Shown: piece after piece, positions 1 through 64,000 of the stretch
How the letters are laid out: each line of letters starts with the position of its first letter
Numbering within the stretch: position 1 is the stretch's first letter
Source: a virus
Lineage: Duplodnaviria > Heunggongvirae > Uroviricota > Caudoviricetes
Length of the DNA: 64,000 nucleotides
Reading direction: 5' to 3' (one strand)
Virus record (IMG/VR): IMGVR_UViG_2622736468_000003
Program-made: the position numbers and the translations under genes
The notes under the pieces: generated by a model
Told to the model about the DNA's origin: nothing
Databases searched by the model: none
What the model saw: only the letters and a program-made list of their open reading frames with translations

Positions 1-1164
1 TTATGCTTTCTTTGCATCCTCAAAAACCTCAGGGTGGGACAAATTTGGGACATCGTCACCCAATATGTCGTCAATTTTCCTCGCGTGCTCTGTCAAATGA
101 TTAGGTGCAAGGTGTGCGTACCTACGCACCATTTCGATAGACTCCCAGCCGCCCATTTCCTGAAGTACTGACAGTGGTACACCTGACTGAATTAACCAAC
201 TGGCCCAGGTATGGCGGAGGTCATGAAAACGGAAATTTTCAATTCCTGCCCGACGACATGCTGTTAACCACGATGTGTTATAGTCCAGGCGCATCTTTCT
301 GATGCTTGGTGTCATTGTCCCGTCAGGCCTTCTGGCAGCAGTGGTATAAACAAACACCCAGCGGTGATGTTTGCCTATTTGATCACGCAACACCTTGCAG
401 GCAGTGTCATTCAGTGCGACCCCAATAGCGCGGTTTGACTTACTGTCTTCAGGGTTTACCCAGGCAACACGTCGCTGCATATCGATTTGTTGCCACTCCA
501 GATTAATAATGTTTGATCTCCTCAGGCCAGTTGCCAGTGCAAATTTAACTACAGATTTCAGGGGATCAGAACATGCATCAATGAGTCTCCTGGCTTCTTC
601 TTTTTCCAGCCATCTCACGCGTTTGTTTTTTACGGCAGGTATTTTGATTACAGGTGCTTTTTCAAGCCATTTCCAGTCTCGCTCTGCGGCGCGCAGAATA
701 GCCTTGATCATTGCCAGGTGTGTTGCTTTTGTTTGCGTGCTCACCGATTTAGGTATATAGGCTGGTGGTTCTTTCCCTTTTCTTAATGCAGCCTCCACCT
801 GCAACTTCCATCTCTCCTTTGTTTTTCGGTTATACGCTTTGCTGATAACTGAGTAGATCATTGCCTCCGATATATCCTTAATCCTTATTCCCTCGAAATG
901 CTCAATCCAGAATGCGATTCTGGATTTATCGGAATCGATGGATTTCTTGTCGGCTTTTTCCTCAAGCCATCTCAGGCAGGCTTCTTCGAAAGTGACATCT
1001 GGCATATCCCCCAGTCTGTCTACTCGCCAGAGTTCTGCTTTTCGCTTGTCGTGCAACTCCTGAGCTTGCCGCTTGTCCTTTGTGCCAAGAGACTCCTTAA
1101 TTCGCTTTCCGCCCGGGAGCGAGTACGAGGCGTACCATATTTCACCTCTGCGGAAGAGTGACAT
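1..1164 (-). CDS. int: Phage integrase, tyrosine recombinase
   Basis: 387-aa ORF; C-terminal HDLRHTWAS and RRYAHL motifs typical of the catalytic R-H-R-Y region; sits at the prophage end beside xis-exo-bet-gam. Confidence 0.9.
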
Positions 1165-1391
1165 TTTCTTTCCTCTGTTATGCCATCACCCGCGCTCACC
1201 TGGACAGTATGCAGCGGTGAATGAAGTGCTGCAATGCAGGCTTGCCGGGTTGTGAGATAAGGTGATCTTTTACCGGAAGAATTTTTTCGGGTTGCCTGTA
1301 GTCGGCCCGTTCGTATCCAGTTAACAGCTGTTGGCCTTGATATCTTGAGAAACTTACAGGCCTCTTTGAGGGTGATACTGTGTGAATCCAT
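1020..1391 (-). CDS. xis: Excisionase-like HTH protein (AlpA/Xis type)
   Basis: Internal ATG at 1391 gives [31 protein letters not shown], a helix-turn-helix typical of excisionases; directly upstream of and overlapping int; 3' end uncertain. Confidence 0.55.
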
Positions 1392-1425
1392 ATTTTCGCC
1401 ATTAAAAACCGCCCGAAGGCGGTTG

Positions 1426-1677
1426 TCAGTTGATTGATATGCGGCGCATTTTTCGAAGGCTGGCAATATGCTTTTCCTTCTCAATTTCTGCTTTAATCAT
1501 GTGTAGTTCGTTGTGATCGATTCGCTCAAATTCTGCATTAAATGCGCTAATTGAAGCGGCTCTGGTTCTCCCATCCAGCCTGCGGAAGATTACCTGCGTC
1601 AGAGTGATTTTGCAGACTTCAACCGGATAGTTGTTGGCATCGACGAAAGACTGCCCGCGCTGGATCAGAACGAACAC
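1426..1677 (-). CDS. Hypothetical small early protein
   Basis: 83-aa ORF between exo and xis on the same strand; no motif recognised. Confidence 0.35.
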   Translation of the reverse strand: MFVLIQRGQSFVDANNYPVEVCKITLTQVIFRRLDGRTRAASISAFNAEFERIDHNELHMIKAEIEKEKHIASLRKMRRISIN

Positions 1678-1725
1678 CGGTAGTATTCCTTAATTGTCAT
1701 ATCATTTGCACCTCGTTGCTACTGG

Positions 1726-2406
1726 CTATCGCCATTGCTCCCCAAATACAAAACCAATTTCAGCCAGTGCCTCGTCCATTTTTTCGATGAACTCTGGCAC
1801 CATTTCGTCAAAACCAGCCATGTATTTTTCATCCCGTTCGACCACGACATAATGCAGTCCTTCACGCTTCATACGCGAGTCATAGTTGGCAAAGTACCAG
1901 GCATCTTTTCGTGTCACCCACATGCTGTACTGCACCTGGGCCATGTAAGCCGATTTTATGGCCTCGAAACCACCGAGCCGGAACCTCATGAAATCCCGGG
2001 AGGTAAACGGGCATTTCAGTTCAAGGCCGTTGCCGTCACTGCATAAACCATCGGGAGAGCAGGCGGTGCGCATACTTTCGTCGCGATAGATGATCGGGGA
2101 TTCAGTAACATTCACGCCGGAAGTGAACTCAAAGAGGGCTCTGGCGTCGTTCTCGTACTGTTTTCCCCAGGCCAGCGCTTTAGCGTTAACTTCCGGAGCC
2201 ACACCGGTGCAAACCTCAGCCAGCAGGGTGTGGAAGTAGGACATTTTCATGTCAGGCCATTTCTTTCCTGAGCGGGGTTTTGCTATCACGTTGTGAACTT
2301 CTGAAGCGGTGATGACGCCGAGCCGTAATTTGTGCCACGCATCATCCCCCTGTTCGACAGCTCTCACGTCGATCCCTGTACGTTGCAGGATAATGTCCGG
2401 TGTCAT
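1726..2406 (-). CDS. exo: Lambda Red exonuclease (Exo)
   Basis: 226-aa protein near-identical over its length to recalled lambda Exo ([40 protein letters not shown]...). Confidence 0.93.
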
Positions 2407-3188
2407 GCTGCTACCTTCTGCTCTGTGACTTTCTGTTTCAGGAATCCAAGAACCTTCACAGCTTCAGCCTGTGTTAGTTCTGAAGATGTGTAAATGTTGC
2501 GGCGAAAAATCTGGGAACAGAGCGGCAACAGGTCGTCATCCCACGTTTTTTCCATGGAAGTAAGAAGGGCGTTAATTTCCGACATGGTTTCTTCGTTAAC
2601 CGGGGTGATGTCGCGTTCCGGCTGACGTTCTGTAGTATATGCAGTATTTTCGACAATACGCTCGGCTTCATCCTTGTCATAGATGCCAGCAAATCCGAAG
2701 GCCAGGCGAGCACACTGAATCATGGCTTTGTGCCGTAACATCCGTTTGGGATGCGACTGCCACGGTCCGGTGATTTCTCTGCCTTCGCGGGTTTTGAATG
2801 GTGCGCGGCGACATTCATCCATCCACTCGGTAACGCAGATCGGGTGATTGCGATCTTTGCGGTAAATCCGGCATGTACAGGACTCATTGTCCTGCTCAAA
2901 GTCCATGCCATCAAACTGCTGGTTTTCATTGATAATGCGGGACCAGCCATCAACGCCAACCACCGGAACGATGCCGTTCTGCTTGTCAGGGAAGGCGTAA
3001 ATTTCTTTCGTCCAGGGATTAAGGCCGTACTGGTTGGCGACGATCAACAATGCGATAAATTGCGCATCGCTGGCATCACCTTTAAATGCCGTCTGGCGAA
3101 GAGTGGTGATTAGTTCCTGTGGGTCGACAGAATCCATGCCGACACGTTCAGCCAGCTTCCCTGCCAGCGTTGCGAGTGCTGTACTCAT
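2403..3188 (-). CDS. bet: Lambda Red beta single-strand annealing protein (Bet)
   Basis: 261-aa protein matching recalled lambda Bet ([37 protein letters not shown]...); start overlaps exo stop. Confidence 0.93.
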
Positions 3189-3193
3189 CCGTT

Positions 3194-3490
3194 TTATACC
3201 TCTGAATCAATATTAATTTGGTGACGGGCGATGGTTTCAGCCATGTAGCGGATGTGTTCTGCCATGCGTTCCTGAAAATCGACATCGTCATCAAATGCTC
3301 GGGTAATGGCCTGTTTGCTGGCACCACAGCGTTGTAGGCTATCTATGCAGAGCGATTCAAACAGGCGCTGGGGCAGTCCTTTTTCCAGGTCGTCCGCCAA
3401 CTCTGCTTCAGTTTCTTCACGGGCAATTTTCCGGTAGTGTCGTGCCCATGACAGCTCTTCAATGCGATCGGGGATAAGCCAGGCATTCAT
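3194..3490 (-). CDS. gam: Gam, RecBCD inhibitor
   Basis: 98-aa protein matching recalled short-form lambda Gam ([39 protein letters not shown]). Confidence 0.85.
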
Positions 3491-5558
3491 GATTTATCAC
3501 CTCCGAAATGTTCAAGCCTGTTGGCAATCATGATGGCGATATCAGGGATTGCTGGCGCTGTGGCTATACATGCAGGGTTTGCGCACAAACCATAGACGGC
3601 CGCAAGCACGAGCTGCCTTTTCCAGTCGAAATCTGCTTGCTCTGAATCATCATTATTGTCAGAAGCATCACTATGTGGAGCTATGTGGACAACCGAATCG
3701 TGTTCCTGAGTTGTATCAACAGCATTTTCCTGAATGTATTCATTCTTCATTTGTGCTTGTCCATCTCCATCAGCGGCGTCATTTTCTCCAAAAGTTTCTG
3801 TGTAAGTGCTATCGCCCATTACTGGACCACAGTCAGGGCAATGCCCGCCAGCGCTCTGACTGCATGCGGTGCAAACCTTTTCCACTTCCTGTTGCATTAC
3901 TGGCCCTGGCTGTTGCTCTTCCGGTCCGTTTTGTTGCGTATCCGGGCTGTTTTGTTCCGCTTCTGGCTCAATTTGTTCCACTTTGGACTGATTCAGGTCC
4001 TCAGTGTCGCGAGTCTGGATCCCCTTCACCCACTTCGGATCAGCAGGGTTACTGATGCCTTCAACGAATTCTCCACGCGAGGCAGCCAGTAATTTGTCGG
4101 CATCGACTGGATTTTTTGGGGGGATGTTTTCCCTGGCTTTATTGAGTTCCTCCCTCAGTTCCTGGTATTTCGTTTCTACAGATGAGACATTTTCCAGTGA
4201 TTGCGTGTCCTCATTATGTTTAACTGGAATTTCTTCCACTGATTCAGGCGCTGCCTGTTCATTAGCCATTGTGTCCGATGCTTGTTGCTTTTCTTCATCG
4301 CCATGTTTCCCTTCTGCTGTTCCGCGCTGCGGCATCGGGGCTGATGAGCGACCGCAGGCAATTTCCACGATTTCCGGATCCGGGTTAGCGTGATCGGTTT
4401 CGGTCAACACTTTGTTGAGATATTCAGTCACGCGTGCCGGGATGGCCTCAATGCCGATTGGTGCTTCTTTCACGGAAGCCACCACAATGGCGCGGGAATA
4501 ATCCAGCCCACCGGGCATGGCGATAAATTTGTCGCGAAAAACAGAAAAGGGCGGCTTATTCTCTGACACGATTTCTTCAACGCGTTTTGCGTGTGCTGGG
4601 TGCAGGTTATAAATATCCACATCCATTGAACGGGCCAGAACGCCGGTGGCTACATCTCGTGCGAGTGATGTCTTATCATGTTTGAATCCTTCACCACGAT
4701 CGGTAAGATTTCCGCCGCCAGCGTTAGCACCGGAAGGCGTACGGGTAATGCCTGAAACATAATTTCCGTTCTGCCATTCTTTTGTCAGCAGGCCCTGATC
4801 AAGGTAGTCAGTTTTCATCCAGGTGGAAATGAACTTGTCGAATTCAGCCGGGCTGATGCGATGATTTGCAGAGTGGGGGAATGCTTTCCCTACAGATTCA
4901 GCCAGGCGACTAAGGTGATAGTTCGTCAGTTTATCCAGTTCATGATGTGCGGCGCGCACAGCAGTAAGCAGGCTCTGAAGGTAACTGTCCTCTGTGTCCA
5001 TCTCCATACGGATCACGTTATTGCGTTGTTCTGGTGTGGCGTGATGCCGGTATTTTCCATCTTCATCCTTGCTGAAGAAGAAGAGGTGAAGGAAGCGATG
5101 AGTAAGGCTCAGAGTGGCGACGGGAATTTCACACTCAGAACAGTCATCGTCGCTGTCCGGGGATTCGCTTTTCTCCACATCATCCGGAATAGTTCCGTCC
5201 AGGTTATCGTTGTCATCGCCAGCAGTTGTGGCATCTTCACCGTTGATGTTGTCATCGAAGGGATAGCCATCATGGTGATGCCATCGTTACCGCCTTTTTC
5301 ATAGCGGTTGCAGAATTCAGTATCAAACACGCCTTCCGGTGGAAGGTCATTCACGACGGGGAAATTTACGCGAACGGGTTTTTTGAAATCATCCTCGTCG
5401 TAGCCTGCATCGTCCATGGCTGCAATGCAGCGGGAAACTGCGACAGAAAGTTTTCTGGCCTCGGTCCAGAAAAAACCGCCTTTGATGCCAAGGCGTTTTC
5501 TGACTTTATCGTTTTTTGCTTCGCAGTGCAGTGCAAAAGTCTGTTTATCAGCGCTCAT
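3487..5558 (-). pseudogene. Large acidic early-operon protein, apparently frameshifted (about 690 codons if repaired)
   Basis: The 149-aa ORF 5109..5558 and the 563-aa ORF 3487..5178 (GTG start) overlap by 70 bp; the downstream frame stays open upstream to a TAA near 5281 and encodes a continuous acidic linker, implying a 1-nt frameshift near 5265-5285; Cys clusters CSEC and CTAC..HCPDC; function unknown. Confidence 0.5.
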
Positions 5559-5665
5559 TGTATTTAAACCTCTGGCTGGATTAGAATTAGCGGCCCTTTG
5601 TCTGATTTCTCCGAATACGGTGACGCAGGGAGAAATCCGGTAGCCTGCGCTGCCGGATTTTTATT

Positions 5666-5845
5666 TCAGTGGAAGGTTGCCTGGTTTGCTGTTTTGTGAG
5701 TTGTTTTTCCCTTTTCGTGCTGGCATTCAGGGCAGTCGCACTCAGAATTTTCTCTTGCAAACTCAAGATCCTGCGCCAGTGTATGGATTTGTTGTACTCC
5801 AATGTTGCTTCTGACAACTTCACGTGCAGCATGAATATATGGGCT
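5666..5845 (-). pseudogene. 3' fragment of a 127-codon early gene split by IS629
   Basis: Removing IS629 and one copy of the CTT duplication joins this frame exactly to ORF 7157..7365, giving ...SCGLNGKTPSPYIHAAREVV... with no stop until 5666. Confidence 0.6.
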
Positions 5846-5900
5846 TTGAACCGCCCCGGGAATCCTGGAGACTAAACTTCCTGAGAAAGAGGTAAACAGG

Positions 5901-6227
5901 ATGACTAAAAATACTCGTTTTTCCCCCGAAGTCCGTCAACGGGCAGTCCGTATGGTTCTGGAAAGTCAGAGCGAATATGACTCACAATGGGCGACAATTT
6001 GTTCCATTGCTCCAAAGATTGGCTGTACGCCGGAGACTCTGCGTGTCTGGGTTCGCCAGCATGAGCGGGATACCGGGGGCGGTGATGGAGGGCTCACCAC
6101 CGCTGAACGTCAGCGTCTGAAAGAGCTGGAGCGTGAAAATCGTGAACTGCGCCGCAGTAACGATATCCTTCGCCAGGCTTCCGCTTATTTTGCGAAGGCG
6201 GAGTTCGACCGCCTCTGGAAAAAATGA
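5901..6227 (+). CDS. IS629 transposase OrfA
   Basis: 108 aa [19 protein letters not shown]..., HTH and leucine-zipper region typical of IS3-family OrfA. Confidence 0.9.
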
Positions 6228-7114
6228 TGCCACTGCTGGATAAGCTGCGTGAGCAGTACGGGGTCGGACCGCTATGCAGCGAACTGCATATTGCCCCGTC
6301 AACGTATTACCACTGTCAGCAACAGCGACATCATCCGGATAAACGCAGTGCCCGTGCGCAGCGCGATGACTGGCTGAAGAAAGAGATACAGCGCGTATAC
6401 GATGAAAATCACAAGGTATACGGTGTGCGTAAAGTCTGGCGTCAGTTGTTACGGGAAGGTATCAGAGTGGCCAGATGCACTGTGGCACGTCTCATGGCGG
6501 TTATGGGACTTGCCGGTGTTCTCCGGGGTAAAAAGGTCCGTACGACCATCAGCCGGAAAGCCGTTGCCGCAGGCGACCGCGTAAACCGTCAGTTCGTGGC
6601 AGAACGACCTGACCAGCTGTGGGTGGCTGATTTTACTTACGTCAGCACATGGCAGGGCTTCGTCTATGTGGCGTTCATCATTGATGTGTTTGCCGGATAC
6701 ATCGTGGGGTGGCGGGTCTCATCGTCCATGGAAACGACATTCGTGCTGGATGCACTGGAGCAGGCGTTATGGGCCCGTCGACCGTCCGGCACGGTCCATC
6801 ACAGTGATAAAGGTTCTCAGTATGTATCGCTGGCCTACACACAGCGGCTTAAGGAAGCCGGATTACTGGCATCAACAGGAAGTACAGGCGACTCGTATGA
6901 CAACGCGATGGCGGAGAGCATCAATGGTCTTTACAAAGCGGAGGTAATACACCGTAAGAGCTGGAAAAACCGGACAGAAGTGGAGCTGGCCACACTCACG
7001 TGGGTGGACTGGTATAACAATCGACGATTGCTGGAAAGGCTGGGCCATACTCCTCCGGCAGAAGCAGAAAAAGCTTATTATGCTTCCATCGGAAACGATG
7101 ATCTGGCAGCCTGA
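6224..7114 (+). CDS. IS629 transposase OrfB (integrase catalytic domain)
   Basis: 296 aa; overlaps orfA as in IS3-family frameshift fusion. Confidence 0.9.
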
Positions 7115-7156
7115 GTTCACAGATAAAACACTCTCCAGGAAACCCGGGGCGGTTCA

Positions 7157-7365
7157 CTTGGTGTTTTGCCATTTAACCCACATGAAACAAAACGACTGTC
7201 CTTATATTCGTTATTTCCAACTTCTGTAAGCACTGAAAAAGAAAATACAAAGTCGATTTTGTATTCTTTGCATATTTTACTGATGCGTTCTGCAATTTCT
7301 TTGAGTTCATTTATTGCATCAGGACTGGTTTCGGAAAATATTTCATTTTGCGCAAGTTCTTTCAT
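7157..7365 (-). pseudogene. 5' fragment of the 127-codon early gene split by IS629
   Basis: ORF 7117..7365 ends in IS-derived codons; native part is 69 codons up to the IS boundary. Confidence 0.6.
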
Positions 7366-7448
7366 TTTGATTTTTCCGTGATTGATAATTAATGCGGTTT
7401 TATTTCGGCTTGTCTGTTACAGATATGGAAGGTGTATTTTATTACTCG

Positions 7449-7688
7449 TCACAACGACGCTGCTTTTACGGGTAAGCCATCGCGCCCGATGAAAACTTTA
7501 ATCATGCAGTCGGTAATGCATGTTTTTGTTGTGAAGTTACGAATATAGAGTTTTCTCTTTTCAATATTGTTTGCTGAAGCGATATATGTCCGACCTTCAT
7601 GAAGAACATAATCGCCAGGCGTCACGCACTGACGTGGTATTTCATCAGTTCCGAAGTGATGAGCAATCATAATTATCTCCATTTTCAC
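7449..7688 (-). CDS. Hypothetical protein
   Basis: 79-aa ORF in AT-rich early-left region. Confidence 0.3.
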
Positions 7689-8126
7689 AAATGAACTTTG
7701 TTGATGCGGTGCCTGGTGCCTCCAGGTGACGTTAACCAGTTAACAACTAACGCCGGGTCAGGGGACGATGACTTTCCGTGACATCCTGTCGGTTTAACTG
7801 TTCCGCGTGCGCATAGCCGCATTCACCGCATCACAAAATTCACTTTAAAAAGGGCGGACATCAGCAATCGGCAAACCGATGTCCGCCAAGGGCTACACAC
7901 AGCAATGTTGTTATTCACAACCGGAAGCGCACGGTCGAAGAAATCTAACGACAAGCCTTCAATGGGAAAGAGTCTTCGCCGTGCACTTTCGTGTTGTACC
8001 CTGGCTTTCAGGGTAATGTCTGTTCAGTAAACTGAGAGTGCCGGAACTCACCCGTGTCCGGCGCACGATCTCCACCTCACCCGTGGAGAACTCCTCAACT
8101 ACAAACCCCGTAAGGAGAGTGAATTT

Positions 8127-8336
8127 ATGACACAAGAAGAAAAAGTGATGTTTCTGATGAGGCTGGCTGTCGATACCTACAACACACAATTCAGGGAGAA
8201 AGATATACCTCAAAAGGCAGTTCCTGCCGCGGTAGATAAGGGCGGTGCTATTGCCGTATTTTACGATGCATTTGAATCATTTTTTGATGAAAAACTCGAC
8301 GCTGTTAGCGACTTCGGAACATCGAGTAATAAATAA
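8127..8336 (+). CDS. Hypothetical small protein, opposite strand to the pL operon
   Basis: 69-aa ORF with AAGGAG Shine-Dalgarno 8 nt upstream. Confidence 0.35.
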   Translation: MTQEEKVMFLMRLAVDTYNTQFREKDIPQKAVPAAVDKGGAIAVFYDAFESFFDEKLDAVSDFGTSSNK

Positions 8337-8685
8337 CGTTCATTACGGTTCTTAAACAACAATCAGTGGGCTTGATGTTGTTCTTTTCAAGCTCACTTGC
8401 CATCACTTCCATTATTCTTGCACTTACACGAATTATTTGGTGGCTGTAAGTGACGCAACTATCGCTGATATTGCTGTTTATTTCTATTACTTCATTTTCA
8501 CCATTAGCATCAACTTCGGATGCGCTGTTTTCATTATCCTGTTTCAGTGCTTTTTCTGCCATCTGGATGCGTGTCAGCGTTGCGGAATTTGGGCTAAGTC
8601 GATAAACCTGTCTGGCATCTTCCAGAAGCAGGGCGATAATGTGCTTCAGTTCTGTTTCGTTCATAGTTAACTCCGGTAGTTGCAA
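8305..8685 (-). CDS. Hypothetical protein
   Basis: 126-aa ORF downstream of N in the leftward operon. Confidence 0.4.
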   Translation of the reverse strand: MQLPELTMNETELKHIIALLLEDARQVYRLSPNSATLTRIQMAEKALKQDNENSASEVDANGENEVIEINSNISDSCVTYSHQIIRVSARIMEVMASELEKNNIKPTDCCLRTVMNVIYYSMFRSR

Positions 8686-8695
8686 TTTATTAATA

Positions 8696-9412
8696 TCAGG
8701 CGGTCAGCTCTTTAAGCTTCTGAACTGCTTTATTCATTTCATCCATACAGTCGATGAATTCGTCCAGTTTAAGCTGCATTTTTCCGGCGGCCTGAAGGAT
8801 TTCAAGTTTTAAGGGCGCAAGTTTTTTGTTGAATGCATCATCTTCCTGGCGTTTTTTCTCCGCAATTTCGGCGGCTTTCAGCAATTCTTCAGCCTGTTTT
8901 CTGAGTATTTCTGGTGAAGGTGAAACTGCTTTGAGGTTATTCATTTCAGGTTCCTGTTGTTGCAGAATTAATTTGTTGCATTCTCTGCGTGAGCGTTTCA
9001 TTGCAGATTCGCACTTCTTGCAATAAATGGCTCTCCCGTCACGCTTGCTGGCATCTGAATAAAAATCATTGACTGATTTTGTCTGCCCGCATCTGGTACA
9101 TAATTTTGATTGAAGGTCCTTAGTGATTGTGACGTTTCCTTCCCGTTTGGGATATCCATATTTTTTGTGGCGGAAAAAGGTTACTCCGTTACCAGAACCT
9201 TCTTTTCTGACCTTAAATACAATGATGCTTTCCCGTTTATCGATAAAATCTATGAGCTGGTTTCTCTCCTTTCCTGACAGTTCGGCAAATGTCTTAACTT
9301 TTTTAGTAACTTCCGTAAGGCGAACTCCATCAGGCATTTTTTCAACGAAGTTTTTAATCTCTGCAAGCGGACGCCATAACTTTTGCGGCAAAACTGAAGG
9401 CGTGGTCATCAA
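8696..9412 (-). CDS. Hypothetical protein with zinc-ribbon-like CxxC pairs
   Basis: 238 aa; CTRCG...CKKCE; coiled-coil C-terminus; stop abuts N start. Confidence 0.5.
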   Translation of the reverse strand: MMTTPSVLPQKLWRPLAEIKNFVEKMPDGVRLTEVTKKVKTFAELSGKERNQLIDFIDKRESIIVFKVRKEGSGNGVTFFRHKKYGYPKREGNVTITKDLQSKLCTRCGQTKSVNDFYSDASKRDGRAIYCKKCESAMKRSRRECNKLILQQQEPEMNNLKAVSPSPEILRKQAEELLKAAEIAEKKRQEDDAFNKKLAPLKLEILQAAGKMQLKLDEFIDCMDEMNKAVQKLKELTA

Positions 9413-9796
9413 TCACCTCGCCGTCAGTTGTTTTGATTTCCGGTAGCCTGCCGCGTAAATGGCTACGTTTGGAAGACATACACCAGTTTCTGGTTGCTTA
9501 TGTCCAAACTCATTCGCGTACACAATGGCTGCTCGCTCCAGATTGCGTCTGTATTCTTTCTGTTGCCAGATCACGTCCTGTGCCATGAACTTAATTGGCT
9601 TAGCGTCTTCTATGCGCTCAGGCGTTTCGTGAGTACCTTTAGCCTGAATCTGCGCTCTGCTTAGAGTAGGGCGGTGTAATACTTCTGAACTTATTGCTTC
9701 TTCGCGGGCCAGTACGCAGTTAGCTAATGCCTTTGCCTTTAAACGCTCACGACGACGAGAACGTGAATTGCCTTTGAACTGAGTTCTGCGTGTCAT
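9413..9796 (-). CDS. N: N-like transcription antiterminator
   Basis: 127 aa with N-terminal arginine-rich motif MTRRTQFKGNSRSRRRERLKAKA; strong AGGAGG SD; first gene of the leftward operon. Confidence 0.75.
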   Translation of the reverse strand: MTRRTQFKGNSRSRRRERLKAKALANCVLAREEAISSEVLHRPTLSRAQIQAKGTHETPERIEDAKPIKFMAQDVIWQQKEYRRNLERAAIVYANEFGHKQPETGVCLPNVAIYAAGYRKSKQLTAR

Positions 9797-10452
9797 ATAG
9801 ACCTCCTGATGAACTTTGGTGGTGTGGTAGGTGGGAGACCCATTTCGACCTGTTTCGGCCTACTTCAATTCGGCAATAGTCCCACAGGCCTCGCCGCTTT
9901 ACGTGCGACATATTCCCGTCCATGAACCCTTCACCACACCCCAAAGTTCACTTTGGTTATTGCGCTTTGTCAGCGCCGTAGATTCATATTCGAATCGTTG
10001 TATATTCACCGCCCTGGTGAGTAATGCGTCCTGCTGATGACGATAATAATGAACCAATAGTTCGACATTATCAAGAACTATTGGTACGAATTTTGGTGAT
10101 TTATTAACTCTACGAAGTATGATTCTGATATATAAGGAAATTTATTTTTGAAAATGTGGCTGATGAAGGTTATGCGGCAGGGATCAGAACTGCATGGTTT
10201 AGCGAGTTACATCAATAAATACAATGAGTTATGTTTTTTTAGGTGGGGGATCGTGAGGCAAAGAAAACCCGGCGCTGAGGCCGGGCTAGATTTTAAAGTA
10301 TTTATCTTTTAGAGATGTAGATGTAAAACTTTTCGCCTTTGAAAATTTTTTGTCATCAGAAGGGCTTATGAACTCATCTTTTTTGTAGGGAACCGCTAAT
10401 GCTGCATCACGTCTGCGAGGCAGCTTGCTTACTTCCTCGCGCTTTTTCATGA
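9797..10452 (-). promoter_or_regulatory. Expected pL/oL/nutL region
   Basis: 650-bp AT-rich non-coding stretch upstream of N; position only, operators not resolved. Confidence 0.3.
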
Positions 10453-11353
10453 TCAGTTATCCTTTAATAACCTATACAGTTTTGTAGGGGTACATCCTGA
10501 GGATATTGTTAAGTTCGTAGCACGCCTTTTCCGCCCATCATCGTATAAACGAAAACCAGTAGTAGACGAATTTTCTGCGTCAAAAACTATAGACAGTATA
10601 GCGTCCCCAGACTTTTTTTGCCATTCGCATGTGCCGTTAGTTGGTTTCGTCATCTGTAGACGCCAGTCAAGAACGCCATCACTTATAGCTGAGAGATCGT
10701 TTAGTACATCTAGTACGGATTGATATCTTTCATTTGGATCTACATGAATGCATTTGTTCACTATTGTTATTAATTTTTTATGTATATGGGGAGGATACTC
10801 TTTTAATGGATAGCAGCCATTAATTATCGACTCTCTGAGTTGTTCAATCGTGCTAAATGCAGATCTTTCTCTTTCAAAATTATCATGTCCAACACACATT
10901 CTATATATGGTTAATCCTGCCTGATATATGTCATATGTGAAATTATAATCATTTGTTGATAAAGAAAAATATTCCGGTGGCACATGAAAATGATATCCAA
11001 ACTCAGGCGCAGCTCTCGATTCCTCATTGACTAACTGAGATAATCCAAAGTCAGATAGCATGGCCTCATTTCTGTTTGATATCATAATGTTATTAGGTTT
11101 TATATCAAAATGCATAAGACCTTTTGAGTGTATATGATAAAGTCCACTTAAAAATTGAATGGAATACCGTATTATCTCCCTGCTTGTAAGATTATTTTTT
11201 TTCATTAATTGGTTTAGCGAACCATTATGATAAAATGGCATGGCTATATAGATATTGCTCTCACATTGAGCAGCATACTGAACTTGCACAATATTTGGAT
11301 GTGCATGTTTATAGAGAAGCCTTGCTTCATTAAAGTAGTCGTCGTGGTTAGTG
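10453..11353 (-). pseudogene. stk: Hanks-type Ser/Thr protein kinase, 3' part (split by IS66 element)
   Basis: Catalytic loop HFDIKPNN, DFG motif SDFGLS, PPE motif; frame runs to the IS boundary at 11353. Confidence 0.8.
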
Positions 11354-11424
11354 GTAAGCGTACAGCCTGAACCGTCTGGTCAGAATCTGACGAATTAGAC
11401 AAAGTGGTGTCCACCAAATAAGCA

Positions 11425-20948: not shown

Positions 20949-21053
20949 ATGTCGGATGATATATCACTGGCAATGGAAGGTGCGCTGGCTGTTATTGCTG
21001 TTGTGGGCGTTTACTGCCTGGTTGTGTTTTTGATGGATCGACTAGGGAACTGA
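20949..21053 (+). CDS. 34-aa hydrophobic peptide (candidate)
   Basis: MSDDISLAMEGALAVIAVVGVYCLVVFLMDRLGN; AGGAGGG SD upstream. Confidence 0.3.
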   Translation: MSDDISLAMEGALAVIAVVGVYCLVVFLMDRLGN

Positions 21054-21298
21054 ATTCATTACGATATGGGAATTCCCATATCGGGTAAAAACGGTTTGCG
21101 GTAAAGCGAGAGTTAAGCAGAATTGCTGCGGGTGCTTGAGGCTGTCTGCCTCGGGCATGCCACCGTAAGGCAGACAGAGAAAAGCCCCAGTTAACATTAC
21201 GCGTCCTGCAAGACGCCTAACATTAATCTGAGGCCAATTTCATGCTAGACACATGTAGGTTAGCCTCTTACGCGCCGAAAGGCAAGGAGAAGCAGGCT

Positions 21299-21454
21299 AT
21301 GAAGCAGCAAAAGGCGATGTTAGTCGCCCTGATCGTCATCTGTATTACCGTCGTAGTGACGGCACTGGTAACGAGGAAAGACCTCTGCGAGGTACGAATC
21401 CGAACCGGTCAGACGGAGGTTGCTGTCTTCACAGCTTACAAACCTGAGGAGTAA
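21299..21454 (+). CDS. hok: Hok/Gef-family type I toxin
   Basis: MKQQKAMLVALIVICITVVVTALVTRKDLCEVRIRTGQTEVAVFTAYKPEE matches the Hok pattern; in-frame upstream leader from 21242; terminator follows. Confidence 0.7.
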   Translation: MKQQKAMLVALIVICITVVVTALVTRKDLCEVRIRTGQTEVAVFTAYKPEE

Positions 21455-21522
21455 GAGACCAGGCGAGGGAGAAATCCCTCGCCACCTCTGATGTGTCAGG
21501 CATCCTCAACGCACCCGCACTT

Positions 21523-21545
21523 AACCCGCTTCGGCGGGTTTTTTC
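21523..21545 (+). terminator. Rho-independent terminator after hok
   Basis: CCCGCTTCGGCGGG hairpin followed by a T-run. Confidence 0.5.
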
Positions 21546-21663
21546 ACGTACTGTGGTTGTGAATACGATTGGTATTAGGCTATGCTAACAACATTAGCCT
21601 GACTAATTTTGTATTGACTTGATTTTTGTTAAAGAACAGGACGGAGAAGTAAGGGTACACCCA

Positions 21664-21843
21664 ATGAGCTACGCACTAAAAAAACACCCGCGATTGACTA
21701 TTCCCCCTCGCGATAAAAGCGTTGTGGCAGCTCCGCGCCCGGCTATCGATGAAAATTGCACTCATCGTGAGCAGGTGAAAAATGCTTTCGATTTCGGTTT
21801 TTCTCGTTACGAGAAGGCAATGGAAGAACTTTCAAAAGTGTAA
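21664..21843 (+). CDS. Small protein upstream of the Doc-like gene (possible antitoxin)
   Basis: 59 aa from ATG 21664; stop 18 nt before the Doc-like start. Confidence 0.4.
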   Translation: MSYALKKHPRLTIPPRDKSVVAAPRPAIDENCTHREQVKNAFDFGFSRYEKAMEELSKV

Positions 21844-21861
21844 TGATGGGTATTGTGCTCT

Positions 21862-22347
21862 ATGGCTGAGATTGTTGAAGGAGTGCACTACCTTTCGTTT
21901 GATGATCTTACCGAAATTAATCGCCTTTTAATTGAGCTTCAAACACCAGATGAACCTGTTAGTGTGCTGAGTGTTGATAATTTAAGTTCTTCTCAGTCTC
22001 GTCCCAGCATGGTTCGATGGTATGAACAGACTAATGACATGTTTGTACTGGCATCAGTATTGATTGAAAGTCTGATTCAGAATCATCCATTTGCTAATGC
22101 AAACAAACGAACAGCTATGATGGCTGGTTATGTCTTCTTGTTGTTGAATGGCTATGAGTTAACAGCACCAGGCGATGAAATCGTGGAAATGGCAGAGGGA
22201 CTGGCCTGCAAAACCTATACTCGAGAAGATCTCGAGAACTGGTTGTGTTATTGGTCTCGTGCGTATGACAGCCGGGAATTATGTAAAACAGGCGCAACTA
22301 TTGTTTTGTATGAAACTATCAAGCTTAAAATAGAACAGCAAAACTAA
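21862..22347 (+). CDS. Fic/Doc-family protein (Doc-like toxin)
   Basis: HPFANANKRTAMMAGYVFLLLNGY matches the Doc-type HxFx(D/N)xNKR motif. Confidence 0.7.
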   Translation: MAEIVEGVHYLSFDDLTEINRLLIELQTPDEPVSVLSVDNLSSSQSRPSMVRWYEQTNDMFVLASVLIESLIQNHPFANANKRTAMMAGYVFLLLNGYELTAPGDEIVEMAEGLACKTYTREDLENWLCYWSRAYDSRELCKTGATIVLYETIKLKIEQQN

Positions 22348-22363
22348 AGGTGCTTCTAATGAA

Positions 22364-22386
22364 AATCCGCTTCGGCGGGTTTTGTT
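22364..22386. terminator. Hairpin terminator between convergent genes
   Basis: CCGCTTCGGCGG hairpin followed by GTTTTGTTG. Confidence 0.45.
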
Positions 22387-22397
22387 GTATTGGAGTA

Positions 22398-22715
22398 TCA
22401 TGATATTACTTGGATCCCGTTTTTCTCTACGACTGAAAGAAGGCGAAGAGCGGCACCTCCCGGCCGTTTTACACCACGTTCCCAGTCTGATATCAGGTTT
22501 TTACTGACGTTGAGGTATCTGGCAAAAACAGGTTGAGACAGATGCTCTCGTTCGCGCAGTGCACGGATCCTTTCCGGAGACATTACCGGCGCTGGCTGGA
22601 GACAAGTTTCATCGAATTCTCGCATAGTCTGTTTCGTTACTGCGCCGATATCATGAAGCGATTCCATCATTTCATGTACGGATGCAAGCGCATCACTGCG
22701 GTAATTTTTACTCAT
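22398..22715 (-). CDS. XRE-family HTH antitoxin (HigA-like)
   Basis: 105 aa with C-terminal HTH; encoded downstream of the toxin, as in higBA. Confidence 0.6.
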   Translation of the reverse strand: MSKNYRSDALASVHEMMESLHDIGAVTKQTMREFDETCLQPAPVMSPERIRALREREHLSQPVFARYLNVSKNLISDWERGVKRPGGAALRLLSVVEKNGIQVIS

Positions 22716-22769
22716 TGGGTACCTCCGTAAACTGACCCTGTAGAATCAGTTGTGCCAGTTGTTCATCTG

Positions 22770-23078
22770 TTAGATTGAGTACGTGAGGAGCCCCTTCCGA
22801 AATGCACTTTCCTCAGTAGCGGTTATATTTTCACGTTCATTTTTTGCGTATGCATATACGAAAAAGGCCCTTGTGCCGACGCGATAGAAAATGATTGTGC
22901 GATAACCGCCAGATTTGCCGCCACCGACTCGTGGCAGACGTTGCTTGATAACGCCGTTACCCAGGTTTGCTGAGATAAGCCCGTTATCAGCCTGTTTAAC
23001 AATTTCGCGCAGTGACTGGTCGGATATTTTGTTTTTGTGTGCAAATCGCTCAAACCAGGCGTTTTTAAAAATGCGCAT
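22770..23078 (-). CDS. RelE/ParE-superfamily toxin (HigB-like)
   Basis: 102 aa; GGGKSGGYRTIIFYR...FFVYAYAKNE resembles RelE-like killer proteins. Confidence 0.55.
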   Translation of the reverse strand: MRIFKNAWFERFAHKNKISDQSLREIVKQADNGLISANLGNGVIKQRLPRVGGGKSGGYRTIIFYRVGTRAFFVYAYAKNERENITATEESAFRKGLLTYSI

Positions 23079-23203
23079 TTTTTTGTTCCGTTATTAATGT
23101 ATAACACATAGTATTACATTGCGTAGGGATCTGCAATGCCATCAGTTTGACAACGTCGCGTATCCGGGATTATATTCATCGCACGCCAGCAAAATCTGGC
23201 GTC

Positions 23204-23382
23204 GGGATTAGGAACCCCGGATAGAAACCGCGACAGAGACACGCCGCGAGCGTGTTTTTTATTGTCGTATGCACACGCACATCTGAATTATGGTGGGGCG
23301 TATAGGGGAGCTGAAAAGCTCGCCGGTTGGTTTCCCGGTAGTTCCTAACCCTGTACGTCTCGCCACCCGATGATTAGGAACC
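23204..23382. promoter_or_regulatory. Three copies of a GGATTAGGAACC-like motif upstream of the ORF6N gene
   Basis: Direct copies at 23204-23218 and 23372-23382, inverted copy at 23341-23350; hairpin plus T-run at 23238-23262. Confidence 0.3.
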
Positions 23383-23423
23383 TGACGGTGGTGATAGTTT
23401 AGAAACCACTCGAGGGCGTCATT

Positions 23424-24095
23424 ATGACAACTCAAGTTTCTGTTGAAACACTCTCCACGATTACTTACAAGCAGATCCCCGTTATCACTACCGAACTTTT
23501 GGCGCACCTTTACGGCACAGAAGCTATTCGTATTCGCCAGAATCACCACGAAAACAAAGGTCGTTTCATTGAGGAAAAACACTTCTTCAAACTTGAAGGT
23601 GAAACTTTACGTGAGTTCAAGCACAGAGTAGCTTTTAACTACTCTGTGAAAATTGCCCGTAACGTTCGCTCCCTCATCCTATGGACAGAACGCGGCGCAG
23701 CCCGTCACGCAAAAATGCTCGAAACTGATCAGGCGTGGGAGGTATTCGAAAAACTGGAAGACTGCTATTTCAGCCAGGGAAAAACAGCACCAACCGAACA
23801 GCAGCCGCAGATTCAGCCACAATTCACAGCCGAAGAAATCATCCTCCTTTGCTACATGCAGCTCTGGATGGAAAAAGCCCAGGACCTCAGCAAACACCTG
23901 TATCCCATTATGAAAGAGCTGAACTCCTCATACACGAACAAGCTGTATGACATTGCGTTTGAGACCATCTACATGGTGACGAAGAACAGAGACGCGCTAC
24001 TAAGGGAGGTAACACGTCTCGACATGTCAAGTTCCATTATCCAGCGGGCCATGCCAATGCTGAAAAGCCTGCGGGCAAGACAATTTGAATTCTGA
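23424..24095 (+). CDS. ORF6N/KilA-N-like domain protein
   Basis: N-terminal ELLAHLYGTEAIRIRQNHHENKGRFIEEKHFFKLEGE...LILWTERGAARHAK. Confidence 0.55.
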   Translation: MTTQVSVETLSTITYKQIPVITTELLAHLYGTEAIRIRQNHHENKGRFIEEKHFFKLEGETLREFKHRVAFNYSVKIARNVRSLILWTERGAARHAKMLETDQAWEVFEKLEDCYFSQGKTAPTEQQPQIQPQFTAEEIILLCYMQLWMEKAQDLSKHLYPIMKELNSSYTNKLYDIAFETIYMVTKNRDALLREVTRLDMSSSIIQRAMPMLKSLRARQFEF

Positions 24096-24098
24096 AAC

Positions 24099-24123
24099 TA
24101 AAGGAGCTTCGGCTCCTTTTTTG
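24099..24123 (+). terminator. Rho-independent terminator
   Basis: AAGGAGCTTCGGCTCCTT hairpin followed by TTTTTG. Confidence 0.5.
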
Positions 24124-24149
24124 TTGGGAAAATCCAGTGAGAGGGAATA

Positions 24150-24560
24150 ATGAACCAGACTATCTTCCTCCGAAGTAAGCAGCAGCAACAATTTGCCATT
24201 AACGCCATCCTTGCAACAACTCTCGATAAAGACAAACCCGTTACGATCCGCATCACCGATTACAAGCGGAATCTCGATCAAAATGCCAAATTTCACGCGA
24301 TGGTCGCTGATATCTCCCGACAGGTTCAGTGGTGCGGCAGATGGCTAAAACCAGAACAGTGGAAAGTTTGGTTAATCAGCGGTCATGCCGTGGCTACAAA
24401 ACAGGAAGCTGATGTTTTGCCAGGTCTTGAAGGTGAATACGTCAATATCCGCGAAAGCAGTGCGCAGATGAGCGTGAAGCGTATGGCAAGCCTGATTGAG
24501 TACACAACTTCCTGGGCTGTGGAGCAGGGTGTCAGATTTACCGACAGGAGGTATGAATGA
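24150..24560 (+). CDS. ninB: NinB recombination protein
   Basis: 136 aa resembling recalled lambda NinB (RSLDQN...SRQVEWHGRWL). Confidence 0.8.
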
Positions 24561-24748
24561 GACGACAGCGACGAAGCATTACCGATATAGTCTGTGAAAA
24601 CTGCAATTACCTTCCAACGAAACGCTCCCGAAATAAACCCAGGCCAATCCCCAACGAATCTGATGTAAAAACCTTCAATTATACGTCTCACCTGTGGGAT
24701 GTCCGGTGGCTCAGACGTCGTGCAAGATTTAATAGTCACTCCGGATAG
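24557..24748 (+). CDS. Small basic nin-region protein (NinE-like)
   Basis: 63 aa with CENCNY cysteine pair; position between ninB and ybcO-like. Confidence 0.45.
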
Positions 24749-24768
24749 TTCAATGTACGAGGAATAAG

Positions 24769-25062
24769 ATGATGGCAAACCTACGCAAAGAAGCGCGTGG
24801 CAGAGAATGTCAGGTACGGATTTACGGCGTATGCAATGGCAATCCTGAAACTACAGTTTTGGCGCATTACCGAATAGCTGGAATTTGCGGAACGGGAATG
24901 AAGCCAGATGACCTGTTGGCTGCATGGGCCTGTAGTGACTGCCATAATGAAATCGATCGCCGTACTCGCATTCTCGACAACAACGACGCCAGACTTTACC
25001 ACCTGGAAGGCGTGATCAGGACGCAGGCGATATTGCTGAAGGAGGGGAAGATTAAGTCATGA
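24769..25062 (+). CDS. DUF1364 protein (YbcO-like putative nuclease)
   Basis: 97 aa resembling recalled YbcO (RKAARGRECQVRIPGVCNGNPETSVLAH). Confidence 0.6.
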   Translation: MMANLRKEARGRECQVRIYGVCNGNPETTVLAHYRIAGICGTGMKPDDLLAAWACSDCHNEIDRRTRILDNNDARLYHLEGVIRTQAILLKEGKIKS

Positions 25063-25421
25063 ATGAATATGAGTTTGTGCTTCCCTGGCCGCCGACGGTG
25101 AATACCTACTGGCGAAGACGGGGAAGCCAGTACTACATCAGCGATAAAGGCCAGAAATACCGAAAAGACGTACAGCAAATCATCCGGCAACTCAGATTAG
25201 ACATTTTCACTAAATCACGACTTCGCATCACAATTATTGCTGAACCACCAGATTCCCGCCGTCGCGACCTCGATAACATCCTGAAAGGTTTACTCGACTC
25301 TCTTATCCACGCCGGATTTGCGGAAGACGACGAGCAATTCGATGACATTCGCGTAATTCGTGGCGTGAAAGTACCAGGCGGAAGGCTTGGAATAAAAATC
25401 ACCGAACTGGAGAACATTTGA
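25059..25421 (+). CDS. rusA: RusA Holliday-junction resolvase
   Basis: 120 aa; start WPPTVNTYW and catalytic RRRDLDN typical of RusA. Confidence 0.8.
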   Translation: MNEYEFVLPWPPTVNTYWRRRGSQYYISDKGQKYRKDVQQIIRQLRLDIFTKSRLRITIIAEPPDSRRRDLDNILKGLLDSLIHAGFAEDDEQFDDIRVIRGVKVPGGRLGIKITELENI

Positions 25422-25615
25422 TGAATGCTAAAATTCAAACGATACCTGAATTACTGATCTGCACCAGGGGAAATCAGACAGAAGTCGCCAGAATACTGAA
25501 CTGCAATCGTGCCACAGTCAGAAAATACATTGATGATAAAGATGCGAAAAAGCACGCCGTCGTCAATGGCGTCCTTATGGTTCATCGCGGATGGGGTAAA
25601 GATACTGATGCGTGA
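25418..25615 (+). CDS. ninH: NinH-like protein
   Basis: 65 aa; [25 protein letters not shown] and VLMVHRGW resemble recalled lambda NinH. Confidence 0.7.
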
Positions 25616-25988
25616 TATCCGGCAGGTTCTTGAGCGCTGGGGGGCATGGGCGGCAAATAACTATGAGGATGTTACATGGTCGCCCATTGCTGCCGGATTT
25701 AAGAGGCTGATCCCCGAAAAAGTAAAATCACGTCCACAGTGTTGTGACGATGACGCGATGATTATATGCGGGTGCATGGCTCGCCTTAACAGGAACAACA
25801 GCGATCTGCATGACTTGCTGGTGGATTACTACGTGTTGGGGGAGACGTTCATGGCGCTGGCCCGTAAGCATGGATGCTCTGATGGAACTATCGGTAAAAA
25901 ATTACAGAAAGCGGAGGGCGTGGTTGAAGGGATGTTAATGTTACTTGGTGTCAGACTGGAAATGGACCGATATGCGCAACGCCTCTGA
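25608..25988 (+). CDS. Q: Q late antiterminator (phage 21/933W type)
   Basis: 126 aa from ATG 25608; [17 protein letters not shown] zinc motif; sits between the nin genes and the lysis region. Confidence 0.75.
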
Positions 25989-26119
25989 CAGGAGGCGTTT
26001 GCCGTTCACTATGTGAAGTGTGTCAATTTGTGAGCGTTATGCTGTTTACTTTATAGTACAGGGACGTAAGAGTTATCTACCTGTTAATAACATATATACA
26101 ACAATGAACAGGGGGCAAA

Positions 26120-26713
26120 ATGGACATTGAAGATTTTCTGGAGGCGGAAGACAATGATCTGTCTCTGTGGAATGATGATATTTTAAGCATTGACTGGTTC
26201 GTTATCCTCAAAGAGCTTTTGAAATACCAGAACAGGTTAAAGTTAAACTATTCAGAATTACTTCTGCTGGCTAATTTTGTTTCATTTCACCAGGACGTAG
26301 ATTCGCAAACATTACCATCAATATCTCTTTTTGCCACCAGAATGCGTGCATCTCGTGCCATTATAGAAGAAGGCTTTCAACGCCTGGAGGAGAAAGGGAT
26401 GTTGCAGAAGATAAGTTATGCTCAAATCGGTCATGATTATGATTTGCGGAACGTTTATGACATCAAGCCATTAATTCGTAAGTTAATTGAGGTGCTGAAA
26501 ACCGAGTATGATAAAAAGCACACTTGCCCCCTCTGCGGCAAAATAGCTGTCTCTGATGAGGAAATTGAGAAAAAATTCGGATTCAGAATTTGCGGGAATA
26601 AGAAAAGGCCGCAAAGCTGGTGCCGTTCATGCAGAAGCACGAAACAACGCAGACTGAATTCATCGCTAATTGGCAAAAAAAAGCCCCGAAAATCTCCGCC
26701 CGAGGTGGTGTGA
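26120..26713 (+). CDS. Hypothetical protein, AT-rich moron downstream of Q
   Basis: 197 aa; C-terminal CPLCGK...CRSCRS zinc-ribbon-like and basic tail. Confidence 0.5.
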   Translation: MDIEDFLEAEDNDLSLWNDDILSIDWFVILKELLKYQNRLKLNYSELLLLANFVSFHQDVDSQTLPSISLFATRMRASRAIIEEGFQRLEEKGMLQKISYAQIGHDYDLRNVYDIKPLIRKLIEVLKTEYDKKHTCPLCGKIAVSDEEIEKKFGFRICGNKKRPQSWCRSCRSTKQRRLNSSLIGKKKPRKSPPEVV

Positions 26714-26825
26714 AGCGTCGCGGAACCCCGGATTCCACTCACGATTGAACGAGGTGCTAAAAAGTATTTTACGTACGTAAAAATCTGCATATCATGATAA
26801 GAGTGGTTACATTGCCACGCTGCTT

Positions 26826-26852
26826 AACCCGCCGATGCGCGGGTTTTTTTGT
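26826..26852 (+). terminator. Rho-independent terminator
   Basis: CCGCCGATGCGCGG hairpin followed by a run of seven T. Confidence 0.45.
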
Positions 26853-27030
26853 ACCCAGAATCCTGTGAGCTATACGGAAAGTACACAGAAAGGAAGGTAC
26901 GACCGCAATTAATAACAAAATCTTAAAAATCTCATATGGCACTATTAGTTTTCTAAATATTGTATATTTTAAGTATTGCAGGATAACCCTGTAACGAAGT
27001 TTGCGTAACAGCATTTTGCTCTACGAGTTT

Positions 27031-27061
27031 GCCAGCCTCCCCTGGTGGCTGGCTTTTTTTG
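27031..27061 (+). terminator. Rho-independent terminator
   Basis: GCCAGCC...GGCTGGC hairpin followed by a T-run. Confidence 0.4.
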
Positions 27062-27545
27062 TATCCGTTCAACGGGAATGTTACATACCTCACAATTAAG
27101 TCAGTTGAATGTTGTCTGCCCGGATGAGAATTTGTTAGAAAAAACTGCATGGTGAATCCCCCTGAGCGGAGGGGCGACTGGTGACGGTATAATCTCTGAT
27201 TATCAAAACGAGAATGACGCGGGTTTAGTGGCACCGGGCTGAACTCACCGGGAGGCACCCGGCACCATGCAATGGCACATAGCGCCACTCTCCAGCCCCT
27301 CTCCGGAGGGGCTTTCTTATGGACAAAAAAGCCCGCGCTGGGAGACGCGGGCGGCAAGGAATAAACAATGAAACGTGAAGTAATATTTCAGCTGGCGAAT
27401 AATACCCCATAGTAATCACTCTGCGCAACTGCGCGACCTTTTTCGAATTGCGGGCTGTAGTCTCCCTTCTGCCATTGTCCTGTAACTTCCGGACTTCAGC
27501 CCGCTCCTTATTTTACTCACAATATTATCCCGGCCGGGAGGATTC

Positions 27546-29109
27546 ATGGCATTTAAACACTATGATGTTGTCAGGGCGGCGTCGCCGTCAGACCTTGCGA
27601 AACGAATAACTCAAAAACTGAAGGAAGGGTGGCAGCCTTATGGTAGTGCGCTGATTTCGACAGCTGGTTATGGTGCGGAGTTCATCCAGCCAGTTGTGAG
27701 TGAGGGGAGCATCTCATCACCAGAGGAGCCAGGCAACCGTCCGACGACCTCAGCGCCTTCTGTTGCGCCAGAATATTACTATGTGATCGCGCTTGCTGGT
27801 CAGTCCAATGGTATGTCATACGGTGAGGGACTGCCATTACCGGATACATTCGACAGCCCTGATCCACGTATTAAACAGTTAGCGCGTCGCAGTACGGTGA
27901 CACCGGGCGGTGCAGCATGCAAATATAACGACATCATTCCGGCGGACCATTGTCTGCATGATGTGCAGGACATGAGCCGTCTTAACCATCCGAAAGCGGA
28001 CCTGTCAAAGGGGCAGTACGGAACCGTGGGGCAGGGGCTGCATATCGCCAAAAAACTGCTGCCGTTTATACCGGCGAATGCGGGCATTCTGCTGGTTCCG
28101 TGCTGTCGTGGTGGTTCAGCGTTCACCACCGGAGCTGATGGCACATACAGTGACGCGAGTGGCGCCTCGGAGAATTCAACCCGCTGGGGTGTGGACAAGC
28201 CGCTGTATAAGGACCTTATCGGTCGAACAAAAGCGGCACTGGAGAAGAACCCGAAAAATGTGCTGTTTGCCGTGGTGTGGATGCAGGGGGAATTTGATTT
28301 TGGCGGTACGCCGGCAAATCATGCCGCACAGTTTGGTGCGCTGGTTGATAAATTCCGTGCAGACCTGGCGGATATGGCAGGCCAGTGCGTCGGTGGCTCT
28401 GCTGGCGGTGTTCCCTGGATATGCGGGGACACGACGTATTTCTGGAAGCAGAAGAACGAATCCACGTACCAGACGGTGTACGGCAGCTATAAAAATAAAA
28501 CGGAAAAGAATATCCATTTCGTACCGTTCATGACCGATGAGAACGGGGTGAATGTGCCGACGAACAAACCGGAAGAAGACCCGGACATTCCGGGTATCGG
28601 TTATTACGGTTCGAAATGGCGTGACAGCTCAGCCACCTGGACGTCACAGGACAGGGCGAGCCATTTCAGTTCATGGGCTCGCCGTGGGATTATTTCCGAC
28701 CGTCTGGCAACGGCGATTCTGAGCTGCGCGGGTAAGTCTTCTGCGTTTGTTAATGGTACTGCCGGGGTGGTTGTTCCAGACAGACCGGTTACCACCTCAG
28801 AGTCTGTAATTTTTTACGATGCCAAAAAAGCTACAGACAATCAGCTGAAACCCTATGGCTGGGACGGTGTGTATGGCAGGCGCACACTGGTTGATGACAG
28901 CGGCAATAAAGCTCTGCGAATTGAGAAAAATAACAGCGCGAAATCCTGGTCAATGTACTGTGATATTGCTGCAGACAAGGCAAAACTTTTACTGGAAAAA
29001 GGCGGGGAAATTGCTGTCCGGTTTAAAATCCCCGAAAACGTCAATCTTGAGACAACCAGAAACAAGTATGCCTTTGGTTTGTACTGGCGAATAGCGGAAT
29101 GGCCGGGTG
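27546..29109 (+). pseudogene. nanS: Prophage sialate O-acetylesterase (NanS-p type), 5' part, split by IS629
   Basis: N-terminal MAFKHYDVVRAASPSDLAKRITQKLKEGWQPYG domain followed by a SASA-type esterase core; ORF ends in IS-derived codons. Confidence 0.75.
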
Positions 29110-29163
29110 TGAACCGCCCCGGGAATCCTGGAGACTAAACTTCCTGAGAAAGAGGTAAACAGG

Positions 29164-29490
29164 ATGACTAAAAATACTCGTTTTTCCCCCGAAGTCCGTC
29201 AACGGGCAGTCCGTATGGTTCTGGAAAGTCAGAGCGAATATGACTCACAATGGGCGACAATTTGTTCCATTGCTCCAAAGATTGGCTGTACGCCGGAGAC
29301 TCTGCGTGTCTGGGTTCGCCAGCATGAGCGGGATACCGGGGGCGGTGATGGAGGGCTCACCACCGCTGAACGTCAGCGTCTGAAAGAGCTGGAGCGTGAA
29401 AATCGTGAACTGCGCCGCAGTAACGATATCCTTCGCCAGGCTTCCGCTTATTTTGCGAAGGCGGAGTTCGACCGCCTCTGGAAAAAATGA
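29164..29490 (+). CDS. IS629 transposase OrfA
   Basis: Identical to the copy-1 OrfA. Confidence 0.9.
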
Positions 29491-30377
29491 TGCCACTGCT
29501 GGATAAGCTGCGTGAGCAGTACGGGGTCGGACCGCTATGCAGCGAACTGCATATTGCCCCGTCAACGTATTACCACTGTCAGCAACAGCGACATCATCCG
29601 GATAAACGCAGTGCCCGTGCGCAGCGCGATGACTGGCTGAAGAAAGAGATACAGCGCGTATACGATGAAAATCACAAGGTATACGGTGTGCGTAAAGTCT
29701 GGCGTCAGTTGTTACGGGAAGGTATCAGAGTGGCCAGATGCACTGTGGCACGTCTCATGGCGGTTATGGGACTTGCCGGTGTTCTCCGGGGTAAAAAGGT
29801 CCGTACGACCATCAGCCGGAAAGCCGTTGCCGCAGGCGACCGCGTAAACCGTCAGTTCGTGGCAGAACGACCTGACCAGCTGTGGGTGGCTGATTTTACT
29901 TACGTCAGCACATGGCAGGGCTTCGTCTATGTGGCGTTCATCATTGATGTGTTTGCCGGATACATCGTGGGGTGGCGGGTCTCATCGTCCATGGAAACGA
30001 CATTCGTGCTGGATGCACTGGAGCAGGCGTTATGGGCCCGTCGACCGTCCGGCACGGTCCATCACAGTGATAAAGGTTCTCAGTATGTATCGCTGGCCTA
30101 CACACAGCGGCTTAAGGAAGCCGGATTACTGGCATCAACAGGAAGTACAGGCGACTCGTATGACAACGCGATGGCGGAGAGCATCAATGGTCTTTACAAA
30201 GCGGAGGTAATACACCGTAAGAGCTGGAAAAACCGGACAGAAGTGGAGCTGGCCACACTCACGTGGGTGGACTGGTATAACAATCGACGATTGCTGGAAA
30301 GGCTGGGCCATACTCCTCCGGCAGAAGCAGAAAAAGCTTATTATGCTTCCATCGGAAACGATGATCTGGCAGCCTGA
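29487..30377 (+). CDS. IS629 transposase OrfB
   Basis: Identical to the copy-1 OrfB. Confidence 0.9.
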
Positions 30378-30419
30378 GTTCACAGATAAAACACTCTCCA
30401 GGAAACCCGGGGCGGTTCA

Positions 30420-30770
30420 GGTGAGGGTGGTGAAGGCCATCTGAGTTCTTTCTTTGTCCAGACAGATAAAGCCAGTATTAATGTTGCATACCATCATACA
30501 GTTAATCAACAAAAAGAACTTGGCACGTTTGGCGCATTCGACCATGACTGGCATACGCTTGCATTTAAATTTAAGGGCAGTAACAGCATTAATGTTACTC
30601 CGGTGCTCGATGGTGTGGATGGACAGGCGTTTGACCTGGTGAAATGGGCCAATACTGCTAATGGACTCAACAGGTTTGTCATTACGGATATTACAGGTAG
30701 TGCAGAAACCTACCCTGTACTTATTGATACGGTGGAAGTTAAAGCAAACAAAGCTGGAGCAGCCGCATAA
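30420..30770 (+). pseudogene. nanS: NanS-p-type esterase, 3' part
   Basis: After removing the IS and one GGTG copy, the frame continues 116 codons (…EGGEGHLSSFFVQTDKAS…) to TAA at 30768-30770. Confidence 0.7.
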
Positions 30771-41799: not shown

Positions 41800-43014
41800 A
41801 TGACCACAGTAACAACAGCCCAGGCGAATAAGCTGTATCAGGTGGCGCTTTTCACGGCTGCCAACCGAAACCGCTCGATGGTGAATATTCTCACTGAACA
41901 GCAGGATGCACCAAAAGCAGTTTCGCCTGACAAGAAAAGCACGAAGCAGACCAGTGCAGGTGCACCAGTTGTGCGAATCACGGACCTCAACAAACAGGCC
42001 GGTGATGAAGTGACGTTCAGCATCATGCACAAACTCTCTAAACGTCCGACGATGGGGGATGAGCGCGTTGAAGGCCGTGGTGAAGACCTCAGCCATGCTG
42101 ATTTTTCCCTGAAAATTAATCAGGGCCGTCACCTGGTGGATGCGGGCGGACGTATGAGCCAGCAGCGTACGAAGTTCAACCTGGCATCCTCTGCCAGAAC
42201 GCTGCTGGGTACGTACTTTAACGACCTGCAAGACCAGTGTGCGATAGTGCATCTTGCCGGTGCCCGCGGTGATTTTGTTGCTGATGACACCATTCTGCCA
42301 ACGGCAGATCACCCTGAATTCAAAAAAATCATGATCAACGACGTACTGCCGCCGACGCATGATCGTCATTTTTTCGGTGGGGATGCGACGAGTTTTGAGA
42401 GTATTGACCAGTCTGACCTGTTCACCCTTGCGCTGGTCGATAATCTCTCGTTGTTTATTGACGAGATGGCTCATCCGTTACAACCGGTACGCCTGTCCGG
42501 TGATGAATTGTATGGCGAAGATCCGTATTACGTCCTCTACGTCACGCCGCGTCAGTGGAATGACTGGTACACCTCCACGTCCGGCAAGGACTGGAACCAG
42601 ATGATGACGCGTGCCGTAAACCGCTCAAAAGGTTTTAACCATCCGCTGTTCAAAGGCGAATGTGCGATGTGGCGCAATATTCTGGTCCGTAAGTATGCGG
42701 GGATGCCGATCCGTTTCTATCAGGGGTCAAAGGTTATGGTGTCGAACAATGACCTTACGGCAACGATGGCAGAAAAGGCTGCTGCAACCAACATCGACCG
42801 TGCCATGCTGCTGGGGGCTCAGGCGCTGGCGAATGCGTACGGTCAGAAGGGCGGCGGTCACTTCAACATGGTTGAGAAGAAAACGGATATGGATAACCGT
42901 ACTGAGATAGCAATCAGCTGGATCAACGGTCTGAAAAAAATCCGTTTCCCCGAGAAGAGCGGCAAGATGCAGGATCACGGCGTTATTGCCGTTGATACCG
43001 CAGTGAAGCTCTGA
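41800..43014 (+). CDS. Major capsid protein (candidate)
   Basis: 404 aa; position after scaffold; terminator at 43031-43053. Confidence 0.55.
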   Translation: MTTVTTAQANKLYQVALFTAANRNRSMVNILTEQQDAPKAVSPDKKSTKQTSAGAPVVRITDLNKQAGDEVTFSIMHKLSKRPTMGDERVEGRGEDLSHADFSLKINQGRHLVDAGGRMSQQRTKFNLASSARTLLGTYFNDLQDQCAIVHLAGARGDFVADDTILPTADHPEFKKIMINDVLPPTHDRHFFGGDATSFESIDQSDLFTLALVDNLSLFIDEMAHPLQPVRLSGDELYGEDPYYVLYVTPRQWNDWYTSTSGKDWNQMMTRAVNRSKGFNHPLFKGECAMWRNILVRKYAGMPIRFYQGSKVMVSNNDLTATMAEKAAATNIDRAMLLGAQALANAYGQKGGGHFNMVEKKTDMDNRTEIAISWINGLKKIRFPEKSGKMQDHGVIAVDTAVKL

Positions 43015-43068
43015 TTTTTCCTTTCCCCATGCCGGGTTATCGCCCGGCTTTTTCAGGAGTCATTAATT

Positions 43069-43458
43069 ATGGCAAAGACTATCCTTGCTCCATCACTGAG
43101 TGAGCGGATTTATTCAGGTACGCACGGTAATGAGTCGGTGGCAGAAGGTGTGTTTACAGTGAACGCTGCGGAAGCGGACAGTGTTATTCATCTTCTTTCA
43201 CTGCCAGTTGGTATCCGTATCAACTCACTGCAACTGGTTTCAACGGGCGGTCTGGGTACTGCAACCGTCAGCATTAAGTCCGGTGAGCATGTTCTCATCG
43301 ATAACAGCGAAGCTGTTTCTGCAAAATTTGCCAGATATGTGCCCGTGGAGCCGTACACCACACTGCGTGACGGGGAGCTGGTTACTGTCACCATTAAGAC
43401 TGCCGCTGCAACCGGCACCCTGAATGTTCTGCTGCGTTATACCGTGGTGGGTTACTGA
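43069..43458 (+). CDS. Structural protein, possibly head decoration
   Basis: 129 aa beta-rich ORF after the capsid gene; terminator at 43470-43495. Confidence 0.4.
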   Translation: MAKTILAPSLSERIYSGTHGNESVAEGVFTVNAAEADSVIHLLSLPVGIRINSLQLVSTGGLGTATVSIKSGEHVLIDNSEAVSAKFARYVPVEPYTTLRDGELVTVTIKTAAATGTLNVLLRYTVVGY

Positions 43459-43508
43459 TATAAACCTTCCGGCCCGCGTCATGCGGGCTTTTTTACCCGG
43501 GGAATTAT

Positions 43509-43970
43509 ATGAGCGAAAAAATTGCCGTTGTCTATATCGGCCCCAAACCTGTGAAAAAGGATACCCTTACCGGGAGTCGTACACTGTTTCCGCGTCTTGA
43601 GCCGGTGCATGTTGACAGTGCGCTTGCCTGGCAGTTGCTGGCCTTTTCTGACGTCTGGGTTCGTCATGAAGAGCTTGATGGCGTACTGAAAAAGCAACAA
43701 CAGGATGAGCAGTTGCGGCAGGCACAGCAGGCGCAGGAAAGAGAACAGGTTGCTCTTGCAGAAGCGGAGAGCAGTTTTGTGGTTAGCGTTGGTGGTCAGG
43801 ATGTGGATTTGAGTAAACTCACGTCCGCACGGCTGGCAACGTTGTGTGAGGCAGAAGAGCTGAATATTCACAAAGACCCGAAAGAAACGGCTGATGCATT
43901 CCGTATCCGTGTGCGTGAGGCATTTCGCCGTCGTGTTGCGGAGACTGAACAGCATGGCGGAACTGACTGA
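43509..43970 (+). CDS. Hypothetical structural protein
   Basis: 153-aa ORF. Confidence 0.4.
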   Translation: MSEKIAVVYIGPKPVKKDTLTGSRTLFPRLEPVHVDSALAWQLLAFSDVWVRHEELDGVLKKQQQDEQLRQAQQAQEREQVALAEAESSFVVSVGGQDVDLSKLTSARLATLCEAEELNIHKDPKETADAFRIRVREAFRRRVAETEQHGGTD

Positions 43971-44517
43971 TTTTTTACCGTATGTTCGTCGCCATATCAG
44001 TGGTCCGCTGAACATTATGATGACGGATGCGTTATCCATGTCGGCAGTGGCATTCTGCCGTCAGTCCCTGTTGTGCCGCCGTGAAGTCACGCTGTCACCG
44101 TCAGCCGGAGAGGACTGTGTGTTGCCATATGACGCGGAGAATGAAGAGTGCGTACATATTATTCGTATCCTCGCTGACGGGCGTGAGCTTTTTGCCGGTC
44201 ATGATGTAGAAATCCGCCCGGGGCGGGTAATGCATTTTGCCTGTTCGCCCGGAGAGGTGAGTGTGCTTTATGCCGTTGCTCCGAAAGCAGGGAGCCGTCA
44301 GGTGCAGGATGAACTGCGGGCATGGTCTGAAGAAGTGGCAGCAGGGGCGCTTGAACGGTTGTTCATGCAGACCGGGGTTTCATGGTCAGACCCGTCGCGC
44401 GCACAGTATTTCTCTGTGCTGTTTTCTGAGGGTATCCGTCGGGCATATCGCGACACACTGGCGACAAGTCCGTACTCCTCATACCGCAATCCTGTCCGCA
44501 GACAAAGGTTTTACTGA
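43954..44517 (+). CDS. Hypothetical structural protein
   Basis: 187 aa from ATG 43954, overlapping the upstream stop. Confidence 0.4.
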   Translation: MAELTDFLPYVRRHISGPLNIMMTDALSMSAVAFCRQSLLCRREVTLSPSAGEDCVLPYDAENEECVHIIRILADGRELFAGHDVEIRPGRVMHFACSPGEVSVLYAVAPKAGSRQVQDELRAWSEEVAAGALERLFMQTGVSWSDPSRAQYFSVLFSEGIRRAYRDTLATSPYSSYRNPVRRQRFY

Positions 44518-45166
44518 TGACGACGATTACAGAAATCATCGGACGTGTGAATACACAACTGGTTGACCCGATGATGGTTCGCTGGCCCCTGCAGGAATTG
44601 TGCGATTATTACAATGATGCTGTGAGGGCAGTGATTCTGGCGAGACCGGATGCTGGCGCAAGCCTGGAAACAATCAGTTGTGTTCCGGGCGCCCGTCAGG
44701 TTTTGCCCGATGGTGTAATACAACTTCTTGACGTGATATGCCTCAGTGACGGTAGTGCAGTCAGACCATTATCCCGGGAGGTGCTGGATGCGCAGTATCC
44801 TGAGTGGCTCACAATGAAGGGCATTCCTGAATGTTTTATCAGCAACGACCTGTCCCGCGCGTATTCTGGCTGTTTCCTGCTCCTGACAAAGAGATAAGTA
44901 TTGATGCAGTGGTAAGCCGGATACCGGAGGCAGTGTATGTTCTGACGCAGGACGATGATACGCCAGTTCCACTGGAAGATGCTTATGTTAACCCACTGGT
45001 GGACTGGATGTTGTTTCGCGCTTTCAGTAAGGATGCTGCCGGTGGCGCAGAATCGGGGCTGGCTGCGCAGCATTATCAGAGTTTTGTTGAGCAACTTGGG
45101 ATCAAACAGGGGGCAGACAGTGCATTGTCTGCCCGTAAAAAAGTGTTTAACGGAGGTGGAGTGTGA
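44517..45166 (+). pseudogene. Hypothetical structural protein, apparent frameshift
   Basis: ORFs 44517..44897 and 44831..45166 overlap in different frames with continuous coding character; shift near 44840-44890. Confidence 0.45.
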
Positions 45167-47256
45167 GTGTTGTTGTTTCGGGGACGCTGAAATCTCCTGA
45201 TGGTGAGGCGATATCAGGAGCAAATATTACCCTGACGGCGCTGACAGTTTCACCGGATGCGCTCAGCGGCACCAGTGCGTCGGCAGTGACCCGTGAAGGT
45301 GGATATTACGGAATGACGATGGATCCGGGGGAGTATGCGGTTTCGGTGACGGTGAAAGGGAAGACTGCTGTCTACGGACGTGTGCGTATTGAGGGGACCG
45401 AAAGTACGGTGACGCTCAATATGCTGTTACGCCGCAGTCTTGTTGAGGTGAGCATACCCGGAGAACTGCTGACAGATTTCCGGCAGATACAGAATAATGT
45501 GGCTGATGACCTTGCCACTATTCGTCGCCTGAATGAAGACACGGCGACAAAAAACACTCAGGCCACACAGTCAAAAGACAGTGCAGCAGCCAGTGCGAAG
45601 AGTGCATCTGACAGTGCAAAGACGGCAACCAGCAGGGCGGCTGAAGCCGGACAAAAAGCCAGTGAAGCTGCAGAAGCAGCGACCCGGGCATGCGAGTCTG
45701 AAAAGGCCGCGGCAGCAGACGCGAATGATGCCAGACAACATGCTGAAACCGCCAGAGTGGCTCATGAGGCCGCCGGAGACGTTCTTAAACGTGCTGAGGC
45801 TGCTACGGTTAGTGCTGAAGAGGCCAGGCGTATGGCAGAGAATGCCAGAGGCCCTAAAGGTGATACCGGACCGAAAGGTGATGCAGGCCCTCGTGGAGAA
45901 ACAGGTCCACAAGGCGCACAAGGACCACGCGGTGAAACAGGACCGGTGGGGCCGCAAGGAGAGCGGGGGATTCAGGGGCCTGCTGGTCCACGAGGTGAAA
46001 CCGGGGCCAGAGGTGAAAAAGGAGACCCCGGAGACCCGGGGGACCACCCGGGCCGAAAGGTGATGCGGGACCTAAAGGTGACACCGGACCAGCCGGTCCC
46101 GCAGGTGAAAAAGGTGAGCCGGGAGAACGAGGGTCTCAGGGAGAGCAGGGGCTACGCGGACCTGCAGGAGAGAGAGGCCCGGCGGGGCCGCAGGGACCGA
46201 AAGGAGATGCCGGTGCGACAGGTCCGGCAGGTCCGAAAGGTGAACGAGGCGAAGCTGGGCCTCAGGGCCCCCGCGGGGAGCCTGGTCCGGCGGGCAGCGC
46301 AGCAAATGTGGTGGACGCGACGACGGCACAGAAGGGAATTGTGCAGCTAAGTAGTGATACTGCCAGTAATGACGAAACAAAGGCTGCCACGTCGAAGGCT
46401 GTGAAGGCGGCAATGGATGAGGCCAAGGCGGCGAGACAGAAGGCAGAAGAGGTTGCTGCAGGTGGTGGCGTTCCCAGCCCGAAGGGAGACAAGGGCGATA
46501 CGGGTCCGGCAGGCCCACAGGGACCGAAAGGGGATACGGGAGCCGCAGGCCCGGCAGGCGCACAGGGGCCAAAAGGTGACAAAGGCGATCCGGGGGTGGC
46601 TGGACCAGCAGGCCCGGCAGGCGCACAGGGGCCAAAAGGTGACAAAGGCGATCCGGGGGTGGCTGGACCAGCAGGCCCGGCAGGCGCACAGGGGCCAAAA
46701 GGTGACAAAGGCGATCCGGGGGTGGCTGGACCAGCAGGTCCGGCAGGTGCGCCGGGGCGAAAGGCGATAAAGGTGATCCGGGAGTAGCTGGACCAGCAGG
46801 TCCGGCGGGGCCACAGGGACCGAAGGGAGACACTGGAGCCCCGGGCAAGGAACAGAACTGCTTACTACTGCCAATACATGGACTCAGGCACAAACTTTTA
46901 ATGGTGGTATTAATGGCAATTTGACGGTGACCGGAAACGGCTCATTTAACGATGTTCAGATCCGTTCGGATAAACGCAACAAGCGAAATCTGGTAAAACT
47001 GGATAATGCGTTAGATCGTCTGGAGGCACTTACTGGTTATCTTTACGAGATACAGTACTCTGCCGACGGTTGGCAAACGTCGGTTGGTTTAATTGCTCAG
47101 GATGCACAAAAAGCATTGCCTGAACTGGTAACTGAAGACGCAGACGTTATATCTGGTGAAAAACGTCTGCGTCTTAACTACAACGGCATAATTGCATTGT
47201 TAGTCGAGGGCTTTAAAACACTTCGTCATGAGATTAAAGAACTCCGGGAGAAGTAA
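45163..47256 (+). pseudogene. Tail fibre with collagen-like Gly-X-Y repeats, reading frame broken at least three times
   Basis: Gly-X-Y triplets continue across frame changes near 46040, 46750 and 46850; C-terminal QTFNGGINGNLTVTGNGSFNDVQIRSD domain. Confidence 0.65.
46558..46746 (+). repeat. Three tandem copies of a 63-bp unit inside the collagen-like region
   Basis: GCGCACAGGGGCCAAAAGGTGACAAAGGCGATCCGGGGGTGGCTGGACCAGCAGGCCCGGCAG x3, third copy with one substitution. Confidence 0.8.
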
Positions 47257-47341
47257 ACGACAGCTGTTGTAGTTTCTGGTTTCTACTGAATTTAAATTGT
47301 GGGGTGACACTCACCCCACGCATTCAGAAGGGGGAGATGAG

Positions 47342-47854
47342 ATGGGGGTAACATCGGGATGGGTAGGCTCTTCGGCTAAGAGCGAAACAGGTGAGCAGTG
47401 GATGGGAGCCGCCGGAACCAAACTGGGACTGAGTAAACCTTTTATGATGAGCCAAATGGTTGGGCGAACTATGGGCTGTAAAATTGCAACTGAGTACTAT
47501 AAATGGAAATCCTCTGACAAGGTTGATAACTGGGGCGCAGTTGGCGCTGACTGGCCTTTAGAAGAAAAAAGTAAAGGTACAATTACAAACGCCGCAAGCT
47601 GCGGATCAGGGAGGCTGGTAGGGGCTGTCGTTACACTTTCTCACTTTTTGACGAACTCTACACCGACAGCTGCTGTTTATTTAGCCGGTGGTAAAGCAGG
47701 TAACATCACCGTAAACGTAGGTGGTGCTACACAAACCATGATTTATCAGGGCGTTGTTAGTGGGTTCCAGTATTACTGGTCAGGTTCTGTTAGTTCCGCT
47801 TTCGTGGAGGCAATGAAAAAGACGGGAGTACCCCAGGATCTAAAAATTAGTTAA
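47342..47854 (+). CDS. Hypothetical protein downstream of the tail fibre
   Basis: ATG 47342 after GGGGGAG; 170 aa. Confidence 0.35.
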   Translation: MGVTSGWVGSSAKSETGEQWMGAAGTKLGLSKPFMMSQMVGRTMGCKIATEYYKWKSSDKVDNWGAVGADWPLEEKSKGTITNAASCGSGRLVGAVVTLSHFLTNSTPTAAVYLAGGKAGNITVNVGGATQTMIYQGVVSGFQYYWSGSVSSAFVEAMKKTGVPQDLKIS

Positions 47855-47929
47855 ATGGTAAATGAATAATTTTAAAAACTTCACGTTCTACATACCGGAG
47901 ACGCCGGATATATAGGATATTGTTTTAAG

Positions 47930-48142
47930 TTGCCAGAGAAATTTTTCCGGACGGATGCTGATAATAATGATGTGCCAATGACGGCAGCATCATTGATGGC
48001 ACTGAGTGAAGCGACAGAGCTAGCGATGTTTGCGAAGGGAGTGGAGATTAATACACGGCTGTTGCAGATGAAAGCCGAGGTTGAGGCGCTGACAGACCTG
48101 AAGGCGATCCGCAGTTATGTTGTCGGATGGCCTGCTGGCTGA
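47930..48142 (+). CDS. Hypothetical small protein
   Basis: 70-aa ORF; hairpin after an A-run at 48146-48175. Confidence 0.3.
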   Translation: MPEKFFRTDADNNDVPMTAASLMALSEATELAMFAKGVEINTRLLQMKAEVEALTDLKAIRSYVVGWPAG

Positions 48143-48484
48143 ATAAAAAAAAACGGGACCACGGCCAGTCCCGATGTAATGAGTTTTAGGGTATTAGTTT
48201 GTTATCATAGTTAGCGTGCTAAGTATGCCATATCAGGCTGATTAGTGAAGTGATGTTGTTCGCATTTTTGCACGGCGGAGAATATTCAGATTTTTGGAAA
48301 TCCATATTTTTCCCGTGCGCGATTACATGCTTCATTTACGATGCCATTTTCGCCGGACATTGCGAATTCCCTGCATGTGGACGGGCGGTAAGAGCGACTC
48401 CTGTACGGGTTGACGTCGTGAAATTGTGCCGGGATTAATTATTCCACCTCGTCTGCCATTCAAATTTTCGGATACCAGATAACC

Positions 48485-50109
48485 ATGCCTTATATCGATA
48501 TAACCACTATGCGCGGGATGATGCCAGGCGTTATTGCATCTATGCTTCCTGATAATGCTGCTGTACTGGCAGAAAACTGTCATTTTCGCTATGGCGTGAT
48601 CACGCCTGAACACGAGATGTCAGAGGTTGAGAAAACATTCACAATTAAGCCAAAAACAATTTTTCATTACCGTGACGATTTTTGGTTTGCATGGCCGGAT
48701 GTGGTGGATGTGATCCGCAGTCCGATCGCTCAGGACCCCCACGGGCGTATTTACTACACTGACGGGCGTTTTCCTAAAGTGACGGATGCGACCATTGCCA
48801 CAAAAGGGGACGGGAATCACCCGACATCATCGTATCGTCTTGGGATCCCCGCGCCGACGACAGCTCCTGTCTGTACTGTTCAGCAGGGCGGTGATGTTTC
48901 TGACGATAACCCGAATGATGATGAAACCCGGTTTTATACGGAAACCTTTGTCTCAGATTATGGTGAAGAAGGTCCGCCAGGTCCGGCGTCTCTGGAGGTA
49001 ACACTCCGTACTCCGGGAACTGCGGTACAACTGACGCTGGCTCCGGTGCCATTGCAGAATGCCAGTATTAAACGTCGCCGGATTTATCGCTCTGCATCAG
49101 GTGGAGGGGAGGCGGATTTTTTACTTGTGGCTGAACTGGATGCATCCGTGCTCAGTTACACGGACAAAATACCGGCGAAAAACCTTGGGCCTTCCCTGGC
49201 GACATGGGATTACCTGCCGCCGCCAGAGAATATGACAGGCCTTTGCCTGATGGCTAACGGTATTGCCGCCGGGTTTGCCGGTAATGAAGTGATGTTTTCG
49301 GAAGCGTATCTGCCGTATGCATGGCCGGAAGTGAATCGTCACACGACGGCAGAAGATATTGTAGCTATCTGTCCGCTGGGAACGTCACTGGTGGTGGCGA
49401 CAAAGGGGAGCCTTATTTGTTCAGTGGGGTATCACCGTCCACAATTTCTGGTTCCAAAATCCCTTCCATGCAGGCATGCCTGAGCCGAAGAAGTATGGTG
49501 GCGATGGAGGGATTCGTGCTGTATGCAGGAACAAATGGCCTGGTATCGGTTGATGCAGGCGGCAGTACAGCCGTGGTAACGGAAAAAATCATTTCACCAG
49601 AACAGTGGCAGAGTCAGTTTAATCCGTCGTCCATTGTGGCTTACTCATGGCGTGGTGAGTACATTGCCTGTTACACGAAACCTGATGGTAAGCAGGATGT
49701 GTTTGTCTTCAACCCGGTGAACATGGATATCCGCTATCTCAGTACACCGTTTGACTGCGCATGGGTTGATCTCGCAAAAGATATGATGCGCGTGGTGACA
49801 GGAGACAAAATGTCAGTGCTTGCCGGGGGCTCTCTGCCGTCCACGATAAGGTGGCATTCAAAAATTTTTTCATTGCCTGAAAGAACCTCTTTTTCCTGTA
49901 TCAGGGTGAAATCTCCAGCACCTGAGCGGGTGGGGATCACCGTTATGGCTGATGATGTTCCTGTTATTCATTTTGCGCCGGGTACGTTTAAGGGAAGTGT
50001 GGTGAGACTTCCGGCAGCAACCGGGCAAAACTGGCAGGTGATGGTATCCGGATTTGGGCAGGTGGAACGAATAACCCTGAGTACATCGATGTCGGAGTTA
50101 CCGATATGA
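48485..50109 (+). pseudogene. Tail or virion protein, apparent frameshift
   Basis: ORFs 48485..49483 and 49321..50109 overlap by about 160 bp; coding character switches frame near 49400-49420 within ACAAAGGGGAGCC. Confidence 0.5.
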
Positions 50110-51374
50110 GCAAAAAACCGTGGCGGGCGGGGAAGGATTTATCCGCTGTTGTGGAAAATATGGAAATTGGCACCGGGCAGCGTGGCGACGGTCGTCATGC
50201 TTTTGTGACCCGTGAAGAGCTGGTTGGCCTTAAACTTGCCCGACGTCGTACACAGGGTGGTGCCTCATATGCACTGAATCCGGGTATTGAGATTGACAGT
50301 ACTTTAATGACTGTTGATTTTCCCACAAAACCGCTGAATTTTAAGGCGACAGGTGGATTTGGCTCGGTTCTTCTTGAATGGGATATGCCTAATTATCGCG
50401 GACATTCACTGACTGAAATCTGGCGGGGTACGGAGGATGACCTTGCTGATGCAGTGCTGGTTGCCACGACGCCGGGGCAGGTTTACGGCGATCCGGTTGA
50501 CCCTGGCTGGTCGGGATTTTACTGGATACGTTTTGTTAACGCGGCAGGAGTGAAAGGTCCATGGAATGCTGAAAAAGGCACTCAGGCACAAACACAGATC
50601 GGCGTGAAGGCCATCATTGACCAGATCCGCGATGAGGCTGCAAAGTCGCCGGTTGTGTCCGAGCTGCGTAAAGAAATAAAAAACGCGCAGGGGCAGGCTG
50701 TAAAGGATGCTGCAATTAAGACAACCGAAGTTGTAGGGACTCTCAGGGAAGAAACGACAAGAATGGTTGTTGGTATTGAAACCCGGATTAGCACACTGGA
50801 TTCGTCAACCAGTGAATCGCTTAATGAGGTCGACAAGCGCATCACTAAACTGGATAAAGAAGGCGGTGAGGCCTTCCTTGCGATGTGGTCAAAAAAAGCG
50901 GGAGTTGATGGTATCACTGCGGGGATCGGGATTGTCGCCGGAAAAGACAGTGAAGGCAGGCCTGTAAGTCAGGTTGCAATTTCTGCGTCGCAGTTGTTTG
51001 TCTTTGACCCGAATAATCCGGATAACACAGCCTATCCGTTTGCGGTATCAGGTGGCAAGGTAGTGATCCCGAAAGCGATGATTTATGACGCGGTGATTGA
51101 AACACTGGTGTCGCGGAAGGTTGTGGCGGATGAGGTAAAAGCTGGGGTAAGTATCACTTCGCCAGTTATCCGGAGTGCCGTTATTCAGAACGGAAACTTT
51201 CAGGTTGATTCTCAGGGTAACCTGAATATTGGAGGCCTTTTCAGTGTTACGTCACAAGGGCAACTGACAATTCGTTACTCTAATCAGAATGTAGGACTGG
51301 TGATCCGCAATGATAAAATTGAGGTTTATGATCAGAATGGACGACTGGCTGTTCGCATAGGCAGATTACGCTGA
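50106..51374 (+). CDS. Tail protein (candidate)
   Basis: 422-aa beta-rich ORF in the tail module. Confidence 0.45.
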   Translation: MSKKPWRAGKDLSAVVENMEIGTGQRGDGRHAFVTREELVGLKLARRRTQGGASYALNPGIEIDSTLMTVDFPTKPLNFKATGGFGSVLLEWDMPNYRGHSLTEIWRGTEDDLADAVLVATTPGQVYGDPVDPGWSGFYWIRFVNAAGVKGPWNAEKGTQAQTQIGVKAIIDQIRDEAAKSPVVSELRKEIKNAQGQAVKDAAIKTTEVVGTLREETTRMVVGIETRISTLDSSTSESLNEVDKRITKLDKEGGEAFLAMWSKKAGVDGITAGIGIVAGKDSEGRPVSQVAISASQLFVFDPNNPDNTAYPFAVSGGKVVIPKAMIYDAVIETLVSRKVVADEVKAGVSITSPVIRSAVIQNGNFQVDSQGNLNIGGLFSVTSQGQLTIRYSNQNVGLVIRNDKIEVYDQNGRLAVRIGRLR

Positions 51375-51388
51375 TCAGGAGGTGAGTA

Positions 51389-51667
51389 TTGGAATACGGT
51401 TTTGCCATTTATAACAGAAATAACGTTAATGTTACGGGCGTGCTTACTCCCATATTTTTCCTGGACAGGTTTACGGCGGAGTCGGGATCAAAAACGTATA
51501 CGAATAAACCAGAAGGGAAAACATTGCAGGCAGTCTGTTCATTATTTCCGTGGAATAATGTATTTAAGGACCGGAAAGTACCGAAGATAACCATTAATGG
51601 CAATACGGTGACGTGGTCAAATCTTGAGCAGGGGATGGGGTCATATATTTATACATTCTGGGGGTGA
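51389..51667 (+). CDS. Hypothetical protein
   Basis: 92-aa ORF. Confidence 0.35.
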   Translation: MEYGFAIYNRNNVNVTGVLTPIFFLDRFTAESGSKTYTNKPEGKTLQAVCSLFPWNNVFKDRKVPKITINGNTVTWSNLEQGMGSYIYTFWG

Positions 51668-52290
51668 GTTGTATGTATGGTTTAAGCATTACGAAACCAG
51701 ATGGCAGCTTGTGGATAAGCCCGGGGTTTACGCCTCAGTGTCTGATCAATAAGGGAACTATTCCGGCGACTGAGAAGGCTTTTTTTAAAACGTCAATTCC
51801 GTCAGGAAAAAGTTGTTTTTTCTTTATCAGAACAGAGAAGAAGGCCGATGTCATGTACACGCATGAACAGATTGATGGATATCATGCCTTAAGGCTTCAT
51901 CAAATTGTCAGGGGAACGAATCCTGGTGTTACGACTGTTTATGCTTTTGCGAATATGGTTACTCAACCTTCTGAGTATGGTATCGCCATGTATAATCCGT
52001 TGGGTGAGATGATTTACCATGGCGAAATGATGCTGCTTGACGCGAAGTTAATACCTGTTGATATCAAATTTGAAAAGGACCTTGGATATCCATGCGCAAT
52101 TATGCCTGCACTGGTCGGGTATTATAACTGGAAAAGAACTCCTTATGACCGACCGATTTATACCACATCCACTGGCGCTACAGGAAATAAAATATATTCC
52201 TGTGAGCATTATTCAGGTGGTGCAACATGGGATATTCGAAAGCCTTATGTAGACAAAGTTCTTGTTATTAATACTTCAATGTATGATTAG
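51664..52290 (+). CDS. Hypothetical protein
   Basis: 208-aa ORF overlapping the upstream stop. Confidence 0.4.
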   Translation: MSCMYGLSITKPDGSLWISPGFTPQCLINKGTIPATEKAFFKTSIPSGKSCFFFIRTEKKADVMYTHEQIDGYHALRLHQIVRGTNPGVTTVYAFANMVTQPSEYGIAMYNPLGEMIYHGEMMLLDAKLIPVDIKFEKDLGYPCAIMPALVGYYNWKRTPYDRPIYTTSTGATGNKIYSCEHYSGGATWDIRKPYVDKVLVINTSMYD

Positions 52291-52416
52291 CACAATAAAA
52301 TTTATCAATCATTTTAAGAAAAATTTTTATTTTTTATTTCCAGGCAGGATGGTAAATAATCAAAAATGTGGAAAGGACAGAGAGAACAATGTTTTTAATA
52401 TAGGAAGATTCTTAAA

Positions 52417-53154
52417 ATGAAAAGTATCACAAAATTTCTTGTGTGCGCAACTCTGGGCTTAGGTGGATTAACTGCACAGGCACATGCTGCATCTGGTGAT
52501 AGTACCGTATCCCTTGGATTCGCTCACCTTCAGCTATCCGGGCTGAATAATTTTGTTAAGGATTTAAGTCTTCATAACCTTGATACCTTTAACAATTTTG
52601 TGAATGAAAACTATTTCAATTCACCTGGAGAATATGACGATGCGTTTGTCCGGGGCCATGATGGTAAAGAGAAAAGTCCCTTGGGAATGAACATTAAGTA
52701 TCGTTATGAGATTACGGATGAGATCGGTGTTATAACCTCTTTTGCATGGGCTCGATCCATGACTAATGCACAGGCATTCATTGATGTTAAGCCTTCCGAT
52801 CCATCACGAGAGGTAAAAAAACCGGCAGCTTCAGCGAGAACTGATATCAGGGCTAATTACTGGAGTCTACTATCCGGTCCTTCGTGGCGGTTTAATGAAT
52901 ACCTCAGTGTGTATTCAATGGCAGGTGTTGCGGTTGCAAAAGTAACTTATGATTTGAAAGTTAACGACAATCTTAATGGTGGTGTAGGTAGTTTTTCTGA
53001 AAGTAACAGCACCAAAAAAACGTCTATTGCATGGTCTGTCGGCGCGCAATTTAACTTCAATGAAAGTGTTACTATGGACGTCACTTATGAAAGCTCAGGC
53101 TCTGGCGACTGGAAAACTGATGGTTTATTTGCAGGCATTGGCCTGAAATTCTGA
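52417..53154 (+). CDS. lom: Lom/Ail/PagC-family outer-membrane beta-barrel protein
   Basis: Signal peptide ending AQAHA; amphipathic beta strands; C-terminal GIGLKF; AT-rich. Confidence 0.8.
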   Translation: MKSITKFLVCATLGLGGLTAQAHAASGDSTVSLGFAHLQLSGLNNFVKDLSLHNLDTFNNFVNENYFNSPGEYDDAFVRGHDGKEKSPLGMNIKYRYEITDEIGVITSFAWARSMTNAQAFIDVKPSDPSREVKKPAASARTDIRANYWSLLSGPSWRFNEYLSVYSMAGVAVAKVTYDLKVNDNLNGGVGSFSESNSTKKTSIAWSVGAQFNFNESVTMDVTYESSGSGDWKTDGLFAGIGLKF

Positions 53155-53177
53155 GTAATACCCGACAACATGTCATA

Positions 53178-53202
53178 ACCCGCTGTGATGGCGGGTTTTT
53201 TG
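53178..53202 (+). terminator. Rho-independent terminator after lom
   Basis: CCCGCTGTGATGGCGGG hairpin followed by TTTTTTG. Confidence 0.5.
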
Positions 53203-53386
53203 TTGCCCGTGCAGGGCAAAAATCGTAGATTATGCGCGGGTGCCTTTCGGCTGATGGCTGGAAGGTGAACCTGAAGGCCTGATGTGGAAAGGCCCCGAGT
53301 CAAACATTTTGTTTAACCCGAGGCCCTAACCATCATACCTTAAGCAAGTAGAAGGTTAGCGCCTCTCCACTCAGGAGGCAAGCGCT

Positions 53387-53527
53387 ATGTCGCAAAAATC
53401 GCTCATCACCGTCACAATTTGTATGACGGTAATCTTCACCATCTGGATGTTACACGGCTCGTTGTGTGAGTTCCGGCTGAATTTGTGGGGAGCGGAGTTT
53501 GCGGCGTTCTTACAGTGTAAGCAGTAG
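53387..53527 (+). CDS. Second Hok/Gef-like small toxin (46 aa, candidate)
   Basis: MSQKSLITVTICMTVIFTIWMLHGSLCEFRLNLWGAEFAAFLQCKQ: transmembrane helix then SLCE and E-AAF as in Hok; GGAGG SD; hairpin at 53536-53560. Confidence 0.5.
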   Translation: MSQKSLITVTICMTVIFTIWMLHGSLCEFRLNLWGAEFAAFLQCKQ

Positions 53528-53583
53528 GAAAACCGCGACGGGGACGAAAGTCCCCGTCAACTGGTTGCTGAGGTTCAGCCGAT

Positions 53584-53985
53584 ATGGCACCCGTTTCTGG
53601 TGAGAGAATGGACGACAAAATTCTCCGGTATATGCAGCGTGTTGTGAGAAATTCCCGCAACCCTGAATTTATGAATGAAGTTAAAGACGCCTGCCTTAAA
53701 AAGCAGGCGTTTTGCTTTGAGGCACCGGATGGTTTTCTGGTGCTGCGTTCTGTGCTCAGTGACGACGGTATCCCTTATGTTCTGGTGTTGCTGGGCGTGT
53801 GTACGGGGAGTAACAGCGTTGAGCGTTATCTGCCGGAGGTGAAGACATTAACCCGTCTGGCTGGCGGACGCTGGGCTGAATTCCATACGGCAAGACGGGG
53901 ATTTATCCGGCTGGGAAAACGTCTGGGCTTTGAGCGAATGCCGGATGATGAGGATGGCTTCATGGTGTTCAGGATAGCGGTCTGA
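53584..53985 (+). CDS. Hypothetical protein
   Basis: 133-aa ORF. Confidence 0.35.
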   Translation: MAPVSGERMDDKILRYMQRVVRNSRNPEFMNEVKDACLKKQAFCFEAPDGFLVLRSVLSDDGIPYVLVLLGVCTGSNSVERYLPEVKTLTRLAGGRWAEFHTARRGFIRLGKRLGFERMPDDEDGFMVFRIAV

Positions 53986-54076
53986 CTGCCACTGTATTCA
54001 TTATCGTGTGTAAACCAATTGCAATTCACATTCTGACCCTGCCCCGGCAGGGTTTTTTGTTATCCAGGGGGCCATA

Positions 54077-54733
54077 ATGGGCGGAAAAAAAGGCGGTGGT
54101 GATACCAAAGTAAAACCAACAGCAGCGCAAATAGCACAGGAAGAAGTGGCCTGGAAAGGGTGGCAGGATTATCAAAAAATCCTCCGCCCGGCTGAAGATA
54201 ACTTCATGGAAAAGGTCGATGACCTGAACAGTGAGCAGCAGTACGACAATATTGCTGGCACCACAAATCTGGGGTATCAGAAACAGTTTGGCGAAGCACG
54301 GAAGGAGCTGGCGGGTAATCTTGCTCAGTCCGGTGTTGACCCGTCCAGTGGTCGCTTTAACGCGGTAATGAATGCGAACCAGAGTGATCAGGTAACCGGG
54401 CAGATTGACACAACCACACGGGGGCAGGTATCGCAGGCAGATAAGTATGTTGCCGGGCTACAGGATGTTGCTGCTCTCGGTTCTGGTCAAAAGGCGGATG
54501 CGTTACAGAGTTTTAACTCGCTGGCAGACAGCAGTCTGGCAAAAGCTAAATCGGACGCACAGGCTGCGTTTACGAAACAGCAGGGGCGAGCCTCTCTTGT
54601 TGGCGCTGGTTTGGGTGCGGTAGGTGCATATGCGATGTATAAGGCTGGCGGTAGCGGAGGAAGTGGCGGTGCTAAAACACCAGGCACCGGCGCTAATGCC
54701 ATTCAGCATCAGGCTCAGAACTGGAGACTGTGA
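54077..54733 (+). CDS. Hypothetical virion-module protein (Gly/Gln/Ala-rich)
   Basis: 218-aa ORF. Confidence 0.4.
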   Translation: MGGKKGGGDTKVKPTAAQIAQEEVAWKGWQDYQKILRPAEDNFMEKVDDLNSEQQYDNIAGTTNLGYQKQFGEARKELAGNLAQSGVDPSSGRFNAVMNANQSDQVTGQIDTTTRGQVSQADKYVAGLQDVAALGSGQKADALQSFNSLADSSLAKAKSDAQAAFTKQQGRASLVGAGLGAVGAYAMYKAGGSGGSGGAKTPGTGANAIQHQAQNWRL

Positions 54734-55182
54734 TTATGGAGTACGGTAAATACGAAACACTTGCGAGATACGGTTATACCGGAGCTGCCCGTCCACAGGG
54801 TGACTGGCAGACGTCAGCAGCGCTGACACGCCAACAATACGACGACTGGCGAACCAGATATTTGCCCCGCGTGGCAAGGCTGGCTGACCTTGGCGAGAAC
54901 AACAGCCTGATGAATGCACAGCTTGCCCGGGTGGGCGGCCTTGCCACTTCCAGTCTCCGTACAGCGCAGATGGCGCAGGATAACCAGATGGCGAGATACG
55001 GGGTAAGCCGCCCGGATAATCCCAACAGTAACACACTGGGTTTGCGTAATGCTCTGGCAATTGCTGGCGCGAAAAATGGTATCCGTGAAGCAGAGCAGGA
55101 TCGCCAGATGAACATACTGACGGGGGCTTCTGCACCTGCAAGACAACAACTGAGTGTTGGCGGAAAACTGGTGTCAGCGTAA
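54730..55182 (+). CDS. Hypothetical protein
   Basis: 150-aa ORF overlapping the upstream stop. Confidence 0.4.
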   Translation: MIMEYGKYETLARYGYTGAARPQGDWQTSAALTRQQYDDWRTRYLPRVARLADLGENNSLMNAQLARVGGLATSSLRTAQMAQDNQMARYGVSRPDNPNSNTLGLRNALAIAGAKNGIREAEQDRQMNILTGASAPARQQLSVGGKLVSA

Positions 55183-55191
55183 GGGGGCAAT

Positions 55192-55443
55192 ATGGGATAC
55201 GGTTTACTGGATATTGCGAATCAGTCGCGGCGTGAGGCATTACAGGGAATAAGTGATGCCGACAGACGACGTGAAGAAATTGAGGCCGCGAACAAACAGA
55301 TGGCGGCGCAACAGAAAGCGCAGAACAAACAGAATATCGGCACGGGAATTGGTACGGGTGCAGCTATGGGCGCTGCTGTTGGTGGTCTCCCCGGTGCGGC
55401 TATTGGTGCTGTCATAGGTGGTATTGCTGGTTCTTTGTTTTAA
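55192..55443 (+). CDS. Small protein with C-terminal glycine-zipper membrane segment
   Basis: GTGIGTGAAMGAAVGGLPGAAIGAVIGGIAGSLF. Confidence 0.4.
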   Translation: MGYGLLDIANQSRREALQGISDADRRREEIEAANKQMAAQQKAQNKQNIGTGIGTGAAMGAAVGGLPGAAIGAVIGGIAGSLF

Positions 55444-55453
55444 GGAGTGGTGA

Positions 55454-56719
55454 ATGAGCGGATTTGCACAGGGTTTACTTGCCGGATTCAGCACGGTTGA
55501 CCAGGCAATGACCCGTCGTAAGGAACTTGGTTTGCGAGAAGCACAGCTTGCTCAACAACAGAAAAATAACGAGCGCGATTTTGAATTTGCACAGTCGCAG
55601 TTTGAACATAATAAAGACGTTGATCAGCGGAACTTTGATTACAGAGCCAAAGTCGACGACCGTAATTATGCACTGCAGGAAAGGGAGTTTAACGCCAACC
55701 AGAATTACCGGAATGCGTCGCTGGGTATGGAGCAGCAGCGACTCCGGATGCAGAAATACAACCAGCGACGGCTTGAGTATAACGATATGCTGGCGCGCGA
55801 TCAGCCTGTGATGGCGGCGCTTGGAAAGGCTGTGGATGCTGGCGATCGGGATGCAGCAATGCGTCTTTACGGCCAGTTGTCAGAGGGTAATCCGCTGAGG
55901 CTGATGGCGAATGATGGCTATGTAGCGAAAGCGGGTCAGGCCGTGAACAACCTGCAAAAAATCTTTGATGACAAGCCAGACAGGGCTATCGCTTCACTTA
56001 ATACGCCGGAGAATCTTGATGTCCTTTCCGGGGTGTTTGGCCCGGAACTGCAACAGCGTATTGGCATGCCCGATTCAACCGGGAAAAAGACGATAAAAGA
56101 GGCCAGGATTGGCAGTATAGTACCGGCACAGCAGGAAGGGTACATACTTATCGGCCTTGATCTCACATACAGTGATGGCTCTACAGCACATAAACCCGTT
56201 ACGGAATACGGCAGTGCACATCCTGATGATCAAACCGTGCTGGCGGTGCCTGTTGATAAGGCTGTTGAGCTTGTCAGGGATCGCAGTAAATTCGCGGAAA
56301 TTTCGAAAAATTTCGGCTATTTCACGCCGAAGCAGCAGGGACTTTCTGCGGATCAACTTCAGAAAGGAGCCAGCCAGGTAGCGATAAAGGTTGCACAGGA
56401 CGGCGGTGATGCGCAGGGAGCAGTGACGCAATATTATGCTTCGATGGGACTGCCGCAGTATCAGCAGCAAATTCAGCAGCAAAAAATTCAACAAGGGATT
56501 ACCAGTTGGGCGGGTGATGATCCGGATAAGCAGGCATTTGCCAGAGAAGTGGCCTCCCGTCAGCCAGAAATGCTGGAGCCTCAGAATCAGAAATTGCTGG
56601 AACACGGGTATGCGAATTTTCTCCGTATTCAAAAGGCCAGGGGGGAACAGGCCAGGGATGATAGCGCGGCCTCTGCATCTGAGTTTATCCGTGGTCTGAA
56701 ACAGAATTACGCGCAGTAA
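55454..56719 (+). CDS. Hypothetical protein (Gln-rich, coiled-coil)
   Basis: 421-aa ORF; terminator-like hairpin at 56752-56777. Confidence 0.4.
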   Translation: MSGFAQGLLAGFSTVDQAMTRRKELGLREAQLAQQQKNNERDFEFAQSQFEHNKDVDQRNFDYRAKVDDRNYALQEREFNANQNYRNASLGMEQQRLRMQKYNQRRLEYNDMLARDQPVMAALGKAVDAGDRDAAMRLYGQLSEGNPLRLMANDGYVAKAGQAVNNLQKIFDDKPDRAIASLNTPENLDVLSGVFGPELQQRIGMPDSTGKKTIKEARIGSIVPAQQEGYILIGLDLTYSDGSTAHKPVTEYGSAHPDDQTVLAVPVDKAVELVRDRSKFAEISKNFGYFTPKQQGLSADQLQKGASQVAIKVAQDGGDAQGAVTQYYASMGLPQYQQQIQQQKIQQGITSWAGDDPDKQAFAREVASRQPEMLEPQNQKLLEHGYANFLRIQKARGEQARDDSAASASEFIRGLKQNYAQ

Positions 56720-56787
56720 TTCACCATTCCCGTTAATACTATTTCCTGATACCCGGTCATTGTGCCGGGTTTTTTTATGGAGTCTGT

Positions 56788-59700
56788 ATGGCTTATTCCG
56801 ATGAACAGCGCCCTGAAGCGCAATTTGGCAACCAGAGCCGCAACAGCCTGAACATTCAGCAGCCGGGAGAGACTGACAGCTATGATGTGTTTTTCTCCGA
56901 TCCCAATCGCTGGAAGGACAACAGCACGTCGTTCAGCCTGGGCGATGTATTGCCAACTATGGGGAAAGGTGTCGCCCAGTCCGTCCGGGGGACAGGGGAA
57001 ATGGCCCGTGGACTCGGTGATGCGATGATTCAGAGCCCGGTAAAAACAGGGGCACGTATTTTAAATGAGTTCAGCCGTATGGGGCTGCCGGGAGTCGCAA
57101 CTGTTCAGGATATTTTTGTCGGTGGCAGCAAGGGGGCGGATGAGGTCATCGACACTCTGCCTGATGGAAAAAATGCGGTTACTGATACTGTCGGTAAAGG
57201 TCTGAAGGTCACAGGCAAGGCAGTCAGTGGCGGCGCTAAAGCCTCGGATGAATGGCTGACTGGCAAGATGTCGCCGGGGGCGCAGCGGGCGCTGAATACA
57301 CCGATGACTGAAGGATATGATGATTCAGCGGTCTGGGTAGCGAAAGGGGTTAACCTGATTGGTGCGCTTGTACCGGATATGGTTGCAGGCGGTGTGACTA
57401 AAAAGCTGGGTGATGTCACTCTGCGAAAAGTGCTGACCGCCGGGCTGGAGAAAAAATACATCGCGGCAGGGATGCAGCCGGAAAGAGCCACAGCACTGGC
57501 AGCCGAAGCTGTCGATAAAAAAATGCCGGATTTTTTCCAGGCAGGCCTGATCACCCATTCCACTGTCAGTGCGCAAGGGCGGAGTGCAATGGCAGCGGCA
57601 GATGCTGTTCTTAACGCGGATTATTCTGAGCTGGCGAAGTCACCGAAATTTCAGCAGACCTTTTTGTCAATTGATGCAGATCCGCAGCACGCGCAGCTTA
57701 CTGACCGCCAGAAAATGGACCTGGCAAAAGAGCGTGTTGCCGATGAGGTGCGTGCGCAACTGGCAACCGATCCTGAATTGCTGGCTGTGAATGCCATGGC
57801 GGCAAAACTGGGCGATGCTCAGTTGCTTAATCTGGCGATGCGGGGCACGGCGAAGACCGTTAAAAGCGGCATTGTCAGAAATGCCACGGAACAGGGGACG
57901 ATTAATGCGGCGCAGGGTGGCTATTTACGCTATCAGGAAAACACGGCATTGCGTGAGACCGCCGGAATGGATGTGTCACCGTGGGAGGGCGTGGCTGACG
58001 CAACGATCGAAGGTGCAGCCCTTGGTGCTGCAATGGGGGCACCATTCGGTGCGGCTGCCGGATATCGTGGAAAACGTCAGGCGGCAGATGAAGCAGCCAT
58101 GCGTGAGGCTGAAAGCGTTCCTCAGGACGAATCGGCTCCGCAACCCGAACCGGTTGATCCGGTGGCACAGCATCGTGAATCTATGCAGGGGATGAATCGC
58201 GAGCAGCTTCTGGAACAGTATGCTGATGCGGATATGGCACATGAGGGAGACACGTCTGCCGTTCATCGCCGGGAAGCCGCCAGCCAGCTGTTGAATGAAC
58301 TGGATGAACAGGCGAAGCGACAGGCGGTGATGGATGAGCTGAAGGCGAAGCCGCGCCCTGAACTGCTTGAGGAATACCGAAAACTCAGCCAGAAGGAAGG
58401 GCGTACTGATACTGAAGAGCAGCAGTTACAGGCAATACGTGATGTGCTTCGCCCTCAGCGGGAGGCCAGACCGGAGGCACAGCCACAGCCGGAAAATGCG
58501 GATGATGGCGACGGGAGTATTTACCCGACGGTGCGGTTCCGCGATCCGGATGAAGTTCGTATTGAAATTAACGAGAGTGGTGCGTCCAGACCAGCAGAAC
58601 GCATTGAAAAGGTGCGTCCGGACAACCGTTATTTCACGGATGAAAAAAGTGCTCTGGGGAGCGACGTTTTCCGCAATGCCAGCGCCACCGGCCTGAAACC
58701 GTCCGTAGTGAAGAAAGGCGAGAATCAGTATGCCGTTGAAATGGATAATCCTGCGTTCTCTGAAGATGTGGCAACGGAGACCATTAACACTCTGGCTGAC
58801 GGAGAGCGTATTACTGATGCTGATCCGATGGAACAGCCCGCGTTCATGCGTGACCCGCGATTCCGTGGTTTTACGGGGGATGATACAGAAGTGCAGGCCC
58901 GTCTTGCCCGTGGCAACGCGCCGACGGCGGAAGAACTGGTGCGTTCCCAGATGGCTGAAGGTGATGCCGGTCCGACAGCACAGGAGTTAACTGAGCGTCC
59001 ACGCCTTCCCGCTCCCGGCGATATTCATCCCGGACAGGGATATCCGTTACCAGGAGAAGTAGCGCGTACGCCGGATGAAAATCAGGCCGGACGTGGTGGT
59101 CGTTTTACCACAACCGGTGAGGTGAAGGGCCAGAGTTTCCAGAAAGGACGTGCGCAGGCACCGGAAAATGCCGCTGGTCGCCAGGGGGAAATACTGGAGG
59201 GCGAAACAGTTCGTCGTGGTCTGCCGTCACCGGATGAGCAGAACGCCACAGCACCAGTGCGTGAAGGACTTCCTGCACCTGAAAGTCAGCGTGGGGTTGA
59301 TATGCCACAGCCTGAATCACTCCCTCGTATGGTTCGTGACTCCCTTCCGGAACTGGCACAGCAGGCAGAAGCACGCAGACAGACCGGGGATAATCGCCAG
59401 ACCATAACCGATGTTCCGGATACTGAGGTGCCGGTGCCGGTAGATAAACCGAGCACTCACCAGCAGGCGCGTGGTGCGAAAATTGAAGACTTTGGCGAGG
59501 AGATTAAGGGCGCGGCAAAACACCGTTATGCGCAGCTTGCTGAAGCTATGGGTAAAACGCTGGAGGATGGGGAGTACGCGACACAACCACTGAGCAAACT
59601 GTTTCCAAAGCCGGATTATGCCCGTCTGGAAAAAGAAGGTGTGGATAGTGACACGCTGGCAATGATGGCGTTGTATCGCAGTGAAATTCCCACCAGAACA

Positions 59701-62700
59701 AGCCGTAACATGCAGAAATGGATCAGCATTGTTAAAAGCGGTCGCGAAGCTACTGCCGGTATGCTGGAGGGGAAAATTCCGGCAGCGAAACTGGCTGATA
59801 TGATGGACAGTAAGCCGGGGTTACGGAGCATGTCGGATACCTGGAAACTGCTCCGTACGCTTTCTGCATTGCAGATTGATAAAGCATCCGGCTATCGTGT
59901 CAGGTCCGGTGTTTATTCGTTTGTCGGGGGAAAACGTTACGATCCGCCGCAAATGATGTATTCGCTTCGTGATAGCAAGGGGCGCGACCTCTTTTTCTCG
60001 GAAAGCCGGGATGAGTTACTGAAAAAGGCGAAAGCATATTTCGATGAACAAGGCTCCAGAGAAAGGGAAACGCCAGCAACCTCTGCTGATGACAGAATAA
60101 CCTTTGACGTGTACCGGCATAAGGCCAGTGGCGACATTTTTATCGGTTATGGCAAAAACAGGCAGAAACTGAAGGGCGGTTTTGAGTCTGCCCGTGATGC
60201 ACATGATTATGTGCGCACACATCGTGATGAGCTGGTTAATCAGGTGAAGGCGCTGCGTGAAGTCTCGCGTGAGGAGCAGCGTAACGCCACCAACCGCGAT
60301 CGTACCGGACCAGAACGCCGCAAGGGGGATGTTTCGCCGGAGCAGTTCAGTGATGCGTTTGGTTTTCGTGGTGTGCAGTTTGGTAATTATGTGGAAAGTC
60401 CGCGTCGTCAGGCTGATTTGAACCGGGCTTATGACTCGCTGCATGACCTGGCTGACGTGCTGAACGTGCCGACAAAAGCGCTTTCTCTGAACGGTCGTCT
60501 TGGGCTTGCTTTTGGTGCCCGTGGTAAGGGTAAGGCGGCGGCACACTATGAGCCGGGTGAGGTGGCAATCAACCTGACAAAAGGTAACGGACCGGGGGCG
60601 CTGGCCCACGAATGGTTCCATTCACTGGATAATTATTTTGGTCGTTATGATGTTTCCACTGACGGGAAGATCACGTCAGGTGGCGACTATATGACGGAAG
60701 CACAGCGTGCCGGGCGCGTATTTAAAGACGGCAGGTATGTTGATGCGGAATATCCGGTACGTCAGGAGGTTTACGACGCGTTTAAAGGCGTGATGAAAGC
60801 CATTAACAGCAGTGACATGTTGCGTCGTTCTGAACGCCTGGATGGCGTTCGTTCAAAACCGTACTGGTCAACGGATGTTGAAATGGCGGCGCGAGCCTTT
60901 GAGCGTTATGTTCAGGATAAAGCGCGTATGGCTGGCGTGGAGAATGATTATCTGGTCAATATCCGTAAGGCGGATGACCATGGACAGCCGGACACCTACG
61001 CTTATCCGACGAATGCAGAACTGGATGGCGGTATTCGTGAGGCATTCGATCACTTGTTCCGAACACTGAAAACCCGTGAGACGGACAAGGGAGTTGCGTT
61101 TTATTCCCGTAAGGGCGTGACCCGCACACCTGAAGGCAATCTGATTTCGGATGTTAACCGCAGTGCGGAAGCCAAAGGCAGTCCGGTCCCGCAGGTTGAA
61201 GCTGTTGCCCGTGGCGTGATTAGTGGCATTAAGGACAGTGACCTGAAGGTCCGCGTGGTGAAGTCACAGAAAGAGGCTGAAGCACTGGCGGGTGAATCAT
61301 TCGACGGTTACGGCAAGGTGCACGCGTTCTATCGTCCGGATAAACGTGAAATTGTCCTGGTGGCGGATAACATCCCTGACGGGCGGACCGTTCGCGAGAA
61401 GTTACGTCACGAGATTATTCACCATGCAATGGAGCATGTAGTCACGCCAGCGGAATATCAGACGATTATTAAGACCGTGCTGAAAACCCGTGACAGTGAT
61501 AACGCCACCATCCGTGAAGCCTGGCGTAAGGTTGATGCGTCTTATGGTAAGGAATCACCGGAAGTGCAGGCGGGTGAATTTCTGGCGCATATGGCAGAGA
61601 AGCAGCCGATTAAATTCGTGGCGGCATGGGAGCGTGTTGTTGCCCTGGTCAAAGGGGTACTGCGTCGTACGGGGTTACTGAAGCCGACGGAACTGAACGA
61701 TATCAGACTTGTTCGCGAAACTATTCGCACGTTAGGCCAGCGTGTGCGGGAAGGTTACACGCCGCGTGAGGATGGCGCGGACGCATCGTCTCAGTACTCC
61801 CGTAGCGGTAAGCCTGATCCGTTCAAAGTGCCGGAAGGTGAGGGCGAGCGTTATCGTGATGACCTTGCCAGAATGATGAAGTCTCTGCGCTCAACGGATT
61901 TAACGGTAAACATCGGGCGTACGCCGCCGGTATTGCGTCACCTTGGCGCACCAGATTTGCCGCTGGTTATCTCCCGCGACACTGTGCGTAAGGCCACCAA
62001 TGGTGTGAAACATGTGGTGCCGATGGATGTTATCGAGAGACTACCGGAACTGATGCACGATCCGGATGCAATTTACCGTTCCGCGACAGAAAGAAACGCG
62101 GTTGTGATGCTGCTTGATGCCGTGGATAAAAATGGTGATCCGGTGGTGTCAGCGGTACACATGAAGGCTGTCCGGTCGCGCCTGGAAATCAACAAGGTGG
62201 CATCTGTTTACGGTACGGAAAACGGGAAAAAACTGAAGAGTATGGAAATGACCGGTTTAACGTTGTACCGGAGAGAAAAATTAAGCCGCGATAACCTTCT
62301 GCACAGAGGGCTCCAATTGCCCAAAGGGGAACATTCTTATCGCGGCTCTGTTGATAAAATACTCTATCCTGAAGATATTCGCAAGGGGCCGTATTACTCC
62401 CGCACCAGCAGTCTGACGCCGGAGGAGACAATTGCATCCCGTTTTGTTCGCCAGATGCAGGATAAATTCCAGGTGCTGAAGGCGGTGCAGGAGAATATCC
62501 GTAAAACTGGCGGAAAAATAGATGACAGCAATAACGCCTATATGGCTGAAGAACTCTTCCACGGGAAGGCGGAAAACGACCTGAACGTAATGAAGGAGCG
62601 CTACGTTCAGCCGCTGGCCAAATTGCTGGCGGACTACAAAATTGCGCAGGCCGATCTGGATGAGTACCTCTACGCCCGTCACGCGCCGGAACGTAACGCG

Positions 62701-64000
62701 CATATTGCGAAAATCAACCCGAAAATGCCGGACGGCGGTTCGGGGATGACCAACGCGGAAGCGGCGGAAATCATGCAGCGTGTGCGTAACAGCGGCAAAC
62801 AGGCACAGTATGACCGTCTGGCAGGGATTATTGACGATATGCTGGCCCGTCGCCGTGAGATTATCCGTGAGGCAGGACTGGAAGAGAGCGGCGTGGTGGA
62901 TGCCTGGCAGAAAGCCTACCGTTACTACGTCCCCCTGAAAGGGCAGGATGTTGACGGTGTGGTGTCACAGCCACGTACAGGCAAGGGATTCACCATCGGC
63001 GGGCGTGAAAGTAAGCAGGCCATGGGGCGTGCATCCCGCGCACAGTCTCCTTCCACTCAGGCGATACAGGATTTGAGTGAATCGCTGATCCGCAATCGCA
63101 AAAATGAAGTGGGTAACGCCTTCCTGAAACTGGTACAGGATAATCCCGACAAGGATTACTGGCAGGTATTCACTGATGACAGACCGGATACAATGCGTGT
63201 GATTGCAGAGCGCAAGGACCAGGAAACTGGTGAAACCATTCGCGAAGTTGTCGAGCGCCCTGTGCCGATGGCAATGATGGCGGATCGCTACTTCACCACC
63301 AAAAAGGACGGCAAAACTTACTACATTAAACTTCATGATCCGCGCCTGATGCGTGCGATGAAGAACATGGGGCCGGAAACCAGTAACGCCGTAATCCGTA
63401 CGCTGGGGAAAGTTAACCGCTTCCTGGCAACGGTGAACACGTCGTATAACCCGGAATTTCTGGTCAGTAACTTCATCCGTGACGTGCAGACTGCGGTGAT
63501 GAACCTGAAGGCTGAGCAGGGAAGAAGCGACGGCAAACTGAAAGGGCTGGATAACTTATCCGCGCTGGCTGTGGTGAAAGACAGCCGTTCCGCCATGTCA
63601 GCCGTATACGCAAGTCTGCGGGGTAAAACCCTCACGGGCAAAGGCGCACAGTGGCAGAAAGTGTGGAAAGAGTTTGTTGAGGACGGAGGTAAAACCGGCT
63701 GGTTTAACATGGGGGACCTTGAAGGCCAGCAGAAGGAAATGGATCGCCTTGTGTCGCTGGCGAAGGGCGGATGGAAAGGCCAGAGTATCGGTGCATGGCA
63801 TTCGTTCCTGAACCTGGTCGAGGATGCCAACGGCGCGGTTGAAAACGCTCTGCGTCTTTCTGCCTATAAACACGCCCGTGATGCCGGTTTGTCACGCCAG
63901 CAGGCGGCATCTCTTGCCAAAAACATGACGGTGAACTTTAACCGTCGTGGTGAGCAGGGAGCGCTGATGAACTCGCTGTATATGTTTGCCAACGCCAGCA
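56788..64000 (+). CDS. Giant multidomain virion protein, partial (runs off the window)
   Basis: ATG 56788 after a terminator and GGAG; frame 1 stays open by manual translation to 64000 (over 2400 codons); absent from the ORF track presumably because it has no stop in the window; HEXXH motifs HEWFH (60607-60621) and HEIIH (61408-61422). Confidence 0.7.
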   Translation, partial: MAYSDEQRPEAQFGNQSRNSLNIQQPGETDSYDVFFSDPNRWKDNSTSFSLGDVLPTMGKGVAQSVRGTGEMARGLGDAMIQSPVKTGARILNEFSRMGLPGVATVQDIFVGGSKGADEVIDTLPDGKNAVTDTVGKGLKVTGKAVSGGAKASDEWLTGKMSPGAQRALNTPMTEGYDDSAVWVAKGVNLIGALVPDMVAGGVTKKLGDVTLRKVLTAGLEKKYIAAGMQPERATALAAEAVDKKMPDFFQAGLITHSTVSAQGRSAMAAADAVLNADYSELAKSPKFQQTFLSIDADPQHAQLTDRQKMDLAKERVADEVRAQLATDPELLAVNAMAAKLGDAQLLNLAMRGTAKTVKSGIVRNATEQGTINAAQGGYLRYQENTALRETAGMDVSPWEGVADATIEGAALGAAMGAPFGAAAGYRGKRQAADEAAMREAESVPQDESAPQPEPVDPVAQHRESMQGMNREQLLEQYADADMAHEGDTSAVHRREAASQLLNELDEQAKRQAVMDELKAKPRPELLEEYRKLSQKEGRTDTEEQQLQAIRDVLRPQREARPEAQPQPENADDGDGSIYPTVRFRDPDEVRIEINESGASRPAERIEKVRPDNRYFTDEKSALGSDVFRNASATGLKPSVVKKGENQYAVEMDNPAFSEDVATETINTLADGERITDADPMEQPAFMRDPRFRGFTGDDTEVQARLARGNAPTAEELVRSQMAEGDAGPTAQELTERPRLPAPGDIHPGQGYPLPGEVARTPDENQAGRGGRFTTTGEVKGQSFQKGRAQAPENAAGRQGEILEGETVRRGLPSPDEQNATAPVREGLPAPESQRGVDMPQPESLPRMVRDSLPELAQQAEARRQTGDNRQTITDVPDTEVPVPVDKPSTHQQARGAKIEDFGEEIKGAAKHRYAQLAEAMGKTLEDGEYATQPLSKLFPKPDYARLEKEGVDSDTLAMMALYRSEIPTRTSRNMQKWISIVKSGREATAGMLEGKIPAAKLADMMDSKPGLRSMSDTWKLLRTLSALQIDKASGYRVRSGVYSFVGGKRYDPPQMMYSLRDSKGRDLFFSESRDELLKKAKAYFDEQGSRERETPATSADDRITFDVYRHKASGDIFIGYGKNRQKLKGGFESARDAHDYVRTHRDELVNQVKALREVSREEQRNATNRDRTGPERRKGDVSPEQFSDAFGFRGVQFGNYVESPRRQADLNRAYDSLHDLADVLNVPTKALSLNGRLGLAFGARGKGKAAAHYEPGEVAINLTKGNGPGALAHEWFHSLDNYFGRYDVSTDGKITSGGDYMTEAQRAGRVFKDGRYVDAEYPVRQEVYDAFKGVMKAINSSDMLRRSERLDGVRSKPYWSTDVEMAARAFERYVQDKARMAGVENDYLVNIRKADDHGQPDTYAYPTNAELDGGIREAFDHLFRTLKTRETDKGVAFYSRKGVTRTPEGNLISDVNRSAEAKGSPVPQVEAVARGVISGIKDSDLKVRVVKSQKEAEALAGESFDGYGKVHAFYRPDKREIVLVADNIPDGRTVREKLRHEIIHHAMEHVVTPAEYQTIIKTVLKTRDSDNATIREAWRKVDASYGKESPEVQAGEFLAHMAEKQPIKFVAAWERVVALVKGVLRRTGLLKPTELNDIRLVRETIRTLGQRVREGYTPREDGADASSQYSRSGKPDPFKVPEGEGERYRDDLARMMKSLRSTDLTVNIGRTPPVLRHLGAPDLPLVISRDTVRKATNGVKHVVPMDVIERLPELMHDPDAIYRSATERNAVVMLLDAVDKNGDPVVSAVHMKAVRSRLEINKVASVYGTENGKKLKSMEMTGLTLYRREKLSRDNLLHRGLQLPKGEHSYRGSVDKILYPEDIRKGPYYSRTSSLTPEETIASRFVRQMQDKFQVLKAVQENIRKTGGKIDDSNNAYMAEELFHGKAENDLNVMKERYVQPLAKLLADYKIAQADLDEYLYARHAPERNAHIAKINPKMPDGGSGMTNAEAAEIMQRVRNSGKQAQYDRLAGIIDDMLARRREIIREAGLEESGVVDAWQKAYRYYVPLKGQDVDGVVSQPRTGKGFTIGGRESKQAMGRASRAQSPSTQAIQDLSESLIRNRKNEVGNAFLKLVQDNPDKDYWQVFTDDRPDTMRVIAERKDQETGETIREVVERPVPMAMMADRYFTTKKDGKTYYIKLHDPRLMRAMKNMGPETSNAVIRTLGKVNRFLATVNTSYNPEFLVSNFIRDVQTAVMNLKAEQGRSDGKLKGLDNLSALAVVKDSRSAMSAVYASLRGKTLTGKGAQWQKVWKEFVEDGGKTGWFNMGDLEGQQKEMDRLVSLAKGGWKGQSIGAWHSFLNLVEDANGAVENALRLSAYKHARDAGLSRQQAASLAKNMTVNFNRRGEQGALMNSLYMFANAS

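Follow-up and report, generated by a model that had tools for sequence, protein, structure and literature searches.

The 64,000-nt stretch of DNA analysed here (the window) most probably carries a lambdoid prophage similar to Stx phages, and in its early-left (pL) operon a nuclease-less gene of the RecE family that is split by a single-base frameshift. A large gene of about 690 codons with cysteine clusters and a broken frame had been recognised in the first-pass annotation of this DNA, and this much is real, intact homologues being 690 aa long. The accompanying statement that no family could be assigned is wrong; Pfam PF06630, NCBIfam NF007259, PHROG 607 and BLASTP against Rac RecE all give the RecE family. 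As an object the gene is already known: RefSeq has the repaired protein, Pfam, NCBIfam and PHROGs all list the family, and such genes are common in E. coli prophages.

Intact copies, 96% identical, were found by megablast in E. coli O104:H4 and other genomes, where RefSeq terms the product “RecE family exodeoxyribonuclease”, and related copies in phages PhiR5_2, phiSTEC1589-Stx1c, Shigella 75/02 Stx and POCJ13. The intact gene measures 2073 nt (690 aa) in the O104:H4 prophage (L001:4093-6165) and in phage PhiR5_2; the version in Shigella phage 75/02 Stx is also intact, at 2049 nt (682 aa). GenBank phage records name the intact homologues “exodeoxyribonuclease VIII”, and database homologues with E = 0 number in the thousands, far past chance. 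The Pfam search of the window protein returned PF06630 (the N-terminal Exonuc_VIII region) alone, at residues 55-197 with 47.8 bits against a cutoff of 25. NF007259 scored 735.9 bits, below its curated cutoff of 1269, over profile positions 1-594 of 877 only; the match to PHROG 607 spanned positions 1-617 of its 883-position profile, and residues 181-425 of the window protein matched PHROG 26058. BLASTP against Rac RecE (exonuclease VIII, b1350, 866 aa, from K-12) paired residues 51-592 with RecE 43-546; identity was 54% overall and about 88% from residue 245 onward, a stretch that includes the C-terminal two-thirds of the core. A clear match to a known protein, which at first pass would have counted against the reading given there, is half present: the protein matches a recombination enzyme, but the match extends only to the N-terminal part, whose function is unassigned, and not to the nuclease. 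No observation speaks against the RecE-family identity.

Nothing aligns past RecE residue 546 in the same BLASTP comparison. Since the RecE nuclease domain begins at 564-606 and runs to 866 (PMC11611040), the 690-aa protein is without it; in its place stand an acidic linker of about 50 aa and a 45-aa tail. Neither PF12684 (PDDEXK) nor PF16473 was matched by the window protein in the Pfam search, and phmmer with RecE 600-866 matched nuclease-bearing relatives and no tail-type protein. In two close relatives, P0121 and P0127, the RecE-like part ends in “ETGE(V/A)A”, near RecE residue 590, with the tail attached immediately after it; the junction is a clean swap at the domain boundary.

That the product is nonetheless a true exodeoxyribonuclease VIII, as the RefSeq, GenBank and PHROG annotations say, is extremely improbable and in effect refuted. 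The database names speak for it, and the name attached to PHROG 607 (“exonuclease VII”) stems from the nuclease-bearing members of that family. Against it are the end of RecE homology ahead of the nuclease domain, the truncated and sub-cutoff NF007259 match, the missing PF12684 and PF16473 matches, a structural model that has no beta-containing C-terminal domain, and the presence of a separate lambda-type exo gene downstream. As the 690-aa protein has no nuclease domain, the exonuclease label is an over-annotation, and on the same grounds we would predict no nuclease activity.

The model in question was made with AlphaFold2 for the intact homologue P0001 from a 70-sequence alignment. It has a confident alpha/beta N-domain (residues 1-100, pLDDT ~84), a confident all-alpha core (140-410, pLDDT 80-93) interrupted by a flexible Gly-rich loop at 279-284, and a helix at 456-477; the other parts are disordered, and the tail is helical at low confidence. 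As only helices follow residue 456, the model contains no nuclease fold. Structure prediction, which the first-pass annotation had proposed, has delivered folded domains but no fold match: structure searches with the predicted folds matched no known structure, and no solved structure is sequence-related to the 690-aa protein. The coordinates of the gene, its parts and its neighbours are given in Table 1.

Table 1. Positions in the window of the RecE-family gene, its segments and neighbouring features, with pairwise dN/dS where calculated.
Feature	Position	Strand	Extent	dN/dS	Remarks
Nuclease-less RecE-family gene, whole	3487-5558	minus	2072 nt		One base shorter than the intact 2073-nt gene; repaired product is WP_001271584.1
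ORF 1	5109-5558	minus	149 aa		Residues 1-100 authentic, the next 49 out of frame, then a stop; PF06630 match
ORF 2	3487-5178	minus	563 aa		GTG start; equals residues 128-690 of the intact protein
N1 alpha/beta domain	5257-5558	minus	residues 1-101	0.22	AlphaFold2 pLDDT ~84; PF06630
Frameshift site	5260-5262	minus	codons Ile99-Pro100		Coding-strand CCC (plus-strand GGG) against CCCC in intact homologues
Acidic disordered linker	5143-5256	minus	residues 102-139	~1.5	Net charge -15
All-alpha core domain with Gly-rich loop	4330-5142	minus	residues 140-410	0.15	No structural match
Conserved helix and linear motif	4015-4194	minus	residues 456-515	0.16	
Four-cysteine zinc-ribbon-like motif CTAC-x7-CPDC	3790-3879	minus	residues 561-590	0.27	Common to RecE residues 517-531
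C-terminal tail	3490-3633	minus	residues 643-690	0.21	Stands where RecE has its nuclease domain
Four linkers			four segments	0.4-1.5	
gam	3194-3490	minus			Start overlaps the stop of the RecE-family gene by 4 nt (ATGA)
bet	2403-3188				After gam
lambda-type exo	1726-2406				After bet
IS629-like IS3-family element	5847-7156	plus	1310 bp		3-bp target duplication; within the upstream 128-aa gene of the same early-left operon

The layout drawn at first pass, with a basic start, an acidic linker, a central domain and cysteine clusters, is borne out by the sequence. The start of the protein is rich in Lys and Arg; the whole is largely disordered and strongly acidic, with a net charge of -58, a pI of 4.6 and long disordered linkers rich in Asp and Glu. 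The cysteine clusters are CSEC at 140-143 and CTAC...CPDC at 563-577. In the latter, C563, C566, C574 and C577 make up two CxxC pairs with conserved spacing, a predicted zinc ribbon whose cysteines are kept in RecE (CNAC...CPDC) and in P0121; in the alignment the ribbon is absent from distant tail-type proteins.

The break in the frame, placed at first pass near 5265-5285, is real and lies a few bases to the left, inside the 5250-5300 interval that had been marked for inspection. In a four-sequence alignment the sole gap in the window copy is the loss of one C from a CCCC run at gene nt 296-299. When this C is restored, the gene encodes 690 aa that are 100% identical to WP_001271584.1 / EHV74745.1 (E. 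coli DEC6E), annotated as “RecE family exodeoxyribonuclease”. The earlier description of the gene as a pseudogene or a sequencing error was therefore right in that a single-base deletion separates it from an intact database protein, and the copy in the window has either been inactivated recently or been sequenced wrongly.

It could instead be supposed that there is no lesion, the two reading frames being genuine overlapping genes or one gene read by programmed ribosomal frameshifting. ORF 1 and ORF 2 do overlap, by 70 nt. All close homologues examined nevertheless have a single uninterrupted ORF of 681-700 codons, neither split product (149 aa, 563 aa) is on record whereas the repaired product is, and the site, C CCT TCG as read from the sequence, is not an X XXY YYZ slippery heptamer. 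Two separate conserved genes in related phages, the alternative allowed for at first pass, were not found, 34 of 36 related copies being uninterrupted. Together the single alignment gap, the intact homologues and the database-identical repaired product effectively refute this reading, to which we assign almost no probability.

Whether the deletion is present in the strain or arose in sequencing or assembly bears only on the pseudogene part of the main explanation, and we rate the chance of an error, with the strain's gene intact, as falling just short of even. The lesion is a one-base contraction of a homopolymer, and once the missing C is allowed for, the product of the allele does not differ from an intact protein in the databases. 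Two further lone 1-nt deletions in the window split conserved genes at ~44855 and ~49405; they were seen by comparison with PhiR5_2, the genomes being too divergent for a global indel count. Three lone 1-nt deletions in one window are the pattern expected of indel-prone sequencing. On the other side, four bases make a short run for an error of this kind, 2 of 36 other contigs carry broken copies too, and the IS629 insertion within the operon, 290 bp upstream, shows that the prophage is truly degrading. Given that damage, selection on the frameshifted gene would be relaxed.

Elsewhere the gene is kept. Among the full-length copies in IMG/VR contigs, 34 of 36 are intact, and the lesions in the other two lie elsewhere in the gene. 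This, together with pairwise dN/dS of 0.15-0.27 in the folded parts (Table 1), indicates that the protein is maintained by selection. The window copy is an exception to an otherwise maintained gene.

An exhaustive search of 1.84 billion cluster representatives yielded only 166 clusters, and the named ones are Enterobacterales. A protein search with the core profile returned mostly partial proteins, one with the full-length profile gave the E. coli set again, and Pfam PF27432 is precomputed on a few relatives. When the core-containing representatives at 50% identity were sorted by local phmmer and Pfam, 21 ended in the 5'-3' PDDEXK nuclease of RecE, 15 in a DEDD 3'-5' exonuclease (PF16473, Rv2179c-like) and 23 in the tail; another 21 ended differently, among them a recurrent coiled-coil-like C-terminus and a RecT fusion. 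By the same assignment no core-containing representative had two of PDDEXK, DEDD and tail. The protein of phage vB_EcoS-689R5, named “exodeoxyribonuclease VIII”, illustrates the second class: it shares the N1 and core module with the window protein and occupies the same operon position, just before xis/int, but ends in the DEDD exonuclease and not the tail. No annealase gene is annotated near it.

In a set of 21 tail-type proteins with an overall identity of only 21-31%, no segment is better conserved than the tail. A motif, [YWF]xQQLxxAAxxG[LM]CANP...[DE][IL]PxxA, lies at the very C-terminus and is shared by the window protein; seven positions (L650, A653, A654, G657, C659, N661 and P662) are invariant in the 21 sequences. 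Distant tail-type proteins match PHROG 26058, to which no function is assigned there, from end to end. With the last 80 aa as query, tblastn against phages saw the tail solely inside these same proteins, and an origin from a stand-alone small gene was rejected on that result. Several charged residues in distant tails make a membrane anchor unlikely.

The position of the gene between gam and N, as given at first pass, holds: gam adjoins it downstream, and kil and N lie upstream. The order in relatives is N, two hypothetical genes, kil, the 128-aa gene, the RecE-family gene, gam, bet, exo and int. No RecT-type annealase partner lies next to the window gene, which is followed by gam, bet and the lambda-type exo. 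Among 80 IMG/VR loci with tail-type genes, gam is directly downstream in 50; bet follows gam in 41 of these, as does exo unless the contig ends first, and the other nine are mostly IS-riddled remnants. In the remaining 30 of the 80 the tail-type gene is followed by xis/int, and tblastn detected no exo, bet, gam or recT. Likewise, eight loci from Buttiauxella, Citrobacter, Lelliottia and Cedecea have xis/int directly after the gene and, by tblastn, no exo, bet, gam or recT. The tail-type protein thus needs no adjacent phage recombination module. Docking of the tail to neighbouring lambda Exo, Bet or Gam was rejected as a general rule, given the many loci that have none of these genes or recT; docking to adjacent Exo, Bet or Gam within the E. 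coli clade is possible.

What the protein does can be approached through RecE. The N-terminal region of RecE is described in reviews as “of unknown function”; published statements hold that it is dispensable for nuclease function yet enhances linear-linear recombination. Our best guess, a tentative one, is that the 690-aa protein assists phage DNA-end metabolism as a non-catalytic accessory or scaffold factor. Whatever full-length RecE owes to its N-terminal region would here come from a stand-alone protein: the shared N-terminal platform may deliver or organise a DNA-end activity, and the tail would be a protein-docking or oligomerisation module, a stand-in for the nuclease domains of relatives. 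The platform and docking proposal fits the reports that the RecE N-terminus is dispensable for the nuclease and aids linear-linear recombination. The RecE N-terminal fragment reportedly does not work in trans.

An early protein directed against the host or its defences is an unlikely reading, though one with several observations behind it. On this view the module and its acidic disordered segments would, apart from any role in phage recombination, bind or mimic what a host nuclease or immune system (such as RecBCD or another DNA-end sensor) acts on. The gene belongs to the early-left accessory region, with gam immediately after it in the 50 loci described above, and in other genera it is the sole large gene before xis/int, where there are no recombination genes; the strong acidity, the long D/E-rich disordered linkers and folds that match nothing known are also in keeping with such a role. 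However, the acidic linkers evolve near-neutrally, which argues against a precise DNA-mimic surface, and close relatives, among them the bona fide recombination enzyme RecE, have exonucleases fused to this very module. There is also no PADLOC relation: P0001 and four relatives matched zero families in PADLOC-DB, and membership of a known defence system was rejected on that result.

A broader version of the scaffold proposal is that the RecE N-terminal region is an autonomous, often shuffled platform of enterobacterial lambdoid phages, and the tail an undescribed interaction domain through which a DNA-end-processing or defence factor, of the host or the phage, is recruited in trans. We regard this as speculative and rather improbable as a whole.

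Comparison with known systems places the window gene among RecE relatives of early-left operons. Rac RecE and the window protein have in common the Gly-rich loop, an RGEFV..DPKW motif and the CxxC-x7-CxxC zinc ribbon, and both genes lie in the early-left operon downstream of kil. They differ in that (i) the window protein has the 45-aa tail and not the C-terminal PDDEXK domain; (ii) its gene is followed by gam-bet-exo and not recT; (iii) its first ~50 residues and acidic linker are different. The lambda genes kil, cIII, ral and gam are found in the corresponding genomic slot, and the window gene, like them, would be expected to be expressed early from pL, but they have no sequence or fold relation to it and it is five to ten times larger and multi-domain. 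Comparable, too, are the nuclease-less “RecE-2” proteins of lambdoid phages, whose “roles [are] not known” in the passages that treat them (Genome Res 2025, PMC12315714). These are RecE-related, encoded in the early-left operon and without the nuclease fold, features that the window protein shares. The same passages call them distantly related to RecE and do not analyse them, nor do those passages describe the tail and its alternation with two nuclease types.

The database name of an exonuclease is misleading for a protein that has no nuclease domain. Stand-alone versions of the RecE N-terminal region under purifying selection give clean access to a minor question of long standing: what role the first ~590 residues of RecE play, and what makes the full-length protein favour linear-linear recombination in direct-cloning recombineering. 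That PDDEXK, DEDD and a short tail alternate on one platform is the most useful lead, and a modest new handle on the RecE N-terminal module. If the platform reading is true, the tail would correspond in function to the 5'-3' or 3'-5' exonucleases that relatives carry covalently attached, and the enigmatic two-thirds of RecE would be explained as an end-tethering recombination enhancer or an anti-nuclease/anti-defence factor.

The window prophage carries three lone single-nucleotide deletions, one in the RecE-like gene and two in genes whose intact homologues are found in the related phage PhiR5_2. A single-base deletion splits each of the latter, and tblastn against PhiR5_2 shows the change of reading frame: 3 to 2 at 44855 in the counterpart of a tail-region protein of 216 aa, and 2 to 1 at 49402-49408 in that of a 541-aa protein.

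An IS629-like element of the IS3 family has interrupted the 128-aa hypothetical gene that separates kil from the RecE-like gene, and it probably exerts a polar effect on the downstream recombination genes.

Coordinates of features in the window and at loci of relatives (L-numbers)
Feature	Location	Details
IS629-like insertion sequence (IS3 family)	window 5847-7156	1310 bp; 3-bp target duplication
orfA of the element	window 5901-6227	
orfB of the element	window 6224-7114	
Remnants of the interrupted 128-aa gene	window 5587-5832 and 7117-7365	ORFs, minus strand
Split homologue of 216-aa PhiR5_2 tail-region protein	window ~44855	ORF 44517-44897 and continuation to ~45157; tblastn
Split homologue of 541-aa PhiR5_2 protein	window ~49405	ORFs 48485-49483 and 49321-50109; tblastn
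Small Cys-rich ORF	L005 6762-6959; L006 6082-6282; L009 6061-6261; L086 5027-5302	similar ones at other loci
~115-aa ORF between tail-type gene and xis/int	L005 8449-8814; L012 7139-7483; L058 8134-8478	

Among relatives outside the window, two proteins (P0123 and P0291) have the RecE N-terminal region joined directly to RecT-like sequence (PF06630 with PF03837). These are apparent fusions, and an in-frame deletion of the nuclease domain seems to have occurred in both. The Pfam family PF27432.1 appears in the precomputed annotation of a few Citrobacter-type relatives (P0293, P0346, P0352, P0364 and P0366).

Tail-type genes, in which a conserved C-terminal tail replaces the nuclease domain, include a ~70%-identical lineage (L048-L054 and L059) lying within decayed prophages rich in IS elements, where a gam remnant is followed by several such elements; by eye, this lineage looks Shigella-like. 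In several prophages without recombination genes, a ~115-aa ORF (MxISSxHDxA...) lies directly 3' of the tail-type gene and ahead of xis/int. Inspection of its sequence by eye suggests a resemblance to Rrf2-type helix-turn-helix proteins.

Directly upstream of the tail-type gene, distant prophages carry a small Cys-rich ORF (~65-90 aa, CxxC...CxxC). Its position recalls that of ydaE, a gene with a zinc-binding protein annotation that stands two places upstream of recE in the E. coli K-12 prophage Rac (order ydaE-racC-recE). The small Cys-rich ORF and the tail-type gene may constitute a conserved gene pair.

Follow-up and report, generated by a model that had tools for sequence, protein, structure and literature searches.

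Three adjacent toxin–antitoxin cassettes occupy positions 21130–23146 of the window—the whole 64,000-nucleotide stretch of viral DNA analyzed here—and are flanked by prophage replication genes and ninB: a hok/sok locus, a Doc toxin gene together with an unnamed partner of 59 residues, and a HigBA2-type pair with a frameshifted toxin. The element that hosts them is a lambdoid E. coli prophage. We consider it likely that these are independent cassettes, stacked as accessory cargo in the variable slot that separates the replication genes from ninB—namely a type I hok/mok/sok system, a type II pair of Doc and the 59-residue protein, and a HigB2/HigA2-type pair whose toxin is probably weakened or inactive. 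All three belong to known families and are ordinary prophage cargo, except for the uncharacterized Doc partner, and all three toxins already carry labels in RefSeq.

Layout and carriage of the cassettes

An earlier note on this DNA, made from the sequence alone, had described three toxin-type modules in the nin region, starting at 21242. Every element that it named was found at or near the place given, with strong family scores, and its family assignments and gene orders are borne out by the family profile scores and the order of the ORFs. The borders are to be corrected in two respects: the hok locus really begins at about 21130, and the cluster does lie near the nin genes, but just upstream of ninB (24150–24560), past the DUF1627, DUF977, and DUF551 genes, rather than within the nin genes themselves. 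What was observed directly comprises family membership, gene order, catalytic motifs, the frameshift, the linkage of the 59-aa gene to doc, and purifying selection on the 59-aa gene.

Some part of the region—chiefly the hok module—is matched in 4720 of 5426 genomes. The Doc pair is found in 125 of the 5426, the HigBA2-like pair in 217, and all three cassettes together in 34; hence, the three modules assort independently among these genomes.

The hok/mok/sok locus

The first cassette comprises the following features:

21130–21545, plus strand: hok mRNA unit (Rfam RF01794; 92% DNA identity to the hokW locus of 933W)
21179–21250, minus strand: sok-like antisense RNA (position transferred from the annotated sokW of 933W)
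21242–21454, plus strand: mok leader frame, 70 aa, in frame with and overlapping hok; corresponds to the annotated mokW of 933W
21299–21454, plus strand: hok toxin gene, 51 aa (PF01848 Hok/Gef, E 1.4e-23)

Judged by its sequence, the locus is complete. The sok/hok-leader model RF01794 matches 21130–21304 with 116.9 bits (gathering score 59), and the 5' element GGGTGCTTGAGG (21130–21141) reads as complementary to the 3' fold-back element CCTCAACGCACCC (21504–21516). An inverted-repeat search places the terminator, a hairpin AACCCGC/GCGGGTT followed by a T-run, at 21523–21545, so that the Hok/Gef toxin, leader frame, and terminator described earlier are all present. The hok product matches phrog_251, labeled ‘MokW-like host killing’ (E 3e-32), and its RefSeq name is HokD/Hok family.

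Homology to the annotated sokW speaks for an antisense RNA, and so does the predicted fold (−31.7 kcal/mol, z −5.6), in which an unpaired 5' tail opposite the mok start precedes a long hairpin and a U-rich end. The antisense promoter that the earlier note proposed to look for is less clear. By eye, a candidate can be placed on the minus strand with −35 TTGCCT (21285–21280), −10 TAACCT (21262–21257), and a spacer of 17, both hexamers being weak against the consensus; they escaped the sigma-70 scan, which gave no promoter for sok.

In such a type I system, pairing between the 5' and 3' ends would hold the stable hok mRNA closed. Translation of hok would depend on mok, whose start is blocked by the unstable antisense Sok RNA; upon decay of Sok, the 51-aa Hok peptide would be made and damage the inner membrane.

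The nearest comparison is hokW-sokW of the Stx2 phages 933W and Sakai Sp5. Both loci share the layout of mok, hok, and antisense sok, both reside in lambdoid prophages, and 43 of 51 residues, as counted by hand, are identical between HokW and the window Hok. The window protein differs from HokW in its last seven residues, and the 3' terminator differs as well. The genomic positions are also distinct: 933W hokW sits among late-region/accessory genes near L0136–L0141, whereas the window hok lies between the replication genes and ninB.

Doc and its 59-residue partner

The second cassette and the border to the third consist of:

21664–21843, plus strand: 59-aa gene, candidate Doc antitoxin (phrog_2208, a function-unknown family; always beside a Doc gene)
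21862–22347, plus strand: doc toxin gene, 161 aa, Fic/Doc family (TIGR01550, PF02661)
22362–22383, no strand assigned: bidirectional terminator hairpin between the convergent doc and higA2-like genes (terminator scan)

On sequence evidence, Doc is a kinase-type toxin of the Fic/Doc family. It reaches 122.2 bits against TIGR01550 DOC_P1 (cut-off 38.65) and 44.5 against PF02661 (cut-off 24; E 2.9e-11), and it matches the Doc chains 9vzc (E 1e-12) and 3k33 (E 1e-4) in the PDB. The catalytic motif of Doc-type proteins is HXFX(D/N)(A/G)NKR (PMC13034048), which the window sequence HPFANANKRT at residues 75–84 fits; H75, F77, N79, N81, K82, R83, and T84 are invariant among 27 relatives in the subfamily alignment. 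The earlier note had named a lack of catalytic residues as the finding that would speak against a Doc-type protein, and their presence and invariance favor its reading. Such a Doc would phosphorylate EF-Tu and, as a result, bring translation to a stop. The conserved core extends to about residue 141, and the tail beyond it (about 20 aa) is variable. An AF2 model built from the 27-sequence alignment had a mean pLDDT of 46.9, too poor for a fold search. Downstream, the hairpin at 22362–22383 has T-runs beyond it on both strands, that of the minus strand being read from the sequence.

The 59-aa gene ends 18 nt before the doc start codon, and the gap amounts to 6–17 nt in other called loci. In each of the 17 loci examined, a Doc gene follows it immediately in the same orientation; the loci are spread over at least four genomic contexts and several genera. 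They are the window, six others of E. coli, three found with the small protein as query, and seven of seven found with Doc as query; the contexts include lambdoid early regions, a tail/baseplate cluster, and a site beside DinI/UmuDC. The gene is under purifying selection, with a median dN/dS of 0.14 overall and 0.05 over codons 34–59, and its variable sites are distributed 27/16/53 over the three codon positions. The same C-terminal stretch stands out in the AF2 model of the protein (mean pLDDT 76.7): a single helix at residues 34–57, QVKNAFDFGFSRYEKAMEELSKV, with block-mean pLDDT of 82–93, and an upstream part without structure. The N-terminus, disordered in the model, carries a conserved RLxIPxRDK motif.

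The earlier note had called Doc and its small upstream partner the least characterized pair of the three, and this holds, the partner being without database relatives. The 59-aa protein has no relative in Pfam, NCBIfam, or the PDB; none of 37 family members matches Pfam; and profile searches with the family against Pfam and the PDB gave chance-level matches only, with no antitoxin family among them. Clustered at 50% identity, family phrog_2208 has about 39 representatives among 1.84 billion proteins. Among deposited phage genomes, the Doc pair was found only once, in Salmonella phage SW-37 at ~71% identity, and a literature search by RefSeq accession and topic found no study of the window's pair. 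No consensus promoter for the doc operon came out of the sigma-70 scan, and the 170 nt upstream of the pair, aligned across 11 loci, revealed no promoter or operator conserved across genera.

Most likely, the 59-aa protein is a minimal Doc antitoxin without a DNA-binding domain, a role suggested by its position, linkage, and shape. Together with Doc, it would form a type II pair in which a small protein without a DNA-binding fold neutralizes the toxin through its conserved C-terminal amphipathic helix, in the manner of the C-terminal segment of Phd. Its lack of homology to Phd or any known antitoxin, and of a DNA-binding fold in the model, could also be read differently: the protein might be a regulator, a chaperone/adaptor, or an activator of Doc, or this Doc subfamily—whose extra conserved region to residue 141 and variable tail fall outside the alignments to solved Doc chains—might be nontoxic to the host. 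We regard this as improbable, given the strict upstream adjacency in all 17 loci, the short gaps to doc, and a constraint that is strongest on the single terminal helix; moreover, the intact catalytic motif of Doc implies a need for neutralization.

P1 Phd-Doc is a type II system whose Doc is an EF-Tu kinase. It resembles the window pair in its antitoxin-first order, in being prophage-borne, and in the type of catalytic motif (HIFNDANKRT in P1 and HPFANANKRT in the window), and Phd, like the window partner, ends in a conserved helix. The Doc proteins differ in length (161 aa in the window vs 126 aa for the P1 chain) and align over residues 53–115 only (E 1e-4). The 59-aa protein was tried as a Phd/YefM antitoxin and rejected: it has neither a Pfam nor a PDB match, hhalign against P1 Phd gives a probability of 1.4%, and the model contains no globular N-terminal DNA-binding domain. 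Short, largely disordered antitoxins do exist elsewhere, an example being PaaA2 of paaR2-paaA2-parE2.

For Phd, the hot spots F56, F60, H63, L67, and L70 have been described (PMC9207808). By eye, F42, F46, Y49, M53, and L56 of the window partner come to lie in register with them, both series ending three residues from the end of the protein. We put this match forward as a hypothesis from the sequences; hhalign against P1 Phd aligned a different segment. Stand-alone neutralizing elements are documented, as is a transferable ‘Phd-C’ element, which occurs fused to Panacea (PMC10440598). As modeled, the 59-aa protein would resemble Phd-C and PaaA2 in being short and largely disordered, in carrying its activity in one or two helices, and in lacking a DNA-binding domain of its own. 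Unlike those systems, the window pair travels without an accompanying regulator gene, and the comparison with Phd found no homology to Phd-C.

On this evidence, we lean toward the view that the 59-aa proteins make up a hitherto undescribed family of minimal antitoxins of Doc, each a peptide that is disordered apart from one terminal helix and has no DNA-binding domain. With a ‘long’ Doc subfamily, the family would travel as a two-gene cassette among Enterobacterales prophages, and it may have arisen by convergence on the C-terminal neutralizing segment of Phd or by descent from it.

The HigB2/HigA2-type pair

The third cassette is encoded on the opposite strand:

22398–22715, minus strand: HigA2-like antitoxin gene, 105 aa (HTH_3, E 1e-7; HigA-2 chains)
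22708–22791, minus strand: out-of-frame toxin C-terminus remnant (APHVLNLTDEQLAQLILQGQFTEVPNE, followed by the stop codon; by translation identical to the C-terminus of the intact toxin P0056)
22770–23078, minus strand: HigB2/PF06296 RelE-type toxin gene, frameshifted allele, 102 aa (PF06296, E 7e-38)

The HTH gene follows the toxin gene on the minus strand, which makes the order toxin-first, as is typical of PF06296 (PMC11980606). The cassette would be a pair of the HigB2/HigA2 type, made of a ribosome-dependent mRNase and an HTH antitoxin/repressor. The antitoxin matches the V. cholerae HigA-2 chains 5jaa/5j9i (E 8e-8); its HTH domain spans residues 45–99, and the 44 residues ahead of it presumably bind the toxin. 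An identical protein is encoded on at least 1000 contigs. For the pair, the sigma-70 scan found no promoter, and the inverted-repeat search returned hok 3' hairpins only and none upstream of higBA.

The earlier note had recognized a convergent RelE/HigB-like toxin followed by an XRE-HTH gene in higBA order; identity and layout stand, but the frameshift was missed and the toxin is truncated at its C-terminus. The PF06296 match covers only model positions 1–95 of 120. One C is missing in GGAAGG[C]GGC, which leaves a toxin of 102 aa instead of the 123 aa of the intact form; this single-base deletion puts the last 27 conserved residues and the stop codon into another frame at 22708–22791, where they are still readable. 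In the intact allele, the toxin stop codon overlaps the antitoxin start. Truncated toxin alleles are common in E. coli: the intact P0056 is found on 654 contigs and the exact 102-aa allele on 85, and many truncated alleles of 68–112 aa fall into the same 90% cluster.

The deletion has removed the C-terminal helix region of the toxin while leaving the antitoxin intact, and the truncated protein is probably weakened or inactive. It could still be active, as R47, R60, Y77, and K79, which align with the HigB2 active site, precede the frameshift and are retained. One might go further and take all three modules to be live, with the C-terminal helix being dispensable or the frame being restored in expression; the HigB2 report (PMC5416850), as we read it, places no catalytic residue in that helix, the out-of-frame coding sequence is perfectly intact, and the 85 contigs with the very same allele would fit as well. 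We nevertheless consider a functional allele rather unlikely, since the last 28 residues of the toxin are conserved in the family and the indels of other alleles differ and fall elsewhere, a pattern that suggests repeated decay and not a programmed event. Programmed frameshifting was itself rejected, since the shift site GGAAGGGGC contains no canonical slippery heptamer and other alleles are broken elsewhere. With its toxin frameshifted and truncated, the third module may hence consist of an antitoxin and a crippled toxin.

Vibrio cholerae HigB2-HigA2 (PMC5416850) likewise has its toxin gene first, and in HigA2 as in the window antitoxin the HTH is C-terminal, with an N-terminal segment that presumably binds the toxin. 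The window toxin matches HigB-2 in the PDB over the catalytic β-sheet region (E 3e-3), a weak similarity. Unlike HigB2, it is broken off at residue 95 through the frameshift, and toxins of the window type, when intact, are longer (123–124 aa vs 110 aa).

Prophage biology or phage defense

Toxicity, neutralization, and the EF-Tu target, as well as any role of the cassettes in prophage biology, we infer. The earlier note had suggested that such modules can stabilize the prophage or trigger abortive infection. Among close relatives of these cassettes, hokW-sokW is the only one with experimental data. It is a tested type I toxin–antitoxin system, and the experiments suggest that it assists lysis and the release of phage once the prophage is induced, rather than stabilizing the prophage (PMC8621323).

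Toxin–antitoxin modules are known in phage defense, and plasmid hok/sok is reported to inhibit phage (PMC8621323). The three cassettes might accordingly be imagined as a joint defense island of the prophage, in which toxin release upon infection by another phage aborts that infection; a Salmonella locus that carries hok, the Doc pair, ParDE, and VapBC in a row in the same prophage slot looks like an accumulation hotspot. We doubt this strongly. The modules assort independently among genomes, one toxin is frameshifted, and hokW-sokW, the closest tested relative, helps to release its own phage instead of blocking other phages (PMC8621323). Nor does any PADLOC defense model match one of the five proteins at a meaningful score: there are weak generic matches only (Doc at E 0.002 or worse) and HTH models for the antitoxin. 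Independently stacked cargo is the reading that we prefer.

Conclusion and outlook

The region illustrates cleanly how toxin–antitoxin cassettes gather in one prophage slot, with one toxin decaying and its antitoxin persisting. It adds little to general knowledge and offers one useful lead, the small partner of Doc. If the 59-aa protein is confirmed as an antitoxin, it would define a family that has so far gone unannotated although thousands of E. coli contigs carry it, the O104:H4 outbreak lineage among them—and would provide a very small natural peptide inhibitor of a Doc kinase.

Setting of the cluster in the prophage

The window is an Escherichia coli lambdoid prophage, which over 21000–23420 shares 99.8% identity with strain 23CRST047 and 99.4% with the O104:H4 outbreak lineage. 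DUF1627, DUF977, and DUF551 genes, themselves positioned after replication genes, lie 5′ of the toxin–antitoxin cluster, and an antirepressor gene followed by ninB, ninE, rusA, ninH, and Q lies 3′ of it. This gene order places the cluster in a variable slot immediately before the nin genes. The three toxin-type modules claimed in the earlier note are all borne out, and their assignment to families holds. As prophage cargo, the cluster is nothing unusual and already carries family labels in RefSeq. Two points are new beyond the first reading: a frameshift, read from the nucleotide sequence, in the HigB2-like toxin, and the partner of Doc, which is probably a minimal antitoxin and a member of a small, unannotated, strictly Doc-linked family.

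Doc and its 59-aa partner

The Doc-type protein and the small ORF said to precede it were both found:

21664–21843, 59-aa gene; stop 18 nt before the doc start; hypothetical in RefSeq
21862–22347, doc, 161 aa; TIGR01550, 122 bits (cut-off 38.65)

Doc is similar to solved chains from Enterococcus faecalis (9vzc, E 1e-12) and P1 (3k33, E 1e-4). A lack of Fic/Doc catalytic residues had been raised as a check; the residues are present, as HPFANANKRT conforms to the Doc motif HXFX(D/N)(A/G)NKR (PMC13034048) and is invariant across 27 relatives drawn from many Enterobacterales. The subfamily is longer than P1 Doc and is conserved up to about residue 141, followed by a variable tail.

The 59-aa protein has no match in Pfam or NCBIfam and is assigned to phrog_2208, function unknown. 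Its family is small: at 90% identity it forms 17 clusters, and 1.84 billion proteins include 39 representatives at the 50% level. Members measure 38–95 aa once two long repetitive chance matches are set aside. Conservation is seen in the N-terminal part as the motif RLxIPxRDK and in the C-terminal part as QVKNAFDFGFSRYEKAMEELSKV, which hardly varies. Judged by its substitution pattern, the ORF is a real gene, because variable sites in ten orthologues distribute 27/16/53 over the codon positions and the median dN/dS is low (0.14, and 0.05 over codons 34–59). In the AF2 model, residues 1–33 lack secondary structure and residues 34–57 form a single helix (block-mean pLDDT 82–93).

With the small protein as query, three loci were retrieved, each with a Fic/Doc gene 6–17 nt downstream:

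Ewingella: pair within tail/baseplate genes
Salmonella: pair flanked by hok and ParDE/VapBC
third locus: pair adjoining a tail-fibre-like gene, DinI, and UmuDC

With Doc as query, the small gene is immediately upstream in all seven loci (Serratia, four Providencia, Morganella, and Kluyvera), and the pair recurs in 6/6 other E. coli loci inspected, each time after hok and on several different lambdoid backbones. This linkage looks like that of a two-gene toxin–antitoxin cassette. In the Ewingella prophage locus (L004, 4001–4670), which is myovirus-like, the pair is inserted between the genes for tail and baseplate, a long way from any early region, and is therefore mobile as an autonomous two-gene unit.

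That the partner is a Phd protein was ruled out (hhalign against P1 Phd, probability 1.4%), and profile searches with the 59-aa family found nothing in Pfam and PDB. By eye, partner residues F42, F46, Y49, M53, and L56 fall in register with the Phd hot spots F56, F60, H63, L67, and L70 (PMC9207808), a likeness that includes the chain end three residues past L56; that this register is shared is put forward as a hypothesis only. The concept of a minimal neutralising antitoxin is not new, since the literature already has neutralising elements that stand on their own as well as a transferable Phd-C element (PMC10440598).

A frameshifted HigB2-like toxin

The proposed RelE/HigB-like toxin followed by an HTH antitoxin in higBA order is indeed encoded toxin-first:

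22770–23078, minus strand, PF06296 toxin gene (first in order)
22398–22715, minus strand, HTH antitoxin gene, 105 aa

PF06296 toxins are ribosome-dependent mRNases with toxin-first gene order (PMC11980606). The antitoxin matches Vibrio cholerae HigA-2 (E 8e-8), and an intact relative of the toxin matches HigB-2 (E 3e-3). The window toxin covers only positions 1–95 of the 120 in the PF06296 model, and close relatives are 123 aa long. Compared with the ML35 allele, one C is missing from GGAAGG[C]GGC; the shifted frame still encodes APHVLNLTDEQLAQLILQGQFTEVPNE and a stop within the antitoxin start region, as in intact proteins. With the base restored, the toxin is 98% identical to the intact relative P0056, found on 654 contigs. 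In other alleles, different sites are disrupted: an A-run close to the 5′ end is one A short in O104:H4 and ML35, and 23CRST047 has lost a further A. In the 90% cluster, the 15 members listed comprise 123-aa forms on about 900 contigs and shortened forms of 68–112 aa on roughly 670, the latter including the exact window allele (85 contigs). The antitoxin stays at 105 aa and is found on at least 1000 contigs. The frameshifted toxin may retain residual activity, because R47, R60, Y77, and K79, which align with the HigB2 active site (R51, R64, Y82, and K84), all precede the frameshift.

The hok/sok module

The Hok/Gef-type toxin is present with the leader frame and terminator ascribed to it:

21242–21454, mok frame, 70 aa, containing the hok frame
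21299–21454, hok frame, 51 aa (PF01848, E 1.4e-23)
about 21179–21250, minus strand, sok-like antisense RNA, position transferred from 933W sokW
21523–21545, terminator hairpin, 3′ of element CCTCAACGCACCC

RF01794 matches at 21130–21304 (116.9 bits; gathering score 59). The DNA is 92% identical to hokW/sokW of phage 933W, whose record annotates a 71-nt antisense sokW. In its predicted fold, the putative sok RNA has a free 5′ tail facing the mok start and a long hairpin (−31.7 kcal/mol, z −5.6); candidate promoter hexamers for it are weak and were not picked up by the promoter scan. The 5′ end of the hok mRNA, GGGTGCTTGAGG (21130–21141), is complementary to the 3′ element CCTCAACGCACCC (21504–21516). 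After mitomycin C induction, hokW–sokW promotes lysis and raises Sp5 phage release twofold (PMC8621323).

Sub-threshold isrK/rsmX-like Rfam matches at 21463–21544 and 22296–22385 coincide with two terminators sharing the stem CCGC-TTCG-GCGG, and are probably mere terminator hairpins. Just 5′ of hok, within 20830–21053, lie two tiny hydrophobic ORFs of 27 aa (MIWPEAFAITGVAIAIDFLVYVICRWG) and 34 aa (MSDDISLAMEGALAVIAVVGVYCLVVFLMDRLGN; annotated as hypothetical, WP_001278450.1), which look like single-pass membrane peptides.

Neighboring elements

An antirepressor control cassette (23147–24095), with a layout like the c4/ant immunity region of P1/P7, directly follows the cluster:

23147–23176, near-consensus promoter TTGACA-18-TATATT
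23170–23223, c4 a1b1 target element (44 bits, slightly below threshold)
23183–23260, isrK (RF01394, 69 bits)
23286–23370, C4 antisense RNA (RF01695, 66 bits)
23424–24095, ORF6N/P22AR_C antirepressor gene

Elsewhere, the sRNA family STnc100 matches strongly (RF02076, 165 bits) at 27119–27324, downstream of the nin/Q region. ALIL pseudoknots match at 6182–6298 and 29445–29561, both on the plus strand. The two score identically (120.2 bits each), and because this pseudoknot is the frameshift element of the IS3 family, one and the same insertion sequence is probably present twice in the window.

Distribution and biological role

In 4720 of 5426 complete E. coli genomes there is a match to at least one stretch of the region, in most cases to the hok module; the Doc pair occurs in 125, the HigBA2-like pair in 217, and the whole arrangement in only 34. 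The three modules are distributed independently of one another among genomes, and all Doc-pair and HigBA2-like copies in these genomes are chromosomal. PADLOC defence models gave no convincing match to the cluster proteins. The functions of all three modules are inferred. The equivalent slot of a Salmonella enterica prophage (L006, 3496–6009) carries four toxin–antitoxin modules one after another in 2.5 kb, namely hok (on the opposite strand), the 59-aa/Doc pair, ParD/ParE, and VapB/VapC, which suggests that this prophage slot is a general accumulation hotspot.

What the first reader, a model, noticed from the sequence alone, without database searches (positions are those of the whole stretch)
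26120..26713. AT-rich moron immediately downstream of Q, in the position Stx phages use for toxin cargo
The Q-to-lysis interval of 933W-type phages carries tRNAs and stx genes ahead of nanS-p. Here the same interval contains an unrelated 197-aa AT-rich ORF with a C-terminal zinc-ribbon-like CPLCGK...CRSCRS and a basic tail, then about 830 bp of hairpin-rich non-coding DNA, then nanS-p. It would be expressed at very high level from pR' during induction. Its function is unknown.
Basis: partly seen in the sequence, partly recalled or inferred. Interest (0 to 1): 0.5.

Follow-up and report, generated by a model that had tools for sequence, protein, structure and literature searches.

The report
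DNA-binding moron between Q and pR'
The 197-aa gene is real and conserved, but it lies upstream of the phage late promoter in a small foreign insert, encodes a probable DNA-binding protein related to small-plasmid proteins, and usually travels with Shiga toxin 1, which is missing here.

Summary
The ORF at 26120-26713 is a real gene under purifying selection (dN/dS 0.17-0.34). It has a DnaD_N-type winged helix, above Pfam's cut-off, and a conserved C4 zinc ribbon. It is "ORF1" of Shigella Stx1 phage 7888 (also in POCJ13 and 75/02; phrog_34160) and has never been characterised.

Compared with Sakai Sp5, Nil3 and phi296, a 781-bp AT-rich cassette (25975-26755) replaces 43 bp at the 3' end of a 933W-type Q gene. 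The mapped late promoter pR', the 258-nt StxS leader and tR' (26768-27060) all lie downstream of the ORF. The gene is therefore not late-operon cargo and should not be driven by pR'.

The real cargo slot is 27063-27076 and is empty here. The same slot holds stx1AB in 15 of the 19 complete E. coli genomes that carry this ORF, and tRNAs in others. Most of the "non-coding 830 bp" is accounted for by pR'/StxS/tR' and an STnc100-family sRNA.

The closest non-phage relatives (41-42% identity) are on ColE1-like plasmids. More distant relatives sit at the head of fimbrial operons. The best reading is a sequence-specific DNA-binding regulator acquired as a moron. Its target is unknown. Interest is moderate to low.

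The parts
25608..25988 (+). Q antiterminator, 126-aa allele. It follows the 933W-type Q up to about residue 122, and its last codons are supplied by the inserted cassette.
   Evidence: Pfam Phage_antitermQ E 3e-51, covering model positions 1-118 of 118. Translation compared with the 144-aa Nil3 Q. Annotated as a 381-bp Q gene in every ORF1-bearing locus.
25975..26755 (+). 781-bp AT-rich cassette (42.5% GC) that replaces 43 bp of 933W-type phages. It carries a hairpin, about 115 bp of leader and ORF1.
   Evidence: Homology with Sakai Sp5, Nil3 and phi296 stops at 25974 and resumes at 26756. GC. The leader is found only in the ORF1-bearing phages.
25972..26005 (+). G+C-rich hairpin straddling the Q stop codon. 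It looks like an insulating or weak intrinsic terminator.
   Evidence: -18.1 kcal/mol, z -3.5. The stem is kept by compensatory changes in UPEC-245U and 06-00048, and a T-run follows it in 2013C-3033.
26028..26057 (+). Candidate sigma-70 promoter for ORF1 (TTGTGA, 18-nt spacer, TATAGT). Weak evidence.
   Evidence: 9 of 12 consensus matches. The hexamers are not conserved in all alleles.
26120..26713 (+). ORF1, 197 aa: a winged-helix plus zinc-ribbon protein (phrog_34160; ORF1 of phage 7888).
26210..26512 (+). DnaD_N / HTH_36-type winged-helix domain (aa 31-131). The predicted third helix (aa 79-91) is the most variable stretch of the folded domains (aa 121-130 and the tail vary as much).
26519..26635 (+). 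C4 zinc ribbon (H134, C136, C139 ... FGFR ... QSW, C168, C171, R172).
   Evidence: The motif residues are invariant across phage, plasmid and fimbrial-locus homologues. The domain also occurs alone or in tandem elsewhere. Model pLDDT is 74-82 in this region.
26636..26710 (+). Basic C-terminal tail, present only in the phage alleles and variable among them.
   Evidence: Alignments; variability.
26756..26780 (+). Leftover 3' end (last 25 nt) of a 144-aa 933W-type Q gene, no longer attached to Q.
   Evidence: Alignment to Sakai Sp5 and Nil3.
26768..26795 (+). Late promoter pR' (-35 TTTACG, -10 TATCAT), with the inferred transcription start near 26802.
   Evidence: The core is identical to Sakai Sp5. 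There, the distance from 7 nt past the -10 element to the end of the terminator T-run is exactly the published 258 nt. The core is invariant in 8 loci.
26802..27060 (+). StxS-type leader RNA (long form), ending at tR' (27029-27060). An earlier terminator-like hairpin lies at 26826-26852.
   Evidence: 94.5% identity to Sakai Sp5. Experimental mapping is in PMC7547250. Terminator scan and folding. A terminator is annotated at the same place in phage 7888.
27063..27076 (.). Empty cargo slot. The same junction holds stx1AB (1490 bp) in POCJ13 and PV15-279, tRNAs (469 bp) in phi296, and tRNAs plus TerB (1193 bp) in 06-00048.
   Evidence: The same empty allele is found in NMBU-W12E19 and UPEC-245U.
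27119..27324 (+). STnc100-family prophage sRNA.
   Evidence: Rfam RF02076 at 165 bits (gathering score 47), E 9e-39, full length. Literature context.
27546..29138 (+). nanS-p (DUF1737 plus SASA esterase), truncated by an IS.
   Evidence: Pfam and PHROG matches. The intact gene is present in NMBU-W12E19.

Best explanation
ORF1 is a horizontally acquired accessory gene (a moron) encoding a small sequence-specific DNA-binding protein. It has one replication-initiator-type winged helix, followed by a C4 zinc ribbon and a basic tail.

The gene sits in a 781-bp AT-rich cassette inserted between the body of a 933W-type Q gene and that gene's late promoter pR'. The insertion gave Q a new, shorter C-terminus (126 aa instead of 144).

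Because pR', the StxS leader and tR' all lie downstream of ORF1, it cannot be transcribed from pR'. Two routes remain. It may be read from a promoter of its own in the roughly 115-bp leader, behind the hairpin that follows Q, and so possibly be expressed in the lysogen. Or it may be the last gene of the N-antiterminated delayed-early transcript that makes Q.

Its most likely activity is that of a transcription factor or site-specific DNA binder acting in trans on a target outside the cassette. Candidates are host or phage genes, or elements carrying cognate sites.

What is shown: the gene is real and under selection; the domain content; the insertion boundaries; the position relative to pR'/tR'; the linkage to stx1a; and the homology to plasmid and fimbrial-locus proteins.

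What is inferred: DNA binding, the route of expression, and the regulatory role. The target is unknown.
For: - Real gene: full-length phrog_34160 match; 16 homologue clusters, all from E. coli; dN/dS 0.17-0.34, against 0.04-0.10 for Q; a conserved ribosome-binding site.
- Position: homology to Sakai Sp5, Nil3 and phi296 breaks at 25974/26756. The pR' core is identical, and the 258-nt pR'-to-tR' spacing matches the dRNA-seq and Term-seq mapping in PMC7547250. The pR' core is invariant in all ORF1 loci.
- The cargo downstream varies (stx1AB, tRNAs plus TerB, or nothing), while Q-ORF1-pR' stays constant.
- Regulator-like relatives: proteins 41-42% identical over both domains on ColE1-like plasmids carry a perfect 42-48-bp palindrome just upstream of their start codon, which looks like an autoregulatory operator. 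More distant two-domain relatives sit between an NlpC/P60 gene and a chaperone-usher fimbrial operon in two lineages only 39% identical to each other.
- The hairpin after Q is maintained by compensatory changes.
Against: - No promoter for ORF1 is convincingly conserved. The best candidate scores 9 of 12 and varies among alleles.
- The plasmid-type palindromic operator is absent upstream of the phage gene.
- The DnaD N-terminal domain is primarily an oligomerisation scaffold rather than a DNA reader (my own knowledge). A Pfam hit to it therefore does not prove DNA binding.
- The structure model is only moderate (mean pLDDT 66), and no viral structure matched significantly.
- One allele, in strain 06-00048, is frameshifted.
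- No expression or binding data exist.
Confidence: 0.5

Rival explanations
1. One reading: ORF1 is late-operon cargo occupying the stx position. It would be transcribed at very high level from pR' once Q antiterminates.
For: It lies between Q and the lysis genes, and 131 bp after Q. A promoter-like site lies between Q and the ORF.
Against: The pR'-StxS-tR' unit homologous to the experimentally mapped one lies downstream of the ORF and is invariant there in all ORF1 loci. The ORF leader has no similarity to any other phage's Q-pR' region, and the window holds no second copy of the pR' sequence. The stx and tRNA cargo of related phages sits at 27063-27076, not at the ORF.
Confidence: 0.04
2. ORF1 is an orphan replication-type iteron-binding protein captured from a small plasmid without its binding sites. 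Expressed from the prophage, it would act in trans on ColE1-like plasmids or other replicons that carry cognate repeats. The effect could be incompatibility, anti-plasmid interference or helper activity. Alternatively it could interfere with a rival lambdoid origin.
For: The winged helix gives sub-threshold matches to RepC, phage O N-terminal domain and DnaD, and to PHROG replication initiators and helicase loaders. The nearest relatives are on 2.6-15.9 kb plasmids. Four of seven plasmids examined have arrays of repeats with 11-12-bp periodicity 410-540 bp downstream of the gene. The most variable stretch of the folded domains is the predicted third helix (aa 79-91; aa 121-130 varies as much), which would fit diverging specificities.
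Against: The plasmids examined are mostly ColE1-type: two carry RNAI and others carry Rop or Mob genes, so they need no Rep protein. The repeat arrays are missing from three of the seven. There are no iterons in the cassette and no related array anywhere in the window. The fimbrial-locus relatives point to transcriptional control rather than replication. The protein lacks a second winged helix and a DnaD C-terminal domain.
Confidence: 0.2
3. ORF1 is a lysogen-expressed defence or superinfection-exclusion factor that binds incoming nucleic acid.
For: It has a moron-like architecture and atypical GC. The gene is rare and patchy, found in 19 of 5426 genomes. The same zinc ribbon is fused to a protein with a nuclease-like motif in one distant homologue, P0030 (my reading of the sequence).
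Against: No PADLOC model matches. There is no enzymatic domain and no partner gene in the cassette.
Confidence: 0.1
4. ORF1 is a functionless hitch-hiker that persists only because it is wedged between Q and pR'.
For: One allele is frameshifted. No function is known, and the cassette carries no operator or binding sites.
Against: dN/dS of 0.17-0.34 at dS up to 0.6. The four Cys and the FGFR/QSW motif are invariant across the full-length and distant homologues. The ribosome-binding site is conserved.
Confidence: 0.06

Closest known systems
ORF1 of Shigella sonnei Stx1 phage 7888 (CAC12886) and its counterparts in Shigella phages POCJ13 (AHZ95199) and 75/02 Stx; PHROG family phrog_34160
   Same: Same gene: 83-87% amino-acid identity over the full length, and the same Q(126 aa)-ORF1-pR'-tR' arrangement.
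   Different: Those phages carry stx1AB in the slot after tR', whereas this window has the slot empty. None of these genes has an assigned function.
"Helix-turn-helix domain-containing protein" of ColE1-like small plasmids (for example WP_123906182 of the 2959-bp plasmid p3_005237; Citrobacter/Enterobacteriaceae cluster P0018)
   Same: 41-42% identity across both domains (BLASTP 1e-42), with the same winged helix plus C4 ribbon and the same conserved motifs.
   Different: The plasmid genes have a perfect palindrome immediately upstream. They often have a repeat array with 11-bp periodicity downstream and a divergent ~150-aa partner gene. The phage cassette has none of these, and it adds a basic tail. 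The plasmid proteins are also uncharacterised.
DnaD N-terminal domain (PF21984; PDB 2vn2, 8ojj) and related initiator winged helices (HTH_36, phage O N-terminal domain, RepC)
   Different: ORF1 has no DnaD C-terminal (DnaB_2) domain and no adjacent origin. It has a zinc ribbon instead.
stx/tRNA cargo of 933W-type and Stx1 phages (the classical Q-downstream morons)
   Same: Both are foreign, non-essential DNA between Q and the lysis genes.
   Different: That cargo lies downstream of pR' and tR' and depends on Q antitermination. ORF1 lies upstream of pR'.

Membership tests
Late-operon (pR'-driven) cargo such as stx | Located downstream of the pR' transcription start and tR', so that expression needs Q antitermination | tested here: not met
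   pR' is at 26768-26795, the start is near 26802 and tR' ends at 27060. All of these lie 3' of the ORF.
Late-operon (pR'-driven) cargo such as stx | Occupies the variable slot between tR' and the nanS-p upstream region that holds stx or tRNAs in relatives | tested here: not met
   That slot is 27063-27076 and is empty here.
Lambdoid moron (extra gene inserted between conserved phage genes) | Present in some phages and absent from otherwise collinear relatives, with sharp homology boundaries | tested here: met
   The 781 bp replace 43 bp relative to Sakai Sp5, Nil3 and phi296.
Lambdoid moron (extra gene inserted between conserved phage genes) | Base composition different from its neighbours | tested here: met
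   42.5% GC, against about 50-51%.
Lambdoid moron (extra gene inserted between conserved phage genes) | Own promoter and own terminator | tested here: inconclusive
   There is a 9-of-12 promoter-like site that is not conserved in all alleles. A conserved hairpin lies upstream of the gene rather than downstream. No terminator lies between the stop codon and pR'.
DnaD / replication-initiator proteins | DnaD_N winged helix | tested here: met
   PF21984 at 34.8 bits, above the 27-bit gathering score; PDB 2vn2 at E 7e-4.
DnaD / replication-initiator proteins | A DnaD C-terminal (DnaB_2) domain, or a second winged-helix domain as in the RepA/pi/RepE type | tested here: not met
   No such Pfam or NCBIfam match. 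The C-terminal half is a zinc ribbon.
DnaD / replication-initiator proteins | Adjacent origin with iterons | tested here: not met
   No tandem or direct repeat array in 25900-27100, and no related array elsewhere in the window.
Plasmid/fimbrial-locus winged-helix plus zinc-ribbon family (uncharacterised) | Both domains collinear, with an invariant H-x-C-P-x-C ... F-G-x-R ... S-x-C-x-x-C-R motif | tested here: met
   Alignment A4; profile E-values of 5e-38 to 1e-9 for full-length hits; BLASTP 1e-42.
Plasmid/fimbrial-locus winged-helix plus zinc-ribbon family (uncharacterised) | Long perfect palindrome (putative operator) directly upstream of the gene | tested here: not met
   Present in L011, L012 and L013 but absent upstream of the phage gene.
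Known late regulators (Q families, Ogr/Delta zinc-finger activators) | Profile match to the family | tested here: not met
   No such match in Pfam, NCBIfam or PHROGs at E<=1.
Known anti-phage defence proteins | Match to a PADLOC model | tested here: not met
   0 families matched.
Zinc-binding protein | Binds Zn through the four Cys | not testable with these tools
   Only the sequence conservation of C136, C139, C168 and C171 could be assessed.

The most novel reading that the evidence does not exclude
ORF1 is a plasmid-derived DNA-binding protein that a clade of Stx1a and Stx1a-like prophages expresses independently of Q. It would be made in the lysogen, from a promoter behind the post-Q hairpin. 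It would take part in conflict or cooperation between mobile elements, controlling ColE1-like plasmids or rival elements that carry cognate palindromes or repeats. Alternatively it would reprogram host genes such as fimbrial operons. Transcription from its promoter would also run into pR' and so tune StxS and Stx1 output.
Probability: 0.12. Interest if true: 0.6.

Novelty: new member of a known kind. Interest (0 to 1): 0.33.

Why it matters
The gene marks a small clade of Stx1a phages that includes the Shigella Stx1 converters 7888, POCJ13 and 75/02. It lies at the one place where the antiterminator gene meets the promoter that drives toxin and lysis genes. If it is expressed in lysogens, it is a candidate prophage-encoded regulator, and its transcription would run straight into pR'/StxS.

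More practically, the corrected map of this interval shows three things:
- where cargo really enters these phages (a defined slot after tR');
- that this prophage is an stx1-phage backbone with that slot empty;
- that most of the "non-coding" DNA consists of known regulatory RNA elements.

The winged-helix plus zinc-ribbon family itself, shared by phages, ColE1-like plasmids and fimbrial loci, has no characterised member.

Tried and rejected
1. Plasmid Rep hypothesis. The closest non-phage homologue is the only annotated CDS of a 2959-bp plasmid that has iteron-like 33-bp repeats, which at first suggested an iteron Rep protein. This was weakened when Rfam found ColE1 RNAI on that plasmid and on L012, other carriers turned out to have Rop or Mob genes, and three of seven plasmids lacked arrays.

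2. stx or tRNA remnants. ARAGORN found no tRNA. There is no stx coding sequence, only the cassette flanks.

3. Simple repeat-mediated deletion of stx1. POCJ13 has ATAAATGTT on both sides of the cassette. The window junction is not the product of that recombination, and the same empty allele occurs in two other strains.

4. Toxin-antitoxin link. The divergent ~150-aa plasmid partner gene is unrelated to the YafO toxin of L012 or to NlpC/P60.

5. Defence models (PADLOC) gave no match.

6. Viral structure library: no significant match. The afdb50 library was not available.

7. The genome-contig scan keyed on the zinc-ribbon motif. Apart from one full-length hit (L027), it returned matches confined to the zinc-ribbon region, from Nitrosopumilaceae, Clostridia and Myxococcota, which say little about the two-domain protein.

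8. Literature. The 2001 paper on phage 7888 is not held. No paper found discusses this ORF.

9. A half-site resembling the plasmid palindrome (TTAATAACATATAT, about 26085-26100) is not conserved among the phage alleles, so I treat it as chance.

Full report
**1. The observation**

An ATG ORF of 197 aa lies at 26120-26713 on the + strand. It starts 131 bp after the stop codon of a Q antiterminator gene, which matches Pfam Phage_antitermQ at E 3e-51. A GGGGG ribosome-binding site precedes the ORF.

Its GC content is 41.4%. Q is 50.9% and the whole window is 50.3%.

The C-terminal CPLCGK...CRSCRS motif and the basic tail are present. The following 832 bp hold no tRNA and no ORF with family support. 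nanS-p (DUF1737 plus SASA) starts at 27546.

The ORF is a real gene:
- It matches phrog_34160 over its full length (E 2.5e-124).
- Its N-terminal half matches Pfam DnaD_N at 34.8 bits, above the 27-bit gathering score.
- It has 16 homologue clusters, all from E. coli.
- Six alleles give dN/dS of 0.17-0.34 at dS up to 0.6.

**2. The gene is already in the databases, next to stx1**

The ORF and its flanks match Shigella phages POCJ13, 75/02 Stx and 7888. In 7888 it is annotated "ORF1, hypothetical protein". The gene order there is Q, ORF1, a rho-independent terminator, stxA, stxB and then ORF2, which corresponds to nanS-p.

Only 19 of 5426 complete E. coli genomes carry the ORF. In 15 of them the ORF is directly followed by stx1a. 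The other four have tRNAs plus a TerB-like gene (06-00048 and 2013C-3033) or nothing (NMBU-W12E19, whose ORF is 100% identical, and UPEC-245U).

**3. Where the late promoter lies**

I compared the window with three 933W-type phages: Sakai Sp5, Nil3 and phi296.
- Window 25469-25974 aligns with ninH and the body of Q.
- Homology then breaks. Window 25975-26755 (781 bp, 42.5% GC) stands in place of only 43 bp in those phages.
- Homology resumes at 26756-27062, at 94.5% identity.

The resumed segment begins with the last 25 nt of the 144-aa 933W-type Q gene. It continues with TTTACG, a 16-nt spacer and TATCAT, and ends at a strong terminator.

Sy et al. (PMC7547250) mapped pR' and tR' in Sakai by dRNA-seq and Term-seq. 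They found them 258 nt apart, with the StxS sRNA between them. In Sakai, the distance from 7 nt past TATCAT to the end of the terminator T-run is exactly 258 nt. The coordinate offset this implies between the paper's coordinates and the record I used also places the published tR' 3' end exactly at the end of the terminator T-run.

This places the elements in the window as follows:
- pR' at 26768-26795.
- The transcription start near 26802.
- tR' ending at 27060.

All of these are downstream of ORF1. The pR' core is invariant in all seven ORF1-bearing loci and in Sakai. The ORF1 leader (25975-26125) matches nothing in the phage collection except the ORF1 phages themselves. No second copy of the pR' sequence lies upstream of the ORF.

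The ORF is therefore not in the pR' transcript and not in the toxin position. It sits in a cassette wedged between Q and pR'. As a result Q here is 126 aa rather than 144, ending ...RYAQRL instead of ...[24 protein letters not shown]. It still covers the whole Pfam Q model, positions 1-118 of 118.

**4. The true cargo slot**

Window 27062 and 27077 are the two points between which relatives carry cargo:
- stx1AB with its promoter, 1490 bp, in POCJ13 and O157 strain PV15-279.
- A methyltransferase fragment and three tRNAs, 469 bp, in phi296.
- tRNAs plus TerB, 1193 bp, in 06-00048.

In the window the slot is 14 bp. The same empty allele occurs in NMBU-W12E19 and UPEC-245U. It is not the product of recombination between the ATAAATGTT repeats that flank stx1 in POCJ13.

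**5. The rest of the "hairpin-rich non-coding DNA"**

- 26802-27060 is the StxS-type leader with tR'.
- 27119-27324 is a full-length STnc100-family sRNA (Rfam 165 bits against a gathering score of 47). This is a known prophage sRNA family often found next to esterase genes.

**6. What the protein looks like**

The AlphaFold model is moderate overall (mean pLDDT 66). The winged helix and the zinc ribbon reach 74-82.

The zinc-ribbon motif (H, CPxC, FGxR, S-x-C-x-x-C-R) is invariant from phage to plasmid to fimbrial-locus homologues. The ribbon also exists alone as 50-66-aa proteins, in tandem copies, and in widely separated taxa.

Among the phage alleles the most variable stretches are aa 81-90 (the predicted third helix), aa 121-130 (the linker) and the basic tail.

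**7. Relatives outside phages**

A profile search of 1.8 billion representatives found few full-length relatives.

The nearest, at 41-42% identity over both domains (BLASTP 1e-42), are encoded on 2.6-15.9 kb Enterobacterales plasmids. I first took this protein for an iteron Rep. In the 2959-bp plasmid p3_005237 it is the only annotated CDS. It is preceded by a perfect 46-bp palindrome and followed by five 33-bp repeats.

Later evidence weakened that reading:
- Rfam finds ColE1 RNAI on that plasmid and on L012.
- Other carriers have Rop, Mob or colicin genes.
- The arrays, which have 11-12-bp periodicity, are present in only four of seven plasmids.

So the protein is an accessory gene of ColE1-like plasmids, probably autoregulated through the palindrome. 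It is often paired with a conserved divergent ~150-aa gene of unknown function.

More distant two-domain relatives (P0027 and P0031, 39% identical to each other) both sit between an NlpC/P60 gene and a chaperone-usher fimbrial operon. That is the usual place for an operon regulator.

None of these proteins has been characterised. PADLOC gives no match.

**8. How it most likely works**

The evidence favours a sequence-specific DNA-binding protein acquired from the plasmid pool. It would act as a transcription factor or site-specific binder on a target outside the cassette, because the cassette carries neither the palindrome nor repeats.

Expression must come from one of two sources:
- A promoter in the 115-bp leader. 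The best candidate is 26028-26057, which scores 9 of 12 and is not conserved in all alleles.
- Read-through of the N-antiterminated early transcript that makes Q.

The hairpin at 25972-26005, just after Q, is preserved by compensatory changes and carries a T-run in one allele. This would fit an insulated, self-promoted gene, but that is an inference.

The pR' region is invariant while the predicted recognition helix varies. This argues weakly against pR' being the common binding target.

**9. Verdict**

- It is wrong about the gene's position relative to pR', about its expected expression, and about it being unrelated to Stx phages.

The gene is a new, uncharacterised member of a familiar kind, a moron encoding a putative DNA-binding protein, in an unusual spot between Q and pR'. 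Interest is moderate to low.

Noticed in passing
window 27063-27076: Empty cargo slot of an stx1-phage backbone. The same junction holds stx1AB (1490 bp), tRNAs (469 bp) or tRNAs plus TerB (1193 bp) in relatives. The right border, CAATTNAGTCAGTTG, is shared even with Sakai Sp5 downstream of stx2B. The identical empty allele occurs in NMBU-W12E19 and UPEC-245U.
   Followed up: yes
window 26768-27060: A complete pR'-StxS-tR' unit, 94.5% identical to Sakai Sp5, in an stx-negative prophage. A strong terminator-like hairpin (26826-26852) lies only about 25-50 nt after the inferred start, well before the mapped tR'.
   Followed up: partly
window 27119-27324 (+): Full-length STnc100-family sRNA (Rfam RF02076, 165 bits) upstream of nanS-p.
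   Followed up: partly
window 29110-30419: A 1310-bp IS3-family element interrupts nanS-p relative to strain NMBU-W12E19, leaving a 530-aa truncated esterase ORF. It has orfA at 29164-29490 and orfB at 29487-30377. From memory and its size I take it to be IS629-like, and a related phage record annotates IS629 in its matching stretch.
   Followed up: partly
window 25608-25988: The Q allele is 126 aa rather than the 144 aa of 933W-type Q, because the cassette supplies its last codons. The orphaned last 25 nt of the longer Q gene survive at 26756-26780. The -35 element of pR' lies inside what was the Q coding sequence.
   Followed up: yes
window 25972-26005: The hairpin straddling the Q stop codon is kept by compensatory substitutions across alleles. 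It is followed by TTTTTTGTT in strain 2013C-3033.
   Followed up: partly
L011 718-763 and 1768-1932; L012 2450-2495 (approx.) and 3529-3645; L013 1146-1195: The ColE1-like plasmids that carry the ORF1 homologue have a perfect 42-48-bp palindrome directly upstream of the gene. Often they also have an array of repeats with 11-bp periodicity (33-, 22- or 11-bp units sharing a GCAAACA core) about 410-540 bp downstream. Neither feature appears to be annotated.
   Followed up: partly
L013 344-805 (-), L015 940-1395 (-), L016 2683-3138 (-), L017 3120-3566 (+): A conserved ~150-aa hypothetical protein (59-73% identical between genera) is transcribed divergently from the plasmid ORF1 homologue. It matches no Pfam or NCBIfam family and is absent from the phage cassette.
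   Followed up: partly
L018 2005-2526; L019 784-1305; L020 994-1563; L021 166-735: Distant two-domain homologues sit between an NlpC/P60 gene and a chaperone-usher fimbrial operon, in Cedecea and in metagenomic contigs.
   Followed up: partly
proteins P0017, P0020, P0025, P0030; loci L028-L106: The zinc-ribbon module (CPxCGK..FGFR..QSWCxxCR) occurs alone, in tandem, and in one 3179-aa protein (P0017) that gave 34 matched stretches to the profile. In P0030 it is fused to a protein with a PD-(D/E)xK-like motif. It is common in Nitrosopumilaceae, Clostridia and Myxococcota, and no Pfam family covers it.
   Followed up: no
L001 (POCJ13) about 5090-5100 and 6545-6555: A 9-bp direct repeat, ATAAATGTT, flanks the stx1AB cassette in POCJ13, PV15-279 and 7888.
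   Followed up: partly
window 22951-23667 vs L003 2077-5548: Strain NMBU-W12E19 has an IS66-family element and divergent sequence in this stretch, where the window does not. The two prophages are otherwise more than 99% identical.
   Followed up: no

Follow-up and report, generated by a model that had tools for sequence, protein, structure and literature searches.

Does the short open reading frame behind the lom gene of a lambdoid prophage that also carries hokW-sokW belong to a second hok locus, and, if so, how is that locus built and controlled? The window that we analyzed (the whole stretch of DNA, 64,000 nucleotides) is almost entirely a 933W/Sp5-like (Sepvirinae) prophage, and over the region, identity is 99.6% to many Stx2a phages and 92.5% to VT2-Sakai. 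The original prediction described a 46-codon Hok-like ORF, and such an ORF is indeed found at 53387-53527 on the + strand; it is initiated by ATG, and its product, from ORF scan and translation, is MSQKSLITVTICMTVIFTIWMLHGSLCEFRLNLWGAEFAAFLQCKQ. The parts ascribed to it are also present: the motifs SLCEFR and AEFAAF, a hydrophobic stretch with a hydropathy peak of 2.32 at residues 6-22 (Kyte-Doolittle, 17-residue window) that fits a single N-terminal transmembrane helix, a GGAGG ribosome-binding site at 53374-53378 with the ATG 8 nt downstream, and a stable hairpin just 3' of the ORF, with a 9-bp stem (53537-53558) and a GAAA loop. In order along the window, the features referred to below are:

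53177-53202, + strand: lom intrinsic terminator and left cassette boundary (terminator scan; interfamily homology begins just 3' of it)
53203-53231, + strand: predicted hok promoter, TTGCCC (53203-53208), 17-nt spacer, TAGATT (53226-53231), read from the sequence
53238-53254, + strand: predicted mRNA 5' end and tac element GGGUGCCUUUCGGCUGA; position 1 of the RF01794 match, predicted to pair with 53575-53592
53238-53398, + strand: hok mRNA leader, by homology to Rfam RF01794 'sok' (41.9 bits, E 4.6e-8)
53282-53329, + strand: 15-codon upstream ORF MWKGPESNILFNPRP, in the hok frame, ending with TAA
53284-53346, - strand: predicted Sok-like RNA, with a 5' tail (~14-19 nt) that is single-stranded and precedes an 18-bp hairpin, then CCUUUCC; both ends are predicted
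53353-53381, - strand: predicted sok promoter, -35 TTGCCT (53381-53376), 17-nt spacer, -10 TAACCT (53358-53353), matching hokW-sokW
53364-53378, + strand: predicted anti-SD (53364-53368) paired with the SD GGAGG (53374-53378), inside a UAGCGC/GCGCUA hairpin
53387-53527, + strand: hok-family toxin ORF, 46 aa (cluster 72 / phrog_251; WP_000078907.1)
53490-53507, + strand: segment within codons 35-41, base-paired in the MFE fold to the AUG and the codons after it (53387-53404)
53537-53558, + strand: 3' stem-loop, 9 bp with a GNRA (GAAA) loop (terminator scan, fold, covariation)
53575-53592, + strand: fbi element (UUCAGCCGAUAUGGCACCC region) and right cassette boundary; predicted to pair with tac, GGCACCC invariant
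53608-53985, + strand: downstream gene phrog_610, function unassigned; RefSeq annotates its start at ATG 53584, inside fbi

The profile searches leave little doubt about the family. With 33.2 bits (E 4e-8) the peptide clears the gathering score of Pfam HOK_GEF (PF01848), which is 22, and it covers positions 6-42 of the 42-position profile, so the proposed comparison with the Hok/Gef profile came out positive, and PHROGs gives a full-length match to phrog_251, 'MokW-like host killing' (E 2.8e-24). The best NCBIfam match is the HokA equivalog NF007290, at 38.4 bits against a curated cutoff of 89. In BLASTP the peptide is 45% identical to K-12 HokA (E 4e-12) and 33% identical to the HokW of the same window. 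By these scores the 46-aa peptide is a cluster separate from HokA and not a HokA orthologue. The conserved Hok positions that we used were M1, a C/T pair in the helix, L-C-E and an acidic tail residue, and the peptide has the expected C12, T14, L26-C27-E28 and E37. Its C-terminal Cys, LCE and AAF-type motif line up with HokA and HokW, and C27, E28, A39 and F41 are invariant in that alignment (alignment A2). Judged by profiles and conserved residues together, the 46-codon ORF is a genuine Hok/Gef family gene.

The ORF is conserved in 198 phage records and in 1551 of 5426 complete E. coli genomes, with up to 8 matching places per genome. A protein search of 5.8 billion sequences found matches in 56 clusters, which come from E. 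coli, Shigella and Salmonella, and every cluster that bears a source name is called 'Hok/Gef family protein'; intact ORFs are found across E. coli, Shigella, Salmonella and E. albertii. Comparing diverged copies of the ORF gives dN/dS of 0.13-0.40, from substitution counts that are small because the ORF is so short. In the allele of phage TL-2011c the core of the ORF is rewritten, yet the hydrophobic helix, CEFR and FAAFLQCKQ are kept. Because of these low ratios and of the motifs kept in TL-2011c, the peptide is, on comparative grounds, under purifying selection. The TL-2011c allele (locus L004, 1658-1798) is a mosaic relative to 53387-53527 of the window, with 54% amino acid identity and dS >1: the leader is near-identical, as are the two ends of the ORF (~15 nt at its start and ~45 nt at its end), and the core differs. 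This pattern fits recombination plus an RNA-structure constraint on the ends of the ORF. A search of genome contigs gave 10 loci, several of them in evidently contaminated assemblies. Specifically, enterobacterial hok cassettes occur in assemblies labelled Planococcaceae, Vagococcus and Moraxella osloensis (L008, L010 and L014), most likely as contaminating contigs.

The ORF had been described as unannotated. This holds for older records such as VT2-Sakai NC_000902, the only kind in which it was left out, but not for current RefSeq or PHROGs: RefSeq/PGAP lists the same ORF as WP_000078907.1, 'Hok/Gef family protein', between an Ail/Lom gene and a hypothetical gene, and phage records name it 'MokW-like host killing', 'small toxic polypeptide' or 'host toxic membrane protein'. 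The peptide has also been expressed. Entry 72_1589 in Table S2 of Escalera-Maurer et al. (bioRxiv 10.1101/2025.08.07.668861, 2025/26) is the identical peptide with the same GGAGG SD, carried on plasmid LRP157 for arabinose induction and assigned to a 'high-abundance cluster'. In that study 42 of 45 expressed Hok homologues were toxic, and because 72_1589 is absent from the three non-toxic entries, the tables of the preprint in effect report the 46-aa peptide as toxic when expressed. The preprint explicitly left Mok, Sok and the mRNA elements out of its analysis. Our literature search turned up neither a paper on how the post-lom hok copy is natively regulated or what it does, nor any transcript, transcription start or ribosome-profiling data for the locus; the peptide goes unmentioned in the Sakai ribosome-profiling paper and in its 15 supplementary files. 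The predicted gene is thus correct but not new, being already annotated and its peptide already reported toxic. What the present analysis adds is the RNA-level anatomy of the copy and the absence of mok.

The limits of the locus can be read from its homology to unrelated phages. Conserved sequence begins just after the lom terminator and ends at GGCACCC (53586-53592) in Stx-type phages, P2-like P88-type phages and a few plasmid records, and because the homology spans this interval we set the cassette at ~390 bp, 53203-53594. In all three kinds of record its boundaries coincide with the predicted promoter and with fbi. The hexamers of the hok promoter are conserved between Stx-type and P88-type phages, with a diverged spacer. 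Both predicted promoters are weak (8/12 matches for hok, 3/6 for the -10 of sok), and a promoter scan missed both because they score only 7-8/12 matches. Transcription of hok would start near G53238, where the near-invariant tac element (24 loci) begins. The RF01794 match covers the full model (1-157), and its 41.9 bits lie below the gathering score of 59 yet are significant; because it matches the hok sense strand, this model effectively describes the hok leader.

The putative mRNA is predicted to fold tightly. For 53238-53596 we obtain -158 kcal/mol (z -7.6), with 53238-53254 paired to 53575-53592 in what would be the tac/fbi closure. The corresponding helix is 95.8-96.4% paired in 24 loci, which is support from conservation and not from covariation because both elements are invariant. 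The RNAalifold consensus of the same 24 loci is 97.6% paired compared with 37-43% in slid controls, a contrast that is inflated because the structure was derived from those same sequences. The probability of the SD being unpaired is 0.01-0.06 in full-length and 3'-truncated folds, and the UAGCGC/GCGCUA hairpin that holds it forms in 14/14 distinct variants of the translation initiation region. The helix between the AUG and codons 35-41 has 16 pairs and is 98.4% paired across 24 loci; its downstream segment, 53490-53507, is identical even in TL-2011c, despite the diverged core of that ORF. In the 3' stem-loop two closing pairs covary (GC in 13 and AU in 11 loci for one; AU, CG and GC in 13, 8 and 2 loci for the other) and the GNRA loop is kept. 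This hairpin reads as the 3' stem-loop of the hok mRNA; with no T-run on the + strand, it is not an intrinsic terminator of hok. By analogy with R1 it is likely to protect the 3' end of the processed mRNA. When fbi is removed in silico, the 5' end refolds into a local hairpin and the probability that the antisense target is unpaired rises from 0.26 to 0.44, while the SD remains closed.

The opposite strand carries the candidate antitoxin. The predicted Sok-like RNA folds with -30.3 kcal/mol (z -5.96), and in 26/26 distinct variants the antisense strand is more stable than the sense strand (mean -25.0 versus -14.1 kcal/mol). Over the 26 variants the antisense hairpin has 2-6 G.U pairs, which turn into C.A mismatches on the opposite strand; the sense fold has none. 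At the level of sequence, this asymmetry between the strands is what speaks most strongly for the predicted functional Sok-like RNA. The hexamers and spacing of its putative promoter are identical to those of the hokW-sokW locus (21257-21285), and AGGTTAG, which spans the -10, is invariant in our alignment. The substitutions by which Takada et al. silenced sokW would fall in the TAACCT of the hokW-sokW locus, to judge from primer YO-421 compared with the wild type. The U-tract after the hairpin, CCUUUCC, is short. The region of the Sok 5' tail is the most variable part of the cassette: the predicted tail/target segment, 53303-53346 (alignment A3, columns ~70-125), is hypervariable and contains indels, while the rest is conserved. 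Together with the presence of multiple copies, the hypervariable tail may reflect selection for copies that do not cross-react.

The most unusual aspect of the cassette is the lack of mok. In the window copy no ORF starting with ATG, GTG or TTG reaches the hok SD in any frame, and the three frames upstream of the SD are closed by stops at 53341-53343, 53349-53351 and 53357-53359. A mok ORF is missing in 34 of the 53 other unique variants as well; since the R1-mok-like frame is open in only the other 19, mok is not conserved in the cluster. Among all 54 unique variants, indels in the Sok tail/target segment decide whether this frame is open (19/54). Two ways in which a mok could have escaped us were considered and rejected. 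A non-canonical start after the conserved GAGG does not work, as the window reads AUC AUA CCU UAA at this point and no start is conserved among the variants; nor is Mok present as an N-terminal extension in homologues, because the longer cluster representatives are C-terminal read-throughs. In plasmid R1, mutations of the mok start codon or nonsense mutations in mok abolish translation of Hok (Le Rhun et al. 2022, PMC9841398). Either the SD is opened in another way in this cluster, or many of the copies are translationally attenuated, and we favour the former because the peptide is under purifying selection.

The cassette lies in the late region of the prophage, as predicted, at the distal end of a late block in which Q (25509-25988), the holin (31385), the lysozyme (31659), the tail genes and lom are all on the + strand. 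There is no terminator directly after fbi; the first one on the + strand is at 54035-54054, after the phrog_610 gene, whereas P88 has a terminator within about 25 nt after fbi. Because the cassette is without a terminator of its own, Q-modified late transcription should cross it on induction. The downstream gene had been called a virion gene, a label that we would drop, as phrog_610 is a family of unassigned function. Its true start is probably ATG 53608, just outside the cassette, and not 53584, because the PHROG profile aligns only from residue 9.

The locus must be distinguished from hokW-sokW, published in Sakai prophage 5 (Sp5), and an identity of the two was considered and rejected: the hokW primers and the 51-aa HokW map from 21299 onwards, with an exact match of primer YO-357 at 21299-21319. 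A second type I locus in the same prophage, as had been proposed, is therefore what we find, in the sense of a hok-type locus distinct from the one at 21130-21530. The latter interval is the published hokW-sokW, in which the frame of HokW (51 aa) begins at 21299. Upstream in the same frame lies an ATG at 21242, from which a MokW-type product of 70 aa with a 19-codon extension can be read, and the locus has a terminator of its own near 21520-21545. A Fic/DOC-family ORF (21853-22347) lies immediately 3' of hokW-sokW and may be a toxin-type moron of the nin region. HokW, an inner-membrane protein made on RecA-dependent induction, hastens the arrest of growth, doubles the release of phage and assists lysis by Sp5 (Takada et al. 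2021, PMC8621323).

The two loci share the prophage type, the family, the hexamers and spacing of the sok promoter (a predicted one in the post-lom copy) and the tac/fbi architecture. They differ in that the peptides are only 33% identical, hokW lies in the early nin region and not after lom, hokW has an in-frame Mok and its own terminator whereas the post-lom copy has neither mok nor an adjacent terminator, and the Rfam sok score is 116.9 bits for hokW-sokW compared with 41.9. Cross-pairing of the predicted Sok with sokW/hokW would be weak, with -14 to -18 kcal/mol for the tails compared with -32 to -37 for the cognate pairs. The closest characterized paralogue is hokA/sokA, with 45% identity and the common motifs W-M-x-x-x-SLCE and AAFL-x-CK; the post-lom peptide is 4 residues shorter than HokA, and hokA is chromosomal, with mokA annotated, and is disrupted by IS150 in K-12. 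With R1 hok/mok/sok the cassette shares the predicted tac/fbi closure, the SD/anti-SD hairpin, the 3' stem-loop and, as a candidate, a cis-antisense RNA composed of a 5' tail and a hairpin. However, R1 is a plasmid setting and not a phage late operon, and R1 opens the hok SD by translation of the 70-codon mok, whereas the GAGG at the position of the mok SD here is followed by no start codon. At the protein level there is no difference from cluster 72 / 72_1589, WP_000078907.1 and phrog_251, which occupy the same post-lom site in E. coli prophages and Stx phages.

Taken together, we think it probable that 53203-53594 is a self-contained type I toxin-antitoxin cassette of the hok/sok family within the late prophage block. 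Family membership, conservation, the predicted folds and the reported toxicity are established from sequence or from the literature; the ends of the transcripts, the expression of Sok, the trigger and the role are what we infer in the following. By analogy with other Hok toxins, the HokA-like peptide with its short Cys-containing tail would kill through damage to the inner membrane. An mRNA starting at ~53238 would be closed by tac/fbi, with the SD in its local hairpin and the AUG paired with codons 35-41, and processing would leave the GNRA-capped hairpin (53537-53558) at the 3' end. Removal of fbi would let the 5' end form a hairpin with itself and leave the antisense target more open, and a Sok-like RNA of ~60 nt would then pair with the leader at ~53284-53346, leading to decay or to a block of activation, as for sok and sokW. 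Neutralization by the antitoxin with RNase III-dependent decay has been shown for hokW-sokW (PMC8621323) and R1 (PMC9841398). In the lysogen the toxin would thus be kept off by Sok. On induction, Q-dependent late transcription would pass the lom terminator, flood the locus with sense RNA and disturb sok transcription, so that Hok would be made late and could aid lysis, as shown for hokW. A role similar to or redundant with that of HokW is the most economical guess by this analogy; stabilization of the prophage and exclusion of other phages are possible alternative roles.

Other explanations start from real features of the locus. Short ORFs are frequent (58 of at least 20 aa in the 3.5 kb that we scanned), and a resemblance to Hok could in principle be accidental, but the chance of this is practically nil and we regard the idea as already refuted by the Pfam, PHROG and NCBIfam matches, the 56 homologous protein clusters whose source names are all Hok/Gef, and the purifying selection on the peptide. 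Several points fit a working cassette poorly. There is no mok in any frame, the SD and the AUG are sequestered in every predicted conformer, the Rfam match is sub-threshold, tac/fbi lacks covariation, the promoters are weak, the U-tract is short, and, unlike in P88, no terminator stands right after fbi. The first two of these points are also arguments for a disarmed relic, a copy that has lost mok, no longer has Hok translated from its own mRNA and is passive cargo. The loss of Hok translation in R1 mok mutants (PMC9841398) speaks in the same direction, as do reports in the literature that the native chromosomal hokA, hokB and hokC give no post-segregational killing. Nevertheless a relic seems improbable to us, given that the low dN/dS and the intact ORFs extend across E. 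coli, Shigella, Salmonella and E. albertii, that the promoter, tac/fbi, the SD hairpin, the 3' hairpin and the sok promoter are all conserved in unrelated phage families, and that the peptide is still toxic according to the preprint.

The co-orientation of the ORF with the late block, its moron position after lom without a terminator of its own, and the assistance that HokW gives to Sp5 lysis (PMC8621323) would also suit a simpler arrangement, in which the late, Q-dependent transcript is translated into a holin-like lysis accessory and the antisense features are remnants. This we hold to be very improbable: all 26 variants keep the hexamers of the sok promoter and the strand asymmetry of the hairpin, the translation initiation region is tightly sequestered, unlike that of an ordinary late gene, and the same cassette carries its own terminator in P88-type phages. 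In a more specific form of the cassette model, which we put forward as doubtful but worth stating, the locus works independently of mok and is unlocked by Q-dependent read-through, through an excess of sense RNA and collision at the sok promoter, as a later lysis step beside hokW. The toxin would then be released by late transcription, in contrast to the plasmid-style decay of the antitoxin.

If true, such a mok-independent step could explain why deletion of hokW-sokW merely halves the release of Sp5. The sequence of Sp5 (VT2-Sakai), in which the copy lies at NC_000902 44544-44914, encodes the identical 46-aa peptide, so the published ΔhokW-sokW experiments presumably left a second hok in place, which may have hidden some of the phenotype. 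More generally, pathogenic E. coli have Stx-type prophages with two hok cassettes that look unrelated to each other, of which only hokW-sokW has been studied natively. A copy that lacks mok while its peptide is under purifying selection is a convenient natural case for mok-free translation of hok. The questions that it raises are incremental ones within a well-known system, and it is not a new kind of element.

Some further observations concern the prophage itself. No stx genes lie between Q (25509-25988) and a DUF1737/SASA esterase gene (27546-29138), and a search of the window with the start sequence of stx2A gave no match. The prophage is stx-negative but Stx-phage-like. The interval between Q and the esterase gene holds an ORF with a DnaD_N domain (26120-26713) and STnc100 (27119-27324). 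ALIL frameshift pseudoknots with identical scores at 6182-6298 and 29445-29561 point to two copies of an IS3-family element, and the IS ORFs at 29164-30377 lie directly 3' of the esterase gene, which they may truncate. Finally, isrK (23183-23260) adjoins a C4 antisense RNA (23286-23370), and this pair suggests a P1/P7-type C4 immunity RNA module in a lambdoid prophage.

Follow-up and report, generated by a model that had tools for sequence, protein, structure and literature searches.

A giant polyvalent protein, encoded last in the virion module of a 933W-type prophage, with two predicted zincin metallopeptidase domains and a MuF-C domain

We analysed a 64,000-nucleotide stretch of DNA (hereafter the window), which is a 933W-type short-tailed prophage. 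Its last part is occupied by a single giant open reading frame (56788..64000, on the plus strand like all features described below), in which translation of 56788-64000 in frame +1 gave 2,404 codons and no stop. Translation and comparison with orthologues identify these as codons 1-2404 of about 2,783, and the window holds approximately 86% of the gene for a protein of roughly 2,800 residues. A first-pass annotation of the sequence had described a frame open from 56788 to the window end that was missing from the list of open reading frames only because it lacked a stop; both statements proved right, the frame running past the window end. A ribosome-binding site (GGAG, 56779-56782) precedes the ATG at 56788 with a 5-nt spacer (56779..56790 for the whole initiation region), and the closest in-frame stop upstream is at 56734. 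The same ATG is the annotated start of the O104:H4 and Stx2-86 orthologues in RefSeq. GC contents of 0.645/0.438/0.552 at the three codon positions fit a coding sequence. The giant protein contains no cysteine, and a hydropathy scan revealed no convincing transmembrane helix, the best 19-residue means being 1.2-1.4 (aa 181-199 and 2435-2457).

Four co-oriented genes lie upstream (54077..56719; 218, 150, 83 and 421 aa, from the list of open reading frames and the phi24B annotation), the last of them encoding a virion protein and separated from the giant gene by a terminator-like hairpin, ACCCGGTCATTGTGCCGGGT, with a T-run (56751..56777, found by pattern scan). The first, second and fourth products are homologues of phi24B gp51, gp50 and gp48, all of which were detected in virions in a 2026 phi24B preprint. 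The 83-aa product has a glycine-zipper-like match (E 4.5e-6, 26.7 bits) under the Pfam cut-off of 28.9, and its phi24B counterpart, which was barely detected (13 PSMs), is not among the proteins called structural in the same preprint. The products of the first, second and fourth genes are probably further internal or ejection proteins. In annotated relatives, the giant gene is the final gene of the virion module, coming after those for the terminase, the portal, an N4-gp56-type capsid protein and the tail and after four small genes of the same orientation, an order that supports the earlier suggestion of a giant multidomain protein ending a podovirus virion module.

Phi24B gp47 and Stx2-86 gp35 are orthologues of the giant gene, which matches PHROG 616, a family without assigned function. 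A total of 186 phage records matched the 7.2-kb stretch (90-96% identity), and nearly all of these belong to short-tailed, Stx-converting phages; the stretch was also found in 426 of 5,426 complete E. coli genomes. Its nearest copy resides in an stx-negative 933W-type prophage of E. coli O104:H4, inserted within the ynf operon, with 99.4% identity over the last 10 kb and 6 differences in 2,404 residues (gene identity 99.4-99.9%). There, the gene is 8,352 nt long, encodes 2,783 aa up to its stop and is annotated as "LPD38 domain-containing protein". Gp35 of Stx2 phage 86 (YP_794082) is also 2,783 aa long, is annotated as "LPD5 domain-containing protein" and shows 96% nucleotide identity to the giant gene.

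We mapped segments of the protein on 149 giant relatives, which revealed two recurrent end modules (aa 1-460 and 1836-2783) and a variable middle. The N-terminal module, N1 (aa 1-460, 56788..58167), is Gly/Ala-rich, was assigned to no family and occurs in 37 of the 149 relatives; it includes a weakly hydrophobic stretch (aa 181-199) and a weak glycine-zipper-like stretch (aa 406-433), for which the Gly-zipper matches were below threshold. It is followed by an acidic, proline-rich linker of low hydropathy (aa 461-1046, 58168..59925), in which a Pfam scan detected no domain. The C-terminal part of the linker is the most variable stretch among Stx-phage alleles, aa 801-1200 being 56-76% identical to phi24B. 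The C-terminal module, a conserved chassis located by tblastn and Pfam, starts at aa 1836 and runs to about aa 2783 (62293..64000 and on past the window); in the full-length orthologue, it bears LPD38 (aa 2466-2671, E 3e-46), beyond the window end. This block matches PHROGs 14770, 10691 and 10089 and, in tblastn searches, giant podovirus proteins at 27-40% identity over 80-99% of its length: 40% for Vibrio phages, 32% for one Bacillus phage, and 27% for podoviruses of about 60 kb infecting Ralstonia and Burkholderia. In such phages, the giant gene is annotated as transglycosylase/helicase/methylase or "DarB-like".

Pfam matches to LPD5, LPD1, MuF_C and LPD38 all exceeded the cut-offs. Local matches below cut-off were dropped (Arm-DNA-bind_4 at E 7e-4, DEK_C, ABATE, WXG100 and an N-terminal Gly-zipper), as was a match to Peptidase_M76 (E 0.17) that covered the HEXXH helix only. 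The first-pass annotation had allowed that the protein might consist only of tape-measure or fibre repeats. A repeat scan detected a single trivial 28-nt repeat and no repeats of this kind, and we rejected a tape-measure or tail-fibre identity since the protein has no tandem or fibrous repeats and no such Pfam domains.

The 2,404-aa translation contains exactly two HEXXH motifs, HEWFH at nt 60607 and HEIIH at nt 61408, as the first-pass annotation had placed them. In 5,000 shuffles of the protein, the mean number of such motifs was 0.037 and the probability of two or more was 0.0008. Neither motif falls inside a Pfam match; domain scans miss both peptidases because no Pfam model covers either catalytic core.

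The first motif (aa 1274-1278, nt 60607-60621) belongs to a predicted gluzincin-type zincin metallopeptidase, domain 1, which alignment and modelling delimit to about aa 1191-1440 (60358..61107). It is preceded by LPD5 (aa 1047-1190, 59926..60357, Pfam E 3.8e-43) and overlaps LPD1 (aa 1351-1430, nt 60838-61077, Pfam). NCBIfam model NF041907 (CLCA_X) spans aa 1172-1427 with 154.5 bits (E 3.2e-45, profile positions 3-245 of 250), under the curated cut-off of 260 bits; the domain is thus homologous to this family but not a member. Homologues of aa 1172-1440 numbered 410, from many bacterial phyla and metagenomes. In an 85-sequence alignment reaching down to 38% identity, H1274, E1275, W1276, H1278 and E1365 were invariant, while H1253 and D1281 were conserved in at least 90% (H1253, 60544-60546; D1281, 60628-60630; E1365, the predicted third zinc ligand, 60880-60882).

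The AlphaFold2 model obtained from this alignment (pLDDT 91.7, pTM 0.91) starts with an N-terminal helix and three strands, after which come the HEXXH helix and, further on, a helix with E1365; in the numbering of the model, H1253 is in strand 98-101, the HEXXH in helix 118-135 and E1365 in helix 209-227. An N-terminal helix and a three-stranded sheet ahead of the active-site helix are the mark of the zincin fold, and the modelled fold is similar to that of solved zincins. Foldseek returned no significant match for domain 1, with zincins dominating the list. The conserved residue pattern and the model both place E1365 in LPD1, so LPD1 corresponds to the C-terminal, Glu-bearing part of the gluzincin domain. 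By alignments and model, the conserved motif at the C-terminus of LPD5, FGFRGVQFGN, packs on the peptidase. A widely distributed phage-type peptidase clade has been defined by a His ending strand 2, the HEXXH, an Asp three residues on and, in the conserved helix that follows, a Glu (PMC5512222); domain 1 carries this full signature (H1253, HEXXH, D1281, E1365).

Domain 1 also exists as a stand-alone protein. In phage contigs, we found proteins of about 330 aa made of LPD5, the HEXXH core and LPD1, encoded in arrays of small genes divergent from the neighbouring terminase and portal genes, that is, in an early-type context outside the virion module. No lysis genes were called around them.

The second motif (aa 1541-1545, nt 61408-61422) lies in domain 2, a predicted zincin-fold metallopeptidase of about aa 1460-1675 (61165..61812, from alignment and model) with E1597 (61576-61578) as predicted third ligand. 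Pfam and NCBIfam scans found no model covering it. A word-indexed search recovered enterobacterial relatives only; exhaustive HMMER searching collected 416 representatives at E ≤ 1e-3, nearly all within proteins of 1,500-6,000 aa. Among 150 aligned segments, H1541 is conserved in 99% and E1542, H1545 and E1597 in 100% each. The domain 2 model, of moderate confidence (pLDDT 72.5 overall, 76-95 in the core), puts the HEXXH and E1597 on helices after a small sheet, in keeping with a zincin fold. In most relatives, domain 2 sits at the boundary between the cargo and MuF-C or the C-terminal chassis, and several giant proteins have it as a tandem double copy. The two domains are not recent duplicates: profile-profile comparison gave a probability of 1.5%, and no kinship is detectable beyond a strand and helix core.

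Both motifs thus occupy strictly conserved positions of zincin-fold domains, as the first-pass annotation had anticipated in calling them zincin-type signatures, rather than the non-conserved positions that it had considered as the alternative. From sequence and models, we conclude that they mark genuine, conserved zinc-peptidase domains that are predicted to be active. A reading in which they are catalytically dead relics within a mere scaffold or conduit is very improbable. The N4 virion RNA polymerase does have a similar domain and is packaged unprocessed (PMC5512222). However, the metal-ligand and general-base residues of the domains studied here are invariant over hundreds of homologues whose identity is only 25-45%, and the catalytic residues are all identical among divergent Stx-phage alleles, a pattern typical of active sites that selection maintains.

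Downstream of the peptidases, a MuF-C domain (aa 1740-1829, 62005..62274) was detected by Pfam at E 1.2e-17; its score of 64.3 bits against a cut-off of 27.6 makes it a member of the MuF-C / PBECR group. MuF-C is a phage BECR-fold, RNase-like domain with a catalytic His and a Ser/Thr (PMC5512222). The predicted catalytic residues, H1742 (62011-62013) and S1806 (62203-62205), are 100% conserved in 38 homologues. The cargo between the end modules is therefore lineage-specific and, from its sequence, comprises three predicted enzymes, a gluzincin, a second and unrelated zincin, and MuF-C, all of which keep their catalytic residues.

The 2026 phi24B preprint speaks of a "Muf-C metallopeptidase domain". 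This label appears to be a misassignment, because MuF-C is RNase-like with a His/Ser pair and the peptidases are located upstream, at aa 1191-1440 and 1460-1675. The point bears on function: the preprint proposes that the peptidase cuts the peptide cross-links of peptidoglycan allowing the ejected protein to form a conduit that spans the periplasm. Burkholderia phage giant proteins bear a lytic transglycosylase domain on the same chassis, showing that this class of proteins does meet the cell wall, and the giant protein itself has no lysozyme or transglycosylase domain in Pfam that could substitute. Nevertheless, we regard cell-wall cleavage as distinctly improbable. The peptidase invoked is the RNase-like MuF-C, neither zincin domain has a Pfam cell-wall-peptidase match, and the structural neighbours of both are protein endopeptidases, the nearest being anthrax lethal factor and the Pro-Pro endopeptidases (PPEPs). 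Moreover, cell-wall metallopeptidases are mostly of the LAS type (M15/M23) and not HEXXH zincins. The early-type context of the stand-alone domain 1 genes, with no called lysis genes nearby, also speaks against a role at the cell wall.

Is the giant protein part of the virion? Phi24B gp47 (vb_24B_48, ADN68472), whose protein sequence is 89.6% identical to ours, has been called as 2,811 aa and accounted for 10,962 PSMs in purified virions, second after the capsid protein (2026 phi24B preprint). Its peptides spanned residues 133 to 2701 with comparable counts, and most of the signal came from the top four slices of the gel, at masses above that of the 79-kDa portal (2026 phi24B preprint). In cryo-EM maps, gp47 was not visible, placing it outside the ordered capsid and tail, and the authors proposed that it is an ejection protein (2026 phi24B preprint). 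The giant protein of the Bcep22-like phage JC1, whose structural genes are related to those of 933W, has likewise been confirmed in virions by mass spectrometry.

Most gp47 in virions being of very high mass, extensive processing before infection is unlikely. This matters for a further reading, which is that both zincins are purely self-processing, with the polyprotein as their sole substrate, cut in the head or after ejection into pieces that act separately. Self-processing has been argued for the peptidases of polyvalent proteins, citing the processing of P1 DdrB (PMC5512222); most relatives have domain 2 at a domain boundary, and gp47 PSMs tail over several slices below the top one. That this would be their only function is nonetheless unlikely in our view: apart from the bulk of the gp47 signal at very high molecular weight, the stand-alone domain 1 of about 330 aa is encoded in early regions that offer no polyprotein as substrate, and the nearest folds, lethal factor and PPEPs, are site-specific endopeptidases that act in trans.

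We favour, at slightly better than even chances, a reading in which the gene encodes a giant virion-packaged 'polyvalent' ejection protein of 933W-type phages whose domain 1 acts in trans on the host and whose domain 2 acts on the polyprotein. The protein would be packed in the head and exit via the tail during infection, with packaging and envelope crossing served by the conserved end modules, and the peptidases would act early within the newly infected cell. As judged from the architecture, domain 1 would most likely cleave one or more host proteins in trans, a proposal we make because a stand-alone, early-region phage gene exists for it. On the same grounds, domain 2 would most likely process the polyprotein and free its parts, because this domain usually sits at the boundary of the cargo with MuF-C or the chassis.

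A more specific possibility, in line with the host-defence targets raised in the first-pass annotation but in our view rather unlikely, is that the two zincins and MuF-C are pre-made anti-defence weapons, injected with the DNA and cleaving specific E. coli immunity proteins or RNAs. If so, the giant protein would help to decide which strains are infected or lysogenised by 933W-type phages, Shiga-toxin-converting ones included, and domain 1 would define a widespread, uncharacterised family of early-phase, site-specific phage endopeptidases that are either packaged or expressed early. Among 933W-type phages are the chief vehicles by which Shiga toxin genes reach new E. coli strains.

In 2017, Iyer, Burroughs, Anand, de Souza and Aravind described polyvalent proteins carrying between one and five zincin peptidase domains and sorted the zincin-like peptidases of such proteins into 12 clades (PMC5512222). 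By its combination of unrelated enzymatic and LPD domains in one polypeptide and its late, virion gene position, the giant protein belongs to this class. The class and the clade signature of domain 1 were thus already published in 2017 (PMC5512222), and a 2026 report described an orthologue as a polyvalent protein of the virion (phi24B preprint); the conceptual advance of our analysis is small and its additions incremental. These are the precise mapping of the two peptidase domains, the MuF-C active site found to be intact, the layout of chassis and cargo, and a rereading of LPD1 and the C-terminal part of LPD5 as parts that flank or form one peptidase domain. The mapping corrects what appears to be a wrong domain label in the one structural study available for a phage of this kind (phi24B preprint) and provides residue-level targets for mutagenesis: E1275, E1542, and H1742 with S1806. 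A literature search found no paper on biochemical tests of polyvalent-protein peptidases.

How does the giant protein compare with known systems? Anthrax lethal factor and the Pro-Pro endopeptidases (MEROPS M34), as well as MtfA (M90), resemble the peptidase domains at the fold level only, with 7-14% identity. Membership in M34 or Pfam ATLF was rejected: there was no Pfam match even at E ≤ 1 to 10 and no PDB sequence match, neither aa 1038-1734 nor the full protein retrieving anything meaningful (best E 0.12-0.78). To the antirestriction protein ArdC of conjugative plasmids, the match is weak; the giant protein is without the ArdC-N DNA-binding domain, and its delivery would be by phage rather than by conjugation. 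An antirestriction protein of the P1 DarB type was also rejected, since no helicase or methyltransferase Pfam domain is present and the match to the 'DarB-like' PHROG 10089 is confined to aa 1883-2056 of the shared C-terminal block. The N4 virion RNA polymerase is likewise giant, packed in a podovirus head and ejected at infection, and the region on which its encapsidation depends includes a zincin-like peptidase domain (PMC5512222). The giant protein is not an N4-like virion RNA polymerase, as it has no RNA polymerase domain in Pfam or NCBIfam and no sequence similarity was detected.

The closest counterparts are phi24B gp47, Stx2-86 gp35 and the other giant ORFs of 933W-type phages, which occupy the same place after the 421-aa virion-protein gene and have the same LPD5, LPD1, MuF_C and LPD38 domains. 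The catalytic residues of the phi24B and Stx2-86 orthologues are identical to those found here, whereas the copy in the window ends at codon 2404. More distant are the giant proteins of Bcep22-like phages (Bcep22 gp75, JC1 gp69, DC1) and of Ralstonia GP4-like phages, in which the C-terminal block of approximately 800 aa is homologous, with 27% identity over 80-85%. Those of the Bcep22-like phages also stand at the same position, ending a virion module related to that of 933W. The difference is in the cargo: in the Bcep22- and GP4-like proteins, it is annotated as transglycosylase, helicase and methylase, whereas the giant protein analysed here carries two predicted zincins and MuF-C on the shared chassis.

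The giant protein, orthologue of phi24B gp47, contains no cysteine in its 2,783 residues (window 56788-64000; L002:2789-11140, the full-length gene). Most of the protein flanking residues 801-1200 is 84-100% identical to gp47; within these residues (window 59188-60387), identity falls to 56-76%. This low-identity stretch comprises the end of the acidic proline-rich linker and the N-terminal part of the LPD5 domain. The drop suggests recombinational mosaicism or diversifying selection inside the giant gene. Three small minus-strand ORFs are annotated in GenBank within the phi24B giant gene (HM208303, our L004; 8192-8515, 10667-11047 and 11398-11769), and comparable minus-strand ORFs are present in the window, for example at 60016-60621. 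The three annotated in phi24B are most likely shadow ORFs rather than real genes.

Directly 5' of the giant gene lie four small co-oriented genes (window 54077-56719). Three of their products, of 218, 150 and 421 aa, match the phi24B virion proteins gp51, gp50 and gp48, respectively; the fourth, of 83 aa, gave a glycine-zipper-like match (E 4.5e-6) that falls under the Pfam cut-off. All four may be additional internal or ejection proteins acting with the giant protein. In phi24B virion proteomics (preprint), gp48 is abundant, with 1,634 PSMs. A terminator-like hairpin followed by a T-run (window 56751-56777) was also found directly 5' of the giant-gene ribosome-binding site; unless Q antitermination reads through it, this hairpin might reduce expression of the giant gene compared with that of the virion genes upstream.

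Two insertion elements were identified elsewhere in the window. An IS3-family element of ~1.3 kb (29109-30420), encoding on the plus strand an HTH_Tnp_1 orfA (29164-29490) and an rve orfB (29487-30377), is IS629-like, judged by its size. It interrupts the 3' part of a DUF1737+SASA esterase gene (27546-29138), the product of which is 530 aa long in the window, compared to 636 aa for the intact protein of the O104:H4 prophage, the closest relative. The phi24B homologue of this gene is gp84, a capsid-decoration esterase. The second, an IS66-family element of 2.44 kb (34348-36791), carries minus-strand ORFs at 34386-35924, 35974-36321 and 36318-36719, encoding TnpC, TnpB and a third ORF product. 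At the corresponding position the O104:H4 prophage has about 730 bp, containing most of the small-terminase gene. Because the element replaces most of this gene, the window prophage may have lost DNA packaging.

From the Q-antiterminator region to the esterase gene (window 25500-27546), no stx-sized ORFs were seen in a non-exhaustive check; a DnaD_N-like protein of 197 aa is encoded at 26120-26713. The window prophage looks stx-negative, as is its closest relative, inserted in the ynf operon in O104:H4. The integrase end of the prophage lies at the window start. Over positions 1-5846, the window aligns at 97% with O104:H4 prophage sequence starting with the intD integrase and adjoining the ynfH and dmsD genes.
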